A stretch of 32,000 nucleotides of DNA. Source: Myxococcota bacterium. GTDB lineage: Bacteria > Myxococcota_A > Polyangia > Polyangiales > Sandaracinaceae. Positions within the stretch are counted from its first letter, which is position 1. Every line of letters starts with the position of its first letter. A program made the translations under genes and the position numbers. The stretch covers positions 11,716-43,715 of the forward strand of contig JAYZQJ010000191.1 in assembly GCA_036149055.1 (NCBI GenBank), given 5' to 3'. The notes beneath the pieces are model-generated. The model did not search any database. It was not told the origin of the DNA and saw nothing but the letters and a program-made list of their open reading frames with translations. This document shows positions 1 to 32,000 of this stretch, one piece after another.

Positions 1-129
1 CTCGTCGAGGCAGGCGGCCGGCGCGCAGCCGGCGTCCGGCTCGCCCGCGTCGGAGCCCGCGAATTCGTGGACGGAGTGGCACCCGGTCGCGAAGACGAGG
101 GCGGCGAGGAGGGGGAGCGGTCGCGCCAT
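1..129 (-). CDS. Lipoprotein, N-terminal fragment (gene runs off the left edge of the window)
   Basis: The reverse complement of 1-129 starts with ATG (129-127) and reads MARPLPLLAALVFATGCHSVHEFAGSDAGEPDAGCAPAACLDE. This is a signal peptide plus lipobox (FATG|C). Third-codon positions are almost all G/C. The frame is open to the window edge, so it is absent from the ORF track. Confidence 0.45.
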   Translation of the reverse strand, partial: MARPLPLLAALVFATGCHSVHEFAGSDAGEPDAGCAPAACLDE

Positions 130-181
130 GACCGCTGCGCCGACGCAAGCTTCGTACCTGCATGGCAAGGAGGTTGTCGGC

Positions 182-511
182 GTGACGGGTCTCGGCAGCG
201 GGGCCGTTCACGGCGACCCTCGGCCCTGGTACCGTGGGCGGATGAGCGCTCCGTTTCGCGCCACCGTGCGCCAGGTCTATCGGCTCAACGACACCCAGCT
301 CGTCGTGCTGCGCGACGGCTACGAGGGCGACGTGGGGCCCGGGGACGAGATCGAGCTGCAGCTCCAGGAGGGCACGGCGAAGGCCAAGGTCGTCGACCTC
401 GCGTGGGGGAGCGCGTTCCAGGCGACCGAGCCGCCGCTGACCCTGATCGTGAAAGGCCTCCCCGAGGGCGCGGAGCCCGCCGAGGAGGCCTGGGTCAAGA
501 CCTCGAGCTGA
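182..511 (+). CDS. Small hypothetical protein (about 109 aa; start uncertain)
   Basis: This lies within track ORF 128-511. GC3 is only about 75% for codons 128-241 but above 90% afterwards. A strong SD, AAGGAGG (167-173), sits 8 nt before the in-frame GTG at 182. ATG 242 is an alternative start. I recognise no family. Confidence 0.55.
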   Translation: MTGLGSGAVHGDPRPWYRGRMSAPFRATVRQVYRLNDTQLVVLRDGYEGDVGPGDEIELQLQEGTAKAKVVDLAWGSAFQATEPPLTLIVKGLPEGAEPAEEAWVKTSS

Positions 512-519
512 CGTCGGTC

Positions 520-1116
520 TTACTGGGCCGGGGGCTCCGGCAGGCTGCTCGGCATGACGCTGTTCAGCTCGGAGAAGCCGATGGTGTAGCCCTCGGTGTT
601 GCCGGTGAAGGTGCCGACGTAGACCGCGTAGGTGCCCGCGTTGAACTGGCCGACGATGAGCGGGTCGAGGCCGGTGCCGTTGCCGTCGTCGTTGCAGCGC
701 CAGGTGCCGTCCGGGCCGCGGATGGCGAGCGTGGTGTCGTGCGCCGAGTTCACCATCACGCGCAGGTTGTTGAAGTTGCTGGTCAGGGTGACGTTGTGCT
801 GCGGCTGGGCCGGGATGCGGCCGGCGTTGCAGTTCTGATCGAAGCTGTTCGCCATGGTCGAGCCGCCCGCGGTGCCCTGGGCGGTCTGCGGGTCGGGCAT
901 GAAGCCCGGGGTGAGCGACACGTTCGGCGTGGCCGAGCCGGGCTGGGGGCCGGTGGCCGGCTGCGTCGGGGGAGGGGTCGGGGGCTGCACCGGCGCGGTG
1001 GGCGTCGGGGCCACCGGCGGGGCGTCGTCGTCGTCGTCACCACCACAAGCGATGATGGCGCCGAGGATCATCCAGGCCGCGGCGATGCGCAGACCCTTCG
1101 CTAGCTTCGTCTTCAT
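520..1116 (-). CDS. Secreted lipoprotein with Pro/Thr-rich linker and C-terminal beta-rich domain
   Basis: The 198-aa ORF has a signal peptide plus lipobox (GAIIA|CGG). A PPVAPTPTAPVQPPTPPPTQP linker follows, then a domain of about 110 aa that resembles a pre-peptidase C-terminal-type fold by eye only. GC3 is high. Confidence 0.8.
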   Translation of the reverse strand: MKTKLAKGLRIAAAWMILGAIIACGGDDDDDAPPVAPTPTAPVQPPTPPPTQPATGPQPGSATPNVSLTPGFMPDPQTAQGTAGGSTMANSFDQNCNAGRIPAQPQHNVTLTSNFNNLRVMVNSAHDTTLAIRGPDGTWRCNDDGNGTGLDPLIVGQFNAGTYAVYVGTFTGNTEGYTIGFSELNSVMPSSLPEPPAQ

Positions 1117-1180
1117 CGGTACCTCGGGAGAATGAGAGGCGGGGATTGTGCCCGACGGGGCTCCCCTCGTCTCCCGAATT

Positions 1181-2062
1181 TCACGGGGTGGTCGGAGCGG
1201 GGGCCGCGAGCTCGCCGTCCGTGATCCAGGTGGACGCGTCTCGCGGGTCCTCGCCGGGGCCCGGGCCGAAGGTGCCGCCGATCGAGAGGCTGACCGTCGG
1301 GTAGAGGAGGTAGGGCGCGTCGATCCACATCCACTGTCCCTCGAGCGCGAGGCTCACCTCGTCGGTCATCTGGAGCCGCGCCTCGGCGCCCACCGCCACG
1401 ACGAAGTGACCGAGGACCGACGTCGCCGGCTGGCCGAAGGCCGTGTCGAGGCTGGGCTGGCTGCGCACGCCCAGGGTGCCGGTCAGGCGGACCGCCTCGC
1501 CGAGCCAGCGCGAGGCCGAGAGGTTCGCGCCCACCAGGAAGTTCACCCGGAGCTCGTCGCTCTCCGGGCCGGAGCACGGGACGACCTCGCCGGAGGAGTC
1601 GGTGCAGTCGCTGAAGACGGCCTCCTCCCACCGGATCGGCAGGATCGCGAAGCCTCCCTCGAGGCCGGCGGCGAGCAGGGTGCGGCCGTGGTCCAGGGGG
1701 AGGGTGAGCGTCGGATCCGCGAGCCCGTACCAGCCGGCGAGGCCCGGCGGCCGATGCGGGTCGCGGCTGATCCGCAGGGCGCCGGCGTCGAGGAACGAGC
1801 CGTAGTGGACGCGCATCGTGAAGTGCTCGTGCAGCCGGATGCCGGCCGCGCCCTCGATCTGGGCGCGGGGCACGTAGACCGCGGCGCTGCCGGAGGCCGT
1901 CGACGGCTCGACGTCGGTCTGGACCAGGACCCGACCCCGGACCTCCACGCGACCGCGAGAGGGCGCCGGCGTGGGGTTGGCGGGGAGCGGCACGAGCTGC
2001 GATCGGAGGGTGCCGCAGCCGGACGCGAGGAGGAGCAAGGTGAAAGCCAAGTGAGCACGCAT
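1181..2062 (-). CDS. Lipoprotein, possible outer-membrane/beta-rich protein
   Basis: The 293-aa ORF begins MRAHLAFTLLLLASG|CGT (lipobox). It has alternating hydrophobic beta-like segments and high GC3. I recognise no specific family. Confidence 0.8.
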   Translation of the reverse strand: MRAHLAFTLLLLASGCGTLRSQLVPLPANPTPAPSRGRVEVRGRVLVQTDVEPSTASGSAAVYVPRAQIEGAAGIRLHEHFTMRVHYGSFLDAGALRISRDPHRPPGLAGWYGLADPTLTLPLDHGRTLLAAGLEGGFAILPIRWEEAVFSDCTDSSGEVVPCSGPESDELRVNFLVGANLSASRWLGEAVRLTGTLGVRSQPSLDTAFGQPATSVLGHFVVAVGAEARLQMTDEVSLALEGQWMWIDAPYLLYPTVSLSIGGTFGPGPGEDPRDASTWITDGELAAPAPTTP

Positions 2063-2154
2063 GCCGGCGGCGATTGCGAACCGCGTGCCGCGCCGGGAGC
2101 GTGCCGCTCGGCCGTGTCAGCCCGTGCCAGGGCCGGGGGCGGCGTGAAGCACGC

Positions 2155-3393
2155 TCACCCGGTCTGGGCTTCGTCGTCGTCGTCGCTCGTGATCAGCCGC
2201 AGCGCCTTCGTGCGCATGCCGCTGACCCGGCGGGCCGAGAAGGGGAGCTCGTCGGCGGTCGCGTAGCGCATCACCCGGCCCGGGTCGGTCTCGGCGCGGC
2301 CGAGGTACCAGCCCTGGAGGAGGTCGACGCCGAGGCCGGCGGCGGCCTGCGACTCTCCGACCGTCTCGATGCCCTCCGCGACCACCTGGGCGCCGGTGGT
2401 GGAGGCGAAGCGGCAGAGCAGATCCACCAACCGCTGCTTCCGGGGCTCGCGGTCGAGGTCGCGGGTGAGGCTCATGTCGAGCTTCACGATGTCGGGGTCG
2501 ATGTCGGCGAGCGCGGCGAGGGAGCTCGCGCCGGCCCCGAGATCGTCGACCGCGATCCGGAAGCCCGCCTCGCGCAGGCGCCCCACCGAGGCCGCCCAGC
2601 CGGGGCGGCCGATGAGCGACGAGCGCTCGGTGATCTCGAGCACCACCCGGCGCGAGAACGCGCGCAGCGGACCCATGCGGATCATCAGCGCCTCCGCGTC
2701 GGTCAGCTCGTCCGGGTGGAGGTTGAGGAAGAGCTGGGTCGGCGCCGGGACCTGCGAGAGCCAGCGGGCCGCCGCGTGGGCGACCGCCCGACCGAGCGCG
2801 TGCACCGCGCCGTGGGCCTCGGCCGCCGCCAGCACCTGCTCGGGCCCGGTGAGCACGTCGCAGTCGCAGCGCAGCAGCGCCTCGAAGGCCACCGTGCGCC
2901 GGTCGCTGGCCCGCACGATCGGCTGGAGGCCCAGGGAGATTCCGTCCCGCGCGATCAGCGCCTCGAGCGCGCGCCCCTGCTCCCGGTGGGCGGCGTCGCG
3001 GGCCCGGGCCCAGCGGAGGCCGGCCCGCTCGGCGGTGTCGATCGCCTCGCGCACCGCGGACACCAGGTCCTTCGGGTGCACGGGTTTCTGAATGATCTTG
3101 GCGACTTCGCCGCGGTTGACCGCGTCGACCATCACGTCGACGTCCAGCGCGCCCGAGACCAGCAGGCGCACCATCGAGGGCTGCACGTCCCGGAGCCGGG
3201 CGAGCACGCTCAGGCCGTCGAGCCCGGGCATCCGGTAGTCGACGAGGGCCACGCTGAGGGACTCGCTCTTGGCGATGCGGAGGGCCTCGACCCCGCTCGC
3301 GGCGCCGACGGTCTCGAAGCCGGCGCGACGGAGCACCTGCTGGATCGTCCTTCGAACGAGATCGTCGTCGTCCACCACCAGGATCGAATGCAT
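2155..3393 (-). CDS. Response regulator with REC + EAL domain (c-di-GMP phosphodiesterase type)
   Basis: REC motifs present: ILVVDDDD, the acceptor Asp in ALVDYRMPGLDG, and IQKP. EAL-domain motifs present: FEALLR, ITE, DDLGAG, KLD, EGIET, QGWYLG. I chose the start at ATG 3393 (MHSILVVDDD) because SD GAGGAG lies 4 nt upstream on the minus strand. The track ORF extends to 3441. Confidence 0.92.
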   Translation of the reverse strand: MHSILVVDDDDLVRRTIQQVLRRAGFETVGAASGVEALRIAKSESLSVALVDYRMPGLDGLSVLARLRDVQPSMVRLLVSGALDVDVMVDAVNRGEVAKIIQKPVHPKDLVSAVREAIDTAERAGLRWARARDAAHREQGRALEALIARDGISLGLQPIVRASDRRTVAFEALLRCDCDVLTGPEQVLAAAEAHGAVHALGRAVAHAAARWLSQVPAPTQLFLNLHPDELTDAEALMIRMGPLRAFSRRVVLEITERSSLIGRPGWAASVGRLREAGFRIAVDDLGAGASSLAALADIDPDIVKLDMSLTRDLDREPRKQRLVDLLCRFASTTGAQVVAEGIETVGESQAAAGLGVDLLQGWYLGRAETDPGRVMRYATADELPFSARRVSGMRTKALRLITSDDDDEAQTG

Positions 3394-3706
3394 GGCTCTC
3401 CTCACATCGACGGAGGGGTGAAGAACTTGACCTCCCGCCATCGGGACGTCCCCGCTCCCTCACATCGAGCCTTCGCCCCGCTGGGGCGCCACACAAGTCC
3501 ACTGGATCGGACGCGTCCGCGGCGTCGGGCTTTCCCTGGCACGTCGAGATCGTTTTCCATCGGGGTGCGTAGCCTTTTTCGCACTTTGAACTCTCACGTC
3601 GTCGCGTTGCGCGGAGCCCCCGTCTTCGGCTAGCGTCGCCGCCCAGTTCCGGGAGGGGTGAGGTGCGCGCACGCGCAGGCCCGCCCTTCTCCGAGGAGGC
3701 TTTCAC
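3394..3706. promoter_or_regulatory. Divergent intergenic/promoter region between the REC-EAL gene and the sterol operon
   Basis: This is the only long (313 bp) non-coding gap in the window. It contains the least GC-rich patch (3550-3600, cgttttccat...cctttttcgcactttgaac). A possible -35/-10 pair is TTGCGC (3607-3612)-N18-TAGCGT (3631-3636). Two direct repeats are present (see findings). SD GAGGAGG (3693-3699) sits 7 nt before GTG 3707. Confidence 0.4.
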
Positions 3707-6220
<2,514 letters not shown>

Positions 6221-6223
6221 GCC

Positions 6224-7345
6224 ATGGCCGAGACGTACGACGCCGAGGTGGCGATCATCGGCGCCGGCCCGGCCGGCACCGCCGCGGCCGCGCACCTCGC
6301 GAGCCTCGGGATCGACGACGTGGTCCTCGTCGACCGCCACGACTTCCCGCGCGACAAGACCTGCGGCAGCGGCATCTCCCCCAAGGGGATCAAGGTGCTC
6401 AAGGAGCTCGGCATCTGGGAGGAGGTCGAGCCCCACGCCTACTGGATCCGCGGCATCCGCATCGTCACGCCGGGCGGCCGCGACAGCTGGCAGTCGGCCG
6501 GCGACGTCGCCGAGGCCGTGGTCTGCCACCGCCGCACCCTCGATCACATCCTCTGGAAGAAGGCCGTCTCGGGCGGCGTGCGCTTCCTGCCCAACTTCGA
6601 CGCCGCCGAGGCGATCGAGGAGGGCGGGCGCATGGTCGGCTTCAAGGCCCGCGACGGCCGCGAGGTCCGCGCCCGCTACACCCTGATCGCCGGCGGCAGC
6701 CACTGCCGCGTCGGCCTGCCGGAGCTCCGGCCGCGCCGCACCATCCAGGCGATCATGGGCTGGTGGGACGACGCGGACTTCAAGCCGCACCACGTCGAGA
6801 TGATCTTCGACCGGATGATCGAGCCCTACTACGGCTGGCTCTTCCCGGAGTCGGAGACGCGGGTGAACATCGGCATCACCTACGAGGATCCGCCCGGCGA
6901 GAAGAAGCACGCGCGGAAGCTCTTCCAGCAGTTCCTCGACAAGTACTACGGCGAGCGCCTCGCCAACGCGACGCAGGTCGGCGGCTGGAAGGGCCACCCG
7001 GTGGTCTGGAGCTACAAGATCGACAGCCTCACCGCGCCCGGCCGCGTCGCGATCGGGGAGTCCGGGCTGATGACCCACCCGGCGACCGCCGAGGGCATCT
7101 ACCAGGGCATGCGCTCCGGCATGCTCGGCGCCGAGGCCGTTCACTCGATCCTCCGCCGCGGCGTGGCCGAGCAGGAGGCGGGCGCGATCTACGAGCGCGA
7201 GTGCAAGAAGGCGTTCCAGCTCTCCTTCTGGGGCGGCGGCGTCTTCCGCAAGATGGTGCGCACCGACGCGCTCGACTGGGCGGTCGCGATCGGCGAGCAG
7301 CCGATGGTGCAGTCGGTCACCGCGAAGCTGATGGCGGCCATGTGA
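6224..7345 (+). CDS. FAD-dependent oxidoreductase, geranylgeranyl reductase family
   Basis: The 373-aa product has VAIIGAGPAGTAAA (GxGxxG), RDKTCGSGISP (the GGR-type Cys motif RxKxCGG), YGWLFP, and IGESGLMTHPATAEGI (GDAAG-like). It starts 3 nt after the previous stop. Its stop TGA (7343-7345) shares 1 nt with the next ATG. Confidence 0.85.
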   Translation: MAETYDAEVAIIGAGPAGTAAAAHLASLGIDDVVLVDRHDFPRDKTCGSGISPKGIKVLKELGIWEEVEPHAYWIRGIRIVTPGGRDSWQSAGDVAEAVVCHRRTLDHILWKKAVSGGVRFLPNFDAAEAIEEGGRMVGFKARDGREVRARYTLIAGGSHCRVGLPELRPRRTIQAIMGWWDDADFKPHHVEMIFDRMIEPYYGWLFPESETRVNIGITYEDPPGEKKHARKLFQQFLDKYYGERLANATQVGGWKGHPVVWSYKIDSLTAPGRVAIGESGLMTHPATAEGIYQGMRSGMLGAEAVHSILRRGVAEQEAGAIYERECKKAFQLSFWGGGVFRKMVRTDALDWAVAIGEQPMVQSVTAKLMAAM

Positions 7346-10300
7346 TGACGCCGCGGTACGACGTCGGGATCGTCGGCGCGTCGGTCGCCGGGTGCACCAC
7401 CGCGCTGGCGTGCGCGAAGGCGGGGGCGCGCGTGCTCCTGCTCGAGGCCGACCCGAACGAGGCGGCCGCGCAGCACGTCGGAGCGTGGCTCCACCCGGAC
7501 GCGATGGACGCGCTCGAGGGCCTCGGCGTCGACCTCGTGCCCCCCGTGGGCTACCCGACCGGCAAGGGCTACGTGCTCTTCCCGGAGGACGGCACCGAGG
7601 CCGTGGTCCTGCCGTACTCGGTGGGCCGCTTCGGCTTCTCGCTCCCGCAGGGCCTCCTGGTCGAGACGCTGCGGCAGCACTGCGACGCCGACGAGGCGGT
7701 GACCCTCCGCTCGCCGGTCCGCGCGAGCCGCGTCGACGCGGGTACGCTCACCTGGCAGGAGCGCGGCCGCCCGCGCAGCGCCCGGGTCGAGCACGTCGTC
7801 TTCGCCGCCGGCGCGGACGTGCAGCCGATCAAGCGCGGCGCCGGCTACGTCTTCGGCGCGATCGAGCGGCCGCCGACGCACCGCATCGCCAGCCTCGATC
7901 TGGTGGGCGCGACGCTGCCCTTCGAGGGCTTCCGACACGTCTTCGTCGGCGGCTGCGGCGTCGCGATCGCGCACCGCGTCGGCCCGGCCACCGTGCGCCT
8001 GGCGCTCGACGTGCCGCTCGGCTTCCGCGTGCCCCGCGAGGGCGGCGTGCAGCTGCTCGAGGCCTACGCGCCGTCGCTGCCGGAGGAGCTCGCCCTGCCC
8101 TTCGCCGAGGCGCTGCGCCGCGGGGCGCCGTCCTGGTCGCACGGCCGCATCCAGCCGCGCGGCAACATGATCCGCGGGGGCATCGCGCGGGTCGGCGACG
8201 CCGCCGGCAGCCTGCACCCGCTCACCGCGGCCGGCCCGAGCCTCGCGATCGCCGACGGCGTCGCCTTCGCCGAGTCCCGCTCGCCGGCCTCGTTCGCGCG
8301 CAAGCGCCGCCGCGACACCCGCCTCCCCGAGGCGATCGCGATCGGGCTCGCCGAGGTGCTGACCGACGAGGCGCCGGAGAGCGTCGCCATCCGCCGCGCG
8401 ATGTACAACATGTGGCGCGACGATCCGGGCGAGCGGCTCCGCACGATGAGCTACATCGCCGGCGAGAACGAGGGGCTGCTGCGCTTCGGCGGCTCGTGTC
8501 TCCGGGTCATGCTCTCGAGCGCGGCCCGGGTGGCGAAGAGCGGCGCCCGCGGCGAGCTGCGCCACGCGCACCGGACCGGCTCGGCGCTGCTCGAGCGCAT
8601 CGGCTGGATGGTCGGCGGCGCGCTCGGCTGGAGCGATCTCCTGCCCGACGCCTTCGCGGAGAAGCTCGAGGCGCGCGGCACCACGCGCTACCTCGGCGCG
8701 CTGCACCACACCGGCGAGGCCGAGGTCGTCGGGCTGCCCGCCCGGAGCGGCGGCGCGTCGTCGATCCAGACCGCGCTCGCGCGCGGCGCCCAGGCGCTGG
8801 TGAACGAGCAGGCCGAGGACGGCTCCTTCGAGGGGGAGGTCGTCTGGTGCCCGATGCTCGCCGCGCAGTACGTGCTCGCCTCGCACGTGATGGACCGGCC
8901 GATCGATCCCGAGCGTCGGCGGCTGCTCCTGCGTCACTTCGAGGACACGTTGCTGCCCGGCGGCGCGTGGGGCCTGCACGAGAAGAGCGAGCCCTACCTC
9001 TTCGTCACCACGCTCGTGTACGTCGCGGCCCGGCTCCTCGGGGTCGACAAGGACGACGCGCTCATCCGCGAGGCGAAGGCGTTCATCCGTCAGGAGGGCG
9101 GCGCGGTCGGCATCCCGAGCTGGGGCAAGCTCTGGCTCGCGCTCGTCGATCTCTACGCCTGGGAGGGCGTCAACCCGGTGGTGCCCGAGCTCTGGGCGAC
9201 GCCGCGCTGGCTGCCGATGCACCCGAGCCGCTACTACTGCCACACCCGGCTCATCTACATGGGCATGGCCGCGCTCTACGGCGGGCGCGTGCGGCGCGAA
9301 GCGAACGCGACCATCCGCTGCGTGCGCGACGAGATCTTCCTCCAGCCGTACGGCGAGATCGACTTCGACGCCGCGCGCGAGACCCTCCGCGAGGGGGACG
9401 TGCACGACGCGCCGGGGCCGCTCCTGAAGCTGAGCTACCGGCTCCTCACCCGCTTCGAGCAGGCCAAGTCCGACGGCCTCCGGCAGAGGCTCCTCGGCGA
9501 GCTGCGCGACAAGATCCGCTACGAGCTCCGCTCGACGCACTACACCTGCATCTCGCCGGTCAGCGGCATGCTCGGCCTCCTCGCGCTCCACGCGAACGAC
9601 CCGTCGGATCCCGACCTCGTGAAGGGGCTCGAGGGCTTCGAGGGCTGGATCTGGGAGGACGAGCAGGAGGGCGCGCGCATCGCCGGCGCCCGGAGCGCGA
9701 CCTGGGACACCGCGTTCGCCGCCCAGGCGCTCGCGGCGGCCGCGGGTCACGTGGACGTCAGCGCGCCCCTCGAGCGCGCCGACGCCTTCCTCGCCAGCCA
9801 GCAGATCCGGCGCGGCACCGGCCTCGAGGGGCAGCACGACCGGCTCGACCCGACCGGCGGCTACTGCTTCGCCGGCGTCTGGCACGGCTGGCCGGTCAGC
9901 GACTGCACCGCCGAGGCGATGCTCGCGCGGCTCCACAACCCGGCCGCGAAGCCGAGCGCCCGCGCGATGGAGCAGGCGGCCGAGTTCGTGCTGCGCTGCC
10001 AGAACGCCGACGGCGGCTTCGGGAGCTACGAGGCGCGGCGGCACGCGCGGCTCTCGATCGACTGGCTCAACCCGAGCGAGATGTTCGGCGCGTGCATGAC
10101 CGAGCGCTCCTACGTCGAGTGCACCGCGTCGTGCGTGCAGGGCCTCGCCGCCTTCCGCGAGCGCTACCCGGACCGGCTCCGCGGGCGCGTCGACGCGGCG
10201 ATCGAGGCCGGCGTCGCCCGCCTCCGCGCCGAGCAGCGCGCCGACGGCTCCTTCGAGGGCATGTGGGGCGTCAACTTCATCTACGGGACGCTCTTCGGGG

Positions 10301-10740
10301 TCCGCGGGCTGCTGGCCGGCGGCGTGCCCTGCACCGACCCGCAGATCCGCCGCGCCTGCGCGTGGCTGCTCGAGCGCCAGCGCCCCGACGGCGGCTGGGG
10401 CGAGCACTTCGCGAGCGTGCTCGAGGGCCGCTACGTGGAGCACGAGGAGGCGCAGGTCGTGCAGACCGCGTGGGCGCTGACCTGCCTGCTCGAGGCCGAG
10501 GAGCCGGACTTCGCGGCGCTCGAGCGCGCGGCCCGGCTGCTCGCCCGGACCCAGCGGTCCGACGGAACGTGGCCGAAGCAGGATCCCGAGGGGATCTTCT
10601 TCCACACCGCGCTCCTCGAGTACCGCCTCTACCGCGCATACTTCCCGCCCTGGGCGCTCGGGCTCTTCGCGAGCCGCGCCGAGGCCAGGGCCGCCTGGAC
10701 CGAAGGGGGCCGCGCCGAGCGCCGCCCCGCCATCGTCTGA
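7345..10740 (+). CDS. Fusion protein: squalene monooxygenase (epoxidase)-like flavoprotein domain (aa 1-430) + oxidosqualene cyclase (aa 472-1131)
   Basis: This is the real part of track ORF 3658-10740, starting at ATG 7345 (GTG 7342 is an alternative). N-terminal domain motifs: YDVGIVGASVAGC, GAWLHPDA, RVGDAAGSLHPLTAAGPS (compare SQLE GE.LQPGG and GDA.NMRHPLTGGGMT). C-terminal domain motifs: the catalytic GWPVSDCTAEAM (Asp at 9901-9903), WDTAFAAQAL, and QW repeats (EQRADGSFEGMWGVNFIYGT, ERQRPDGGWGEHF, RTQRSDGTWPKQ). The C-terminus YRAYFPPWALG is close to eukaryotic lanosterol synthase. Confidence 0.93.
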   Translation: MTPRYDVGIVGASVAGCTTALACAKAGARVLLLEADPNEAAAQHVGAWLHPDAMDALEGLGVDLVPPVGYPTGKGYVLFPEDGTEAVVLPYSVGRFGFSLPQGLLVETLRQHCDADEAVTLRSPVRASRVDAGTLTWQERGRPRSARVEHVVFAAGADVQPIKRGAGYVFGAIERPPTHRIASLDLVGATLPFEGFRHVFVGGCGVAIAHRVGPATVRLALDVPLGFRVPREGGVQLLEAYAPSLPEELALPFAEALRRGAPSWSHGRIQPRGNMIRGGIARVGDAAGSLHPLTAAGPSLAIADGVAFAESRSPASFARKRRRDTRLPEAIAIGLAEVLTDEAPESVAIRRAMYNMWRDDPGERLRTMSYIAGENEGLLRFGGSCLRVMLSSAARVAKSGARGELRHAHRTGSALLERIGWMVGGALGWSDLLPDAFAEKLEARGTTRYLGALHHTGEAEVVGLPARSGGASSIQTALARGAQALVNEQAEDGSFEGEVVWCPMLAAQYVLASHVMDRPIDPERRRLLLRHFEDTLLPGGAWGLHEKSEPYLFVTTLVYVAARLLGVDKDDALIREAKAFIRQEGGAVGIPSWGKLWLALVDLYAWEGVNPVVPELWATPRWLPMHPSRYYCHTRLIYMGMAALYGGRVRREANATIRCVRDEIFLQPYGEIDFDAARETLREGDVHDAPGPLLKLSYRLLTRFEQAKSDGLRQRLLGELRDKIRYELRSTHYTCISPVSGMLGLLALHANDPSDPDLVKGLEGFEGWIWEDEQEGARIAGARSATWDTAFAAQALAAAAGHVDVSAPLERADAFLASQQIRRGTGLEGQHDRLDPTGGYCFAGVWHGWPVSDCTAEAMLARLHNPAAKPSARAMEQAAEFVLRCQNADGGFGSYEARRHARLSIDWLNPSEMFGACMTERSYVECTASCVQGLAAFRERYPDRLRGRVDAAIEAGVARLRAEQRADGSFEGMWGVNFIYGTLFGVRGLLAGGVPCTDPQIRRACAWLLERQRPDGGWGEHFASVLEGRYVEHEEAQVVQTAWALTCLLEAEEPDFAALERAARLLARTQRSDGTWPKQDPEGIFFHTALLEYRLYRAYFPPWALGLFASRAEARAAWTEGGRAERRPAIV

Positions 10741-10773
10741 GAATTCTGTCGTCGAGCCGTACCGATGCAGTCC

Positions 10774-10779
10774 AAGGAG
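10774..10779 (+). promoter_or_regulatory. Shine-Dalgarno (AAGGAG) for the SQMO-repeat-SQS gene
   Basis: AAGGAG lies 5 nt upstream of ATG 10785, in the 44-nt gap after the OSC stop codon (10738-10740). Confidence 0.6.
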
Positions 10780-10784
10780 CAGTC

Positions 10785-13700
10785 ATGAACCGCAGCAGCT
10801 ACGACGTCGTCGTCGTCGGAGCCGGGCCCGCCGGGTGCGGCGCCGCGCTCGCTCACGCCCGCCGGGGCGCCTCCGTGCTCGTGGTCGAGGCCGACCCTCG
10901 CGCCGCGAAGCGCTTCGCCGGCGAGTGGCTCCACCCCACCGGCGTCGCCGTGCTCGACGCGCTCCGGGTCGGCCGCCTCGAGCAGGCGAGGGCCCGCGCG
11001 GGCTACGGCTTCGTCATCTTCCCCGACGACGGCAGCGAGCCGATCGAGATGGCCTACACCGAGGGCGTCGCGCTGAGCGCCGAGCACCACGCGATCGTCG
11101 AGGCGATGCGCGACGCGCTCCGGGCCGAGGACCGGGTGGAGCTGCTCATCGGAGGCCGCGCGGTGCGGGTCGCCGACGGCGTCATCCGGATCGAGGACAA
11201 GAAGAGCGGCCGCGCGACCGACGTGCGCGCCGGACGGATCATCGGCGCCGACGGCCGCAAGTCGACGGTGCGCGAGAGCCTCGGCGTCCCGACCCAGAAG
11301 AGCGCGCCGCTGAGCTACATGGCCTCGGTCGAGCTGCGCGACGTGGAGCTGCCCTTCGAGGGCTTCGGTCACCTCGTCCTCGGCGGACCCGGCCCGGCGC
11401 TCTTCTACCGCATCGGCGACGGGCTCATCCGCGGCTGCCTCGACGTGCCGATCGCGCTCGGCCCGAACGCGCGCTCGCTCGAGGCGCTCTGGGACGGCTT
11501 CGGCCCGGTGATGCCGGAGTCGATGCGCCCCGCGCTCCGCGCCGCCCTCGAGCGCGGCCCGAGCGGCTGGGCGATCAACCAGTTCCGCCCCCGCGCGCTC
11601 TTCGGCGCCGGCGACGTGCGGCTGGTCGGCGACGCGGTCGGCCACGTGCACCCGATGACGGCCACCGGCATGACGCTCGGCCTGCTCGACGCCAAGGCCC
11701 TCGCCGAGAGCGACAGCCTGGAGTCCTACGCCAAGGCGCGCCGGAGCTACGTGCCGGAGCTGCTGTCGAACGCGCTCTACCACTGCTTCCGCCGTGACGA
11801 CCCGAGCGCGACCGCGATCCGCCGCGCGATGTTCGAGACGCTCCGCAAGGAGCCCCGCGAGCGCCGCCGCACGATGGACATCCTCGCCGGCACCGATCAG
11901 AGCCGGCGCAGCTTCGGCTCGGCCTTCCTCCGCATCGCCGCCCGCGCGGTCGGCGGCTCCCTCGAGAGCGAGCGCCCGCTGTCGCGCCTCATGAGCTTCG
12001 GCGAGTGGATGCAGTGGCCCGCCGCGCTGGTGGTGCCGAGCGGCCTCGACGCGAGCGTGCGCGCCCAGAGCAGCACGACGCACCCGATCCCGCAGCTGGC
12101 CAAGCTCACGCCGACCGCGGCCCCCGTGGCCCCGCCCGAGACGCCCGGCGGGAAGGCGCCGGCGCTCGACGTGCCGCTCACCCCGGCCCTCGAGCGCGGC
12201 ACCGCGGCGCTCCTCCGGGAGCTCGAGCGGCTCGCGATGCAGTTCGGCGAGGTGCCCGACGCGACCCTGGCCGGCCCGGCGCTCTCCTGCATCCGCGCGA
12301 TCACCGCGACCCGGATGCGCCTCGGCATGGCCGCGCGCATGACGCTCGGGCGTCGCCGCCTCGCCACCGAGGGCTTCCCCCGCCTCCTCGACGCCGAGCC
12401 GCACGCGCGGCACCTGGCGGAGCTCTGCCTGGTGCTCCTCGACGGCGCGCCGTGGGACGAGCAGCCGATCGCGAGCCTCGACGAGGGCGTGCGCGCGCTG
12501 CTCGACTGCCAGACCGAGAGCGGCGGCTTCGCGCGCTCCCGGGGCGTCGCCTCCTCGCCCGGCGCGGCCGGAGAGCTCGAGCTGACCGCGCTCGCGTGTC
12601 GGGCGCTCGAGGTGGTCGCGCGCAAGGGCAAGAGCGACGCCGACCTCGGCCGCGCGCTCGAGCGGGCCGCCGACTGGGTCGTCTCGCTGCAGGGCGACGA
12701 CGGCGACTTCGGCGGCGACGTCTCGCGCACCGCCTGGGCGATCGAGGCCCTCATCGCGGCCGGCGTGCACCCCGGCGATCCGGCGGCGCGTCGCGCGGTC
12801 CGCTGGCTCTCGGTGGCGCTCGACCCGAGCGGCGATCCGGTCGAGGCGGCGCGCGCCGTCCGGGCGCTCCTCGCCGCCGGCGTCTCCTCCAACGAGGCGA
12901 TCGTCTCCGCGGCCCGCGGCCTCGCGTCGCTCGAGGAGACCGACTGGCGCGTGGCGCGCGAGGTGGTCGAGGCGCTCGCCGCCTGTGAGGTCCGCCGGGC
13001 CGAGCGGCCGCAGAAGCGCGCCCGTCGCCGCAAGCGCGGCAGCGACAAGTCGCCGATCGGGCCCGAGCTGAAGGCGGACTGGAAGTTCTGCCGCCAGGCG
13101 CTCGGCGAGGTCTCGCGCACCTTCGCGCGGCCGATCGAGATGCTCCCGCCGAAGCTCGAGGTCGCCGTCTCGCTCGGCTACCTCCTCTGCCGCATCGCCG
13201 ACACCGTCGAGGACCACGTCGCGGTGCCCTTCGAGGTGAAGGACGATCTGTTCGCGAAGCTCTGCGCGGTGCTCGAGCACGGCGCGGATCCGGCGCCCTT
13301 CGCCGAGGCGTTCACCCACATCGAGGGCGACGACGCGGAGCTGTCCCTGGCCCGCGAGCTGCCGCGCGTGATGCGGGTCTACGACGCGCAGGACGAGGCG
13401 ACGAAGAAGGCGTGCACGCGCTGGGTCACCGAGATGGCCCGCGGCATGAGCCTCTACACGCACCGCAAGCCCGAGGCCGACGGCGTCGCGGCGCTGCACA
13501 CGATCCCGGACCTCGAGCGCTACTGCTACTACGTGGCGGGCACGGTCGGGCACCTCCTGACCGACCTCTTCGTCGACGCGATCGGCGAGGACCCCGAGGG
13601 CGCGCTCGCGATCGCGATGCGGGACCACGCGGAGGGCTTCGCGACCGGCCTGCAGCTCACGAACATCCTGAAGGACGTGACCGACGACCTCGCGCGCGGG

Positions 13701-14105
13701 GTCTCGTTCATCCCGCGCACCGAGTGCGCGCGGCAGGGCTTCTCGGTCGCCGATCTCGCCGACCCGAAGGTGCGCGACCGGGCCCACGCCGCCGTCTCGC
13801 CGGTCTTCGACATCGCCAAGGAGCGGCTCGACGCGGCGCTCGAGTACTCGCTGCTCATCCCGTCCGAGCACCGCCAGATCCGGCTCTTCTGCCTGCTGCC
13901 GCTCTGGATGGCCGGCCGCACCCTGGCGCTCGGCCGCGGCAACGACGCGATGTTCGAGCCCGACCTGCCGGTCAAGATCACCCGGAGCGAGGTCGAGTCG
14001 CTGATCGCCGAGTGCATGACGCTCGCCGAGGACGACGACGCGCTGCGCGCTCGCTACGCGCGCCTGTTCGAGCCGGCCCAGGGCCAGCGGCGGGAGATGC
14101 GATGA
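10785..14105 (+). CDS. Three-domain fusion: squalene monooxygenase (aa 1-420) + terpene-cyclase/prenyltransferase-type alpha-helical repeat domain (aa 465-735) + squalene synthase (farnesyl-diphosphate farnesyltransferase, aa 760-1106)
   Basis: This is the real part of track ORF 7392-14105, starting at ATG 10785 with an SD. SQMO motifs: VVVVGAGPAGC, GEWLHPTG, GADGRKSTVRE, LVGDAVGHVHPMTATGMT. Middle-domain repeats: LLDCQTESGGF and WVVSLQGDDGDFGG. SQS motifs: VSRTFARPI, YLLCRIADTVED (first Asp-rich), YCYYVAGTVGHLL, GLQLTNILKDVTDDLARGVSFIP (second Asp-rich). Confidence 0.92.
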   Translation: MNRSSYDVVVVGAGPAGCGAALAHARRGASVLVVEADPRAAKRFAGEWLHPTGVAVLDALRVGRLEQARARAGYGFVIFPDDGSEPIEMAYTEGVALSAEHHAIVEAMRDALRAEDRVELLIGGRAVRVADGVIRIEDKKSGRATDVRAGRIIGADGRKSTVRESLGVPTQKSAPLSYMASVELRDVELPFEGFGHLVLGGPGPALFYRIGDGLIRGCLDVPIALGPNARSLEALWDGFGPVMPESMRPALRAALERGPSGWAINQFRPRALFGAGDVRLVGDAVGHVHPMTATGMTLGLLDAKALAESDSLESYAKARRSYVPELLSNALYHCFRRDDPSATAIRRAMFETLRKEPRERRRTMDILAGTDQSRRSFGSAFLRIAARAVGGSLESERPLSRLMSFGEWMQWPAALVVPSGLDASVRAQSSTTHPIPQLAKLTPTAAPVAPPETPGGKAPALDVPLTPALERGTAALLRELERLAMQFGEVPDATLAGPALSCIRAITATRMRLGMAARMTLGRRRLATEGFPRLLDAEPHARHLAELCLVLLDGAPWDEQPIASLDEGVRALLDCQTESGGFARSRGVASSPGAAGELELTALACRALEVVARKGKSDADLGRALERAADWVVSLQGDDGDFGGDVSRTAWAIEALIAAGVHPGDPAARRAVRWLSVALDPSGDPVEAARAVRALLAAGVSSNEAIVSAARGLASLEETDWRVAREVVEALAACEVRRAERPQKRARRRKRGSDKSPIGPELKADWKFCRQALGEVSRTFARPIEMLPPKLEVAVSLGYLLCRIADTVEDHVAVPFEVKDDLFAKLCAVLEHGADPAPFAEAFTHIEGDDAELSLARELPRVMRVYDAQDEATKKACTRWVTEMARGMSLYTHRKPEADGVAALHTIPDLERYCYYVAGTVGHLLTDLFVDAIGEDPEGALAIAMRDHAEGFATGLQLTNILKDVTDDLARGVSFIPRTECARQGFSVADLADPKVRDRAHAAVSPVFDIAKERLDAALEYSLLIPSEHRQIRLFCLLPLWMAGRTLALGRGNDAMFEPDLPVKITRSEVESLIAECMTLAEDDDALRARYARLFEPAQGQRREMR

Positions 14106-14809
14106 TGGGCTTCGAGCTTCCGATGATGGACAACCTCTGGTTCCACGTCGCGATCGGCATCACGCTCTTCGTCGACGCGGTCCTCCTGGTGTTCCTCAGC
14201 TGGGCCTACCGCTCGCCGCGCTTCGCGAAGTACCACATTCGCAAGCCGATGGAGATGCGGGTCAGCAAGTCGAATTACCGCTGGACGGTGGGCGTCATCG
14301 GCCTGCTGTCGAGCAGCTCGACGGTGGTGCTCATCTACGGGCTCGCCCCGCTGACCATCAGCGAGACGACGACCACGCCCTGGTGGCTCATCGCGCTGCA
14401 GTTCTTCGGCGTGCTCTTCGTCTACGACTTCGCCTACTACTTCATGCATCGGACGATGCATCACCGGAAGCTCATGCCGCTGGTGCACGAGATCCATCAC
14501 CGCGTCCGCGTGCCGAGCGCGCTCGAGAGCCTCTACCTCTCGCCGGTCGAGATGCTCGCGGGCCTGCTGCTGCTGATGGCGGTGACGTGGGCGCTCGGCC
14601 CGGTGCACTGGATCGCCTTCGTGGCGGTCTTCTTCCTCTACTCGACGCTGCACATCGTCATCCACTCGGGGATGACCTTCCCGCACCCGGTCTTCCGCGT
14701 GATGAACCACCTCACGATGAAGCACCACAAGCACCACCTGAACAAGCACGGTCACAACTTCGCGTCCGTGACCCCGCTGCCGGACATCGTGTTCGGCACC
14801 TCTGTCTGA
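14102..14809 (+). CDS. Fatty acid hydroxylase superfamily membrane di-iron enzyme (sterol desaturase / C-4 methyl oxidase family, ERG3/ERG25-like)
   Basis: The 235-aa product has about 4 TM segments. His boxes are HRTMHH, HEIHHR and HHKHHLNKHGH. Its ATG overlaps the previous stop (ATGA at 14102-14105). Confidence 0.88.
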   Translation: MMGFELPMMDNLWFHVAIGITLFVDAVLLVFLSWAYRSPRFAKYHIRKPMEMRVSKSNYRWTVGVIGLLSSSSTVVLIYGLAPLTISETTTTPWWLIALQFFGVLFVYDFAYYFMHRTMHHRKLMPLVHEIHHRVRVPSALESLYLSPVEMLAGLLLLMAVTWALGPVHWIAFVAVFFLYSTLHIVIHSGMTFPHPVFRVMNHLTMKHHKHHLNKHGHNFASVTPLPDIVFGTSV

Positions 14810-14816
14810 GGCAGTC

Positions 14817-16487
14817 ATGTTCCTTCGCAGACCCGAAGTCCCGGAAGGGCTCAAGCCCGCGCCGGAGCTGTCCGGCGGGCTCCCGCTCGTCGGTCACACC
14901 GTCGAGTTCGTGCGCGACACGATCGGCATGCTCGAGCGCGCCCACCACGAGCTCGGCGAGGTCGCCGCGGTGCGCGTCGCCGGCCGCCGCATGGTCGCCC
15001 TCTTCGGCCCCGAGGCCCACGAGGCGGTCTTCCGCGCGAAGGACCAGGTCCTCGACCCGCGCGAGGCCTACAAGATCATGACCCCCGTCTTCGGCGAGGG
15101 CATGGTCTACGACGCCTCGCCCGAGAAGATGAACGAGCAGTTCAAGATGCTGCTCCCGGCGCTCAAGGACCGCCGCATGCGCACCTACGGGGAGACCATC
15201 CTCGACGAGGTCGAGCGCAGCGTCGCGGACTGGGGGGACGAGGGCGAGATCGACATCGTCGACTACTGCCGCGTCCTGACGAACTTCACCTCCTCGCGCT
15301 GCCTCATCGGCGAGGAGTTCCGCGAGCGCATGACCGACGAGTTCGCGCGCATCTACCACGACCTCGAGCGCGGCGTGACGCCCCTCGCCTACATCGACGC
15401 GAACCTCCCGATCCCGAGCTTCAAGAAGCGGGACGCGGCCCGGGTCCGGCTCGTGAAGCTGATCGGCGCGATCATCGACGAGCGCGCCCGGACCGGCCGG
15501 ACCGGTGAGGACTTCCTCCAGACCCTGATGGAGGCCCGCTACCAGGACGGCGCGGCGCTCACCCACGACGAGATCACCGGGATGCTGCTCGCGGCGATGT
15601 TCGCCGGGCACCACACCAGCTCGGTCACCACCGCGTGGGCCCTCATCGAGCTCTGCAAGAACCCCGCGTACATGCGGCGCGTGGTCGCGGAGCTCGACGA
15701 GACCTACGGCGAGAGCGGCCAGACCGACTACCAGTCGCTCCGCAACATCCCGGTCACCGAGCACGCGGTGAAGGAGACCCTGCGGCTCTACCCGCCGCTC
15801 TTCCTGCTCATCCGGGTGGTGCAGAAGGACTGGACCTTCAAGGGGCACCACCTGCCGAAGGGCACCTGGATCCTCGTGTCACCGACCGTCTCGCAGCGCG
15901 ACCGCGAGGTCTTCACCCACCCTTACACCTTCGACCCCGACCGCTTCGCCGAGCCGCGCAACGAGGGCAAGAAGGACTGGGCGTTCATCGCCTTCGGCGG
16001 CGGCCGCCACAAGTGCCTGGGCAACGCGTTCGCGCTCCTCCAGGTCAAGGCGATCCTCGGCACGCTCCTGCGGCGCTACGAGTTCGAGCTGGTCGACCCG
16101 AAGGTGAAGCCGGACTTCCACGGCCTCGTCATCGGCCCCTCCGAGCCCTGCCGGCTGCGCTACCGCCGCCGCGAGGAGAAGGTCGCCGCCCGCCCGGCCC
16201 CGAAGGTCGAGGAGGCGCCGAAGCCGGCGCCGAAGAAGAAGGAGGAGCGAGTCCAGCTCCGGATCGCGCTCGACCTCGATCTCTGCCAGGGCCACGCGGT
16301 CTGCGTGAACGAGGCGCCGGGCGTCTTCTACGTCTCGGACGAGACCGGCAAGGTCGCCCTCCACACCGATCGCCCCGACCCGAGCCAGAACGACGCCGTG
16401 CGCGCCGCGGCCGACTACTGCCCGCAGCGCGTCATCCAGGTCCACGAAGAAGACGAAGCGCCCCTCACCTGCCCCGTGGCGCACTGA
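14817..16487 (+). CDS. cyp51: Sterol 14alpha-demethylase (CYP51) fused to a C-terminal 3Fe-4S-type ferredoxin domain
   Basis: CYP51 signatures present: YKIMTPVFGEGMVYDA (B' helix), MFAGHHTSS (helix I), ETLRLYPP, and heme loop FGGGRHKCLGNAF (Cys codon 16014-16016). It is very similar by eye to M. tuberculosis CYP51. A Lys/Pro/Ala linker (16164-16250) precedes the ferredoxin domain (16251-16484), which carries CQGHAVC...CP (CxxHxxC...CP). Confidence 0.95.
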   Translation: MFLRRPEVPEGLKPAPELSGGLPLVGHTVEFVRDTIGMLERAHHELGEVAAVRVAGRRMVALFGPEAHEAVFRAKDQVLDPREAYKIMTPVFGEGMVYDASPEKMNEQFKMLLPALKDRRMRTYGETILDEVERSVADWGDEGEIDIVDYCRVLTNFTSSRCLIGEEFRERMTDEFARIYHDLERGVTPLAYIDANLPIPSFKKRDAARVRLVKLIGAIIDERARTGRTGEDFLQTLMEARYQDGAALTHDEITGMLLAAMFAGHHTSSVTTAWALIELCKNPAYMRRVVAELDETYGESGQTDYQSLRNIPVTEHAVKETLRLYPPLFLLIRVVQKDWTFKGHHLPKGTWILVSPTVSQRDREVFTHPYTFDPDRFAEPRNEGKKDWAFIAFGGGRHKCLGNAFALLQVKAILGTLLRRYEFELVDPKVKPDFHGLVIGPSEPCRLRYRRREEKVAARPAPKVEEAPKPAPKKKEERVQLRIALDLDLCQGHAVCVNEAPGVFYVSDETGKVALHTDRPDPSQNDAVRAAADYCPQRVIQVHEEDEAPLTCPVAH

Positions 16488-16501
16488 AGAGAGAGCAGCA
16501 C

Positions 16502-18076
16502 ATGCAGAACGTCGCCATCGAGCTCGAGAGCACCCCCGAGGTCATCGACTGCCGCGAGCCGGCCACCCACGCGCCCCTCGGCAAGGTGCCGGTGGACGGG
16601 CCGGACGTGGTCCGCGCCAAGGTCGCGCGGGCGCGCGTCGCGCAGAAGAGCTGGGGGGAGAGCACCTTCTCGGAGCGCCGCCGCCTCCTCAAGACCATCC
16701 TCGCCCACGTGCTCGACCACGCGGACGAGCTCTGCGAGGTCGTGGTCCGCGACGCCGGCAAGACCCGCGAGAACGCGGTGATGGGCGAGATCTGGCCGGT
16801 CTGCGAGAAGCTCCGCTGGACGATCGCGAACGGCGAGAAGCACCTCCGCCCCGAGCGCATGTCGAGCGGCCTGTTCCTGCACAAGAAGGCCACCGTCCTC
16901 TACCAGCCGCTCGGCGTCATCGGCGTGATCTGCCCGTGGAACTACCCGCTGCAGAACGTGCTCGGGCCGACCATCCCGGCGCTCTTCGCGGGCAACGCGG
17001 TGGTGGTGAAGGTCTCCGAGCAGGTCGCGTGGTCGTCGGCGCGCATGCAGCGCATCTTCGACGAGGCGTTCGACGCGCTCGGCTACCCGAAGGACACCGT
17101 GCAGATCGTCAACGGCTACGGCGAGACCGGCGCCGCGCTGGTCCGCTCGGGCGTCGACAAGGTGATCTTCACCGGCTCGGTCCCGAACGGCCGGAGGATC
17201 ATCGAGGGCAGCGTCGAGAACATCACGCCCGTCATCCTCGAGCTCGGCGGCAAGGACGCGTTCATCGTCTGCGAGGACGCCCACATGGAGCAGGCGGTGC
17301 ACGCCGCGCTCACCGGCGTGTTCATCGCGGCCGGCCAGAACTGCATGGCCGCCGAGCGCGTGCTCGTGCACGCGAAGGTCTACGACGACTTCGTCGGCCG
17401 CCTCGTGAGCGAGGTGAAGAAGCTCCGCGTGGGCGACGCGCCGCAGGGCGCGGTCGACGTGGGCGCGCTCGTCTCGCCGCAGCAGGTCGAGATCGTCGAG
17501 CGGCTCGTGAACGACGCGGTCGAGAGCGGCGCGCGGGTCCTCGTCGGCGGCAAGCGCGGCGATCGCCCGGGCCAGTTCTTCGAGCCCACCGTGCTCGTCG
17601 ACGTCACCCCGGACATGGCGATCATGAACGAGGAGGTCTTCGGCCCGGTGATGTGCGTGCACCGCTACGAGACCGACGACGAGGCGATCGAGATCGCCAA
17701 CGGCACCCGCTTCGGCCTCGGCTCCACCGTGATGAGCCGCTCGGGCACGCGCGCCCGCCGCCTCGCCGAGCGCCTCCGCGTCGGCTCCTGCACCATCAAC
17801 GACTTCGGCTTCACCTACATGGCGCAGGACCTGCCCTTCGGCGGCGTGGACGCCAGCGGCTTCGGTCGGCTCAACGGCCGCGAGGGCCTGCGAGGCTGCA
17901 CCAACCAGAAGGCCATCCTCGAGGATCGGCTGCCGCTGCACATGCCGGCCAAGCTCTACCCGGTGAAGCCCGAGGTCTACCCGCTCGTGCGCGGGGTGCT
18001 CCGGACGCTCTACCAGCCGACCCTGACCGGCCGCGCCAAGGCGGTGGTCGAGCTCGCCAAGAACCTCCGCCGATGA
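16502..18076 (+). CDS. Aldehyde dehydrogenase family protein
   Basis: This is the real part of track ORF 15635-18076, starting at ATG 16502. ALDH motifs present: CPWNYP, FTGS, ELGGKD (catalytic Glu), GQNCMAAER (catalytic Cys), EEVFGPV. It has a C-terminal extension of about 50 aa. Confidence 0.9.
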   Translation: MQNVAIELESTPEVIDCREPATHAPLGKVPVDGPDVVRAKVARARVAQKSWGESTFSERRRLLKTILAHVLDHADELCEVVVRDAGKTRENAVMGEIWPVCEKLRWTIANGEKHLRPERMSSGLFLHKKATVLYQPLGVIGVICPWNYPLQNVLGPTIPALFAGNAVVVKVSEQVAWSSARMQRIFDEAFDALGYPKDTVQIVNGYGETGAALVRSGVDKVIFTGSVPNGRRIIEGSVENITPVILELGGKDAFIVCEDAHMEQAVHAALTGVFIAAGQNCMAAERVLVHAKVYDDFVGRLVSEVKKLRVGDAPQGAVDVGALVSPQQVEIVERLVNDAVESGARVLVGGKRGDRPGQFFEPTVLVDVTPDMAIMNEEVFGPVMCVHRYETDDEAIEIANGTRFGLGSTVMSRSGTRARRLAERLRVGSCTINDFGFTYMAQDLPFGGVDASGFGRLNGREGLRGCTNQKAILEDRLPLHMPAKLYPVKPEVYPLVRGVLRTLYQPTLTGRAKAVVELAKNLRR

Positions 18077-19677
18077 TCGAGACGTTCGACTACGTCGTGG
18101 TCGGCGGGGGCTCCGCCGGCTGCATCGTCGCGGCCGAGCTGAGCGAGGATCCGCGCGTCCGGGTGCTGCTCCTCGAGCGCGGGGACGACGCGCAGGAGCA
18201 CCCCGAGACGCTCCGCGCCGACGGCTACAAGGACGCGTTCGCGAACGACGCGCTCGTGCTCGAGCGCTTCAGCGTGCACGCCGATCGCTGGGGTGACCGC
18301 CGGCTCTTCATGGGCTCGGGGCACGGCCTCGGCGGCAGCGGCAACATTAACGGCATGGTCTACACCCGCGGCGCAAAGGTCGACTACGACGCCTTCCCCG
18401 AGGGCTGGCGCTGGGCCGACGTGGTGCCCGACTTCGAGCGCATCGAGGCGCAGCTCCGCCCGCGCCCCCGCGCGGCGACGGCCTTCACCGAGGTCTGCCT
18501 CGACGCGGCCGAGGAGGCGGGCTTCGCGCGCTCGAAGGACCTGAACGACGGCGACCTCGGCGGGGTGCTCGGCTACGAGCACATGAACTACGAGGGTGAC
18601 GACCGGCGCAGCAGCTACGTCGCCTTCCTCCTGCCCGCGCTCGACCGCGGCAACCTCGTGGTCCGCACCAACGCGAAGGTCGAGCGCCTCACCGTCGACG
18701 AGCGGGGCGTCACCGGCGTGCGCTACGCCTGGGACGGCGGCGACCACGAGGCGCGGGCGGTCCGCGAGGTGGCGATGTGCGCCGGCGCCCTCGAGACGCC
18801 GCGCCTGCTGATGCTCTCGGGCATCGGGCCGAGCGGCGCGCTCCGGCACGTGGGCCTGCCCGCGGTGCACGAGGTGCCCGGGGTGGGCGAGAACCTCCAC
18901 GACCACCCGAACGTGAGCCTCTTCTTCCGCGGTCAGCGCGAGGTCGACTGCAACTACCCGCAGCTCTACGGCTTCCACCGCGCGAACGAGGCGACCGACC
19001 TGCCCGAGGGCGCGAGCGACACCTGCTACGTCTTCTACCCGGCCCGCAGCTCGCTCAAGGAAGCGATGATGCGCATGCTGCCGACGCTGGTGCTGCCGGA
19101 GCCGCTCTACGATCTGCCCGCGATGCCCAAGCTGGTGCGCGGCGGCGTGCGCCTCGCCTTCGGGCCGCGCGCGATGCGAGAGGCGGTCAAGCGCGTCTAC
19201 GGCATCGTCGTCATCCTCGGCAAGCCCAAGAGCCGCGGCCGGCTCCGGCTCACCGCCTCGAGCCCGAGCGCCCCGGCGGCGATCGACCCGGGCTACTTCG
19301 CCGACCCCGAGGACATGGAGACGATGATCCGCGGCGTCGAGCGCGCCCGCCGCATCGCCCGCGCGCAGCCGCTCCGGTCGTGGGGCAACACGGAGCTCTT
19401 CCCCGGCCTGCTCGGGCGCTCGCGCGACGCGATCGAGGGCTGGATCCGGCAGAACGTGATGACCACGTATCACTACGCCGGCACCTGCGCGATGGGCGAC
19501 AACGGCGCGAGCGTGTGCGATCCGCGCCTCCGGGTGCGGGGCGTGCGCGGCCTCCGGATCGCCGACGCCTCGGCCATCCCGTTCACGCCGGTCTCGGCCC
19601 TCAACGCCCCCTCCATGCTGGTCGGCCACCGCGCCGCCCGCTTCATGCGCGAAGAGTCCCCAAGCGTGGACGCCTGA
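18073..19677 (+). CDS. GMC-family FAD oxidoreductase (choline dehydrogenase / alcohol oxidase-like)
   Basis: This is the real part of track ORF 16936-19677. Its ATG overlaps the ALDH stop (ATGA at 18073-18076). Motifs present: DYVVVGGGSAGCIVAAELSED...LLLERG, GGSGNINGMVYTRG, LMLSGIGP, YHYAGTCAMG (active-site His), IADASAIP. Confidence 0.92.
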   Translation: MIETFDYVVVGGGSAGCIVAAELSEDPRVRVLLLERGDDAQEHPETLRADGYKDAFANDALVLERFSVHADRWGDRRLFMGSGHGLGGSGNINGMVYTRGAKVDYDAFPEGWRWADVVPDFERIEAQLRPRPRAATAFTEVCLDAAEEAGFARSKDLNDGDLGGVLGYEHMNYEGDDRRSSYVAFLLPALDRGNLVVRTNAKVERLTVDERGVTGVRYAWDGGDHEARAVREVAMCAGALETPRLLMLSGIGPSGALRHVGLPAVHEVPGVGENLHDHPNVSLFFRGQREVDCNYPQLYGFHRANEATDLPEGASDTCYVFYPARSSLKEAMMRMLPTLVLPEPLYDLPAMPKLVRGGVRLAFGPRAMREAVKRVYGIVVILGKPKSRGRLRLTASSPSAPAAIDPGYFADPEDMETMIRGVERARRIARAQPLRSWGNTELFPGLLGRSRDAIEGWIRQNVMTTYHYAGTCAMGDNGASVCDPRLRVRGVRGLRIADASAIPFTPVSALNAPSMLVGHRAARFMREESPSVDA

Positions 19678-19695
19678 AACCGCACCATCGGGCCT

Positions 19696-21387
19696 ATGCT
19701 CCCAGTACGGGGAGAGGCCGTGGGGGTAGAGGACGGAGTCGCGACATCCTGGAGAGAGCCCGCCCTTCGGCGCGCGATCGACTGGGTGCTCGCGCTCGGC
19801 TCGCTCGTCGCGCTGATGACGGCGGGCCTCGTCTGGGCTCAGGACCCGGCGGGGCTGCTCGCGCCTCCGTACCTCGCGATGATGCTCGCGTTCGGTGGCG
19901 TGCTGCTCGCGCGTCTCGGGCGCCTCTCGTTCTCCGCTCGGGCCCGGGTCTTCTCCGCGTCCATCGTGCTGATGGGCGGGCTGGCGCTGCTCAACTTCGG
20001 CCTCGCGCCGGGGCCCTTCGTGGCCCTGGCCCTGGCCTCGGTCACCGCGGGCGCCTTCCTCGGGAGGCTCGCGCTCGGGGTGACGCTCGCCGGCGGGACC
20101 CTCTCGGTGATCGCGGCGGGCTGGCTCGTCACCCGCGGGCACGTCGCGCCGGTCAGCGCCTCGTTCGTCGCGGGCGACATGCAGCACTGGGTCCGGGCCG
20201 CGGTCGAGTACGCGCTCTTCGGCGGCAGCGTCGCCGCGGTCCTCATGCAGCTCGTCGTGCAGCTCGAGCGGCGCGAGGTCGCCAAGGCGCGCGCGCAGCG
20301 GCTCGAGGCTCTCGGGCGATTGGCCGGCGGGGTCGCCCACGACTTCAACAACGCGCTCCAGGTGATCTTCGTCTGGCGCGAGCTGCTCGCCGAGCACGAC
20401 GACGACGAGGTGCGGGAGGCGATGGAGGAGATCCACGCCTCGGCCGAGCAGGCGAGCCGCCTCACCGCGCAGCTCCTCGCCTTCGGCCGTCGCGACGTGT
20501 GGACGCCCCGCGCGCTGACGCTCGCCGAGGAGGTCTCGCGCTGGAGCGGCTCGGTGCGGCGGCTGCTCCCCGAGGACGTCGCGCTGGAGGTCCGGACCAC
20601 GGCCTCCCCGACCGTGATGTGCGACCCCGGGCAGCTCGAGCAGATCCTGCTCAACCTCGTGGTCAACGCCCGTGACGCGATGCGGGGCGGCGGACGCGTC
20701 CTCATCGCGCTCGACGAGGTGGACGCCGACGAGGTCCCGGGGCGCGCGCTGCCGGCGGCGCGGATCGCGCGGCTGAGGGTCGAAGACGACGGCCCCGGCA
20801 TGCCCGAGGACGTGCGTCAGCGGGTGTTCGAGCCGTTCTTCACCACCAAGGACGAGCTGGGCACCGGGCTCGGCCTGTCGATCGTCTACGCGGCGGTGCA
20901 GCGCGCGGGCGGCGCGGTGAGCGTCAGCTCCACGCCGGGCGAGGGGACGACCTTCTCGGTGTTCCTCCCGTGCGTCGCCGCGGAGGTGAGCGAGGAGGCG
21001 GAGAGGGCCTCGCGCCCGGCGCCGCACACGCACGAGGGCGTCGTCCTGCTCGCCGAGGACGAGGCCAACATTCGCAGGAGCCTCGCCGGCTGTCTGCGCG
21101 ACGCCGGCTACACGGTGCTCGAGGCGGAGGACGGCGACCGCGCGATGGCCCAGGTGGAGTCGCACGACGGGCCGATCGACGTGCTCTGCACCGACGGCGT
21201 GATGCCCGGCGTGTCCACCCACAGCGTCATCCACCGCTACCTGGAGCTGCACCCGGAGGGGCGCGTCCTGATCTGCTCCGGACACGTCGACGAGGAGCTG
21301 GTCCGGCGGGATCTCGACGGGGATCACCTCGAGCTGCTCCCCAAGCCCTTCGCGCCCAGCGAGCTCTTGAGGCGGCTGCGCGGTTGA
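19696..21387 (+). CDS. Hybrid sensor histidine kinase (multi-TM N-terminus, HisKA, HATPase_c, C-terminal REC)
   Basis: The N-terminal 190 aa or so are hydrophobic (5-6 TM) with no sizeable periplasmic loop. Kinase motifs: H-box GGVAHDFNNALQ, N-box LLNLVVNARDAM, G1 EDDGPGM, G2 GTGLGLS. REC motifs: VLLAEDE, LCTDGVMPG, PKPF. The first codons have low GC3, so GTG 19720 (after GGGGAG) is an alternative start. Confidence 0.88.
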   Translation: MLPVRGEAVGVEDGVATSWREPALRRAIDWVLALGSLVALMTAGLVWAQDPAGLLAPPYLAMMLAFGGVLLARLGRLSFSARARVFSASIVLMGGLALLNFGLAPGPFVALALASVTAGAFLGRLALGVTLAGGTLSVIAAGWLVTRGHVAPVSASFVAGDMQHWVRAAVEYALFGGSVAAVLMQLVVQLERREVAKARAQRLEALGRLAGGVAHDFNNALQVIFVWRELLAEHDDDEVREAMEEIHASAEQASRLTAQLLAFGRRDVWTPRALTLAEEVSRWSGSVRRLLPEDVALEVRTTASPTVMCDPGQLEQILLNLVVNARDAMRGGGRVLIALDEVDADEVPGRALPAARIARLRVEDDGPGMPEDVRQRVFEPFFTTKDELGTGLGLSIVYAAVQRAGGAVSVSSTPGEGTTFSVFLPCVAAEVSEEAERASRPAPHTHEGVVLLAEDEANIRRSLAGCLRDAGYTVLEAEDGDRAMAQVESHDGPIDVLCTDGVMPGVSTHSVIHRYLELHPEGRVLICSGHVDEELVRRDLDGDHLELLPKPFAPSELLRRLRG

Positions 21388-21390
21388 TCG

Positions 21391-22833
21391 ATGCTCCGGG
21401 CGCCCGTGCGCATCGTCTGCATCGCCCTCCTGCTCGTCGCCTGTGGACCCTCGCGACCTCCGCTGACCCCGGAGACGCGCGCCGCCTATCACGACCTGCG
21501 CGTGTCCCCCGAGCGCTGCCGCGAGCCGGCGACCCCGGTGACCCGCGCCCAGGCGGTGCGCGACCTCGGGGTGCTCGAGCGGGTGCTGACCCGCGGCTAC
21601 GCGGGCTACGGCCTCCACCCGCCCGAGCGGGTCGGCCGCGCCATCGCCGAGGCGCGCGCGTCGCTCCCCGACCAGACCCTGCCGCCGCGCGCCTTCCGGG
21701 AGCACGTGTTCCGTCACGTCGCCTTCCTCGACGACAACCACGTCGGGCTCTGGTTCTACGACGACGAGGGCCGTCACTTCCGGGCCACCAGCGAGCACCG
21801 GCAGGCCTACGTCGCCGACGCCCGGCTCACCCGGACCGACGCAGGCTTCGTCGACGCCGAGGGCCGGCGCCTCCTCGGCTGCGGAGACCACGCGCCCGCC
21901 TCGATCCTCCGCCCGGTCGCCGCGCCCCCCGCGATCACCTGGGCGCCGATCCTGCTCTCGCCGCTGCCGATCGAGTCGATCTCGTGCGCTCTCTCGGGCG
22001 ACGTCGAGGTGACCTACCCGCTGCGCCGGCTCTCGCTCGGCCGCGGCGGCGGCGCGCCCTACGAGCGCCTCGAGGCCCCGTTCCCGTGGCTGCGCGTGCG
22101 CACGCTGGCCTACAGCCGGCGAGGCGCGCTCGAGGAGTTCGTCGCCAGCGCGACCGAGGTGCGCGACGCCCCGGTCGTCGTGCTCGATCTCCGCCGGGCG
22201 GGCGGCGGCAGCGATCGTTTCCTCGTGCGCTGGTTCCGCGACCTGACCTCGGCGGACCTCTCGTACTGGGCGGTCGAGGACGTGCGGAGCGAGGTCAACC
22301 TCCAGGGCGCGCTCAACTTCTGGGGCTGCGTGCGCTCCTTCAGCGGGGCGGACGCGGGCGGCCGCGAGTGGCTCGACGCGCGGGTCGGGCGGGCCGAGCG
22401 CGAGCTCGACGAGGCGATGCGCCAGCGCGGCCCCTTCCGCGACGTCCTGCCGGATCGCGTGACCCTCGACGGCCGGGCGCCGGGCCCGTTCGGCGGCCGG
22501 CTCATCGTGCTCGTCGACCGCGGCTGCGCGAGCGCCTGCGAGACCAGCGTGATGCTCGCCCGCCAGATCCCCGGCGCGATCGTCGTCGGCGAGAACACCG
22601 AGGGCACGATGAAGGTCGGCGAGCTCCGCTGGTACCGCCTGCCCGAGAGCGGCCTCTGGCTCAGCGCCGGCACCCGCGTCCACCGCGACCCCAACCCGAA
22701 CGGCGGCTTCGCCGAGGGCCGCGGCTTCCTCCCCGATCTCTGGCTCGACGGCCGCGACGTCGACGGCACCGTGCGCGCCCTCGCCGAGTGCCTGACCGGG
22801 CCCGAGCCCGAGGCCTGCGTCCCGGCCCGATGA
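21391..22833 (+). CDS. Lipoprotein with peptidase S41 (tail-specific protease)-like domain
   Basis: It begins MLRAPVRIVCIALLLVA|CG (lipobox). VVLDLRRAGGGS and LIVLVDRGCASACETS resemble the S41 core (VLVD..SASASE). It starts 3 nt after the kinase stop. Confidence 0.75.
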   Translation: MLRAPVRIVCIALLLVACGPSRPPLTPETRAAYHDLRVSPERCREPATPVTRAQAVRDLGVLERVLTRGYAGYGLHPPERVGRAIAEARASLPDQTLPPRAFREHVFRHVAFLDDNHVGLWFYDDEGRHFRATSEHRQAYVADARLTRTDAGFVDAEGRRLLGCGDHAPASILRPVAAPPAITWAPILLSPLPIESISCALSGDVEVTYPLRRLSLGRGGGAPYERLEAPFPWLRVRTLAYSRRGALEEFVASATEVRDAPVVVLDLRRAGGGSDRFLVRWFRDLTSADLSYWAVEDVRSEVNLQGALNFWGCVRSFSGADAGGREWLDARVGRAERELDEAMRQRGPFRDVLPDRVTLDGRAPGPFGGRLIVLVDRGCASACETSVMLARQIPGAIVVGENTEGTMKVGELRWYRLPESGLWLSAGTRVHRDPNPNGGFAEGRGFLPDLWLDGRDVDGTVRALAECLTGPEPEACVPAR

Positions 22834-22836
22834 GCG

Positions 22837-23802
22837 TCAGCGCCGGGCGTCGACCGCGAGGGTGGCGCCCGGGTCGGGACGCGCGCGTCCGGAGGCCCAA
22901 GGGGACGGGGTCACCATTCGGCGCAGCGCCTCCTCGATGACCGGGTTCCAGCTGATCCAGGAGTGGTTCCCGTCGTACTCGAGGTGCTCGTGCGGGACCT
23001 CGTTCTCCTCGAGGTGCGCGACGAAGCGCCGGGAGGTGTCCGCGATCGGGCCGCGGTCGGCGTCGCCCCAGGCGACCATCAGGCGCATGCCCTCGAGCGC
23101 GTCCGCGTCGCTCCAGCGGAGGAACGGGTCGTCGGCGCGCACCCGCGCGCGGGCCTCCTCGCCGTGGGTCGGGCCGAAGATGCGGTCCATCGGGATCATC
23201 GGTTGGAAGAGCGGGTTGCGCGCGAGGTTGATCATCTGCTCGGTGTCGAGCACCGGGGCGCTGATCATCGTCGCGCTCGCCCAGTCGTGGTGCAGCGCGA
23301 AGCGGATGGTGCCGGAGCCGCCCATCGAGACGCCCATGACGTGACACCAGTCCGGGCAGGGCAGGGTCTCGTAGTCGAAGGCGACGCGCGGCACGACCTC
23401 CCGCATGACCCAGTCCTCGTAGCCCGCGGACCCGTCGTACCAGTTCGCCCAGAAGCCGAGCTCGCCCTGCGGCATGACCATCACCACCCGAGGGATGCGC
23501 CCCGCGCGCGTGGCCTCGTCGAGCCGGGCGCTGAGCCCGTGGCGATCGAAGCTCGCCTCGTCGTCGCCCCCGCCGTGCAGGAAGACCACCAGCGGCAGCC
23601 GCTCGCCCCGCACGTAGCCGGGCGGCGTGTAGACCGCGTAGCGCATCGCGCGGCCGTTCATCGCTCGGCTCGAGAGCTCTCCATACGAAAGGCGCCGCTC
23701 GAAGCCCTGCCCACCGCAGGCCATCAGGAGCGCGAGCGCCAGCCCGACTCGAATGACGTTCCCCACAGGGGCCAGGTAGATCCAGGAGCCCCGGGCCGCC
23801 AA
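22837..23802 (-). CDS. Esterase-family alpha/beta hydrolase lipoprotein (esterase D / putative esterase type)
   Basis: Motifs present: LALALLMA|CGG lipobox, PLVVFLHGGGDD, and nucleophile elbow GVSMGG. The actual start may be GTG 23766 (MGNVIRVGLALALLMAC). Confidence 0.82.
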   Translation of the reverse strand: MAARGSWIYLAPVGNVIRVGLALALLMACGGQGFERRLSYGELSSRAMNGRAMRYAVYTPPGYVRGERLPLVVFLHGGGDDEASFDRHGLSARLDEATRAGRIPRVVMVMPQGELGFWANWYDGSAGYEDWVMREVVPRVAFDYETLPCPDWCHVMGVSMGGSGTIRFALHHDWASATMISAPVLDTEQMINLARNPLFQPMIPMDRIFGPTHGEEARARVRADDPFLRWSDADALEGMRLMVAWGDADRGPIADTSRRFVAHLEENEVPHEHLEYDGNHSWISWNPVIEEALRRMVTPSPWASGRARPDPGATLAVDARR

Positions 23803-23826
23803 TCGGTCGGGGCTCCCGGGGCGCGG

Positions 23827-24114
23827 TCAGAGCCAGCCCTGCTCCTGGCTCGTGATCGCGAACGTGACCTCCACGTCGCGGCCCTCTTCGTTCCGGAAGC
23901 GCACGGCCACCGTCTCGGCGTCCGCGTCGACCTCGACCTCGAGGTCGCCGTCCACCGCCTCGCCGCCGAAGGCCGCCACCGCCGCGCTCGAGACGTAGGT
24001 GTTCGAGCGCAGGGTCACGGGGCCGTCATCGCAGGCCCCCTGCGTGATGCAGCCCGTCGCGCCGATCACGCCGCCGGTCAGCAGCCCGAGGATCACTCCG
24101 GTCCAGCGCCTCAT
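23827..24114 (-). CDS. Small lipoprotein (95 aa), unknown function
   Basis: It begins MRRWTGVILGLLTGGVIGATG|C (lipobox). GC3 is high. Its ATG overlaps the stop of the upstream gene (ATGA at 24111-24114 on the minus strand). Confidence 0.65.
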   Translation of the reverse strand: MRRWTGVILGLLTGGVIGATGCITQGACDDGPVTLRSNTYVSSAAVAAFGGEAVDGDLEVEVDADAETVAVRFRNEEGRDVEVTFAITSQEQGWL

Positions 24115-24389
24115 CGCGCCACCTCCTCGATCCAGATGTCGTCGAGCGCATCGTCGGCGTCCGGGTCGAGCGCCGCCTGGCCGTAGTCGGCCTGCCGCAG
24201 CACCGGAGCCGCGGGGGCGACGGCCTCGGGATCCTCCGCCCGCACGTTGCCGTCGTAGATCACCGAGACCACCTCGAGCGAGGCGTTGACGGAGGGAGGC
24301 CTGCAGGAGAGCGCGTCGGCGACGCCGGCGGCACCCATTGGCACGCCGAGCAAGGCTGAAAACACGAACAAAACGAGATGTCTAGGCAT
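24111..24389 (-). CDS. Small secreted protein (92 aa), unknown function
   Basis: This is the C-terminal, real part of track ORF 24111-26909. It starts at ATG 24389, preceded by GGAG (rc of 24396-24399, 6 nt upstream). The N-terminus MPRHLVLFVFSALLGVPMGAAGVADA looks like a signal peptide. Confidence 0.55.
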   Translation of the reverse strand: MPRHLVLFVFSALLGVPMGAAGVADALSCRPPSVNASLEVVSVIYDGNVRAEDPEAVAPAAPVLRQADYGQAALDPDADDALDDIWIEEVAR

Positions 24390-24445
24390 GGTCGTCTCCG
24401 CTTGCAGAGATCGGGCCATGCCGGGAGGCCGCGTCCGCTCGCTCG

Positions 24446-26083
24446 CTACCGGGCGGTCTCGGCCAGCCGCTGCTTCTCGGCCGCGCGGATGAAGCCGGCG
24501 AAGAAGAGGGCGATGAGCGGGCCGGCGAGGGTGGTCGCGAAGACGATCGTCCAGAGCAGCTCGGTGTTCTTCGGGCCGCTCTCCGGGCAGTAGGCGCCGA
24601 TGAGGAAGCCGCTCATGACGCCGACGAGCGGCTTGGCCGCGAACATCGGGAGCTGGGTGAGGCCCATGTAGCTGGCCTCGCGGCCGGGGGGCGCCATCAC
24701 CGCGACGTACTCGTAGAGCCGTGGTGACCAGAGCGCCTCGCCGAAGCTCAGGACCACGATGAAGGCGATCGGGCCCGCCACCCGGTAGTCCACGCCGTCG
24801 CCGAGGAGAGGGCCGAGCCACGCCTCCGCCAGGCCTTCGATGGGGTGCTGCACGACCATGCAGAGGACCGACGCGGCGGTGATGAAGGAGCCGGTCATGA
24901 TCACCGACCACGCGCTGTAGCGGCTCGTCATCGAGCCGATGATCGGCGTGATGGTCATGATCAGGAGCGGGTTGAGGGACCAGTAGGCGGCCTGAGGCGT
25001 GTCCTCGCCGAACTCGCGGATCATGTAGGTCGGCCAGGTGGAGTGGGCGTGCACGAAGATGGCGCGCACCAGGACGAGCACGCAGATGAACAGGAGGTAG
25101 GCCCAGAAGGTCTTCTCCTTGAAGAGCCCGACGCCGATCTTGGCCGCCTGGTTCAGCACCGCCCGGGCGCCGGTGCCGCCGCCGGGGAGCGCCGGCTTGG
25201 TCTCGGTGCGGAGCGTGCGCAGGAGGAGCAGCGAGATCACCGCGAGCCCGGCGGCGACCGCGAAGATCATCTCGTAGCCGCTCAGCCCGAAGGGGGCCGC
25301 GGGGAGCGCGCGCCCGGCGGCCTCGGCTTCGGCGGCGGCGCGGATGAGCTCGAGGTCGGCCTCGGTCCAGTGATCGAAGCTCCGGCCGCCGGTGATCATG
25401 CGCCCGAACGCGCGCACCGCGCCGTCGACCTGCTCGACCTCGGGGCCGGCGGGGAACTGGGGCGTGAGCGACTCGGTGAGGGCGGCGCGCGCCGTCTCGG
25501 GGGCCGGGCCGACGCCGCCGTCCATCAGCTCGCCCGGACGGATCACCCGGCCGAGGAGCGAGATGCGCAGCCAGCTCACCACGTGGTTGGCGATGAAGGC
25601 GCCGAGGTTCATGACCACGTAGAAGATCGAGTAGGCGAAGGCGCGGATCTTGGTGGGCGCGTGGGTCTTGATGGCGGCCGTCATGACCGGCTTCATCGAG
25701 GCCACCGCCCAGGCGCTGATGATCAGCCCGGCGAGCGGGATCGCCGCGACCTCGGAGCCCAGCAGCATCGCGCGGCCGATCACGGCGGTGAGCGCGGCGA
25801 TGATGAGGGCCTTCCGCTGGCCCATCGCGTCGGCGACGAAGCCGGCGAGGAAGGTCAGGAGCGAGACCACCGTGCCCCAGGTCCCGAAGATGAGGCCGCT
25901 CACCTCGTCGGAGAACCGGAGGTCGTCGTGGAGGTAGAGGATCAGGACCGCGAGGACCGCGAAGTAGGAGATGCTCTCCAGGAGCTTCACCGCGTAGATG
26001 ATCCAGAGGTCGCGGGGCGCGCCGAGCAGCCCGCGGAAGTCCTCGGCCATCCCTCGCATCAGGGGACGCTTCGCTTCGGCCAT
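24446..26083 (-). CDS. MFS transporter, proton-dependent oligopeptide transporter (POT/PTR2) family
   Basis: It has about 12-14 TM segments. POT-like motifs: FLAGFVADAMGQRKALIIAA (GxxxADxxxGxxKxI) and IFYVVMNLGAFIA (FYxxINxG). I chose the start at ATG 26083 (MAEAKRPL...) because the upstream 61 codons of the track ORF are Arg/Ser-rich and overlap the divergent gene. Confidence 0.85.
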   Translation of the reverse strand: MAEAKRPLMRGMAEDFRGLLGAPRDLWIIYAVKLLESISYFAVLAVLILYLHDDLRFSDEVSGLIFGTWGTVVSLLTFLAGFVADAMGQRKALIIAALTAVIGRAMLLGSEVAAIPLAGLIISAWAVASMKPVMTAAIKTHAPTKIRAFAYSIFYVVMNLGAFIANHVVSWLRISLLGRVIRPGELMDGGVGPAPETARAALTESLTPQFPAGPEVEQVDGAVRAFGRMITGGRSFDHWTEADLELIRAAAEAEAAGRALPAAPFGLSGYEMIFAVAAGLAVISLLLLRTLRTETKPALPGGGTGARAVLNQAAKIGVGLFKEKTFWAYLLFICVLVLVRAIFVHAHSTWPTYMIREFGEDTPQAAYWSLNPLLIMTITPIIGSMTSRYSAWSVIMTGSFITAASVLCMVVQHPIEGLAEAWLGPLLGDGVDYRVAGPIAFIVVLSFGEALWSPRLYEYVAVMAPPGREASYMGLTQLPMFAAKPLVGVMSGFLIGAYCPESGPKNTELLWTIVFATTLAGPLIALFFAGFIRAAEKQRLAETAR

Positions 26084-26132
26084 GCGCGCGGGACCATAGT
26101 GCGCGCGGGGAGGGCGATCTACCCTCCGCCCG

Positions 26133-26612
26133 ATGACCAAGGCGGAGATCGTGGCCGCGGCGAGGGCGCAGATCCAGCGGGATCTCGGCCGGATGCGCGG
26201 CTGGGCGGAGGAGACCCGGCGAGCGGCGACCCACGAGGAGGCGCGGCCCGAGAACGACAAGGACACCCGGGGCCTCGAGCAGAGCTACCTCGCGCGCGGC
26301 CAGGCCATGCGCGCCGAGGAGCTGGCCGAGGCCGACGAGCGCCTCCGCTTCCTGACGCTGCGGAGCTACCGCCCCGACGACCCCATCGGCCTCGCCGCGC
26401 TGGTGAAGGTGGAGGTCGACGAGGAGCCTCGCACCTACTTCCTCGCGCCGGTCGGCGGCGGCATCGAGGTCGAGCTCGACGGTGAGCGCGTGCAGCTCGT
26501 CACCCCCGCCTCCCCCCTCGGCCGCGCCCTGGTCGACAAACACGTCGACGACGAGTTCGAGCTCCGCCTCGCCGGCCGCGTCCGCGAGGTGATCGTCACC
26601 GATCTCGAATAG
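26133..26612 (+). CDS. GreA/GreB-family transcription elongation factor-like protein
   Basis: The 159-aa product has an N-terminal coiled-coil-like region. The C-terminal motif VQLVTPASPLGRALVDKHVDDEFEL is typical of the GreA/Rnk C-terminal domain. Confidence 0.75.
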   Translation: MTKAEIVAAARAQIQRDLGRMRGWAEETRRAATHEEARPENDKDTRGLEQSYLARGQAMRAEELAEADERLRFLTLRSYRPDDPIGLAALVKVEVDEEPRTYFLAPVGGGIEVELDGERVQLVTPASPLGRALVDKHVDDEFELRLAGRVREVIVTDLE

Positions 26613-26631
26613 CCGGTCTCCATTCGGGGGC

Positions 26632-27303
26632 TCAGAGGGGGCAGATGATGTCTTCGCTGCGCCAGGCTCCGTCGGTGCAGGTGAGGCTCGCCTGGGTGCC
26701 GATCGAGCAGGTTCCGTAGTCGCAGACGAGGCCTTCGTCGCCGCACGCGGCGCCGGCGTTCGGGGTCTCGCGGGGGCAGCGCTCGTCGGCGGGGGCGGTC
26801 GTGCAGTCCCACATCGGGGTGCCGCCGCAGGGGCCGCCGAAGCAGTTGGTGCAGCCGCAGGCGCTGTCTCCGTACTCGCAGTACGTGCCCTCCATGCCTT
26901 CGCAGCCATCCACCGCGCCGGGCATCTCGGCCGGGCATCCGCTCCGCTCGAGCGGCGCGCAGTCCGGCATCTCCGCCGTCCAGCTCCCGTCGGTGCACGT
27001 CGCGCGGTCCCGGCAGGAGAGGCGCGGGTCGTCCCCGTAGCTGCACACCAGCCCGGGCTCGTCGCACGATCCGCCGCTCGGGAGCGACGCCGGGCAGGGG
27101 CCGCTCGGGCCCGCGTCGGTCACCACCCCGCCGTCGTCGGCGCTCCCGCCGTCCTCCGGCTCGCCCGCGTCCTCGCCGACGGTGCCCGCGTCTCGCCCGG
27201 CGTCCATCTCGGCGACGCCGCCGTCCGTCCCCGCGTCGGCCGGCGGGCTCTCACCGTCGCACCCCAACGTCAGCAGCAGCACCAGACACGCCCAAGCTCT
27301 CAT
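26632..27303 (-). CDS. Cys-rich repeat lipoprotein
   Basis: The start is at ATG 27303: MRAWACLVLLLTLG|CDG (lipobox). An acidic Gly/Asp-rich linker follows, then three Cys-rich modules of the form C..(E/D)GLVC.YG...C.DG.W....C. Confidence 0.75.
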   Translation of the reverse strand: MRAWACLVLLLTLGCDGESPPADAGTDGGVAEMDAGRDAGTVGEDAGEPEDGGSADDGGVVTDAGPSGPCPASLPSGGSCDEPGLVCSYGDDPRLSCRDRATCTDGSWTAEMPDCAPLERSGCPAEMPGAVDGCEGMEGTYCEYGDSACGCTNCFGGPCGGTPMWDCTTAPADERCPRETPNAGAACGDEGLVCDYGTCSIGTQASLTCTDGAWRSEDIICPL

Positions 27304-27379
27304 GGGGACAGGGTGCGCAATCCTCCGCTCTCGATGCAAGAGAGGCGCGGCCGTTGTACCGCGGCGCGCGCCGCACTAC

Positions 27380-28618
27380 ATGAGCCTGGTGACCGACCGA
27401 CCCTTCGACGTCGTCCTCTGGGGCGCCACCGGCTTCACCGGCCAGCTCGTCGCCGAGTACCTGGTGAAGCACCACCTCGCCGACGGGCTGAAGCTCGCCC
27501 TCGCCGGCCGCAACGAGGCCAAGCTCGCCGAGGTCCGCGCCGGGCTCGGGCCCGCGGCGAAGGACCTGCCGCTGCTGCTCGGCGACAGCTTCGACGAGGA
27601 GGCGCTCTCGTCGATCGCGCAGCGCGCGAAGGTCGTCTGCACCACCGTCGGCCCCTACGCGAAGTACGGCGAGGCGCTCGTCGACGCCTGCGTGCGCCAC
27701 GGGACGCACTACTGCGACCTCACCGGCGAGACGCCCTTCATCCGCCGCATGATCGACCGCCACCACGAGGCGGCGAAGAAGTCCGGCGCGCGCATCGTGC
27801 ACTGCTGCGGCTTCGACTCGATCCCGAGCGACCTCGGCACCTGGATGATGCAGGAGGGCATGAAGGAGCGGCACGGCGTCTACGCCAAGGAGGTCCGCTT
27901 CTACGCCGGCGAGAGCAAGGGCGGCTTCAGCGGCGGCACGCTCGCCAGCATGATGAACCTGATGAAGGAGGCGCGCCGCGATCCTTCGGTCCGCAAGATC
28001 CTCGGCCACCCCTACGCGCTCAACCCCGAGGGCGAGCGGAAGGGCCCCGACGGCTCCGACCCGATGGGCGTCGCCAAGGACCCCTACCTCGAGCTCTGGA
28101 CCGGGCCGTTCGTCATGGCCTCGATCAACACCCGGGTCGTGCGCCGCTCCCACGCGCTCCGCGGCTATCCCTGGGGCGAGGACTTCCGCTACTCCGAGCG
28201 CATGACCTTCGGCAAGGGCGCCAAGGGGCGCGTCGCCGCCACCGCGGTCGCCGGAGGCCTGGCCGCGTTCGTCGGCGCGGCGACCCTCGACGTCGGTCGC
28301 AAGGCGCTCGAGAAGATCCTCCCCTCGCCCGGCGAGGGCCCGGACGCTCAGGCGCGGCAGGAGGGCTACTTCAAGATCCGCTTCGTCGCGCTCGCGGACA
28401 CGGATCGCGGCGAGGTGGAGCTGCGAGGCCTGGTCGTCGGGCAGAACGACCCCGGCTACGGCGAGACCTCCAAGATGCTCGGCGAGAGCGCGATGTGCCT
28501 CGCCAAGGACGAGCTCGACAGCGAGCCCGGGGTGACCACCCCGTCGGTGGCCATGGGCCCGCAGCTCATCCAGCGGCTCCGCCGCGCCGGCATGACCTTC
28601 GAGGTCAGCGAGTCTTGA
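27380..28618 (+). CDS. Saccharopine dehydrogenase-like NAD(P)-binding oxidoreductase (SCCPDH / trans-acting enoyl reductase family)
   Basis: The start is at ATG 27380: MSLVTDRPFDVVLWGATGFTGQLVAEYL (Rossmann fold at the N-terminus). Family-typical motifs: VGPYAKYGE, HYCDLTGE, HCCGFDSIPSDLG. Confidence 0.85.
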   Translation: MSLVTDRPFDVVLWGATGFTGQLVAEYLVKHHLADGLKLALAGRNEAKLAEVRAGLGPAAKDLPLLLGDSFDEEALSSIAQRAKVVCTTVGPYAKYGEALVDACVRHGTHYCDLTGETPFIRRMIDRHHEAAKKSGARIVHCCGFDSIPSDLGTWMMQEGMKERHGVYAKEVRFYAGESKGGFSGGTLASMMNLMKEARRDPSVRKILGHPYALNPEGERKGPDGSDPMGVAKDPYLELWTGPFVMASINTRVVRRSHALRGYPWGEDFRYSERMTFGKGAKGRVAATAVAGGLAAFVGAATLDVGRKALEKILPSPGEGPDAQARQEGYFKIRFVALADTDRGEVELRGLVVGQNDPGYGETSKMLGESAMCLAKDELDSEPGVTTPSVAMGPQLIQRLRRAGMTFEVSES

Positions 28619-29600
28619 TGACGATCTTGCCGCGGGCCCGGCCGGTCTCGCTGTAGGCGTGGGCCTCGGCGATCTCGTCGAGCTCGAACACCCGGTCCAC
28701 CACCGGGCGGATCGCGCCGGCCTCGATGCGGCGCGTGATCTGCGCGAGGAGCGCCCCGCTGCTCTCGCGGAGCACGTGGTGCACGCCCACCCCGCGCAGC
28801 CAGCCGCGCAGGGTGATGCTCGCGAGCTGCCCGACCGCGATCGGCGCCCCGAGCACCACGCCGTACTTCTTCGTCGCCGCGGGGAAGCCGCCGATCATCG
28901 TGCTGAGGTGCCCGCCCCGCTTCAGCACCTTCAGCGAGCGGTCGCGGGTCTCGCCGCCGAGCGCGTCGAGCACGAAGTCTTGCTTCTCCAGCACCTCCTC
29001 GAAGCGCTCCTCGCGGTAGTCGACGTGGCGGTCGGCGCCGAGCGAGAGCACGAGCTGTCGGTTCCTGGCGCTGCAGGTCGTCGCGACCTCGGCCCCGAGC
29101 TCCTTCGCGAGCTGGATCGCGAAGGTCCCCACACCGCCCGAGCCCGCGTGCACGAGCGCGCGATCGCCGCGCTTGAGCCGCCCCTTCACCACCAGCGCGT
29201 CCCAGGCGGTGAGCCCCACGAGCGGGATCGACGCCGCCTCCTCGTGGGTCAGCCCGCGCGGCTTGCGCGCCACCACCCGCTCGTCGACCGCGAGCTGCTC
29301 GGCGTAGCAGCCGGGGCGCCGGTGCGTGGGTGAGCCGTAGACCGCGTCGCCCACCCGGAAGACGGTCACGTCCCGGCCCACCGCGGTCACCACGCCGCTG
29401 AAGTCCAGCCCCAGCGTCCAGGGGAGCCGGTAGTGGATGAGCGCGCGCTGGCCGCCGCTCCGGATCTTCACGTCGACCGGGTTCACGCTCGAGGCGTGCA
29501 CGTCGACGAGGAGATCGCGCGGCCCGGGCGTCGGCGCGGGGACGTCGTCGACCTGGAGGACCTCGGGCGGTCCGTAGCGATGGATGCGAGCCGCGCGCAT
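28605..29600 (-). CDS. Zinc-type alcohol dehydrogenase superfamily, NADPH:quinone oxidoreductase-like (MDR)
   Basis: The 331-aa product has YGPPEVLQVDDVPAPTPGPRDLLVDVHASSVNPVDVKIRSG and HAGSGGVGTFAIQLAK (AxxGxxG). It overlaps the previous gene convergently by 14 nt. Confidence 0.9.
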   Translation of the reverse strand: MRAARIHRYGPPEVLQVDDVPAPTPGPRDLLVDVHASSVNPVDVKIRSGGQRALIHYRLPWTLGLDFSGVVTAVGRDVTVFRVGDAVYGSPTHRRPGCYAEQLAVDERVVARKPRGLTHEEAASIPLVGLTAWDALVVKGRLKRGDRALVHAGSGGVGTFAIQLAKELGAEVATTCSARNRQLVLSLGADRHVDYREERFEEVLEKQDFVLDALGGETRDRSLKVLKRGGHLSTMIGGFPAATKKYGVVLGAPIAVGQLASITLRGWLRGVGVHHVLRESSGALLAQITRRIEAGAIRPVVDRVFELDEIAEAHAYSETGRARGKIVIKTR

Positions 29601-29692
29601 GCGGGCCGAGCCTACTCAGCGCCGCCGCCCCTCACCACGAAGAAAGCGCGTAACGGACCCGGCGGCCCCGCATACGGCACGTCGGAGACCCC

Positions 29693-30253
29693 ATGCACCT
29701 CGAGGATCGCAGCGACGAAGCGCTGATGGCGGCCTACCTGGCGGGCGACCAGGCCGCGCACCGGGCCCTCTTCGACCGGCTGGCCCCGGTCCTGACCGCG
29801 CTCATCCGCCGGCAGCTCCGGGACGAGGCCGAGGCGGAGGACGTGCTCCAGCGGACCTTCCTGGCGATGCACCGGGCCCGCCACGACTTCCGCCCCGGCG
29901 CCAGGGTGCGGCCCTGGGTCTTCACCATCGCGATGAACCTGGTCCGGGACACCTTCCGCCGCCGCAAGCGACGCCGGGAGAGCCCCCTCGAGCTCGACGG
30001 TCGCCACGATCCGGTGGTCTGGTCCCACAGCGGGCTCGAGCGGGCCGAGGAGGCGGCGCTGGTGCGCCGGGCGATCGCGAGCCTGCCCCGGGATCAGCGC
30101 CGGGCGGTCGAGCTGCACTGGCTCGAGGAGCGGCCCTTCGCCGAGATCGCCGAGCTGGTCGGCGCGAGCGTGAGCGCGGTGAAGGTGCGCGCCCACCGCG
30201 GATACAAGAAGATGAAGCGCTGGCTCGAAACCGAGACCGAGCTGCGGGCGTAG
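29693..30253 (+). CDS. ECF-type RNA polymerase sigma factor (sigma-70 family group 4)
   Basis: The 186-aa product has region 2 (DVLQRTFLAMHRARHDF...PWVFTIAMNLVRD) and region 4 (LPRDQRRAVELHWLEERPFAEIAELVGASVSAVKVRAHRG). SD GGAG lies 5 nt upstream. Confidence 0.9.
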   Translation: MHLEDRSDEALMAAYLAGDQAAHRALFDRLAPVLTALIRRQLRDEAEAEDVLQRTFLAMHRARHDFRPGARVRPWVFTIAMNLVRDTFRRRKRRRESPLELDGRHDPVVWSHSGLERAEEAALVRRAIASLPRDQRRAVELHWLEERPFAEIAELVGASVSAVKVRAHRGYKKMKRWLETETELRA

Positions 30254-30293
30254 GGAGGCCTGCGCTCCCGGCGACCGTCCGAGCGCCCACGCC

Positions 30294-30923
30294 GTGCCCG
30301 ACCCCCGAGACGATCTCTACGAGCGGATTCGCGAGGACATCGCGAGCGAGCGTGGCGCGCTCGCCTGGATCCGCGCGCGGCCGACGCCGTTGCGCGCGGC
30401 GCTGCTCGGCGCGCTCGGCTTCGGGGGCGCGGTCGCCCTCATCGCGGCCATGCGGCCGGAGTCCTTCACCCGGCCGCGCACCCTGGGCTGGGCGATCGGG
30501 CTCACCGGCGCGATCGCGATGACCGCGGTGGCGATGGCCGCGCTGCTCCGGCCGGTGCACGCCGACGGCTGGTCCCCGCTCCGCCGCCGCCTGGTCGCCG
30601 CCGCGATCGCGCTCGGCGCGCTCGGCGCGCTCACCCTCGCGGGCGACGGAAGCCTCGGCGCGCTCGGGACCGGGCACTGCCTGATGATGGGCGCGGTGGC
30701 GTCGCTCCCGACCTTCGTCGCGGCGCTCCTGCTCGATCGCCACCCTCGACGCGGCGCGCTCTTCGCCGCGCTCTCCGCCACCCTCGTCGGGGCCCTGACC
30801 CTCCAGGTGATGTGCCGCGGACGCAGCCTGCTGCACCTCGTCACCGAGCACTTCGGCGTGGTGCTCGCCGGCGGCCTCTTCTACTTCTCGGTGGCCGCGC
30901 TGCTCGCCCGCGTCCGGCGCTGA
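30294..30923 (+). CDS. Membrane anti-sigma factor, NrsF (DUF1109)-like
   Basis: It starts at GTG, 40 nt after the sigma gene. The 209-aa product has 5-6 TM segments and Cys residues in predicted loops (GTGHCLMMG, VMCRGRS). Position and architecture are typical of NrsF-type regulators. Confidence 0.65.
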   Translation: MPDPRDDLYERIREDIASERGALAWIRARPTPLRAALLGALGFGGAVALIAAMRPESFTRPRTLGWAIGLTGAIAMTAVAMAALLRPVHADGWSPLRRRLVAAAIALGALGALTLAGDGSLGALGTGHCLMMGAVASLPTFVAALLLDRHPRRGALFAALSATLVGALTLQVMCRGRSLLHLVTEHFGVVLAGGLFYFSVAALLARVRR

Positions 30924-31780
30924 TCGCGCCAGCTCCCCGACGCGATGACGGGGCCGTCTCCCAGGTACCGGTAGGTCCACGCGAGCCGGGTCCCGCCCGG
31001 GGCGCGGACGCGGGTGACGATGCGGCGATACATCGATCCCTCGCGCCCGTAGCCGAGGAAGTCCTCGACCTCGTCGAGCTCGCGCAGCGCGCGCGCGGGA
31101 TCGGCCAGGGTGATCAGCTCGCCGTGGACCTCGCCGGCGTCGCCCGGCACGAGGCCGGGGTAGGGCCCCAGGTCGACGAGGCGCCCGCGAGCCCGGGCCT
31201 CCTCCCAGGCGAGCGGCCCGTGGCGCAGGGCGATCGGCTCGCGCAGCTCCCCGCGCATGAGCGTGCCGTACACGAACACCGCGCTCGGCAGGGCCGGGGC
31301 GTCGAGGCCGCGCGCGGCGGCGAGGAGGGGGGCCTCGGGGAGGCGATGAGCCCGCAGCCCGCGCAGCACCGTCTCCACGTAGGCGTCGGTGGGCGCCACG
31401 TGCGCCGTCTCGCGCCGGGCCGGCACGACCTCGTAGGTGACGGCGCGCCGCTCGTCGCCGCCCTCGGTGATCGCGGTGACCTCCACCCGCGCGTAGAACC
31501 GGGGCGCGCCTTCCTTGTCGTCGAGCGCCGCCCAGCCCGCGTCGTCGACCTCGTAGAGCACGCCGGGCACCGACGCGCCGAGCCGCGGGCGCACGCTCAG
31601 GGCGCCGCCGCGACGCGCGGCCGAGCGGTAGTGGAAGACCAGCTCGTGGTCGGGGAGCCACGCCGCCTCGATCGCGCGGATCCCCTCGTGGCGGTGGCCG
31701 CGCTCGGCGCACCAGCGGGCGAGGTCGCGCGCGCAGAGGTTCGAGCCGTATCCGAAGTAGAGCACTCCGAAGCATGACAC
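30881..31780 (-). CDS. Tandem gamma-glutamylcyclotransferase-fold protein (GGCT-like + AIG2/GGACT-like domains)
   Basis: It starts at GTG. The N-terminal half carries YFGYGSNL and the C-terminal half carries VFVYGTLMRGE...G.L. Both are GGCT-fold signatures. Its 3' end overlaps the anti-sigma gene convergently by 43 nt. Confidence 0.8.
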   Translation of the reverse strand: MSCFGVLYFGYGSNLCARDLARWCAERGHRHEGIRAIEAAWLPDHELVFHYRSAARRGGALSVRPRLGASVPGVLYEVDDAGWAALDDKEGAPRFYARVEVTAITEGGDERRAVTYEVVPARRETAHVAPTDAYVETVLRGLRAHRLPEAPLLAAARGLDAPALPSAVFVYGTLMRGELREPIALRHGPLAWEEARARGRLVDLGPYPGLVPGDAGEVHGELITLADPARALRELDEVEDFLGYGREGSMYRRIVTRVRAPGGTRLAWTYRYLGDGPVIASGSWRDQRRTRASSAATEK

Positions 31781-31814
31781 GACCCGCGCGCCGTCACGGT
31801 GCTATGACTCTGCC

Positions 31815-32000
31815 GTGAACCGCGCGCACCCCGCTGTCCTCCTGCTCCGGCTCGCGTCCCTCACCGCGCTGGCCTTCAGCGTCACGCTCGCGATCGACTA
31901 CTACGGGCCGCGCTCCACCTTCTGCGGGCCGAGCGGCGGCTGCGCCGAGGTCCGCGCGTCGGACATCGGGATCCTGCTCGGCGACTACCTGCCGGCGCTC
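31815..32000 (+). CDS. Vitamin K epoxide reductase (VKOR) family membrane protein, N-terminal fragment (continues past window end)
   Basis: GTG 31815 opens VNRAHPAVLLLRLASLTALAFSVTLAIDYYGPRSTFCGPSGGCAEVRASDIGILLG. This gives TM1 followed by the C-x6-C...V..S loop typical of VKOR. GC3 is high and the frame is open to the edge. Confidence 0.5.
   Translation, partial: MNRAHPAVLLLRLASLTALAFSVTLAIDYYGPRSTFCGPSGGCAEVRASDIGILLGDYLPAL

Follow-up and report, generated by a model that had tools for sequence, protein, structure and literature searches.

Fused SMO/OSC proteins and the sterol operon of the window

The closest described system is that of Sandaracinus amylolyticus, a cultured myxobacterium with demonstrated cholesterol production (PMC12004948). 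Its strain DSM 53668 encodes AKF09142.1 (WP_053236221.1), a 1145-aa protein in which a squalene epoxidase (SE) module, a linker and an oxidosqualene cyclase (OSC) module follow one another, within a cluster that includes HMGR-SDR, SdmA, GGR, SE-OSC, ERG24, SE-SQS and CYP51-Fdx. 'Fused SMO/OSC homologs' were also mentioned by Brown et al. 2023 (PMC10070321), and our literature searches found no functional study of the SE-OSC fusion. Note that the locus tags given for SQMO and OSC of S. amylolyticus by Wei et al. 2016 bear no relation to each other, so this organism may possess a further SE copy. In human, the same two folds are carried by two separate ER polypeptides, SQLE (6C6N/6C6R) and lanosterol synthase (LSS, 1W6K), whereas the protein studied here is one chain with a 23-residue linker. 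Natural fusions in bacterial sterol pathways have another precedent in the CYP51-ferredoxin of Methylococcus capsulatus (PMC7947880), a kind of fusion also found in our operon but which joins an enzyme to its redox partner and not two consecutive pathway enzymes.

The window (i.e., the whole stretch of 32,000 nucleotides that was analysed, from a Sandaracinaceae contig) contains the following tightly packed, operon-like block, whose first two genes were assigned from Pfam/NCBIfam and synteny:

3707..6220, plus strand: HMG-CoA reductase and SdmB-like SDR fusion, 837 aa, first of the block
6224..7345, plus strand: geranylgeranyl-reductase-family gene, translationally coupled by TGATG
7345..10740, plus strand: SE-OSC fusion gene, 1131 codons and a stop, MEC7523976.1
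10785..14105, plus strand: paralogous SE - helical X domain - squalene synthase fusion (SE-X-SQS), 1106 aa, with canonical SE motifs
14102-14809, plus strand: FA_hydroxylase
14817-16487, plus strand: CYP51-ferredoxin fusion
16502-18076, plus strand: aldehyde dehydrogenase
18073-19677, plus strand: GMC oxidoreductase

The SE-OSC protein of the window displays the module order of AKF09142.1 with 55% identity over the full length, and the HMGR-SDR fusion, GGR/Bsr, the SE-SQS fusion and CYP51-ferredoxin are neighbours in both organisms. Indeed, the gene at 6224..7345 stands where S. amylolyticus has its C-24 sterol reductase (Bsr) (PMC12004948), and the block is syntenic with the S. amylolyticus cluster as well as with a Sandaracinaceae MAG, whereas SdmA, ERG24 and ERG2, all found in the S. 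amylolyticus cluster, are missing from the window block. The block is a Sandaracinaceae-type sterol operon, probably for cholesterol. Fusions abound in such operons (HMGR-SdmB, HMGR-SQS, HMGR-FPPS-SQS, SE-OSC, SE-X-SQS and CYP51-Fdx).

The initial annotation considered that known sterol producers keep epoxidase and cyclase as separate proteins, which is not borne out in view of the cholesterol maker S. amylolyticus; the fusion is not novel, since this organism carries it in the same operon and beside an SE-SQS fusion. Its report of a neighbouring SQMO-SQS fusion sharing a paralogous module was right, as SE-X-SQS carries an N-terminal SE module with 35% identity (E 1e-59) to that of SE-OSC. With a single ORF, an N-terminal SE, a C-terminal OSC and an orthologous, syntenic setting, the window gene is, judged by sequence and synteny, the local orthologue of a bacterial 'fused SMO/OSC' family already common in public genomes, with an orthologue in a published cholesterol gene cluster and N-termini that bacterial sterol specialists already trim from their alignments.

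The reading frame and its cyclase module

Translation of the window gave a stop-free SE-OSC ORF of 1131 codons and a stop at 7345-10740 (plus strand), the ATG of which shares a base with the upstream stop codon TGA (7343-7345) in a TGATG junction, as initially annotated. At the G+C of the window (~73%), long chance ORFs are abundant (e.g., 1138 aa in antisense, 7189-10605), and the SE-OSC frame itself is also open upstream of 7345, back to 3658; the ORF length by itself is therefore no proof of a gene. A sequencing or assembly error, through a frameshift or a missed stop uniting two genes, could find support in these chance ORFs and in a distant relative (L010) whose SE and OSC lie in the same frame with one stop codon between them. 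Against this, third-position GC in the SE-OSC frame remains at 0.96–1.00 between 7350 and ~10650 without any frame shift over 8500-8800, while upstream of 7345 this coding signal lies in another frame; the codon bias is unbroken across the SE/OSC junction, and the linker stretch 8680-8800 contains neither a stop nor an in-frame ATG, GTG or TTG. The 1131-aa product is identical to the deposited MEC7523976.1, and 17 or more independent contigs of differing source (NCBI, JGI, Logan) carry this protein or a near-identical sequence from its 90% cluster. Moreover, full-length SE-OSC homologues occur in more than 119 protein clusters (44–88% identity), two complete S. amylolyticus genomes being among their sources. 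Taken with a confident AlphaFold2 (AF2) model of the single chain, this leaves an artefact with a negligible probability, and we rejected it: the SE-OSC ORF encodes a real protein of the sterol pathway, with two modules. Both proposed modules, including the VSDCTAE motif, are present:

7345..8679, plus strand: squalene-epoxidase-fold flavoprotein module with derived motifs, aa 1-445 (Pfam SE, likeness to SQLE, AF2)
8680..8748, plus strand: flexible inter-module linker, aa 446-468, 23 residues (the only region with AF2 pLDDT <50)
8749..10716, plus strand: oxidosqualene cyclase module of the lanosterol-synthase type, aa 469-1124 (Pfam, NCBIfam, 1W6K, Foldseek)
9895..9915, plus strand: VSDCTAE catalytic-acid motif, aa 851-857, equivalent of human D455 (alignment to 1W6K)

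The cyclase module matches SQHop_cyclase_N (aa 479-773, 173.5 bits) and SQHop_cyclase_C (aa 784-1107, 183.1 bits) far above the Pfam cut-off of ~26, and TIGR01787 with 461 bits for a cut-off of 322.7. The best-scoring model, TIGR03463 (2,3-oxidosqualene cyclase), is covered over its full length by aa 484-1107 (E 2e-214), at 713 bits, which is under its 851-bit cut-off. Comparison with human LSS gave 428 bits in sequence (1W6K) and, with Foldseek, a TMt of 0.85, an rmsd of 2.2 A and 35% identity (1W6J/1W6K). In the alignment to 1W6K, the equivalents of D455, C456, C533 and H232 are all there, together with the YVECT (aa 923-927) and YCHTR (aa 631-635) motifs. The fused cyclase is thus most likely active on this sequence evidence, and as a catalytically intact module of the lanosterol-synthase type it would convert 2,3-oxidosqualene into the first sterol. 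At the positions of T381/C449/V453 the cyclase has A/H/V, which is a mixed signature for a lanosterol versus a cycloartenol product, and related cyclases are described as mainly lanosterol synthases (PMC12004948).

The AF2 model of the full chain (pLDDT 90, pTM 0.91) confines disorder to the linker, around which dN/dS reaches 0.47 (aa 401-478). The two modules are predicted to dock rigidly into a fixed assembly, as supported by this high pTM.

The epoxidase-like module

In terms of fold, the SE module remains complete. Pfam FAD-binding matches fall at aa 5-63, human SQLE is its top PDB sequence match (6C6N, E 1.6e-9) and also its best solved relative by fold (6C6R, TMt 0.80 over ~465 columns with Foldseek), even if sequence identity to SQLE is only 17–18%. 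[quoted passage not shown] The Pfam SE match (PF08491, aa 186-310) is marginal, with 24.1 bits for a gathering cut-off of 20.1, compared to 68 and 83.5 bits for the SE of SE-X-SQS. The latter displays the canonical motifs GAGPAG, AGEWLHP, GADGRKS and GDAVGHVHPMTATG, while sequence evidence for cyclase-like repeats in its X domain is weak and the fold search with this domain was dominated by flavoprotein matches. The corresponding motifs of the window SE-OSC are:

7375..7392, plus strand: dinucleotide-binding motif GASVAG, with the second Gly of GxGxxG replaced by Ser
7477..7497, plus strand: VGAWLHP in place of the family AGEWLHP, with Ala at the equivalent of human E165
7804..7821, plus strand: AAGADV in place of the GADGR 'DG' motif
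8191..8235, plus strand: GD motif region VGDAAGSLHPLTAAG, kept

The second Gly of GxGxxG, lost in GASVAG, is invariant in all SE modules having a residue there, both in SE-SQS (118/118) and in the type of SE-OSC genes that sits next to HMGR-SQS fusions (64/64; hereafter single-type). Some true FAD monooxygenases, 2,6-dihydroxypyridine hydroxylase among them, also have GxSxxG, so we withdrew GASVAG as proof of lost FAD binding. Similarly, the DG Asp is replaced by Ala, yet this Asp is also missing from many single-type fusions that are presumably active, and its loss was rejected as a marker of inactivity. In the substrate pocket, residues needed for activity are changed, with Y335 replaced by His210, Y474 by Ala336 and F477 by Leu339; mutation of Y335 or F477 is known to abolish SQLE activity (PMC6327030). 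Further substitutions (in human numbering) are R161Q, E165A, P331V and S304H. None of the residue losses observed in the window SE proves inactivity; of the 98 residues conserved in bacteria, even human SQLE has only 52.

The module is under purifying selection and functional in some way, as dN/dS measured against an 88%-identical orthologue amounts to 0.18 for SE and 0.21 for OSC. Selection as strong as on the OSC is also compatible with an active, specialised epoxidase.

These features bear on whether the fusion is fully bifunctional, as the initial annotation proposed, i.e., with a fused SE that is active and feeds its own cyclase, the SQS-linked SE being redundant or specialised (electron donor, regulation or second epoxidation). 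The complete fold, the Pfam score above the cut-off, the low dN/dS, the rigid two-module model and the retention of the GD motif (as VGDAAG), of the Glu ending strand 2, of the R234 equivalent and of an aromatic residue at the Y195 position (Y76) all speak for it, as do the ancestral single-type fusions, which have the appearance of canonical epoxidases acting alone. On the other hand, of the 67 residues that vary in neither of the other SE groups, 20 are replaced in the window copy (including the equivalents of Y335, F477, Y474, R161 and G132), its SE has the longest branch of 119 (root-to-tip length of 0.92), and the next gene, 45 bp downstream, encodes a canonical SE. In addition, close relatives differ from one another at the substituted positions, suggesting relaxed constraint and not a newly fixed specificity. 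Full bifunctionality is in our view less likely than not. The epoxidase half of the window copy looks partly worn down: none of the 119 SE modules is more diverged, and residues invariant in all other bacterial SE groups are gone. From its sequence, we therefore doubt that this fused epoxidase hands oxidosqualene directly to the cyclase.

Single and paired fusions and the proposed role of the fused module

Comparison of the SE-OSC genes suggests that they split into two types, single and paired, a split that appears new. Single-type genes adjoin HMGR-SQS fusions and their SE module keeps every residue invariant in the SE family, whereas paired genes have an SE-X-SQS gene alongside, and their OSC-fused SE shows faster evolution together with losses in the cofactor site and the pocket. 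Single-type fusions (e.g., Polyangiaceae P0097 and P0047; Gammaproteobacteria and Rhodospirillaceae MAGs L007-L009) share with the window the domain order, a size of ~1120–1180 aa and a DCTAE-type cyclase; unlike the window, they have no second SE within flanks of 2–10 kb per side, and their SQS is instead joined to HMG-CoA reductase, in some cases along with FPP synthase. An SE-domain profile survey of species genomes, dominated by the generic FAD-binding pattern, gave at least four relevant loci among the matches listed (L007-L010), none of these being from Myxococcota.

Retention was scored over 98 residues, those with a conservation of 95% or more among SE-SQS modules. All 21 SE-OSC genes next to which a second SE gene was observed keep only 55–72 of them, and the window copy keeps 57, as compared with 69 in S. 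amylolyticus, whose SE-OSC still has GAGPAG, GEWLHP and the Y335 equivalent. In contrast, four SE-OSC genes without a second SE in their flanks (judged over 2–10 kb per side and not over whole genomes) keep 80–82, and the whole single-type group 75–83. Pairing was even predicted from residue retention alone and then confirmed, P0076 being paired and P0047 unpaired. The equivalents of human G132, R161, E165, H226, S304, P331, L333, Y335, D408, G420, Y474 and F477 hardly vary among 121 SE-SQS and 67 single-type modules but do so inside the paired clades, and the entropy at the 67 canonical columns amounts to 0.58 and 0.33 in the paired clades versus 0.09 and 0.05 in the other groups. Paired SE modules also have longer root-to-tip lengths (0.73 versus 0.53 for the single type) and, at equal OSC divergence, identities lower by 10–15 points. 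Note that the paired type corresponds to only about two independent clades, so the correlation between pairing and erosion rests on few evolutionary events. SE(SQS) and SE(OSC) form separate deep clades, for which reason a recent duplication was rejected as the source of the two SE modules.

Persisting purifying selection on a remodelled pocket (Y335H, Y474A, F477L, P331V and S304H) could also mean other chemistry, with the module making 2,3;22,23-dioxidosqualene or serving as a flavin monooxygenase or lipid-binding domain for a different isoprenoid or sterol intermediate. This seems improbable, as the pocket residues differ between the paired clades without convergence on a new consensus, and the known bacterial cholesterol route has no step wanting a flavin monooxygenase (PMC12004948, PMC10202945, and partly our own reasoning).

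Because the OSC-fused SE lacks residues of the cofactor site and substrate pocket that do not vary elsewhere, we propose SE-X-SQS as the epoxidase. With a probability of roughly 0.55, the canonical SE-X-SQS would supply the epoxide, and the OSC-fused SE would mainly serve in docking, membrane positioning or lipid hand-off, being catalytically null or weak. In lineages with SE-X-SQS, this protein would both make squalene and epoxidise it, and the OSC-fused SE would no longer be constrained as an active epoxidase is; it may also pair with its SE-X-SQS paralogue to form an SQS-SE-OSC complex. Which SE is active, as well as any channelling and any hetero-association, is what we infer from these comparisons. 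More tentatively, the OSC-fused SE could be a pseudo-enzyme kept as an adaptor for the SE-X-SQS paralogue, or for its product at the membrane, within a two-polypeptide SQS/SE/OSC metabolon.

If true, a duplicated catalytic domain would have been recycled as a docking element of a sterol-synthesis channel. The pattern itself already implies that SE-like domains found in metagenomes should not all be counted as active epoxidases when sterol capacity is inferred, and the split between single and paired, eroded fusions provides a testable handle on whether oxidosqualene is channelled and on whether a duplicated enzyme module may become a scaffold.

Reading frame and occurrence of the fusion

The initial annotation described one 1131-codon frame that starts at a TGATG junction and joins a squalene-epoxidase (SE) fold module to an oxidosqualene cyclase (OSC), and codon-position GC and the Pfam and NCBIfam domains confirm it. 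Since the window has ~73% G+C, long open frames arise by chance on both strands (e.g., 1138 aa in antisense at 7189-10605 and 2360 aa at 3658-10740), and ORF length is therefore no evidence. Third-position GC in the SE-OSC frame is 96-100% from 7350 to ~10650 (first ~0.75, second ~0.5), and the same frame holds throughout, with no change across the fusion region at 8500-8800, where a check had been proposed; 5′ of 7345, the coding signal is in the preceding gene's frame.

SE-OSC gene and its domains
7345-10740, +, SE-OSC ORF, 1131 aa; ATG at 7345 overlapping the upstream gene's TGA as TGATG
aa 5-63, FAD-binding signatures (Pfam)
aa 186-310, squalene-epoxidase family domain (Pfam, 24.1 bits, cut-off 20.1)
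aa 479-773 and 784-1107, both squalene-cyclase barrels (Pfam)
aa 484-1107, 2,3-oxidosqualene cyclase model (NCBIfam, E 2e-214)

An origin by sequencing error is refuted by the recurrence of the protein and by its stop-free linker. Indeed, a search of 5.8 billion proteins found an identical deposited protein (MEC7523976.1, Myxococcota MAG) and more than 119 further full-length clusters (1095-1211 aa, 95-100% query coverage, 44-88% identity), and clustering at 90% groups six 1131-aa proteins, the window's included, on at least 17 contigs (NCBI, JGI, Logan). Linker DNA at 8680-8800 is free of stops and lacks any in-frame ATG, GTG or TTG from which a separate cyclase could start. The feature is real and was correctly described. 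Note that in a Dehalococcoidia MAG (DAOULB010000014.1, locus L010, 5938-9309), an SE of 475 aa and an OSC of 647 aa (DCTAE) lie in the same frame with one linker stop between them, an arrangement that gene splitting, read-through or an error in the sequence might explain.

The premise that epoxidase and cyclase are separate in known sterol producers was wrong, as the cholesterol maker Sandaracinus amylolyticus carries a 1145-aa SE-OSC and Brown et al. mention ‘fused SMO/OSC homologs’ (PMC10070321), so that the architecture was already known to the field. Full-text literature searches found no analysis of the fusion, which is absent from the main evolutionary papers; the architecture is not novel but of a known, though uncharacterised, kind. 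Myxococcota are not its only carriers: a Polarisedimenticolaceae MAG and a sponge-associated Rhodospirillaceae bin encode it, as do two Gammaproteobacteria MAGs. Among the 150 best SE relatives in a library of 50%-identity representatives, 30 exceeded 1000 aa, the remainder being mostly stand-alone proteins of ~420-480 aa.

The sterol gene block

The fusion lies in a head-to-tail block (3707-19677), all on the + strand and with several stop/start overlaps.

Other genes of the block
3707-6220, +, HMG-CoA reductase (HMGR, class II type) fused to an SdmB-like sterol C-4 demethylation SDR, 837 aa in one ORF
6224-7345, +, geranylgeranyl-reductase-family gene (GGR)
10785-14105, +, SE-X-SQS (SE, helical X domain, squalene synthase)
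14102-14809, +, fatty-acid-hydroxylase-family gene (FA_hydroxylase)
14817-16487, +, CYP51-like P450 fused to a C-terminal 4Fe-4S ferredoxin domain
16502-18076, +, aldehyde dehydrogenase
18073-19677, +, GMC oxidoreductase

Overlapping stop and start codons (TGATG, ATGA) at 7345, 14102/14105 and 18073/18076 suggest translational coupling along the sterol operon, and the TGATG between GGR and SE-OSC recurs in two related loci (L003 and L047). On either side of the block lie a response-regulator/EAL protein (2155-3327, −), which L047 also has upstream, and a hybrid histidine kinase (19795-21387, +).

S. amylolyticus (complete genome) shares the core of HMGR-SDR (875 aa), GGR, SE-OSC, SE-SQS (1146 aa) and CYP51-Fdx, as do two uncultured relatives; however, its cluster also lists SdmA (Rieske), ERG4/24 and ERG2, whereas that of the window is without SdmA, ERG24 and ERG2. 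In this species, a single cluster contains most sterol genes, and the GGR-family gene encodes the C-24 reductase (PMC12004948). The HMGR-SDR fusion is also kept in L047 and L048. In the window (14102-19677), FA_hydroxylase, aldehyde dehydrogenase and GMC oxidoreductase surround CYP51-Fdx, and the same trio occurs in L003 (18420-23399); speculatively, it may provide an alternative C-4 methyl oxidation (hydroxylase, alcohol oxidase, aldehyde dehydrogenase, then SdmB-like decarboxylase). The P450-ferredoxin architecture is identical to that of the Methylococcus CYP51-ferredoxin fusion.

The X domain of the 1106-aa SE-X-SQS (aa ~465-740) is confidently predicted as all-helical and weakly resembles QW/squalene-cyclase repeats (Pfam ~19 bits; BLASTP E 7e-4 against the OSC module); it is possibly a cyclase-like remnant. 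In L048 (13558-16949), the protein is split into an SE-X gene (887 aa) and an SQS gene (242 aa) with overlapping stop and start.

Cyclase half and predicted structure

The OSC module aligns to human lanosterol synthase with 428 bits and retains the catalytic Asp of VSDCTAE (aa 851-857) with the Cys next to it, as well as the second Cys, in YVECT, and the CH(T/C)R His. Because the lanosterol-versus-cycloartenol diagnostic positions read A/H/V, a mixed signature, its product is not called; related cyclases are mainly described as lanosterol synthases (PMC12004948).

AlphaFold2 modelled the whole SE-OSC chain with a mean pLDDT of 90.4 and a pTM of 0.91 (88-sequence family alignment), pLDDT falling below 50 only at residues 446-468; for comparison, the SE-X-SQS model reached a pTM of only 0.70. 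For a chain of two modules, such a pTM implies that SE and OSC are confidently predicted to be held in a fixed relative position. With Foldseek, the C-terminal module matched human lanosterol synthase (TMt 0.85, rmsd 2.2 Å, 35% identity) and the N-terminal module the whole length of human squalene epoxidase (TMt 0.80, 17-18% identity), and no solved chain spanned both modules.

Two SE-OSC types and the eroded module

The two SE modules of the window share 35% identity but resemble SE to different degrees. The SQS-fused one reaches 68 bits against Pfam SE and 83.5 against human SQLE at full length; the corresponding matches of the OSC-fused one are fragmentary, at 24 and 40 bits. In a neighbour-joining tree of 243 SE modules, all 121 SQS-fused modules form one clade and the OSC-fused modules another; local duplication as their source was rejected, the separate clades making them old paralogues.

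A second SE gene lies on the same contig in 21 cases (paired type), 17 of which were matched through identical contig size in homologue listings, the others being the window, S. amylolyticus, L047 and L048. No second SE was found in four cases within flanks of 2-10 kb per side (single type); in two of them, SQS is fused to HMGR (881 aa, L005 4923-7568) or to HMGR and FPP synthase (1424 aa, L049 4492-8766).

Over 98 alignment columns at least 95% conserved among SQS-fused modules, paired OSC-fused modules retain 55-72 (window 57), against 80-82 for the four fusions checked as unpaired and 75-83 for all single-type modules; this score forecast homologue P0076 as paired and P0047 as unpaired, and both were borne out. 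Equivalents of human G132, R161, E165, H226, S304, P331, L333, Y335, D408, G420, Y474 and F477 show virtually no variation across the 121 SQS-fused and 67 single-type modules but vary in paired clades (Y335: Y17/H4/Q1, Y8/H7/Q4/I1 and H6 in three clades; G420: G13/D8/N1; Y474: A8/H8/S4/T2). Across 67 canonical columns, the two large paired clades have mean entropies of 0.58 and 0.33, and the other groups 0.09 and 0.05, low values that are partly by construction. The window module is substituted at 20 of these 67 columns, carries the motifs GASVAG, VGAWLHP and AAGADV, and has His210, Ala336 and Leu339 where human SQLE has Y335, Y474 and F477; according to Padyana et al. (PMC6327030), activity needs the residues lining the squalene pocket, Y195, Y335 and F477 among them.

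Root-to-tip paths are longer in paired than in single-type modules (0.73 versus 0.53), that of the window being the longest (0.92), and at equal OSC-domain divergence paired SE modules are 10-15 identity points further diverged. Nevertheless, dN/dS against the 88%-identical orthologue in L047 (SE 0.18, OSC 0.21, linker 0.47) shows that the window module is not decaying. Note that one 1073-aa SE-OSC (P0248) has the reverse pattern, with canonical SE motifs but a cyclase in which the catalytic DCTAE (here PCAKTTAE) and some of the barrel are missing.

In its ancestral, single-type form, the fusion seems to be a genuine epoxidase-cyclase with both activities. Once a canonical SE arrived on the SQS protein, the OSC-fused module would have lost its catalytic constraint and yet have been retained, folded and docked on the cyclase. 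We favour, with a probability of about 0.55, a division of labour in which SE-X-SQS would make and epoxidise squalene, the cyclase half of SE-OSC would cyclise the epoxide, and the fused module would act mainly in docking or hand-off, which may involve contact with its paralogue. The chief alternative, a still-active, specialised epoxidase, has to accommodate the substituted positions and is a less probable though serious reading, for several reasons. GxSxxG, the pattern of GASVAG, occurs in genuine flavoprotein monooxygenases; single-type fusions, too, can do without the DG-motif Asp; the window module keeps the GD motif, the ribose-binding Glu and the R234 equivalent; and human SQLE itself is far from the bacterial consensus. 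In addition, the paired type comprises only about two independent clades, the ‘unpaired’ label was given from flanks of 10 kb or less on each side, and S. amylolyticus may have a third SE copy. Altogether, the interest of SE-OSC lies in the pattern of its eroded module and not in the architecture.

What the first reader, a model, noticed from the sequence alone, without database searches (positions are those of the whole stretch)
7345..12045. Two paralogous epoxidase modules: one canonical, one with degraded cofactor motifs (possible pseudo-enzyme or docking domain)
The two SQMO-like domains are collinear, including a shared C-terminal extension (R.RTM(S/D)(Y/I)(I/L)AG.....(F)G(G/S)). This indicates a duplication. 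The copy fused to SQS keeps all canonical motifs: GAGPAG (10818-10835), GEWLHP, the DG motif GADGRKS (Asp at 11250-11252), and GDAVGHVHPMTATGMT. The copy fused to OSC has GASVAG (7375-7392, second Gly replaced by Ser) and GAWLHP (Glu replaced by Ala). Its DG motif is replaced by AAGADVQ (7795-7824), and it has LTAAGPS instead of MTATGMT. One hypothesis is that the OSC-linked module has lost or altered monooxygenase activity. It might act as a dimerisation or membrane-docking partner of the active module, assembling an SQS-SQMO-OSC metabolon. Alternatively it may perform a different oxidation, such as a second epoxidation to 2,3;22,23-dioxidosqualene.
Basis: inference. Interest (0 to 1): 0.8.

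Follow-up and report, generated by a model that had tools for sequence, protein, structure and literature searches.

The report
Degenerate squalene-epoxidase module fused to cyclase
In a myxobacterial cholesterol gene cluster, the squalene-epoxidase-like domain fused to the sterol cyclase has lost many residues conserved from bacteria to humans, while a second, fully intact epoxidase sits in the next gene; it is most likely a kept-but-disabled enzyme domain, a pattern shared by a whole bacterial family.

Summary
ORF A (7345-10740) is an SE-like module fused to an oxidosqualene cyclase. ORF B (10785-14105) is a squalene epoxidase, a middle domain and a squalene synthase.

- **Conservation.** At 46 positions conserved in bacterial SEs and identical in human SQLE, module B keeps 46 and module A keeps 29.
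- **Family-wide pattern.** All 120 SQS-fused SEs examined keep every cofactor motif. OSC-fused SEs range from near-canonical to strongly degenerate.
- **Link to a partner.** The 21 degenerate modules with a known SE-SQS partner keep 26-39 positions. Five without a partner within 10 kb keep 40-45.
- **Still under selection.** Module A evolves about 1.5-2x faster than its neighbouring domains. It remains under purifying selection and is predicted to pack rigidly on the cyclase (pTM 0.92).
- **Corrections.** Loss of the DG Asp alone is not diagnostic, because many otherwise canonical fusions lack it. The C-terminal extension is common to all bacterial SEs. The duplication is old.
- **New finding.** ORF B's middle domain is a remnant of a cyclase C-terminal half without the catalytic DCTAE motif (hhalign 99.7%). 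The two proteins therefore carry reciprocal degenerate domains.

Best reading: an impaired or dead SE domain retained structurally. This is untested biochemically.

The parts
7345..10740 (+). ORF A (1131 aa): SE-like module + linker + oxidosqualene cyclase. Identical to NCBI MAG protein P0032, annotated 'FAD-dependent oxidoreductase [Myxococcota bacterium]'.
   Evidence: Translation; Pfam and NCBIfam hits; exact match on record; AF2 model with pLDDT 91.6 and pTM 0.92.
7345..8679 (+). SE-like module of ORF A (aa 1-445). It has the squalene-epoxidase fold but retains only 29 of 46 universally conserved SE positions.
   Evidence: Foldseek gives TM 0.80 to human SQLE 6c6n.
7375..7392 (+). GASVAG: Rossmann GxGxxG motif with the second Gly replaced by Ser (human G132). 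Nine of 22 clade members carry Ser.
7480..7497 (+). GAWLHP (canonical GEWLHP; E is human E165). The E->A change occurs only in this protein and its 88%-identical relative P0033. The upstream conserved Arg (human R161) is Gln43.
7804..7824 (+). AAGADVQ in place of the DG motif ADGRxS. Asp->Ala (human D285), the Gly is kept, and a 3-4 residue insertion follows.
7873..7893 (+). PTHRIAS: a clade-specific conserved motif. His179 replaces the universally conserved Ser (human S304) in 21 of 22 clade members. It is the only conserved 'switch' found.
7966..7983 (+). IAHRVG: His210 replaces the Tyr (human Y335) that bridges a water to flavin N5. This position varies in the clade (Y17/H4/Q1).
   Evidence: PMC6327030.
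8194..8241 (+). The GD motif is retained (GDAAGSLHPLT), followed by AAGPS instead of AxGMT. The Gly equivalent to human G420 is Asp or Asn in 9 of 22 clade members.
8680..8739 (+). Flexible linker (aa 446-465) between the SE-like module and the OSC. It is the only internal low-confidence segment in the model.
8776..10674 (+). Oxidosqualene cyclase domain (aa 478-1110). The catalytic SDCTAEA motif is intact at 9898-9918.
   Evidence: TIGR03463 at 2.3e-214; Foldseek TM 0.85 to human OSC 1w6j.
10785..14105 (+). ORF B (1106 aa): canonical squalene epoxidase + cyclase-derived middle domain + squalene synthase. The RBS AAGGAG lies at 10774-10779.
10785..11984 (+). Canonical SE module of ORF B (aa 1-400). 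It keeps 46 of 46 universal positions: GAGPAG 10818-10835, GEWLHP 10920-10937, GADGRKS 11244-11264, GD...MTATGMT 11628-11675.
12042..13028 (+). Middle domain of ORF B (aa ~420-748). It is homologous to the C-terminal alpha/alpha-toroid half of the OSC. The catalytic DCTAE motif is absent (the aligned stretch is ARHLAELC, 12405-12428).
   Evidence: hhalign probability 99.7%, E=2e-26, 312 columns. Weak Pfam SQHop_cyclase and NCBIfam OSC hits. AF2 model pLDDT 89.8, with top PDB folds SHC and OSC.
13107..13985 (+). Squalene synthase domain of ORF B (PF00494, aa 775-1067). Asp-rich motifs are DTVED (within 13188-13214) and DVTDD (within 13662-13688).
6224..7345 (+). Upstream GGR-family flavoprotein, a likely bacterial sterol C-24 reductase (Bsr). 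Its stop codon overlaps the ATG of ORF A (TGATG).
   Evidence: Pfam. 74% identity to the GGR homologue in the S. amylolyticus sterol cluster. Bsr was characterised in PMC12004948. Overlap shown.

Best explanation
The window carries a Sandaracinaceae-type cholesterol biosynthesis operon built around two giant fusion proteins.

**ORF B** (SE, cyclase remnant, SQS) makes squalene and epoxidises it with a fully canonical FAD-dependent squalene epoxidase.

**ORF A** (SE-like module, OSC) cyclises the oxidosqualene. Its N-terminal module descends from an active SE that was already fused to the cyclase in the ancestor. Once a second intact SE was present, selection on its flavin and active-site residues relaxed. 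It is now catalytically impaired or dead. It is kept because it is an integral, rigidly packed part of the cyclase protein. Its likely role is as a membrane-associated scaffold or substrate-entry module, and possibly as a contact surface for ORF B. It may still hold FAD or its ADP part as a structural ligand.

**Shown:** paralogy, motif loss, the family-wide pattern, faster evolution under purifying selection, and the predicted rigid two-domain unit.

**Inferred:** loss of epoxidase activity, and the structural, channelling or docking role.
For: 1. **Conserved positions.** Module A keeps 29 of 46 positions that are at least 95% conserved in bacterial SEs and identical in human SQLE. Module B keeps 46 of 46. 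The lost positions include the second GxGxxG Gly (G132), R161, E165, D285 (DG), H226, S289, S304, L333, Y335 (water bridge to flavin N5; PMC6327030), Y474 and F477.
2. **The pattern is systematic.** All 120 SQS-fused SE modules keep GxG, R161, E165, an acidic DG residue, Y335 and GD. OSC-fused modules of the window's clade (n=22) score 26-35.
3. **Variable replacements.** In that clade the flavin-proximal sites vary rather than settling on a new residue: Y335 is Y17/H4/Q1, G420 is G13/D8/N1, D408 is D18/E3/A1. Twenty sites conserved in both reference groups are relaxed, and there is only one conserved switch, S304->H.
4. **Link to redundancy.** The 21 SE-OSC proteins with an SE-SQS partner on the same contig or cluster score 26-39. 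Five with no second SE within 10 kb score 40-45. In two of those five, SQS is fused to HMGR instead.
5. **Faster evolution, still constrained.** Between the same genome pairs the SE-like module is 53-65% identical, against 70-79% for SE-B and 72-79% for OSC. Its dN is 1.5-2x higher. Omega is 0.41-0.67 against 0.19-0.46, so it remains below 1.
6. **Predicted rigid unit.** The AF2 model of full-length ORF A has pLDDT 91.6 and pTM 0.92, with only the 20-residue linker disordered. The SE-like part superposes on human SQLE at TM 0.80.
7. **Reciprocal degeneration.** ORF B's middle domain is a cyclase C-terminal half that lacks DCTAE. This fits complementary loss after duplication of an SE-cyclase ancestor.
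Against: - No biochemical data exist.
- Several nucleotide-binding features remain strictly conserved in the clade: the first and last Gly of GxGxxG, the beta2 Glu (E153, 22 of 22), G164, the GD Gly, H414-P415 and D427. FAD may therefore still bind, and a divergent catalyst is possible.
- Loss of the DG Asp is tolerated in otherwise canonical SE-OSC fusions that appear to be the only SE of their cluster, and it co-varies with R292->H.
- Human SQLE itself matches only 45 of 77 positions conserved among bacteria. Divergence alone does not prove inactivity.
- The association with a partner SE probably reflects one or a few evolutionary events, not 21 independent ones.
- 'No partner' was checked only within 10 kb.
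- The omega values are inflated by GC3-compressed dS.
- The pTM signal comes from an alignment that includes active fusions.
Confidence: 0.55

Rival explanations
1. Module A is still an active FAD monooxygenase with a remodelled active site. It is either a redundant or weaker squalene epoxidase feeding the fused cyclase directly, or an enzyme with a changed substrate. Candidates for the changed substrate include a second epoxidation to 2,3;22,23-dioxidosqualene or oxidation of a sterol intermediate.
For: - The module is under purifying selection (omega below 1, 53-65% identity across the clade).
- The ADP-binding core and GD motif are retained in most members.
- A clade-specific conserved His sits at the S304 position, within the PTHR[IL]A motif.
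- DG-Asp loss is evidently compatible with function in near-canonical fusions.
- The SE fold is predicted with high confidence.
Against: - The residues closest to the flavin and substrate vary among orthologues instead of being fixed to a new state. Examples are Y335 to H/Q, G420 to D/N and D408 to E/A. A conserved new chemistry would not be expected to show this.
- Only one conserved switch was found.
- Sterols reported for S. amylolyticus, which has the same two-fusion layout, are lanosterol, zymosterol, cholesterol and cholesterol intermediates. The papers read mention no epoxysterols.
Confidence: 0.27
2. Module A is a dedicated docking partner that heterodimerises with the active SE, or with the cyclase remnant, of ORF B. 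This would assemble an SQS-SE-OSC metabolon. It is the reader's metabolon idea in its strong form, where the interaction between paralogues is the reason the module is retained.
For: - The two proteins are adjacent in one operon and co-occur in every related locus examined.
- They carry reciprocal degenerate domains: an impaired SE next to an active OSC, and an active SE next to a dead cyclase half. This is the pattern expected if a self-associating ancestor duplicated and the copies became mutually dependent.
Against: - Nothing here tests an interaction between the two proteins.
- The SE dimer seen in human SQLE crystals was judged an artefact by its authors (PMC6327030).
- The rigid intramolecular packing on the OSC already gives a sufficient reason for retention.
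- SE-remnant-SQS proteins also exist with unfused OSCs, for example in Cystobacter fuscus. ORF B-type proteins therefore do not need an SE-like partner.
Confidence: 0.13
3. Module A has become a flavin-handling helper, for example a reductase or flavin carrier that supplies reduced FAD to the active SE. The model would be paired styrene-monooxygenase paralogues.
For: The electron donor of bacterial SEs is not identified in the papers read. The ADP-binding core is retained. SQLE is described as a class E-type two-component epoxidase that depends on an external reductase (PMC6327030).
Against: The DG motif, which in this superfamily is associated with NAD(P)H and FAD handling (general knowledge, not tested here), is the motif that is lost. 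No reductase domain or motif is gained.
Confidence: 0.05

Closest known systems
Squalene epoxidase / squalene monooxygenase (human SQLE, PDB 6C6N; Pfam PF08491; bacterial SE such as M. capsulatus MCA2872)
   Same: Both window modules have SQLE as their closest solved relative and share its fold, including the C-terminal helical region. Module B keeps every universally conserved position examined.
   Different: Module A lacks 17 of 46 universal positions, among them G132, R161, E165, D285, S304, L333 and Y335. It scores only 24 bits on PF08491. It is fused to a cyclase rather than standing alone.
Near-canonical SE-OSC fusion proteins of Myxococcota, Acidobacteriota and others (about 1130 aa; e.g. 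P0078, P0128, P0113, P0143)
   Same: They have the same two-domain architecture, length and linker, and sit in the same type of sterol cluster, often next to a Bsr-like gene.
   Different: Their SE modules keep 40-45 of 46 universal positions and no second SE lies within 10 kb. The window's module keeps 29 and sits beside an intact SE.
Sandaracinus amylolyticus sterol gene cluster (a cholesterol producer; Bsr was characterised from it, PMC12004948)
   Same: It has the same gene set and order: HMGR-epimerase fusion, GGR/Bsr, SE-OSC, SE-remnant-SQS, CYP51-ferredoxin. Its SE-OSC (P0055) also lacks the DG Asp.
   Different: The S. amylolyticus module is less degenerate and keeps GAG, R161, E165 and Y335. 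An ERG24 gene lies between the two fusions there.
Pseudoenzyme paralogues retained beside an active copy (general concept, e.g. pseudokinases)
   Same: An intact fold under purifying selection has lost otherwise invariant catalytic or cofactor residues, and an active paralogue is present.
   Different: Inactivity is not demonstrated here. The domain is covalently fused to the next enzyme of the pathway, and its partner protein carries the reciprocal dead domain.
Class II triterpene cyclases (SHC/OSC; PDB 3SQC, 1W6J; single-domain 'SHC' of Cystobacter fuscus, 8PAK)
   Same: ORF B's middle domain aligns to the C-terminal half of the OSC and is predicted to form an alpha/alpha toroid. These cyclases are its best structural matches.
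   Different: It has only about 330 residues (one toroid), no DCTAE or DxDD acid motif, low TM scores (0.47-0.51), and lies between an SE and an SQS domain.

Membership tests
Squalene epoxidase (FAD-dependent, PF08491 / EC 1.14.14.17): module B (ORF B aa 1-400) | Significant match to the SE family model and to SQLE over the full length | tested here: met
   PF08491 at 68 bits (cut-off 20.1), covering aa 153-399. 6c6n at E=1.4e-22, covering aa 5-350.
Squalene epoxidase: module B | Cofactor and catalytic motifs: GxGxxG, beta2 Glu, R161/E165 (RxxGE), DG, Y335, GD...HP.T..G | tested here: met
   All are present; 46 of 46 universal positions are kept.
Squalene epoxidase: module B | Squalene 2,3-epoxidase activity | not testable with these tools
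   Inferred only from sequence and from the sterol-cluster context.
Squalene epoxidase: module A (ORF A aa 1-445) | Homology to and fold of the SE family | tested here: met
   PF08491 at 24.1 bits (cut-off 20.1), partial. 35% identity to module B, E=1e-59. Foldseek TM 0.80 to 6c6n.
Squalene epoxidase: module A | Cofactor and catalytic motifs: GxGxxG, R161/E165, DG, Y335, GD...G(M)T | tested here: not met
   The motifs read GASVAG, Q..GA, AAG and His at the Y335 position. GD is kept but followed by AAGPS. Only 29 of 46 universal positions are retained.
Squalene epoxidase: module A | FAD binding and epoxidase activity | not testable with these tools
   This needs purified protein. The beta2 Glu and the outer GxGxxG glycines are conserved, so FAD binding cannot be excluded.
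2,3-Oxidosqualene cyclase (TIGR03463): ORF A aa 478-1110 | Full-length match to the OSC model, two alpha/alpha toroids, and the catalytic DCTAE Asp | tested here: met
   TIGR03463 at E=2.3e-214 and 713 bits. This is below NCBI's strict 851-bit cut-off, but the general cyclase model TIGR01787 passes (461 vs 322.7). SDCTAEA is present. TM 0.85 to human OSC.
Class II triterpene cyclase: ORF B middle domain | Homology to the cyclase toroid domain | tested here: met
   hhalign probability 99.7%, E=2e-26 to the OSC C-terminal half. Best folds are SHC and OSC.
Class II triterpene cyclase: ORF B middle domain | Catalytic acid motif (DCTAE/DxDD) and two-domain architecture | tested here: not met
   The aligned stretch reads ARHLAELC, only one toroid is present, and Pfam scores fall below the gathering cut-offs.
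Squalene synthase (PF00494): ORF B aa 775-1067 | Family match and the two Asp-rich motifs | tested here: met
   PF00494 at 1.8e-42. DTVED and DVTDD are present. TIGR01559 scores 119.8 bits, below its equivalog cut-off of 286.75.
Pseudoenzyme (catalytically dead paralogue retained under selection) | Loss of otherwise invariant catalytic or cofactor residues, together with purifying selection and an active paralogue | tested here: met
Pseudoenzyme | Demonstrated absence of catalytic activity | not testable with these tools

The most novel reading that the evidence does not exclude
An ancestral SE-cyclase fusion duplicated in Myxococcota and the two copies degenerated reciprocally. One copy kept the cyclase and let its epoxidase decay (ORF A type). 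The other kept the epoxidase, reduced its cyclase to a single dead toroid and acquired squalene synthase (ORF B type). The two dead domains now serve as the mutual docking surfaces of an obligate hetero-complex that channels farnesyl diphosphate to squalene, oxidosqualene and lanosterol. That would be a bacterial sterol metabolon held together by pseudo-domains.
Probability: 0.15. Interest if true: 0.85.

Novelty: new variant of a known kind. Interest (0 to 1): 0.62.

Why it matters
Bacterial sterol synthesis in Myxococcota is under active study because of its proposed link to the origin of eukaryotic sterols. In comparative genomics, 'SE' and 'OSC' are usually scored as present or absent.

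This analysis shows that many myxobacterial OSCs carry an SE module whose catalytic competence ranges from probably intact to probably lost. It also shows that the protein scored as 'SE' in several species is a three-part fusion containing a dead cyclase remnant.

- **Gene-content inference.** Counting an SE domain as an active epoxidase may be wrong for Sandaracinaceae-type clusters.
- **Motif interpretation.** The DG motif is not a reliable marker of activity in this family.
- **A natural series.** These proteins offer graded steps for studying how a fused enzyme domain becomes a pseudo-domain.
- **A testable question.** Do the first three oxygen-related steps of sterol synthesis run in a physical complex in bacteria?

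I found no description of any of this in the literature I could search. That search covered open-access papers only.

Tried and rejected
1. **Artefact or decaying pseudogene: rejected.** The protein is identical in an NCBI MAG and in an independent Logan assembly. Its 88%-identical relative P0033 shares GAS, GAW and the His at the Y335 position. The ORF is intact, and omega is below 1.
2. **Recent tandem duplication: rejected.** The A and B modules each group with orthologues from other genomes and are not sisters in an NJ tree. This tree is distance-based and only indicative.
3. **DG-motif loss as proof of inactivity: rejected.** Only 24 of 119 SE-OSC fusions keep an acidic residue there, and many of the rest are otherwise canonical. 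D285 co-varies with R292 (D-R in 23 cases, S/A/G-H in 32), which suggests a compensated structural pair.
4. **My first 77-site 'bacterial conservation' score: replaced.** Human SQLE scores only 45 of 77 on it, so it overstates degeneracy. I replaced it with the 46-site universal score.
5. **Plain BLASTP of ORF B's middle domain against the OSC.** It gave only a marginal hit (E=0.003, 38 aa). Profile-profile comparison was needed.
6. **Mapping substitutions onto coordinates.** Model coordinates are not exposed to the scripting tool, so distances to FAD or to the interface could not be computed.
7. **Literature searches.** Searches for SE-OSC or SE-SQS fusions, or for degenerate SE paralogues in myxobacteria, found no description.
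8. **dN/dS.** Absolute values are unreliable because about 97% GC3 compresses dS. Only the between-domain comparison is used.
9. **Representative-library search.** It returned 203 proteins at E<=1e-30. I did not mine it further because the two full-length searches already gave the family picture.

Full report
**What is in the window.** The window is about 73% G+C. I called genes from third-position GC and checked them against an identical public contig. The region around the finding is a sterol operon on the + strand:

| Coordinates | Product |
|---|---|
| 3707-6220 | HMG-CoA reductase fused to an NAD-epimerase/3-beta-HSD-like domain |
| 6224-7345 | GGR-family flavoprotein |
| 7345-10740 | ORF A, 1131 aa |
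| 10785-14105 | ORF B, 1106 aa |
| 14102-14809 | Fatty-acid-hydroxylase-family protein |
| 14817-16487 | P450-ferredoxin fusion |
| 16502-18076 | Aldehyde dehydrogenase |
| 18073-19677 | GMC oxidoreductase |

The GGR-family protein is 74% identical to the GGR homologue at the same position in the Sandaracinus amylolyticus sterol cluster. A GGR homologue from that cluster has been shown to be a sterol C-24 reductase, Bsr, and S. amylolyticus makes cholesterol (PMC12004948). The closest relatives of ORF A and ORF B are all from Sandaracinaceae or Polyangia MAGs.

**Checking the observation.**
- ORF A is an SE-like module (aa 1-445), a roughly 20-residue flexible linker and an oxidosqualene cyclase. 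TIGR03463 matches at E=2.3e-214 and the catalytic SDCTAEA motif is intact.
- ORF B is a squalene epoxidase, a roughly 330-residue middle domain and a squalene synthase.
- The two SE modules align collinearly at 35% identity over 386 residues, E=1e-59.
- Against the PDB, module B aligns end to end with human SQLE (1.4e-22). Module A aligns only in two fragments (1.6e-9), and the DG region drops out.
- In a multiple alignment that includes human SQLE, the substituted residues fall on human G132, E165, D285 and the segment after the GD motif.

The 'shared C-terminal extension' (ER.RTM...F) is present in every bacterial SE examined, so it says nothing specific about this pair. In a neighbour-joining tree each module groups with its orthologues from other genomes rather than with the other module, so the duplication is old.

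**How degenerate is module A?** I defined 46 'universal' positions. These are at least 95% conserved in 139 reference bacterial SEs (120 SQS-fused and 19 stand-alone) and identical in human SQLE, plus the DG Asp.

| Group | Universal positions kept (of 46) |
|---|---|
| Module B (this window) | 46 |
| Module A (this window) | 29 |
| Stand-alone SEs | 41-46 |
| SQS-fused SEs | 43-46 |

- G132 to S
- R161 to Q
- E165 to A
- H226 to Q
- D285 to A
- S289 to V
- S304 to H
- L326 to V
- P329 to C
- P331 to V
- L333 to I
- Y335 to H
- L405 to R
- L469 to I
- Y474 to A
- F477 to L
- D481 to A

In the human structure Y335 holds the water that contacts flavin N5. L326 and F477 line the substrate and inhibitor pocket (PMC6327030).

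An earlier 77-site score based only on bacterial conservation was misleading, because human SQLE itself scores only 45 of 77 on it. I do not rely on it.

**The pattern is family-wide.** Full-length searches show that both architectures are common. There are at least 119 clusters of roughly 1130-aa SE-OSC fusions and at least 120 clusters of SE-middle-SQS fusions. S. amylolyticus has both, and Cystobacter fuscus has the SQS type.

All 120 SQS-fused SE modules keep GxG, R161, E165, an acidic DG residue, Y335 and GD. The OSC-fused modules form a graded series:

| Group of OSC-fused modules | n | Universal positions kept |
|---|---|---|
| Near-canonical | 65 | 40-45 |
| Intermediate, including S. 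amylolyticus | about 32 | 34-40 |
| The window's clade | 22 | 26-35 |

Within the window's clade the flavin-proximal positions do not settle on a new residue. They vary between orthologues: Y335 is Y17/H4/Q1, G420 is G13/D8/N1, D408 is D18/E3/A1, and R161 is kept in 9 of 22. Twenty sites conserved in both reference groups are relaxed. Only one site shows a conserved switch, S304 to His, inside a clade-specific PTHR[IL]A motif.

The window's protein and its 88%-identical relative are among the most degenerate members. E165A occurs only in these two, and His at the Y335 position occurs in four of the 22 clade members, these two included.

**Degeneracy tracks redundancy.**
- Partner present. In every related locus of the window's clade that I could read, the SE-like-OSC gene sits next to or near an SE-middle-SQS gene. 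The same holds for S. amylolyticus and for P0107. These 21 partner-bearing modules score 26-39.
- No partner nearby. Five SE-OSC proteins with no second SE within 10 kb score 40-45. In two of them SQS is fused to HMG-CoA reductase instead.
- Phylogenetic spread. On an OSC-domain tree the degenerate, partner-bearing proteins occupy one contiguous part of the tree. The association probably reflects one or a few events, followed by lineage-specific decay. It is not 21 independent trials.

**The DG motif is not the key.** Only 24 of 119 OSC-fused modules keep an acidic residue at the DG position. Among the 65 near-canonical ones, Asp pairs with Arg at the R292 position in 23 cases, while Ser, Ala or Gly pairs with His in 32. 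This looks like a compensated structural pair. Such modules are the only SE seen in their sterol clusters, so Asp loss is evidently tolerated.

**Selection and structure.** Across the same genome pairs:

| Domain | Pairwise identity |
|---|---|
| SE-like module (ORF A) | 53-65% |
| SE-B | 70-79% |
| OSC | 72-79% |
| SQS | 66-80% |

The SE-like module's dN is 1.5-2 times higher than that of the other domains. Omega is 0.41-0.67 against 0.19-0.46. Absolute omega is inflated by GC3-compressed dS, so I use only the between-domain comparison. The module is therefore relaxed but clearly not neutral.

An AlphaFold2 model of full-length ORF A, built from 114 aligned homologues, has mean pLDDT 91.6 and pTM 0.92. 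Only residues 446-465 are disordered. For a 1131-residue two-domain protein, such a pTM implies a confidently fixed orientation between the domains. The cyclase part superposes on human OSC (TM 0.85) and the SE-like part on human SQLE (TM 0.80).

**An unexpected second degenerate domain.** A profile of ORF B's middle domain (aa ~420-748) aligns to the C-terminal half of the OSC of ORF A (aa ~721-1121). The hhalign probability is 99.7% and E=2e-26 over 312 columns, running to the very C-terminus. The catalytic SDCTAEA stretch aligns to ARHLAELC.

Supporting evidence:
- weak Pfam cyclase hits;
- a best NCBIfam hit to oxidosqualene cyclase at 1.4e-5;
- a confident alpha/alpha-toroid model whose best PDB matches are SHC, human OSC and a 347-residue C. 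fuscus cyclase.

ORF B thus looks like an SE-cyclase fusion that lost the N-terminal cyclase half and the catalytic acid, and gained SQS. ORF A and ORF B carry reciprocal degenerate domains. This suggests, but does not prove, an ancient duplication of an SE-cyclase fusion followed by complementary degeneration.

**Most likely mechanism.** ORF B makes and epoxidises squalene, and ORF A cyclises the product. Module A descends from a once-active fused epoxidase. It is now impaired or dead, and is retained because it is structurally integrated with the cyclase. It may contribute to membrane association or substrate entry, and it may still hold FAD as a structural ligand. I put this at about 0.55.

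The rivals are:
- a still-active, remodelled monooxygenase, possibly with a different substrate (about 0.27);
- retention specifically as a docking surface for ORF B, the strong metabolon model (about 0.13);
- a flavin-supplying helper (about 0.05).

The conserved ADP-binding core (E153 in 22 of 22, the outer GxGxxG glycines, the GD Gly) is the main reason not to be more confident about loss of function.

**Novelty.** The papers I could search treat these genes simply as 'SE' and 'OSC'. They include surveys of bacterial sterol genes, the S. amylolyticus cluster paper, and triterpene cyclase and steroid-evolution studies. None mentions the fusions, the degenerate SE module or the cyclase remnant. 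The search covers open-access literature only. I rate this a new variant of a known kind: known enzyme families and the known pseudoenzyme concept, in a previously undescribed, conserved arrangement.

Noticed in passing
window 12042-13028 (ORF B aa ~420-748): The domain between the SE and SQS domains of ORF B is a remnant of the C-terminal alpha/alpha-toroid half of an oxidosqualene cyclase that lacks the DCTAE catalytic motif. It is conserved in at least 120 SE-x-SQS fusion clusters, including those of S. amylolyticus and Cystobacter fuscus.
   Followed up: yes
window 6224-7345: This GGR-family flavoprotein is 74% identical to the GGR homologue in the S. amylolyticus sterol cluster, so it is probably the bacterial sterol C-24 reductase Bsr. 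Its TGA stop overlaps the ATG of ORF A (TGATG), which suggests translational coupling.
   Followed up: partly
window 3707-6220: HMG-CoA reductase is fused to an NAD-dependent epimerase/3-beta-HSD-like domain (837 aa). The same fusion occurs in S. amylolyticus (L011) and in L014. Other lineages instead fuse HMGR to SQS (L012) or to polyprenyl synthase plus SQS (L009).
   Followed up: partly
window 14817-16487: A cytochrome P450 is fused to a C-terminal 4Fe-4S ferredoxin domain (556 aa). The architecture recalls the CYP51-ferredoxin fusion described for Methylococcus capsulatus (PMC7947880 abstract). I did not check CYP51 identity.
   Followed up: no
window 14102-14809, 16502-18076, 18073-19677: Downstream operon genes encode a fatty-acid-hydroxylase-family protein (its start overlaps the ORF B stop, ATGA), an aldehyde dehydrogenase and a GMC oxidoreductase. 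These may be sterol-modifying steps. Their roles were not examined.
   Followed up: no
L003:3927-3929 (GCA_046128665.1 contig JBJSWG010002243.1): In this orthologue an in-frame stop codon sits exactly in the linker between the SE-like module and the OSC (...GWMVGGSIG*TEALPRGW...). The two parts are therefore called as separate genes. This could be a real split of the fusion or a sequencing error.
   Followed up: partly
L002 (GCA_027493475.1, JAOSKS010000013.1): The orthologous cluster in this MAG is broken by many frameshifts: SE-like, OSC and SE-B are each split over two or three frames. This is probably assembly error rather than pseudogenisation. Its SE-x-SQS gene call also shows an ERG2/Sigma1R Pfam hit at its C-terminal end.
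   Followed up: no
P0072-P0113-type SE-OSC fusions: In otherwise canonical OSC-fused SE modules, the DG-motif Asp and the Arg seven residues downstream (human D285/R292) change together. Asp pairs with Arg in 23 cases, and Ser, Ala or Gly pairs with His in 32. This suggests a compensated structural pair.
   Followed up: partly
window 2155-3441 (-) and 19696-21387 (+): A response-regulator-EAL protein and a hybrid histidine kinase/response regulator flank the sterol operon. I did not examine whether they regulate it.
   Followed up: no

What the first reader, a model, noticed from the sequence alone, without database searches (positions are those of the whole stretch)
6224..7345. Geranylgeranyl-reductase-family flavoenzyme embedded in a sterol operon: candidate substitute sterol double-bond reductase
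This GGR-type enzyme (RDKTCGSG, YGWLFP) is translationally linked on both sides. It sits 3 nt after the HMGR-SDR stop and shares 1 nt with the SQMO-OSC start. GGRs saturate isoprenoid C=C bonds. CYP51 action creates a delta-14 double bond, and the lanosterol or cycloartenol side chain carries an isoprenoid-like delta-24 bond. No ERG24/DHCR-type membrane reductase is present in the window. This flavoprotein is therefore a plausible non-homologous replacement as a delta-24(25) or delta-14 reductase. Alternatively it may partly reduce squalene or the prenyl precursor.
Basis: inference. Interest (0 to 1): 0.62.

Follow-up and report, generated by a model that had tools for sequence, protein, structure and literature searches.

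The report
Known bacterial sterol side-chain reductase (Bsr)

Summary
Positions 6224-7345 (+) encode a 373-aa geranylgeranyl-reductase (GGR)-type flavoprotein. It starts 3 nt after the HMGR-SDR stop and shares 1 nt with the start of the epoxidase-like/OSC fusion gene. No ERG24-type gene lies in the window.

The protein is 74% identical over its full length to Sandaracinus amylolyticus AKF09143. [quoted passage not shown] - **Orthology:** the protein falls in a 100/100-supported clade with Bsr and keeps the same gene order (HMGR-SDR | Bsr | SE-OSC | SE-SQS).
- **Motifs and fold:** Cys47, YGWLFP and the FAD motifs are invariant. The model's best fold match is the Thermoplasma GGR structure 3OZ2.
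- **Distribution:** 20 of 21 Myxococcota genomes with a Bsr-like gene also have OSC.
- **Other reductases:** no canonical DHCR24 was found in this genome. A canonical delta-14 reductase (4QUV-like) lies on another contig.

The delta-24(25) reading is therefore supported and the delta-14 reading is not. The function is already known, so interest is low. One local point: this genus lacks ERG2/EBP and SdmA, so Bsr probably acts on delta-8 sterols here. The scan had already noted the neighbouring genes of this window.

The parts
6224..7345 (+). bsr ortholog: 373-aa GGR-family FAD-dependent sterol C-24(25) reductase
   Evidence: Translation. It is 74% identical to AKF09143, the characterised Bsr, and sits in a 100/100 clade with it. 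The best fold match is 3OZ2, TM 0.84.
6260..6277 (+). GAGPAG dinucleotide (FAD) binding motif, residues 13-18
   Evidence: Sequence. Invariant in a 25-sequence alignment.
6362..6364 (+). Cys47 codon in RDKTCGSG, the GGR catalytic/redox cysteine
   Evidence: Aligned to the CG of 3OZ2. Invariant. The paper names this residue as conserved in Bsr homologs.
6830..6847 (+). YGWLFP (YxWxFP) motif, which positions the isoprenoid double bond over the flavin in GGRs
   Evidence: Aligned to YIWVFP of 3OZ2. Invariant. Role as stated in the paper.
7055..7096 (+). GESGLMTHPATAEG, the counterpart of the GDAAxxxxPxxGxG second FAD-binding motif
   Evidence: Aligned to GDAARLIDPITGGG of 3OZ2. G278, E279, G281, P286 and G291 are invariant.
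6212..6223 (+). Junction with the upstream gene: SD-like GGGAG (6212-6216), HMGR-SDR stop TGA (6218-6220) and a 3-nt spacer
   Evidence: Read directly.
7343..7347 (+). TGATG junction: the bsr stop overlaps the start of the SE-like/OSC gene by 1 nt
   Evidence: Read directly.
3707..6220 (+). Context: HMG-CoA reductase fused to an SdmB/HpnA-like SDR (837 aa)
   Evidence: Pfam. NCBIfam SdmB model at 306.9 bits, below its 600-bit cut-off. Conserved upstream of bsr in L002, L003, G380 and G355.
7345..10740 (+). Context: squalene-epoxidase-like domain fused to oxidosqualene cyclase (1131 aa)
   Evidence: Pfam. Conserved immediately downstream of bsr.
10785..14105 (+). Context: squalene epoxidase - helical-repeat middle region - squalene synthase fusion (1106 aa)
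   Evidence: Frame plot and translation. Pfam SE 9.3e-19 and SQS_PSY 1.8e-42.
14817..16487 (+). Context: CYP51-ferredoxin fusion (sterol C-14 demethylase)
   Evidence: Pfam.

Best explanation
[quoted passage not shown] It is a soluble or peripheral FAD-containing enzyme of the geranylgeranyl-reductase family, and it saturates the delta-24(25) double bond of the sterol side chain. That bond is the last isoprene unit left over from squalene. Reduced flavin delivers hydride to the trisubstituted C=C. The YxWxFP motif holds the bond over the isoalloxazine ring, and Cys47 assists redox or proton transfer, as in archaeal GGRs. The enzyme replaces the unrelated VAO-type DHCR24, which was not found in this genome. 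It is co-translated with the early pathway genes (HMGR-SDR, epoxidase-like/OSC, epoxidase/SQS). Shown here: orthology, motifs, fold, synteny, co-occurrence with OSC, no DHCR24 found, and presence of a separate delta-14 reductase. Shown in the literature for the 74%-identical ortholog: C-24 reduction of zymosterol and desmosterol. Inferred: that this protein has the same activity, its physiological electron donor, and its native substrate. Because no ERG2, EBP or SdmA was found in this genus, the substrate is probably a delta-8 sterol such as a zymosterol-type intermediate or an earlier 4-methylated one.
For: P0041 is AKF09143.1, the enzyme assayed by Lee & Welander. P0001 is 74% identical and 84% similar to it over 374 columns with one gap. 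In the maximum-likelihood tree, P0001 sits in a 100/100 clade with AKF09143, while this genome's two other GGR-family paralogs sit on branches of about 5 substitutions per site. The gene order HMGR-SDR | bsr | SE-OSC | SE-SQS is conserved in the S. amylolyticus-like contig L002, in the metagenome contigs L003-L005 (the same order, found in three samples), and in G380 and G355. Cys47, YGWLFP and both FAD motifs are invariant across 25 homologs and align to PDB 3OZ2. The AF2 model has pLDDT 87 and pTM 0.87, and its best fold match is 3OZ2 with TM 0.84/0.79. In a 401-genome Myxococcota sample, 21 genomes have a Bsr-like hit at E<=1e-30 and 20 of those also have OSC, against 51 of 401 overall. Bsr-like and OSC genes are adjacent even at 36-38% identity (G003, G060). 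No DHCR24 homolog was found in G000, G380 or G355, while the same query hits at 44-45% identity and about 1e-130 in other Myxococcota. Strong DHCR24 hits and Bsr-like hits barely overlap. [quoted passage not shown]
Against: No experiment exists on this particular protein or organism, which is an uncultured Sandaracinaceae MAG. The published assay used crude E. coli lysate with added FAD and 65 mM DTT for 18 h, so kinetics, electron donor and native substrate are unknown. The paper also notes that substrate-specificity residues of Bsr are not defined. The curated GGR-family HMM thresholds are missed by about 1 bit. The co-occurrence counts come from related genomes and are not independent.
Confidence: 0.9

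Rival explanations
1. It reduces a linear isoprenoid before cyclisation: one terminal double bond of squalene or 2,3-oxidosqualene, or a prenyl diphosphate. OSC would then make 24,25-dihydrolanosterol directly, which would explain the gene's place among the early pathway genes.
For: GGR-family enzymes normally act on linear prenyl chains (paper text). The gene is tightly coupled to HMGR, SQS, epoxidase and OSC rather than to late genes. S. amylolyticus shows no C-24-unsaturated sterols at all, so reduction happens early.
Against: The ortholog reduces preformed sterols (zymosterol, desmosterol), which is enough to explain the phenotype. There is no evidence for dihydrosqualene intermediates. 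Linear substrates were not reported as tested.
Confidence: 0.05
2. It is the delta-14 reductase acting on the 8,14-diene made by CYP51.
For: There is no ERG24-type gene in the window, and CYP51-ferredoxin lies in the same operon.
Against: The genome has a full-length canonical delta-14 sterol reductase on C133, at E 8.5e-115 to 4QUV and 374 bits to PF01222. In S. amylolyticus, Bsr and an ERG4/ERG24 gene sit in the same cluster. The ortholog's demonstrated activity is at C-24. The delta-14 bond is a ring double bond, unlike GGR substrates.
Confidence: 0.02
3. It is a MenJ-like menaquinone (or other quinone/prenyl lipid) side-chain reductase that merely sits next to the sterol genes.
For: MenJ is the second-best NCBIfam model at 91.3 bits. 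Some JGI records name homologs 'menaquinone-9 beta-reductase'. The paper's tree places Bsr nearest the Mycobacteriales MenJ clade.
Against: The MenJ score of 91 bits is far below that model's 700-bit cut-off. Synteny with sterol genes is conserved, and 20 of 21 genomes with a Bsr-like gene also have OSC. The ortholog has measured sterol activity.
Confidence: 0.02

Closest known systems
Bsr, bacterial C-24 sterol reductase of Sandaracinus amylolyticus (AKF09143; Lee & Welander 2025, J Bacteriol 207:e00495-24)
   Same: 74% identity over the full length, the same length class (373 vs 377 aa), the same clade and the same operon position between HMGR-SDR and SE-OSC. It has the same catalytic Cys and YxWxFP motif. 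As with S. amylolyticus, no DHCR24 was found in this genome.
   Different: The host is a different, uncultured Sandaracinaceae genus. In S. amylolyticus the SdmA gene lies between HMGR-SDR and bsr, and ERG24 and ERG2 genes are in the cluster. Here no SdmA or ERG2 ortholog was found, and the delta-14 reductase is on another contig. The surrounding pathway, and so probably the native substrate and end product, differ.
Archaeal digeranylgeranylglycerophospholipid reductases (Thermoplasma acidophilum Ta0516, PDB 3OZ2; Sulfolobus acidocaldarius GGR, PDB 3ATQ/4OPC)
   Same: The fold matches (TM 0.84 to 3OZ2), as do the FAD motifs, Cys47 and YxWxFP. Both reduce unactivated trisubstituted isoprenoid C=C bonds.
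   Different: Identity is only about 21-22%. The archaeal substrates are linear C20 chains on phospholipids with several double bonds, not a single side-chain bond of a tetracyclic sterol. The protein is also shorter than the Sulfolobus enzyme (373 vs 453 aa).
DHCR24 / DWF1 (eukaryotic delta-24 sterol reductase, VAO-type FAD_binding_4 family)
   Same: It most likely performs the same reaction, saturation of sterol delta-24(25), and also uses FAD.
   Different: The fold and family are unrelated: P0001 has no PF01565 domain and no N-terminal membrane anchor. This is a functional analog, not a homolog.
MenJ (Mycobacterium menaquinone reductase, NF045655)
   Same: It is the nearest characterised bacterial GGR-family branch according to the paper's tree. 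Both are single-bond isoprenoid side-chain reductases.
   Different: The score is 91 bits against that model's 700-bit cut-off. The substrate is a quinone prenyl chain rather than a sterol.

Membership tests
Bsr (bacterial C-24 sterol reductase clade of the GGR family) | Orthology to the characterised enzyme AKF09143 | tested here: met
   74% identity and 84% positives over the full length. Placed in a 100/100 clade with AKF09143, while this genome's own GGR paralogs are very distant. The accession was confirmed against the paper's Table S2.
Bsr (bacterial C-24 sterol reductase clade of the GGR family) | Co-localisation with sterol biosynthesis genes in an OSC-bearing genome | tested here: met
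   The operon HMGR-SDR | bsr | SE-OSC | SE-SQS | ... | CYP51fx is present here. The core order is conserved in L002, L003, G380 and G355. 20 of 21 genomes with a Bsr-like gene have OSC.
Bsr (bacterial C-24 sterol reductase clade of the GGR family) | Conserved GGR catalytic cysteine and YxWxFP motif | tested here: met
   C47 and Y203-P208 are invariant in 25 homologs and align to 3OZ2.
Bsr (bacterial C-24 sterol reductase clade of the GGR family) | [quoted passage not shown] | not testable with these tools
   Shown only for the S. amylolyticus ortholog, in E. coli lysate.
Geranylgeranyl reductase family (TIGR02032 / Pfam GGR_cat PF22578) | Score above the curated family cut-off | tested here: inconclusive
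   TIGR02032 scores 157.4 bits against a cut-off of 158.8, and PF22578 scores 25.9 against 27. Both are best-in-class hits but just under threshold.
Geranylgeranyl reductase family (TIGR02032 / Pfam GGR_cat PF22578) | GGR-type flavoprotein fold | tested here: met
   The AF2 model has pLDDT 87. The top Foldseek hit is 3OZ2 at E 1.2e-26 and TM 0.84/0.79, and Sulfolobus GGR entries are also in the top 15. The wider fold class is shared with halogenases and monooxygenases.
ERG4/ERG24 sterol reductases (delta-14, delta-7, delta-24(28)) | PF01222 multi-pass membrane domain | tested here: not met
   P0001 has no PF01222 hit. The only genomic PF01222 match is on C133, and that protein matches 4QUV at 8.5e-115.
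DHCR24 (canonical C-24 reductase) | VAO-type FAD_binding_4 domain homologous to DHCR24 | tested here: not met
   P0001 has no PF01565 hit. The best match to DHCR24 anywhere in the genome is 27% identity over 114 aa of a DprE1-like protein. The positive control rang in other Myxococcota.
MenJ menaquinone reductase (NF045655) | Score above the equivalog cut-off | tested here: not met
   91.3 bits against a cut-off of 700.

The most novel reading that the evidence does not exclude
In this lineage Bsr may work as part of an early-pathway assembly with the HMGR-SDR, epoxidase-like/OSC and epoxidase/SQS fusion proteins. It would act at or before cyclisation, on squalene, oxidosqualene or nascent lanosterol, so that the pathway never releases delta-24 sterols. 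In a genus where no ERG2/EBP or SdmA was found, this would feed a distinct delta-8-sterol end product. That would make the side-chain reduction a pre- or peri-cyclisation step, unlike any eukaryotic route.
Probability: 0.08. Interest if true: 0.5.

Novelty: already known. Interest (0 to 1): 0.15.

Why it matters
The finding independently rediscovers a published result. Myxobacteria saturate the sterol side chain with a GGR-family flavoprotein instead of the eukaryotic DHCR24. This is a case of convergent evolution that separates bacterial from eukaryotic cholesterol-type pathways. For this genome the practical value is a confident annotation (bsr) and a pathway prediction: C-24-saturated delta-8 sterols rather than cholesterol, because no ERG2/EBP was found in this genus. 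It adds no new principle.

Tried and rejected
- **Delta-14 reductase reading.** Rejected. A canonical delta-14 sterol reductase lies on C133, and ERG24 and Bsr sit in the same cluster in S. amylolyticus.
- **FAD_binding_4 genes near the C133 reductase as a possible hidden DHCR24.** By eye, the 552-aa neighbour looks like an alkyl-DHAP-synthase-type protein and the 452-aa one looks GlcD-like (these two were not scanned). Four further PF01565 proteins were scanned: one (on C79) is DprE1-like at 375 bits. The other three have only weak hits (61-83 bits) to GlcD, DprE1 or lactone-oxidase models. None is DHCR24.
- **First DHCR24 control on family f13.** It did not ring, so I widened the search to the phylum sample. 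There the query hit at 44-45% identity, which validates it.
- **Own-genome GGR paralogs (C22, C137) as possible co-orthologs.** Rejected. They align to P0001 only over the N-terminal FAD motif.
- **ERG2 search.** It rang in none of the 14 control genomes, so I used G355 as a positive control, where it scored 256 bits inside the cluster.
- **Tree exclusions.** L019 (G250, in-frame TGA) and L032 (partial) were left out of the tree.

Full report
**Observation**

The window has 72.9% GC, and codon-position GC plots give unambiguous gene calls. Positions 6224-7345 (+) encode a 373-aa protein, P0001, with GC3 of 0.99.
- The RDKTCGSG and YGWLFP motifs are present. The Cys47 codon is at 6362-6364 and YGWLFP is at 6830-6847.
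- The upstream HMG-CoA-reductase/SDR fusion (3707-6220) ends with TGA at 6218-6220, 3 nt before ATG 6224. An SD-like GGGAG lies at 6212-6216.
- The stop TGA at 7343-7345 shares its A with ATG 7345 of the next gene.
- Pfam and NCBIfam place P0001 nearest the geranylgeranyl-reductase family. TIGR02032 scores 157.4 bits against a cut-off of 158.8. PF22578 GGR_cat scores 25.9 against 27.
- The single ERG4/ERG24-family match in the 9.9-Mb genome is on contig C133, not in the window.

There are two epoxidase-like domains. A weakly matching one is fused to OSC (7345-10740). A strongly matching one is fused, through a helical-repeat middle region, to squalene synthase (10785-14105).

**What it is**

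A search of the protein collection found more than 100 homologs at 63-95% identity. Those that carry a name come from Sandaracinaceae and other Myxococcota, including Sandaracinus amylolyticus.

[quoted passage not shown] The authors noticed a GGR-family gene in the S. amylolyticus sterol cluster and expressed it in E. coli. [quoted passage not shown] They named the enzyme Bsr, bacterial C-24 sterol reductase. S. amylolyticus and Minicystis rosea contain only C-24-saturated sterols and lack DHCR24.

The paper's Table S2 gives the enzyme as AKF09143. An exact look-up shows that hit P0041 is AKF09143.1. P0001 is 74% identical and 84% similar to it across 374 columns with one gap. The weakest homologs the authors accept as Bsr are 24-46% identical, so P0001 is far inside the family.

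**Independent checks of orthology**

- **Tree.** I built a maximum-likelihood tree of 33 sequences. They comprised P0001, AKF09143, metagenomic homologs, Bsr-like hits from a 401-genome Myxococcota sample, and this genome's two other GGR-family paralogs. P0001 falls in a 100/100-supported clade with AKF09143, inside a Sandaracinaceae subclade. The paralogs (C22, C137) sit on branches of about 5 substitutions per site and align to P0001 only over the N-terminal FAD motif.
- **Synteny.** The order HMGR-SDR | bsr | SE-OSC | SE-SQS is conserved in an S. amylolyticus-like contig (L002), in the metagenome contigs L003-L005 (the same order, found in three samples), in the same-genus genome G380 and in the same-family genome G355.
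- **Motifs.** Cys47, Y203-G-W-L-F-P208, GAGPAG and the GESG...P....G motif are invariant in a 25-sequence alignment. They align to the corresponding residues of the Thermoplasma acidophilum GGR structure 3OZ2.
- **Fold.** An AlphaFold2 model (pLDDT 87, pTM 0.87) has 3OZ2 as its best fold match (TM 0.84/0.79), with Sulfolobus GGR entries also among the top hits.

In 401 sampled Myxococcota genomes, 21 have a Bsr-like match at E<=1e-30 and 51 have an OSC match at E<=1e-60.
- 20 of the 21 Bsr-like genomes are OSC-positive. The one exception is the weakest hit (32% identity) in an 88%-complete genome.
- Bsr-like and OSC genes are adjacent even in distant members (G003 at 36%, G060 at 38%).

- It gave no homolog in G000, G380 or G355. 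The best match was 27% identity over 114 residues of a DprE1-like protein.
- The same query hit at 44-45% identity (about 1e-130) in other Myxococcota, which validates the query.
- None of the 13 genomes with strong DHCR24 hits has a Bsr-like hit. The only genome with both is G259, which carries a DHCR24 fragment.

These genomes are related, so the counts are descriptive and not a statistical test.

**The delta-14 alternative**

The C133 gene (34077-35363, minus strand; 428 aa) matches the solved delta-14 sterol reductase 4QUV at E 8.5e-115 over its full length. The S. amylolyticus cluster carries an ERG4/ERG24 gene alongside bsr. A second, NTF2-type bacterial 8,14-sterol reductase has also been described (PMC13277303). 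Nothing points to the GGR-type protein for this step.

**Local pathway context**

The following were not found in G000 (96% complete). ERG2 and SdmA were also searched for, and not found, in the same-genus G380 (100% complete).
- **ERG2:** no PF04622 match. The positive control G355 carries it inside its cluster.
- **EBP:** no PF05241 match in G000; G380 was not searched for EBP.
- **SdmA:** no ortholog. The best match is 29-31% identity over the Rieske domain only.

Each genome has one ERG4/ERG24 reductase. So this genus probably cannot isomerise delta-8 to delta-7 and stops at delta-8 sterols. Its Bsr would then act on zymosterol-type or earlier intermediates; zymosterol is a demonstrated Bsr substrate. 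This last step is inference.

**Mechanism**

By analogy with structurally characterised GGRs, and as the paper argues, reduced FAD transfers hydride to the trisubstituted C-24(25) double bond. The YxWxFP motif holds the bond over the flavin, and Cys47 contributes to redox or proton transfer. The physiological reductant is unknown. The published assay relied on lysate plus FAD and 65 mM DTT.

**Verdict**

The delta-24(25) reading is supported through a 74%-identical, syntenic ortholog that has been assayed biochemically. The delta-14 reading is not supported. The squalene-level reading is possible but unneeded. The function is already published, so novelty is 'already known' and interest is low.

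Earlier notes of this scan on the same window cover the neighbouring genes and agree with what I saw in passing.

Noticed in passing
window 10785-14105 (+): A single 1106-aa protein joins a canonical squalene epoxidase domain (PF08491, 9e-19), a middle region with faint cyclase-repeat hits, and squalene synthase (PF00494, 2e-42). The fusion is conserved in L002, L003, G380 and G355.
   Followed up: partly
window 7345-8750 (+): The epoxidase-like domain fused to OSC matches the SE family only weakly (PF08491, 2e-5). It is 32-36% identical to the SQS-fused copy (tblastn in G380 and G355), so there are two paralogous epoxidase modules and one looks degenerate.
   Followed up: partly
window 14102-19677 (+): A FA_hydroxylase (235 aa), an aldehyde dehydrogenase and a GMC oxidoreductase flank CYP51-ferredoxin. 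The genome has no SdmA ortholog. The order is identical in same-genus G380 but not in G355 or S. amylolyticus. This may be an alternative C-4 methyl oxidation module.
   Followed up: partly
genome G000 and G380 (whole): ERG2 and an SdmA ortholog were not found in either assembly of this genus, and EBP was not found in G000. G355 and S. amylolyticus-like contigs carry ERG2 in the cluster. The pathway here probably ends at delta-8 sterols rather than cholesterol.
   Followed up: partly
window 3707-7345 (+): HMGR-SDR and bsr are in the same reading frame, separated only by TGA plus one codon (GCC). Read-through of that single stop would give a three-domain fusion. Nothing suggests this happens.
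   Followed up: no
G000:C133:34077-38042: The genome's only ERG4/ERG24 (delta-14) reductase lies outside any sterol cluster. It is about 1 kb from a 552-aa FAD_binding_4 protein that looks like an alkyl-DHAP-synthase-type ether-lipid enzyme, with one small thioredoxin-like ORF (132 aa) between them.
   Followed up: no
phylum sample: G130, G160, G170, G235, G260, G345: Six genomes of family f3 have strong DHCR24 homologs (35-45% identity to human) but no OSC match at E<=1e-30. This could be a DHCR24-like enzyme without de novo sterol synthesis, or assembly gaps.
   Followed up: no
L019 (G250:C50:33315-34388): A Bsr-like gene at 57-59% identity carries an in-frame TGA near its 5' end. It may be a pseudogene or a sequencing error.
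   Followed up: no
window 2155-3441 (-) and 19696-21387 (+): A REC-EAL response regulator lies upstream of the operon on the opposite strand. A hybrid histidine kinase follows the last biosynthetic gene. The kinase and the next S41 peptidase gene are conserved in G380.
   Followed up: no

Follow-up and report, generated by a model that had tools for sequence, protein, structure and literature searches.

A conserved myxobacterial fusion predicted to join squalene epoxidase and squalene synthase across a probable cyclase relic

Here we describe a myxobacterial gene, from a soil-dwelling, sterol-making bacterium of the family Sandaracinaceae, that encodes, in a single reading frame, a predicted squalene epoxidase (SE), a middle module (MID) and a predicted one-step squalene synthase (SQS) of the eukaryote type. 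The gene lies in the window, that is, the whole stretch of 32,000 nucleotides analysed, and the fusion is real and conserved in many myxobacteria. Taking together the intact ORF, the identities and folds of the domains, the conservation of their motifs, the loss of cyclase catalytic features, the conservation of the family and the gene context, we read the product, with good confidence, as a real and conserved sterol-pathway enzyme of Myxococcota with two functions, made of three folded domains, of which the non-enzymatic MID would serve as a scaffold. The gene, its parts and its downstream neighbour are these:

10774..10779, + strand: Shine-Dalgarno sequence AAGGAG, 5 nt ahead of the ATG at 10785 (read from the sequence)
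10785..14105, + strand: SE-MID-SQS fusion gene, single ORF of 1106 aa plus stop codon
10785..12065, + strand: predicted squalene epoxidase (FAD monooxygenase) domain, aa 1-427 (Pfam, phmmer, Foldseek, motifs)
12066..12179, + strand: linker 1, Pro/Ala-rich, aa 428-465, without regular secondary structure (pLDDT 70-90; mean family identity 35%)
12180..13004, + strand: MID, aa 466-740, a single alpha/alpha toroid of about 13 helices (AlphaFold, profile search, Foldseek, hhalign)
13005..13061, + strand: linker 2, basic and flexible, aa 741-759, RPQKRARRRKRGSDKSPIG (AlphaFold pLDDT, composition)
13062..14105, + strand: predicted one-step (eukaryote-type) squalene synthase domain, aa 760-1106 plus stop codon (Pfam, NCBIfam, PDB, motifs)
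14102..14809, + strand: fatty-acid-hydroxylase superfamily gene (sterol oxidase/desaturase-like), its ATG overlapping the stop of the fusion gene (ATGA)

An earlier reading made from the letters of the DNA (the sequence-only reading) had claimed one uninterrupted frame of 1106 codons, and translation of the window agrees: the frame at 10785..14105 (+) has no internal stop, and all the motifs quoted for it (GAGPAG, GEWLHPTG, GADGRKS, GDAVGHVHPMTATGMT, DTVED, YCYYVAGTVG, NILKDVTDD, CQTESGGF and LQGDDGDFGG) are found in the product. The codon-position GC signal keeps to one frame from 10681 to 14041. GC3 is 0.98 over the gene and 0.90 in its lowest 30-codon window; by part it is 0.98 in SE, 1.00 in linker 1, 0.975 in the middle module, 0.95 in linker 2 and 0.99 in SQS, so that the asserted GC3 above 90% across all junctions also holds. 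Long spurious ORFs are common in high-GC genomes, with many in this window, and one Cystobacter fuscus assembly (L026) has the gene split over two frames, but a merger of two or three adjacent genes by sequencing or assembly error (for example through loss of a stop codon or a shift of frame) is effectively refuted by the coding-frame signal, unbroken over the gene, by two in-frame linkers with GC3 of at least 0.95, by the recurrence of the same single ORF in more than 100 independent homologues, found in MAGs as well as in complete genomes, and by the folding of the whole 1106-aa chain in AlphaFold (pLDDT 93.2, pTM 0.73). The ATGA overlap with the downstream fatty-acid-hydroxylase gene suggests that the two genes are translationally coupled.

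The fusion is widespread in Myxococcota. A search of other genomes for this domain order, as the sequence-only reading had proposed, returned more than 100 full-length homologues of 1100-1260 aa in which Pfam recognizes the same SE and SQS domains, from Sandaracinaceae, Sandaracinus amylolyticus, Polyangiales and C. fuscus; those from S. amylolyticus and C. fuscus come from assembled genomes. Sterol production has been demonstrated experimentally in both of these species (PMC4919349, PMC12004948). In C. fuscus strain NCWS the fusion gene is spread over two frames, and there are database entries that hold only SE-MID or MID-SQS, so the fusion may be dispensable. The counts of motifs and conserved residues given below rest on an alignment of 108 homologues.

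The N-terminal part had been described as a canonical FAD squalene monooxygenase, a description that profile and structure comparisons support. Pfam FAD_binding_3 (5.8e-20, 72.2 bits, cut-off 22) and SE (9.3e-19, 68.0 bits, cut-off 20.1) together span aa 6-399, both above the gathering threshold. Human SQLE (6C6N) is matched by phmmer with E 1.1e-22, and Foldseek aligns the domain model to it over 446 columns (446/450 residues) with E 1.5e-18 and a target TM-score of 0.79-0.81. Most of the domain, which ends in C-terminal helices at aa 398-427 (EWMQWPAA...), is modelled with pLDDT above 90. The motifs GxGxxG, GEWLHP, GYGF, GADG and GD are invariant or nearly so; GAGPAG, GEWLHPTG, GADGRKS and GDAVGHVHP are kept to that degree in all fusion-type sequences. 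Tyr74 in GYGF, likewise conserved in all of them, aligns with the human NGY, and we take it to be the equivalent of the active-site Tyr195 of human SQLE. Together, these features identify aa 1-427 as a predicted squalene epoxidase.

A eukaryote-type single-enzyme squalene synthase had been proposed at the C-terminus, and here too the profiles concur. Pfam SQS_PSY (PF00494) matches aa 775-1067 with 1.8e-42 and 146.3 bits (cut-off 26), the best NCBIfam match is TIGR01559 at 1.4e-34 (HpnD 1.2e-15, HpnC 3.7e-12), and squalene synthases in the PDB are matched with E 6.4e-24 to 3.8e-17 (CrtM 1.7e-10). As the best matches are squalene synthases, an identity as HpnC, HpnD, CrtB or CrtM was rejected. 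The TIGR01559 score of 119.8 bits lies under the equivalog cut-off of 286.75, which makes this a divergent member whose orthology is not established by that criterion. Invariant columns comprise SRxF, DTxED, YCxxVAGxVG, QxxNxxKDxxxD and KIxR, including D806, E809, D810, D964, D968 and Y913-G922; the residues of the two Asp-rich (Mg2+/diphosphate) motifs and the catalytic Tyr of YCxYVAG presumably correspond to the equivalent positions of the human enzyme. Invariance of the SQS-specific segment K1064-I1065-x-R1067 lends indirect support to a predicted step in which presqualene diphosphate is reduced to squalene with NADPH. A C-terminal transmembrane helix was looked for in this domain and none was found. 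Thus, aa 760-1106 are best described as a predicted one-step, eukaryote-type squalene synthase.

The junction between MID and SQS had been called strongly basic. For this protein the description stands, as the stretch RRAERPQKRARRRKRGSDK (aa 737-755) lies in a 20-residue segment (aa 737-756) with 11 K/R against 2 D/E; for the family it does not, since linker 2 is only loosely basic there, variable in sequence and about 20-90 aa long, with a conserved RP at its start. Residues 748-751 in this linker are the only internal stretch with pLDDT below 50.

The middle module had been placed at 12177-12989 (aa 465-735), which fits the helical domain at aa 466-740 of the AlphaFold model. In the full-length model MID has 12-13 helices, mostly with pLDDT above 90, and modelled alone it reaches pLDDT 87.5 and pTM 0.83; it carries two to three QW-type repeats (CQTESGGF, LQGDDGDFG, RRAVRWL...). 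The claim of a cyclase- or prenyltransferase-type toroid holds in its cyclase part. A profile of the MID family matches SHC (1.3e-26) and lanosterol synthase (2.8e-22) among PDB sequences, and the structure-based assignment that had been recommended gives SHC, OSC and 8pak as top Foldseek matches (TM 0.52-0.58, with 8pak highest at 0.58/0.55) and an hhalign probability of 99.4-99.5% (E 1e-22) against the OSC family, in which the C-terminal 200 residues of MID are colinear with the C-terminal third of OSC from SDCTAE to the C-terminus. The prenyltransferase part fails: PF00432, the prenyltransferase beta subunit, has no Pfam match in the fusion, and the PDB profile reaches only E 0.12, with the geranylgeranyl transferase type-2 (RabGGTase) beta subunit. 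That identity was rejected, the cyclase relationship being far stronger.

The cyclase features of MID are incomplete. Its Pfam SQHop_cyclase_N and _C scores, 19.3 and 18.8 bits, fall below the cut-offs of 26.1 and 26.2, and in place of a two-barrel (beta-gamma) architecture there is one barrel of 275 aa, to which only the C-terminal part of OSC aligns. No conserved catalytic acid (DxDD in SHC, VxDCTAE in OSC) was found in the alignment of 108 sequences: MID ARHLAEL aligns with OSC SDCTAEA, and column 543 is Asp in 53 of the 108 homologues (49%) and His here; column 599 is variable, as are, or else non-acidic, the columns aligned to SHC D376 and D377. A relic of the OSC SDCTAE motif, S-D-[L/F]-A, is kept in about half of the fusion family, and some members may retain residual chemistry. 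One barrel and no conserved catalytic Asp point to a vestigial cyclase barrel rather than an enzyme, and MID is probably a catalytically dead relic of a triterpene cyclase, with an origin from OSC being the probable one; among the options that the sequence-only reading had listed, a vestigial cyclase half is the one favoured by these data.

MID is nevertheless constrained. Mean identity to the homologues is 47% in MID against 27-35% in the linkers (60-62% in the catalytic domains, 60% in SE), which indicates that MID is probably under purifying selection. Its best-conserved segment, aa 476-534 (AARMTLGRRRLA), is unique to the fusion family, and among 1.84 billion representative proteins whole-MID matches have only this architecture or are fragments of it, all other matches being to QW repeats only.

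Could MID be active after all, as a class II cyclase of a non-canonical, single-domain kind, or have some other catalytic or ligand-binding function, for example as a squalene or sterol sensor, making the protein trifunctional or allosteric? Single-barrel class II cyclases do exist, namely 8pak/8paj (each a single domain of about 350 aa; one of the two is from C. fuscus), MstE and the Aquimarina drimenyl diphosphate/drimenol synthase AsDMS, in which a HAD phosphatase is joined to the one-barrel cyclase (PMC12232559). The closest match by TM-score, 8pak, is one of them, and within the family acidic residues recur at column 543, as above, and at column 597 (D/E in 81%). However, no acid is invariant at the catalytic positions, this protein has H543 and L600, the sole invariant MID residues are R518 and A607, the Pfam cyclase models stay below threshold and the cluster already contains a complete OSC. 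We consider an active MID improbable and retain the scaffold reading.

In the bifunctional enzyme with a scaffold MID, the C-terminal SQS, of class I terpenoid-synthase fold, would condense two farnesyl diphosphates (FPP) to presqualene diphosphate and reduce this with NADPH to squalene, which the N-terminal FAD epoxidase would convert with O2 to 2,3-oxidosqualene, the substrate for the OSC encoded next door. MID may act as a rigid scaffold that fixes the geometry of the two catalytic domains at the membrane surface, and might also dock the cyclase. A transmembrane helix was looked for in the fusion protein and none was found; contact with the membrane would be made by the helices at the C-terminal end of the epoxidase domain, which resemble those of SQLE, and perhaps by the basic linker. 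Two enzymes that pass on a very hydrophobic intermediate would thereby be kept at 1:1 stoichiometry and in one place. What we infer comprises the two enzyme activities, association with the membrane, a role in scaffolding or docking and any channelling, and the likely role is co-localized synthesis of 2,3-oxidosqualene from FPP by way of squalene at the membrane.

The upstream neighbour of the fusion gene is the following:

7345..10740, + strand: epoxidase-like domain with degenerate motifs joined to a complete OSC, 1131 aa (Pfam)

Pfam finds SQHop_cyclase_N and _C in this protein at about 1e-51 to 1e-54 and SE at 2e-5. Its epoxidase-like domain is a paralogue of the fusion SE domain (33% identity, E 1e-58) that has lost the GYGF Tyr and the GADG Asp in all OSC-fused orthologues checked. 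The OSC keeps SDCTAE and is predicted to catalyse the next pathway step, acting on 2,3-oxidosqualene. An OSC lies adjacent or close to the fusion gene, itself always part of the sterol cluster, in 25 of 25 genome loci with enough flanking sequence. A fusion with a dead cyclase barrel and a neighbouring OSC with a degenerate epoxidase thus give the Sandaracinaceae gene pair reciprocal dead domains.

This complementarity (live SE with dead MID, dead SE-like domain with live OSC) invites a refinement that is compatible with the scaffold reading and that we hold only tentatively, as unlikely: MID would dock on the live OSC and, in Sandaracinaceae, the degenerate epoxidase domain of the OSC fusion on the live SE, so that SQS, SE and OSC form one membrane complex leading from FPP to protosterol. 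The proximity of OSC in every locus examined is consistent with it, as is the conserved, family-unique segment at aa 476-534, which is what a specific interface would look like but could equally be an intramolecular one. Against it, Cystobacter has MID together with a stand-alone OSC that has no epoxidase-like domain, and epoxidase-epoxidase pairing was therefore not the original reason for MID. A bolder form, in which the neighbouring genes are a matched half-dead pair that arose by duplication and reciprocal domain decay, and whose pseudo-domains dock SQS, SE and OSC into a membrane-surface metabolon without release of squalene or oxidosqualene, is in our view less likely again. If true, such a complex would take FPP to the first sterol and would be a bacterial sterol metabolon. 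The fused state would also be a rare genomic character with which to test whether eukaryotic SE and SQS came from myxobacteria, as has been proposed.

The sterol cluster itself is already published. The window holds a cluster orthologous to that of S. amylolyticus (J Bacteriol 2025, PMC12004948, Fig. 2a), with 57-73% identity, and shares with it HMGR-HSD, the GGR/Bsr C-24 reductase, SE-like-OSC, SE-MID-SQS and CYP51-ferredoxin. Genes for Rieske, ERG24 and ERG2 are missing from the window, which has genes for FA_hydroxylase, ALDH and GMC in their place. The words 'fused' and 'fusion' are absent from the text and supplement of that paper, and the other literature searched makes no mention of a cyclase-like middle domain. 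Nor did we find a description of the fusion itself in the literature searched.

Finally, each part of the protein can be set beside known systems. The SE domain belongs with the group E flavoprotein monooxygenases and resembles human SQLE (6C6N; PF08491) in fold, including the C-terminal helices (TM 0.8), in the FAD motifs GxGxxG, GE-x-L-x-P, GADG and GD and in the conserved Tyr, but a regulatory or membrane domain at the N-terminus is absent, identity is only 22%, and the domain forms the N-terminal part of a 1106-aa fusion. The SQS domain shares with human FDFT1 (3VJ8, 7WGH; TIGR01559) the Asp-rich motifs DTVED and DVTDD, the YCxYVAG Tyr, SRxF and VKIxR; it differs in the absence of the eukaryotic C-terminal transmembrane anchor, in the toroid domain fused to its N-terminus and in its score under the TIGR01559 cut-off. 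MID has the QW-type repeats and alpha/alpha toroid of SHC and OSC (1GSZ/2SQC, 1W6K) and of the upstream OSC, and is colinear with the C-terminal part of OSC, but its barrel is single where theirs are paired (about 275 aa versus about 650), it has no conserved catalytic Asp (DxDD or SDCTAE) and its Pfam scores are sub-threshold. Like the single-barrel class II cyclases (MstE 6SBB, 8pak/8paj, AsDMS), it is a lone or fused single toroid of cyclase ancestry; those are active and have a catalytic acid, whereas MID has no conserved one and lies between two other enzymes.

Plant terpene synthases of beta-alpha and of alpha-beta-gamma architecture also carry vestigial cyclase domains, and SQS takes part in a further natural fusion, the diatom IDI-SQS. 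The MID-SQS part has the same order as plant beta-alpha terpene synthases, in which a beta-type barrel without catalytic function precedes a class I synthase of alpha fold, although the origin is apparently independent; here the alpha domain is that of a head-to-head synthase, and the N-terminus has gained an FAD monooxygenase.

The fusion gene (10785-14105, +) is one open reading frame (ORF) of 1,106 codons plus a stop, with an AAGGAG at 10774-10779 and its ATG 5 nt further downstream. Sliding codon-position GC followed the same frame throughout 10681 to 14041, and GC at third codon positions (GC3) was 0.98 overall, at least 0.95 in each domain and in both linkers, and 0.90 in the lowest 30-codon window, the GC of the whole window being 66–78%. 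The single frame with GC3 above 90% across the junctions, proposed in the sequence-only reading, was thus recovered, and every motif quoted there was found in the translation. This frame analysis, with more than 100 colinear homologues, rules out merged genes or a frameshift artefact. The gene lies within a series of + strand genes.

Genes of the + strand series that contains the fusion gene
3662-6220, +, HMG-CoA reductase fused to an NAD-epimerase/3beta-HSD domain
6221-7345, +, geranylgeranyl-reductase (GGR) homologue
7345-10740, +, epoxidase-like domain fused to a complete oxidosqualene cyclase (OSC)
10785-14105, +, fusion of squalene epoxidase (SE), middle module (MID) and squalene synthase (SQS)
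14102-14809, +, FA_hydroxylase protein, its ATG overlapping the stop codon of the fusion gene (ATGA, 14102-14105)
14817-16487, +, CYP51-type P450 fused to ferredoxin
16502-18076, +, aldehyde dehydrogenase
18073-19677, +, GMC oxidoreductase

Both terminal domains carry the signatures of the enzymes after which they are named. For SE (residues 1–427), the Pfam models FAD_binding_3 and SE scored above threshold, spanning residues 6–399. Among solved structures, human squalene epoxidase (6C6N) was closest both in sequence (E = 1.1e-22) and in fold (Foldseek E = 1.5e-18, TM 0.79–0.81); as the fold match extends over 446 of 450 target residues, SE includes the SQLE-like C-terminal helices. The motifs GAGPAG, GEWLHP, GYGF, GADG and GDAVGHVHP were invariant or nearly so across 108 homologues, and the GYGF tyrosine aligned with a conserved tyrosine of the human enzyme, which we take to be Tyr195. 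SQS (residues 760–1106) matched PF00494 at 1.8e-42. Its top NCBIfam model was that of the one-step squalene synthase (TIGR01559, 1.4e-34, with a score short of the equivalog cut-off), HpnD and HpnC being far behind, and its best solved relatives were the squalene synthases of the PDB (6.4e-24 to 3.8e-17). Across the 108 homologues SRTF, DTVED, YCYYVAGTVG, Q..N..KD...D and K-I-x-R were invariant. No transmembrane helix was found anywhere in the protein (maximum 19-residue hydropathy, 1.32).

Between these enzymes lies MID (residues 466–740), for which single-sequence Pfam searches gave cyclase matches only below threshold (E about 1e-3). Against the PDB, a profile of 24 family members matched squalene-hopene cyclase (SHC) at 1.3e-26 and human lanosterol synthase at 2.8e-22, followed by other class II terpene cyclases. 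In the full-length AlphaFold2 model (108 homologues; mean pLDDT 93.2, pTM 0.73) MID forms 12–13 helices, mostly with pLDDT above 90; modelled alone, it reached a pLDDT of 87.5 and a pTM of 0.83. Its best Foldseek matches in the PDB were SHC, human OSC and 8pak (TM 0.58/0.55), a 347-residue monodomain C. fuscus protein deposited as ‘squalene-hopene cyclase’. Drimenyl diphosphate synthases and complement TED domains ranked lower, and all matches were alpha/alpha toroids. Alignment of MID with the family of the upstream OSC domain (hhalign probability 99.4–99.5%, E about 1e-22) was colinear from the OSC catalytic motif SDCTAE through to the extreme C terminus. The model, its fold matches and this alignment bear out the earlier proposal of a cyclase-type helical module. 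Of the flanking linkers, the first (residues 428–465) is Pro/Ala-rich and modelled with moderate confidence; the second (741–759) contains residues 748–751, the sole internal stretch of the model with pLDDT below 50. The basic junction previously described before SQS is present in the target as this second linker, but its basicity is not constant across the family, in which the linker is often, not always, basic and runs to about 20 to 90 residues.

MID has lost catalytic features of a cyclase. It consists of one cyclase barrel, lacking both the second barrel and a conserved general acid: the target reads ARHLAEL at the position of the cyclase motif, 53 of the 108 homologues have D in the Asp-equivalent column, 23 have H and 15 have A, and the columns that align with D376 and D377 of SHC vary or hold non-acidic residues. 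R518 and A607 are the only invariant MID residues among these homologues. MID thus lacks what defines an active SHC or OSC and, having a single barrel and no conserved acid, is unlikely to be an active cyclase. The dead barrel is nevertheless not junk: its mean identity to homologues (47%; catalytic domains 60–62%) against that of the linkers (27–35%) indicates that it is still constrained. The best-conserved part is the N-terminal 70 residues (LL.ELE...G.VPD....MRAI....MAARMTLGRRRLA..G.PRLL), which, among 1.84 billion representative proteins searched, occurred only in fusions of the SE–MID–SQS type or their fragments; all other MID matches in that set involved QW repeats only.

As for its origin, MID is probably of OSC ancestry. 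About half of the family reads S-D-[L/F]-A-[E/S]-[L/F] at the position of the OSC motif S-D-C-T-A-E (R-H-L-A-E-L in the target; residues 542–547, window 12408-12425), and this relic points to OSC rather than SHC. That MID corresponds to cyclase domain 1 is only hinted at, and the similarity of its first helix to the OSC N-terminal helix was not significant (hhalign E = 0.009, probability 4.5%). An origin of MID within the fused epoxidase-like–OSC gene is unsupported, since Cystobacter combines SE–MID–SQS with a stand-alone OSC, so that MID is at least as widespread as that fusion. Descent from a whole OSC, or from its N-terminal half, was rejected because significant alignment ran only from SDCTAE to the C terminus. 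A relationship to prenyltransferase beta-subunits was dismissed on their PDB profile score (E = 0.12, against 1e-26 for SHC).

The fusion recurs well outside the window. At E ≤ 1e-10, 439 proteins matched the target, and of the best 120 almost all were 1,100–1,260 residues long and carried the Pfam domains of both SE and SQS. Named sources were Sandaracinaceae, Sandaracinus amylolyticus, Polyangiales, Myxococcaceae and Cystobacter fuscus; the closest named relatives came from Sandaracinaceae MAGs (73–76% identity), and the top match was a metagenome protein (92%), which places the window in an uncultured Sandaracinaceae bacterium. Database names for the protein are ‘FAD-dependent oxidoreductase’ or ‘squalene/phytoene synthase family protein’. 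A scan with junction alignment, carrying out the search for this domain order in other genomes that had been proposed with the sequence-only reading, found an OSC beside or near the fusion gene at all 25 genome loci with enough flanking sequence. In Sandaracinaceae and Polyangiales the OSC has an N-terminal epoxidase-like domain attached; in C. fuscus it stands alone, directly downstream of the fusion gene. The fusion is one ORF in C. fuscus strain Cbf 10 (locus L024, 8342-12268); in strain NCWS (locus L026, 8504-12261) the SE and MID–SQS parts are two overlapping ORFs in different frames. Some database entries are likewise partial, holding MID–SQS only (P0122, P0124) or SE–MID only (P0208). 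This split allele and these entries may reflect genuine fission of the gene, fragmentary genes or frameshift errors. The fusion does not extend to the whole phylum: a Nannocystis genome has been reported with HpnCDE and a separate SQMO (PMC10152446).

The epoxidase-like domain on the upstream OSC (7345-10740, +) is a paralogue of the target SE (33% identity, E = 1e-58). In every OSC-fused orthologue aligned, K, R, S or Q takes the place of the Tyr195 equivalent (K in the window), and the Asp of GADG is gone from all of these domains but one further example (P0199), the window copy reading FAAGAD. The window copy also has GASVAG for GxGxxG and GAWLHP for GEWLHP. Judged by these substitutions, the domain is probably a pseudo-epoxidase. 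The motifs lost and kept suggest that the cluster pairs a live epoxidase carrying a dead cyclase barrel with a probably dead epoxidase carrying a live cyclase.

The overlap of the fusion gene with the FA_hydroxylase gene, and that of the GGR stop with the ATG of the OSC gene (7343-7345), point to a tightly coupled operon. The cluster is the orthologue of the published S. amylolyticus sterol cluster, whose GGR homologue has been demonstrated to be Bsr, the C-24 sterol reductase (PMC12004948). The window GGR homologue is 73% identical to that gene and occupies the equivalent position in the cluster; it suggests a cholesterol-type, side-chain-saturated end product. The HMG-CoA reductase/3beta-HSD-like fusion is a single ORF in S. 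amylolyticus and in most Sandaracinaceae and Polyangiales loci that cover it. The CYP51-like P450, with its C-terminal 4Fe-4S-type ferredoxin domain (Pfam Fer4_13/Fer4_15), resembles the known CYP51fx of Methylococcus (PMC7947880). The aldehyde dehydrogenase and GMC oxidoreductase genes keep their synteny in the two closest MAG loci (L003 and L005), but by locus comparison the S. amylolyticus cluster lacks them; the window, in turn, has none of the Rieske, ERG24 and ERG2 genes of that cluster. The two oxidoreductases may belong to an alternative route of sterol tailoring. After the sterol genes, a hybrid histidine kinase/response-regulator gene, which begins immediately after the GMC stop, and an S41 peptidase gene follow on the same strand (19678-22833, +).

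What is established is the identity of each domain, the integrity of the catalytic motifs, the decay of the cyclase barrel, the family-wide conservation and the gene context; beyond this we propose a scheme for the fusion protein. Its SQS domain would convert two FPP, with NADPH, into squalene, which SE would epoxidise with FAD, O2 and an electron donor, and the neighbouring OSC would cyclise the SE product. Lacking any transmembrane segment, the protein probably works at the surface of the membrane, using the SQLE-like C-terminal helices, and perhaps the basic linker too, for contact. The dead barrel would most plausibly fix the geometry of both enzymes, and it may dock the OSC as well, yielding a three-enzyme assembly.

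Both S. amylolyticus and C. fuscus are published sterol producers (PMC4919349, PMC12004948), and the sterol genes of myxobacteria hold a central place in the debate over the origin of eukaryotic sterol synthesis (PMC8237579). Across much of the phylum, a single gene encodes both squalene synthase and squalene epoxidase, separated by a decayed cyclase domain. Since linked domains share one history, the fusion affects the alignment and trees of SQS and SE genes, and its fusion or fission offers a discrete character for testing transfer scenarios. We found no mention of an SE–SQS fusion in myxobacteria in the searchable open-access literature, where absence is not proof. The searchable literature likewise yielded no mention of a middle domain derived from a cyclase, or of a degenerate epoxidase domain attached to the OSC. 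Soluble, balanced expression of SQS and SE in bacteria is a known bottleneck, and the target is a ready-made, transmembrane-free putative FPP-to-oxidosqualene module for bacterial sterol and triterpenoid production. The architecture is real, conserved and testable, bears on sterol-pathway evolution and engineering, and belongs to a family already widespread in databases.

Finally, both enzymes of the fusion are of known kinds, and the target presents a natural case in which a catalytic domain has probably been turned into a structural module, with a mirror-image partner adjoining it in the probably dead epoxidase-like domain on a live cyclase. Precedents for its parts are the vestigial cyclase domains in plant terpene synthases and the diatom IDI–SQS fusion. 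A further precedent is offered by class II cyclases with a single barrel, one of which is fused to a phosphatase (PMC12232559).

Follow-up and report, generated by a model that had tools for sequence, protein, structure and literature searches.

In eukaryotes, sterol C-4 demethylation depends on ERG25/SMO (MSMO1), ERG26/NSDHL and ERG27, of which ERG25 carries out all three oxidations of the methyl group by itself. Terminal oxidation of alkanes in Pseudomonas putida GPo1 is divided among AlkB, AlkJ and AlkH, where AlkB belongs to the FA_desaturase family and not to PF04116, and an aldehyde dehydrogenase (ALDH) gene followed by a GMC flavoprotein gene is the order found in both alkH-alkJ and betB-betA. 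The usual enzyme for sterol C-4 methyl oxidation in bacteria is the Rieske oxygenase SdmA of the SdmA/SdmB (SdmC) route (Lee et al. 2018; PMC10202945). Eukaryote-type C-4 enzymes were not found by Lee et al. in cultured E. salina, S. amylolyticus and M. rosea, and ERG25-like, ERG26-like and ERG27-analogue genes syntenic with sterol genes have been claimed on bioinformatic grounds for some myxobacteria (Hoshino & Gaucher 2021; PMC8237579). A preliminary description of the locus reported here was inaccurate in calling it a third solution to C-4 demethylation, given that the SdmAB(C) route was already known in several variants and that the P450 CYP5122A1 had been described in Leishmania.

The locus lies in a window of 32,000 nucleotides, the whole stretch analysed, from the metagenome-assembled genome (MAG) of an uncultured Sandaracinaceae bacterium, a marine-type myxobacterium. 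The window holds a co-directional sterol operon encoding HMGR-SdmB, Bsr, SE-OSC and SE-SQS proteins and, in the 3' part, an FA_hydroxylase-family enzyme (FAH), a CYP51-ferredoxin fusion (CYP51-Fdx), an ALDH and a GMC flavoprotein (Table 1). Genes were called by GC3 frame analysis combined with Pfam, which bore out the gene set and coordinates of the preliminary description. The translational coupling of ALDH to GMC described there is also real, the ALDH stop overlapping the GMC start in an ATGA at 18073-18076; a second ATGA at 14102-14105 joins the squalene synthase stop to the FAH start. The gaps between FAH and CYP51 and between CYP51 and ALDH are 7 bp and 14 bp. Catalytic motifs are intact in FAH (eight His), ALDH (E247 and C281), GMC (GGGSAG and H467) and the SdmB domain (GAAGHLG and YVHSK). 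The CYP51-Fdx fusion is genuine, matching M. capsulatus CYP51-Fdx (PDB 6mcw) at full length (residues 16-544, E 3e-160). The geranylgeranyl-reductase family gene occupies the Bsr slot of related clusters, Bsr having been characterised in S. amylolyticus (PMC12004948), which also has a single SMO-OSC gene. Pfam matches were weak for SE and FAD_binding_3 at the N-terminus of the cyclase fusion and for SQHop_cyclase in the middle of the squalene synthase fusion. ERG24 and ERG2 were not found in the sterol cluster of the window. The histidine kinase and S41 peptidase genes that follow GMC are absent at the other loci carrying FAH, ALDH and GMC, and are context not conserved with these genes.

Table 1. 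Features of the sterol operon and adjoining genes in the window.
Feature	Position	Strand	Support
HMG-CoA reductase (class II, NAD type)-SdmB-type SDR fusion	3707..6220	+	Pfam HMG-CoA_red 328 bits, Epimerase/3Beta_HSD
SDR domain of the fusion (C-4 decarboxylase/3-ketoreductase type)	~5114-6220	+	NCBIfam SdmB NF052578
Geranylgeranyl-reductase family protein, Bsr (bacterial sterol C-24 reductase) homologue	6224..7345	+	TIGR02032 157 bits
Oxidosqualene cyclase with a divergent N-terminal FAD domain resembling squalene epoxidase	7345..10740	+	SQHop_cyclase_N/_C 173/183 bits
Squalene epoxidase, cyclase-like remnant (~350 aa) and squalene synthase in one protein	10785..14105	+	SE 68, SQS_PSY 146 bits
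FAH-family membrane di-iron enzyme, 235 aa	14102..14809	+	Pfam FA_hydroxylase PF04116 75 bits (cut-off 31)
CYP51 (sterol 14α-demethylase) with C-terminal 4Fe-4S ferredoxin domain	14817..16487	+	Pfam p450, Fer4_13/Fer4_15
Aldehyde dehydrogenase	16502..18076	+	Pfam Aldedh 462 bits
GMC flavoprotein alcohol dehydrogenase/oxidase	18073..19677	+	Pfam GMC_oxred_N and GMC_oxred_C
Hybrid histidine kinase/response regulator	19696-21387	+	Pfam; co-directional, directly downstream of GMC
S41 peptidase	21391-22833	+	Pfam; co-directional, after histidine kinase

The FAH is proposed to be an ERG25/MSMO1-like sterol C-4 methyl hydroxylase. The family HMM scored 77.9 bits against MSMO1_HUMAN, 42.4 against ERG25_YEAST, 28.9 against CH25H and 22.7 against SC5D, a ranking by profile and BLAST scores against four verified reference proteins and not a phylogeny. 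MSMO1 was the best BLAST match of every FAH subgroup (identity ~28-35%), the eight His residues are invariant, and the AF2 model has a pLDDT of 90. The gene directly adjoins SdmB at two other loci (L132 and L136) and a 3Beta_HSD-family SDR (213 bits) at a further seven (L142, L146, L157, L165, L166, L169 and L156), where ALDH-GMC is present too. Three consecutive genes of L156, for 3β-HSD-like, FAH and adh_short proteins, resemble ERG26-ERG25-ERG27. Further genes at loci of the L169 and L156 types encode TetR regulators, an MMPL/sterol-sensing-domain transporter, DctP and a sulfotransferase, and the SDR there scores best as OleD-like, contents better suited to uptake, modification or breakdown than to biosynthesis. 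Nine FAH loci spanning 8 kb or more (FAH 39-51% identical) have neither ALDH nor GMC in the vicinity, and some FAH relatives (L086 and L088) have non-sterol surroundings.

The GMC protein is proposed to convert a 4-hydroxymethyl sterol to the 4-formyl sterol, and the ALDH to convert the latter to the 4-carboxy sterol. The structures closest to GMC oxidise primary alcohols (CmO, 8b7s, E 3e-68; alcohol oxidases; choline oxidases). The identity of GMC as a cholesterol oxidase, raised in the preliminary description, found no support, as no cholesterol oxidase was among PDB matches at 1e-10 and NF058674 was not matched. GMC is always paired with ALDH at related loci; in other lineages, orthologues of the ALDH (52-77% identical) show linkage to either FAH or an SdmA homologue. 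At L172 the pair (56% and 61% identical) is directly downstream of an SdmA-family Rieske gene (50% identical; NF052579, 336 bits), which supports C-4 as the position since C-4 methyl oxidation is what FAH and SdmA would share. A dedicated ALDH is biochemically sensible because a 4-methylaldehyde intermediate builds up when SdmA is expressed alone in E. coli (PMC10202945).

Several lineages have FAH, ALDH and GMC together, in four gene orders or more, beside CYP51-Fdx, OSC, SdmB, ERG24 or sterol methyltransferase genes. The order FAH-CYP51Fdx-ALDH-GMC of the window is found at L014, L016 and L092; ALDH-GMC-FAH-CYP51Fdx occurs isolated amid housekeeping genes (L001 and L087), ALDH-GMC-FAH at L002-L004 and L095, and ALDH-GMC-x-x-FAH at L171/L020, whose contig also has a sterol cluster without SdmA at a distance of 13-16 kb. 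In an independent lineage, L139 and L130 combine OSC, SdmB, sterol methyltransferase, FAH-ALDH-GMC and ERG24 and have no SdmA. Of the 12 group-1 FAH loci that span 5 kb or more, 10 have both partners. Since orthologues of the three genes (FAH 52-73%, ALDH and GMC 68-77% identical) are adjacent on other contigs despite different gene orders and flanks, the grouping is far beyond chance, and the trio is a real, conserved, sterol-linked module. All carriers of the trio are uncultured.

The preliminary description had reported an SDR fused to HMGR, and the fusion is confirmed; the best NCBIfam match of the SDR domain is SdmB (NF052578, 303.6 bits, covering 2-327 of its 328 positions), which outscores HpnA. 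An intact SdmB accompanies the trio in the window, L020/L171, L130, L132, L136 and L139. In L014 and L016, the closest relatives of the window, the SdmB domain survives as a dead remnant without GSFSA and PYxxSK, the catalytic Ser and Tyr-x3-Lys being lost, so the four-protein scheme cannot hold there as written. In sister clusters SdmA sits between sdmB and bsr, a slot that is empty of SdmA in the window. Neither SdmA nor any Rieske gene was found in the window plus 10 kb on each side; the search for sdmA suggested in the preliminary description is thus answered for the ~52 kb around the operon and not genome-wide for the MAG. Counted per fetched locus (29 non-redundant SdmB loci) and not per whole genome, SdmA and SdmB occurred without FAH at 24, SdmB and FAH without SdmA at 5, and FAH and SdmA together at none; counting in L171 places L020 in the FAH class. 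FAH and SdmA are therefore mutually exclusive on the loci examined. None of the best 120 SdmA matches (at least 64% identity) came from the nine annotated trio-bearing assemblies. SdmA is located outside its usual slot in L028.

The module most probably turns a sterol methyl into a carboxylate, the C-4 methyl being the most probable, and on the present sequences we consider it somewhat probable that the trio carries out a split C-4 methyl oxidation in the sterol operon, most likely replacing SdmA. FAH would hydroxylate the C-4 methyl, the ferredoxin domain of the neighbouring CYP51-Fdx possibly supplying electrons, GMC would form the 4-formyl sterol in an FAD-dependent step and ALDH the 4-carboxy sterol in an NAD(P)-dependent step, after which the HMGR-fused SdmB domain would perform 3-dehydrogenation/decarboxylation and then 3-keto reduction. 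We infer the C-4 position from the preference of the FAH profile for MSMO1/ERG25 over SC5D and CH25H, the repeated adjacency of FAH to SdmB-type or 3β-HSD-type SDRs, the separation of FAH from SdmA on fetched loci, and ALDH-GMC directly behind an SdmA homologue in another lineage. As eukaryotic ERG25 needs no partner for the three oxidations, the need for GMC and ALDH, and with it the division of steps, is likewise something we infer. The division among FAH, GMC, ALDH and SDR advanced in the preliminary description is the best-supported reading, given module conservation, the MSMO1-like FAH and SdmA exclusivity; the SDR, however, is of the SdmB type and not ERG26. If correct, the scheme would represent an enzyme set not described before, acting at a key step in making sterols.

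The trio could instead oxidise another sterol methyl, at side-chain C-26/27 or an angular position, to hydroxylated sterols or sterol acids, either as end products or at the start of a path for taking up and degrading sterols, with an SdmA encoded elsewhere demethylating C-4. The catabolic or modifying appearance of L169- and L156-type loci, the membership of the side-chain hydroxylase CH25H in the FAH superfamily and its detectable similarity (28.9 bits), the unexplained extra oxidations on myxobacterial sterols (PMC12004948, introduction) and nannosterols, retention of the trio in L014 and L016 despite the dead SdmB, and the displaced SdmA of L028 are consistent with this. It is nonetheless unlikely, since MSMO1 and ERG25 clearly outscore CH25H for all FAH subgroups, FAH and SdmA exclude each other beside SdmB on the 29 loci, ALDH-GMC also stands behind an SdmA homologue, and the annotated trio-bearing assemblies are missing from the best 120 SdmA matches. 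Intact SdmB kept with the trio in the window, L020/L171, L130, L132, L136 and L139, together with the ERG26-ERG25-ERG27-like row of L156, makes it decidedly improbable that the C-4 methyl is oxidised in a tailoring branch, with a 4-hydroxymethyl or 4-carboxy sterol as product or with a decarboxylase other than SdmB; pointing towards such a branch are L014 and L016, which keep FAH, CYP51, ALDH, GMC, ERG24 and ERG2, and the stand-alone ALDH-GMC-FAH-CYP51Fdx units with no nearby SDR.

That ALDH-GMC, with or without FAH, acts on a non-sterol substrate (choline, or fatty alcohols, alkanes or ether lipids) and is an incidental member of the operon has a small probability. The ALDH-then-GMC order is shared with betB-betA and alkH-alkJ, the top names in NCBIfam are choline dehydrogenase (GMC) and succinate-semialdehyde or betaine-aldehyde dehydrogenase (ALDH), homologues carry the JGI annotation choline dehydrogenase, GMC belongs to a large family (4542 matches at E<=1e-60), and L086 and L088 place FAH relatives in other contexts. 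All BetA and BetB models, however, scored far under their cut-offs (254 vs 732 and 344 vs 669), which leaves without support a BetAB identity and the choline or betaine aldehyde substrates that the preliminary description had named as one possible refutation. In several lineages with different gene orders, the pair is syntenic with FAH, CYP51, SdmB, OSC, SMT or an SdmA homologue; it is also translationally coupled inside a sterol operon. A very slight probability attaches to a cholesterol-type pathway in which FAH is the sterol C-5 desaturase (ERG3/SC5D equivalent) and ALDH and GMC are unrelated neighbours. The cholesterol producer Sandaracinus needs such an enzyme (PMC12004948), the NCBI product name of FAH is 'sterol desaturase family protein' and SC5D is detectably similar, but SC5D was the lowest-scoring sterol reference, FAH has stayed together with ALDH and GMC when gene orders were rearranged, S. 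amylolyticus encodes its C-5 desaturase in an unlinked gene identified by ERG3 homology, and S. amylolyticus proteins were not found among FAH homologues.

Split C-4 methyl oxidation by the trio can be compared with several described systems. The BetA/BetB pathway from choline to glycine betaine likewise pairs a GMC enzyme with an ALDH, the ALDH gene first, and supplies the best-named NCBIfam relatives; the pair in the window falls below the equivalog cut-offs and has sterol genes, not betI or betT, as context. AlkB-AlkJ-AlkH resembles the trio in enzyme logic, with a membrane di-iron hydroxylase, a GMC-family alcohol dehydrogenase and an ALDH taking a methyl to a carboxylate, and in the ALDH gene lying ahead of the GMC gene, but acts on alkanes and has no linkage to sterol genes. 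The ERG25-27 homologues of Hoshino & Gaucher were reported from myxobacteria and Dadabacteria, with SdmAB co-occurring and GMC/ALDH partners unmentioned (PMC8237579), and their ERG25 set may overlap the FAH family of the window. The eukaryotic oxygenase shares its superfamily with FAH (PF04116, eight-His di-iron motif), and the chemistry would follow the same course, from methyl to carboxylate and then through 3-dehydrogenation/decarboxylation by a 3β-HSD-fold SDR. However, ERG25 has ~293-309 aa against the 235 aa of FAH, the eukaryotic pathway uses neither the GMC dehydrogenase nor the ALDH with which FAH travels, and ERG26 plus ERG27 take the place of an SdmB-type SDR fused to HMGR. With the bacterial SdmA/SdmB (SdmC) route the window has in common an intact SdmB-type SDR and the operon architecture of its sister clusters; where these encode the Rieske oxygenase SdmA, the window encodes FAH, GMC and ALDH, a module that would stand in for it.

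Genes of the window were identified by Pfam, NCBIfam and PDB searches. The G+C content of the window is 72%, and GC3 frame analysis reduced many spurious open reading frames to one long string of co-directional genes on the + strand (see table). By exact sequence matches the stretch belongs to metagenome-assembled genomes and metagenomes of uncultured Sandaracinaceae/Myxococcota. The preliminary description had placed a fatty-acid-hydroxylase-family protein (FAH), an aldehyde dehydrogenase (ALDH) and a flavin alcohol dehydrogenase/oxidase (GMC) around CYP51. This grouping was confirmed, as were the ATGA overlaps at the squalene synthase/FAH and ALDH/GMC junctions and the gaps of 7 bp and 14 bp flanking CYP51. 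The CYP51 protein also matched that of M. tuberculosis (E 4e-123) and resembles characterised CYP51 over its full length, the bacterial ferredoxin fusion included. Bsr, a homologue of which is encoded in the operon, is a recently characterised bacterial sterol C-24 reductase (PMC12004948). Catalytic motifs were intact in FAH, ALDH, GMC and the SdmB domain, the last named after the short-chain dehydrogenase (SDR) that serves as C-4 decarboxylase/3-ketoreductase.

Features of the window operon and of comparison loci (L numbers, contig stretches fetched from genomes or metagenomes)
Locus	Feature	Coordinates	Strand	Remark
Window	RR-EAL	2155-3441	-	upstream of cluster
Window	HMG-CoA reductase (HMGR) class II fused to SDR	3707-6220	+	SDR's best model SdmB, 303.6 bits, full length
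Window	geranylgeranyl-reductase family protein, Bsr homologue	6224-7345	+	
Window	divergent squalene-epoxidase-like domain fused to oxidosqualene cyclase (OSC)	7345-10740	+	divergent domain 7345-8778
Window	squalene epoxidase (SE), cyclase-like remnant and squalene synthase (SQS), fused	10785-14105	+	~350-aa middle region 12045-13094
Window	FA_hydroxylase protein (FAH)	14102-14809	+	235 aa
Window	CYP51 fused to ferredoxin	14817-16487	+	6mcw, E 3e-160, residues 16-544
Window	aldehyde dehydrogenase (ALDH)	16502-18076	+	
Window	GMC oxidoreductase	18073-19677	+	
Window	hybrid histidine kinase (HK-RR), then S41 peptidase	19696-21387 (kinase)	+	downstream of GMC
L010	region beyond the break upstream of the window	10988-20597		two MopE-like proteins, 1938-aa protein with no domain match, large PKS
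L014	degenerate SdmB remnant	5210-7429		deletions
L016	degenerate SdmB remnant	5037-7397		deletions; separate ORF
L021	longer GMC	1079-2926	-	upstream of HMGR
L130	sterol methyltransferase (Sterol_MT_C)	4144-5229		
L139	sterol methyltransferase (Sterol_MT_C)	5740-6804		
L139	GAF-GGDEF gene	6934-7899		between sterol methyltransferase and FAH
L156	FAH, SDR and ALDH-GMC locus	1651-11541		
L169	FAH, SDR and ALDH-GMC locus	8033-14005		
L172	Rieske-ALDH-GMC-YceI operon	7282-12159		JGI Ga0315912_10000023, 458 kb contig

Several features of the operon lie outside the question of the trio. The reductase fused to SdmB is of the NAD-dependent 'degradative' class II (TIGR00532, 344 bits), and the fusion is kept in most Sandaracinaceae-type clusters (L015, L018, L020-L029, L039). 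Two squalene-epoxidase-like domains are present, the second joined to squalene synthase through a region that gave only weak terpene-cyclase (QW/α-α toroid) matches; this region looks like a cyclase-like linker that has degenerated. The C-14 reductase ERG24 and the C-8 isomerase ERG2 had no match in the window or its 10 kb flanks; the slots that these genes occupy in relatives, between OSC and SE and after SQS, are empty in the window at 10740-10785 and 14102-14105, respectively. In two lineages, represented by the window and L139, sterol clusters are flanked or broken up by cyclic-di-GMP and two-component signalling genes. A break point some 114 bp beyond the upstream end of the window is common to several independent assemblies (L005-L007).

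The FAH protein belongs to PF04116, for which it scores 75.2 bits (cut-off 31) over profile positions 3-132 of 132. All eight histidines of the di-iron motif (HX3-4H, HX2HH, HX2HH) are present, and none of these residues (H116, H120, H129, H132, H133, H208, H211 and H212) varies across 27 homologues. The AF2 model consists of helices throughout and has a pLDDT of 90. Scored with the FAH family HMM, the four references used (CH25H_HUMAN, SC5D_HUMAN, MSMO1_HUMAN and ERG25_YEAST, each checked by exact database match) gave 77.9 bits for MSMO1, 42.4 for ERG25, 28.9 for CH25H and 22.7 for SC5D, and MSMO1 was the best BLAST match among the four for every FAH subgroup. By these comparisons FAH appears nearer to ERG25/MSMO1 than to other sterol-acting enzymes of the family, and a C-5 desaturase is the weakest reading by score. 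At 235 residues the protein is shorter than ERG25/SMO (about 300), and an NCBIfam search returned no match even at E 0.01. Homologues are scarce in a k-mer-indexed protein database, forming 28 clusters of 218-249 residues that derive throughout from metagenome-assembled genomes (MAGs) or metagenomes. Weak FAH-like matches near the sterol clusters L032, L074 and L029 proved to be an unrelated 422-aa OlsE-like protein.

The top match of the SdmB-type SDR, NF052578, has an equivalog cut-off of 600, which lies above the score of the window protein and which in-cluster myxobacterial SdmB proteins also fail; the NAD-binding GAAGHLG and catalytic YVHSK segments are present. In many sister clusters the Rieske C-4 oxidase SdmA (NF052579, 421.6 bits) is encoded between sdmB and bsr, a slot that shows no gap in the window. 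No tblastn match to SdmA was found in the window, and no Rieske gene within 10 kb beyond either end. An OSC-centred scan of species genomes yielded 72 sterol loci, which were mapped using the proteins of the window. In a tally of non-redundant loci, 24 had SdmA and SdmB with no FAH, five had SdmB and FAH with no SdmA, and none had SdmA together with FAH. The sterol locus L020 moves to the FAH class when L171 is added; the two overlap on one contig, and therefore one MAG has the order ALDH-GMC-x-x-FAH 13-16 kb from its sterol cluster. SdmA can occur elsewhere on a contig, as in L028. None of the best 120 SdmA matches, most of which carry no accession, came from the MEC75, GAB55, HBQ1, MEQ or RZO assemblies, and this comparison of accessions is only suggestive of a lack of SdmA in the trio-bearing MAGs.

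The gene order of the window recurs in L014, L016 and L092, and throughout the marine group FAH is immediately upstream of CYP51-ferredoxin. In L001 and L087 the genes ALDH-GMC-FAH-CYP51-ferredoxin form a stand-alone unit amid unrelated housekeeping and signalling genes, and ALDH-GMC-FAH occurs without CYP51 in L002-L004 and L095; the MAG of L004 (JAEZBP) also carries an OSC 74% identical to that of the window (L019). For GMC homologues at least 66% identical, FAH was on the same contig in every case in which the contig was cross-identified. When metagenomes were scanned with an alignment of FAH, distant homologues (34-41% identical) still had orthologues of ALDH and GMC (52-58% identical) beside them. 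Some FAH relatives (39-51% identical) had no ALDH or GMC linkage. Two soil loci, L139 and L130, encode, in this order, OSC, SdmB, a sterol methyltransferase, GAF-GGDEF, FAH, ALDH, GMC, an FMN-dehydrogenase and ERG24, with no SdmA in either, and in L132 and L136 SdmB is immediately upstream of FAH. The methyltransferase, which lies beside OSC, SdmB, FAH-ALDH-GMC and ERG24, implies that side-chain-alkylated sterols would be made in this SdmA-less lineage. All carriers of the trio are uncultured. Since the set survives several rearrangements, the grouping of FAH, ALDH and GMC is meaningful and is taken, on gene linkage, as a functional module.

A further association of the ALDH-GMC pair was found in L172, the GMC homologue of which (61% identical) was picked blind. 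There the pair, 56% (ALDH) and 61% (GMC) identical to the proteins of the window, lies in an operon with overlapping stops and starts behind a Rieske protein that is 50% identical to cluster SdmA and has NF052579 as its sole NCBIfam match (336 bits). Neighbours of this operon encode planctomycete-type PSD/PSCyt domains. The arrangement suggests that the ALDH-GMC pair also assists SdmA-type oxygenases, teaming with either of two unrelated oxygenases, and points to C-4 methyl oxidation, since this is the sterol reaction that FAH and SdmA would share. Such pairing fits the report that SdmA alone in E. coli leads to build-up of a 4-methylaldehyde intermediate (PMC10202945).

The split route of C-4 methyl oxidation put forward in the preliminary description is partly supported and still the best explanation of the trio, one toward which the genomic evidence leans slightly. 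FAH would hydroxylate the sterol C-4 methyl, the GMC enzyme would convert the alcohol to the aldehyde and ALDH the aldehyde to the acid, and the SdmB domain would carry out decarboxylation and re-reduction at C-3. The proximity of FAH to CYP51-ferredoxin in the marine group, and in L169 to an FNR-type, 2Fe-2S-containing reductase immediately upstream, hints at a ferredoxin-type supply of electrons. More tentatively, bacterial C-4 demethylation may often be split, GMC and ALDH finishing what is started either by SdmA or by an ERG25-like di-iron hydroxylase in miniature, the latter having displaced SdmA in the marine Sandaracinaceae.

Among the alternatives, the trio might act on a non-sterol substrate, of which the choline-betaine pathway is the form raised earlier for the ALDH-GMC pair. 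ALDH belongs to the aldehyde dehydrogenase superfamily (Aldedh, 462 bits; catalytic E247 in ELGGK and C281 in GQNCMAAE), but it falls below the curated NCBIfam cut-offs for BetB (TIGR01804, 344 against 668.6; PRK13252, 333 against 593), as does GMC below those for the choline dehydrogenase BetA (TIGR01810, 254 against 732; PRK02106, 313 against 605). The GMC protein has N- and C-terminal GMC domains (126 and 113 bits), the FAD motif GGGSAG beginning at residue 11 and the active-site H467 within TTYHYAGTCAMG. The solved structures closest to it are those of enzymes that act on primary alcohols (chloramphenicol oxidase CmO, alcohol oxidases, choline oxidases), as the alcohol-to-aldehyde step proposed for GMC would require. 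The suggestion that it acts as a cholesterol oxidase found no sequence support: no such enzyme was among the PDB matches listed (60 of 64, E<=1e-10), and NF058674 was not matched. That model was weakly matched by a different GMC in L021, through its C-terminal part. The GMC upstream of HMGR in L021-L027 is 25% identical, longer and not an orthologue; this protein (615-660 aa) and a type 2 IPP isomerase are found upstream of the SdmA-less clusters L021, L022, L024, L026 and L027.

Alternatively, the trio might oxidise the sterol at a different methyl group or in its side chain, or serve in tailoring rather than demethylation. Loci L014 and L016, the closest relatives, carry the trio with ERG24 and ERG2, yet their HMGR-fused SDR has lost the catalytic segments GSFSA and PYxxSK, which favours a tailoring role; in these lineages an oxidised sterol may be the product, or another decarboxylase may be used. 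Modification or catabolism of exogenous lipids is compatible with the content of L169/L156-type loci, in which FAH adjoins a 3Beta_HSD-family SDR (213 bits) that is OleD-like by best score, with ALDH-GMC close by, and in which TetR regulators, an MMPL/sterol-sensing-domain transporter and a sulfotransferase occur. TetR, the FNR/2Fe-2S reductase, FAH, the SDR and ALDH-GMC lie together in both; the transporter and an adh_short SDR are peculiar to L156, the sulfotransferase and DctP to L169, and these loci may be islands for uptake and modification of lipids or sterols. The row of 3β-HSD-like, FAH and adh_short genes in L156 also resembles eukaryotic ERG26-ERG25-ERG27.

Demethylation at C-4 is the step that most clearly parts bacterial (SdmAB) from eukaryotic (ERG25/26/27) sterol synthesis, which places it at the centre of the debate on a myxobacterial origin of the eukaryotic pathway. 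Should an ERG25-family oxygenase of myxobacterial sterol operons indeed exclude SdmA and act together with SdmB, this boundary would be less sharp, and FAH would offer a concrete candidate for ERG25's relative among bacteria. On the more tentative reading, in which the ERG25-like enzyme has displaced SdmA, these myxobacteria would have a hybrid pathway made up of a eukaryote-type oxygenase family, the bacterial SdmB decarboxylase and two extra dehydrogenases, with direct bearing on the question of a myxobacterial sterol gene as ancestor of eukaryotic ERG25. Obligate GMC and ALDH partners would be a new construction in which two dehydrogenations replace two O2-dependent monooxygenations; sterol synthesis would therefore need less oxygen and reductant, which matters for the reading of steranes and for early-oxygen scenarios. 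It would also become easier to predict from genomes which uncultured bacteria produce 4-desmethyl sterols, as trio lineages would escape searches restricted to SdmA or strict ERG25 homology. The long-standing question of the relation between C-4 demethylation in bacteria and in eukaryotes becomes directly testable in an existing heterologous system.

Known bacterial C-4 demethylation proceeds by SdmAB in methanotrophs, Calothrix, S. amylolyticus and M. rosea and by SdmABC in E. salina (PMC12004948, PMC10202945), and a P450 is used in Leishmania. Homologues of ERG25-27 in myxobacteria and Dadabacteria were claimed on bioinformatic grounds (Hoshino & Gaucher 2021, PMC8237579), and eukaryote-type C-4 enzymes were not found in the cultured myxobacteria studied by the Welander laboratory (PMC12004948, PMC10202945). 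No paper was found that ties FAH, GMC and ALDH to bacterial sterol clusters, nor any report of GMC/ALDH partners, of FAH/SdmA exclusivity or of an SdmA-ALDH-GMC operon. Thus, the reaction is known and the enzyme families partly so, and it is the combination of enzymes that is new and conserved. The proposed logic of FAH, GMC and ALDH parallels that of AlkB, AlkJ and AlkH, a likeness of function only, the AlkB hydroxylase being of PF00487 (AlkB/FA_desaturase family) whereas the hydroxylase of the window is of PF04116.
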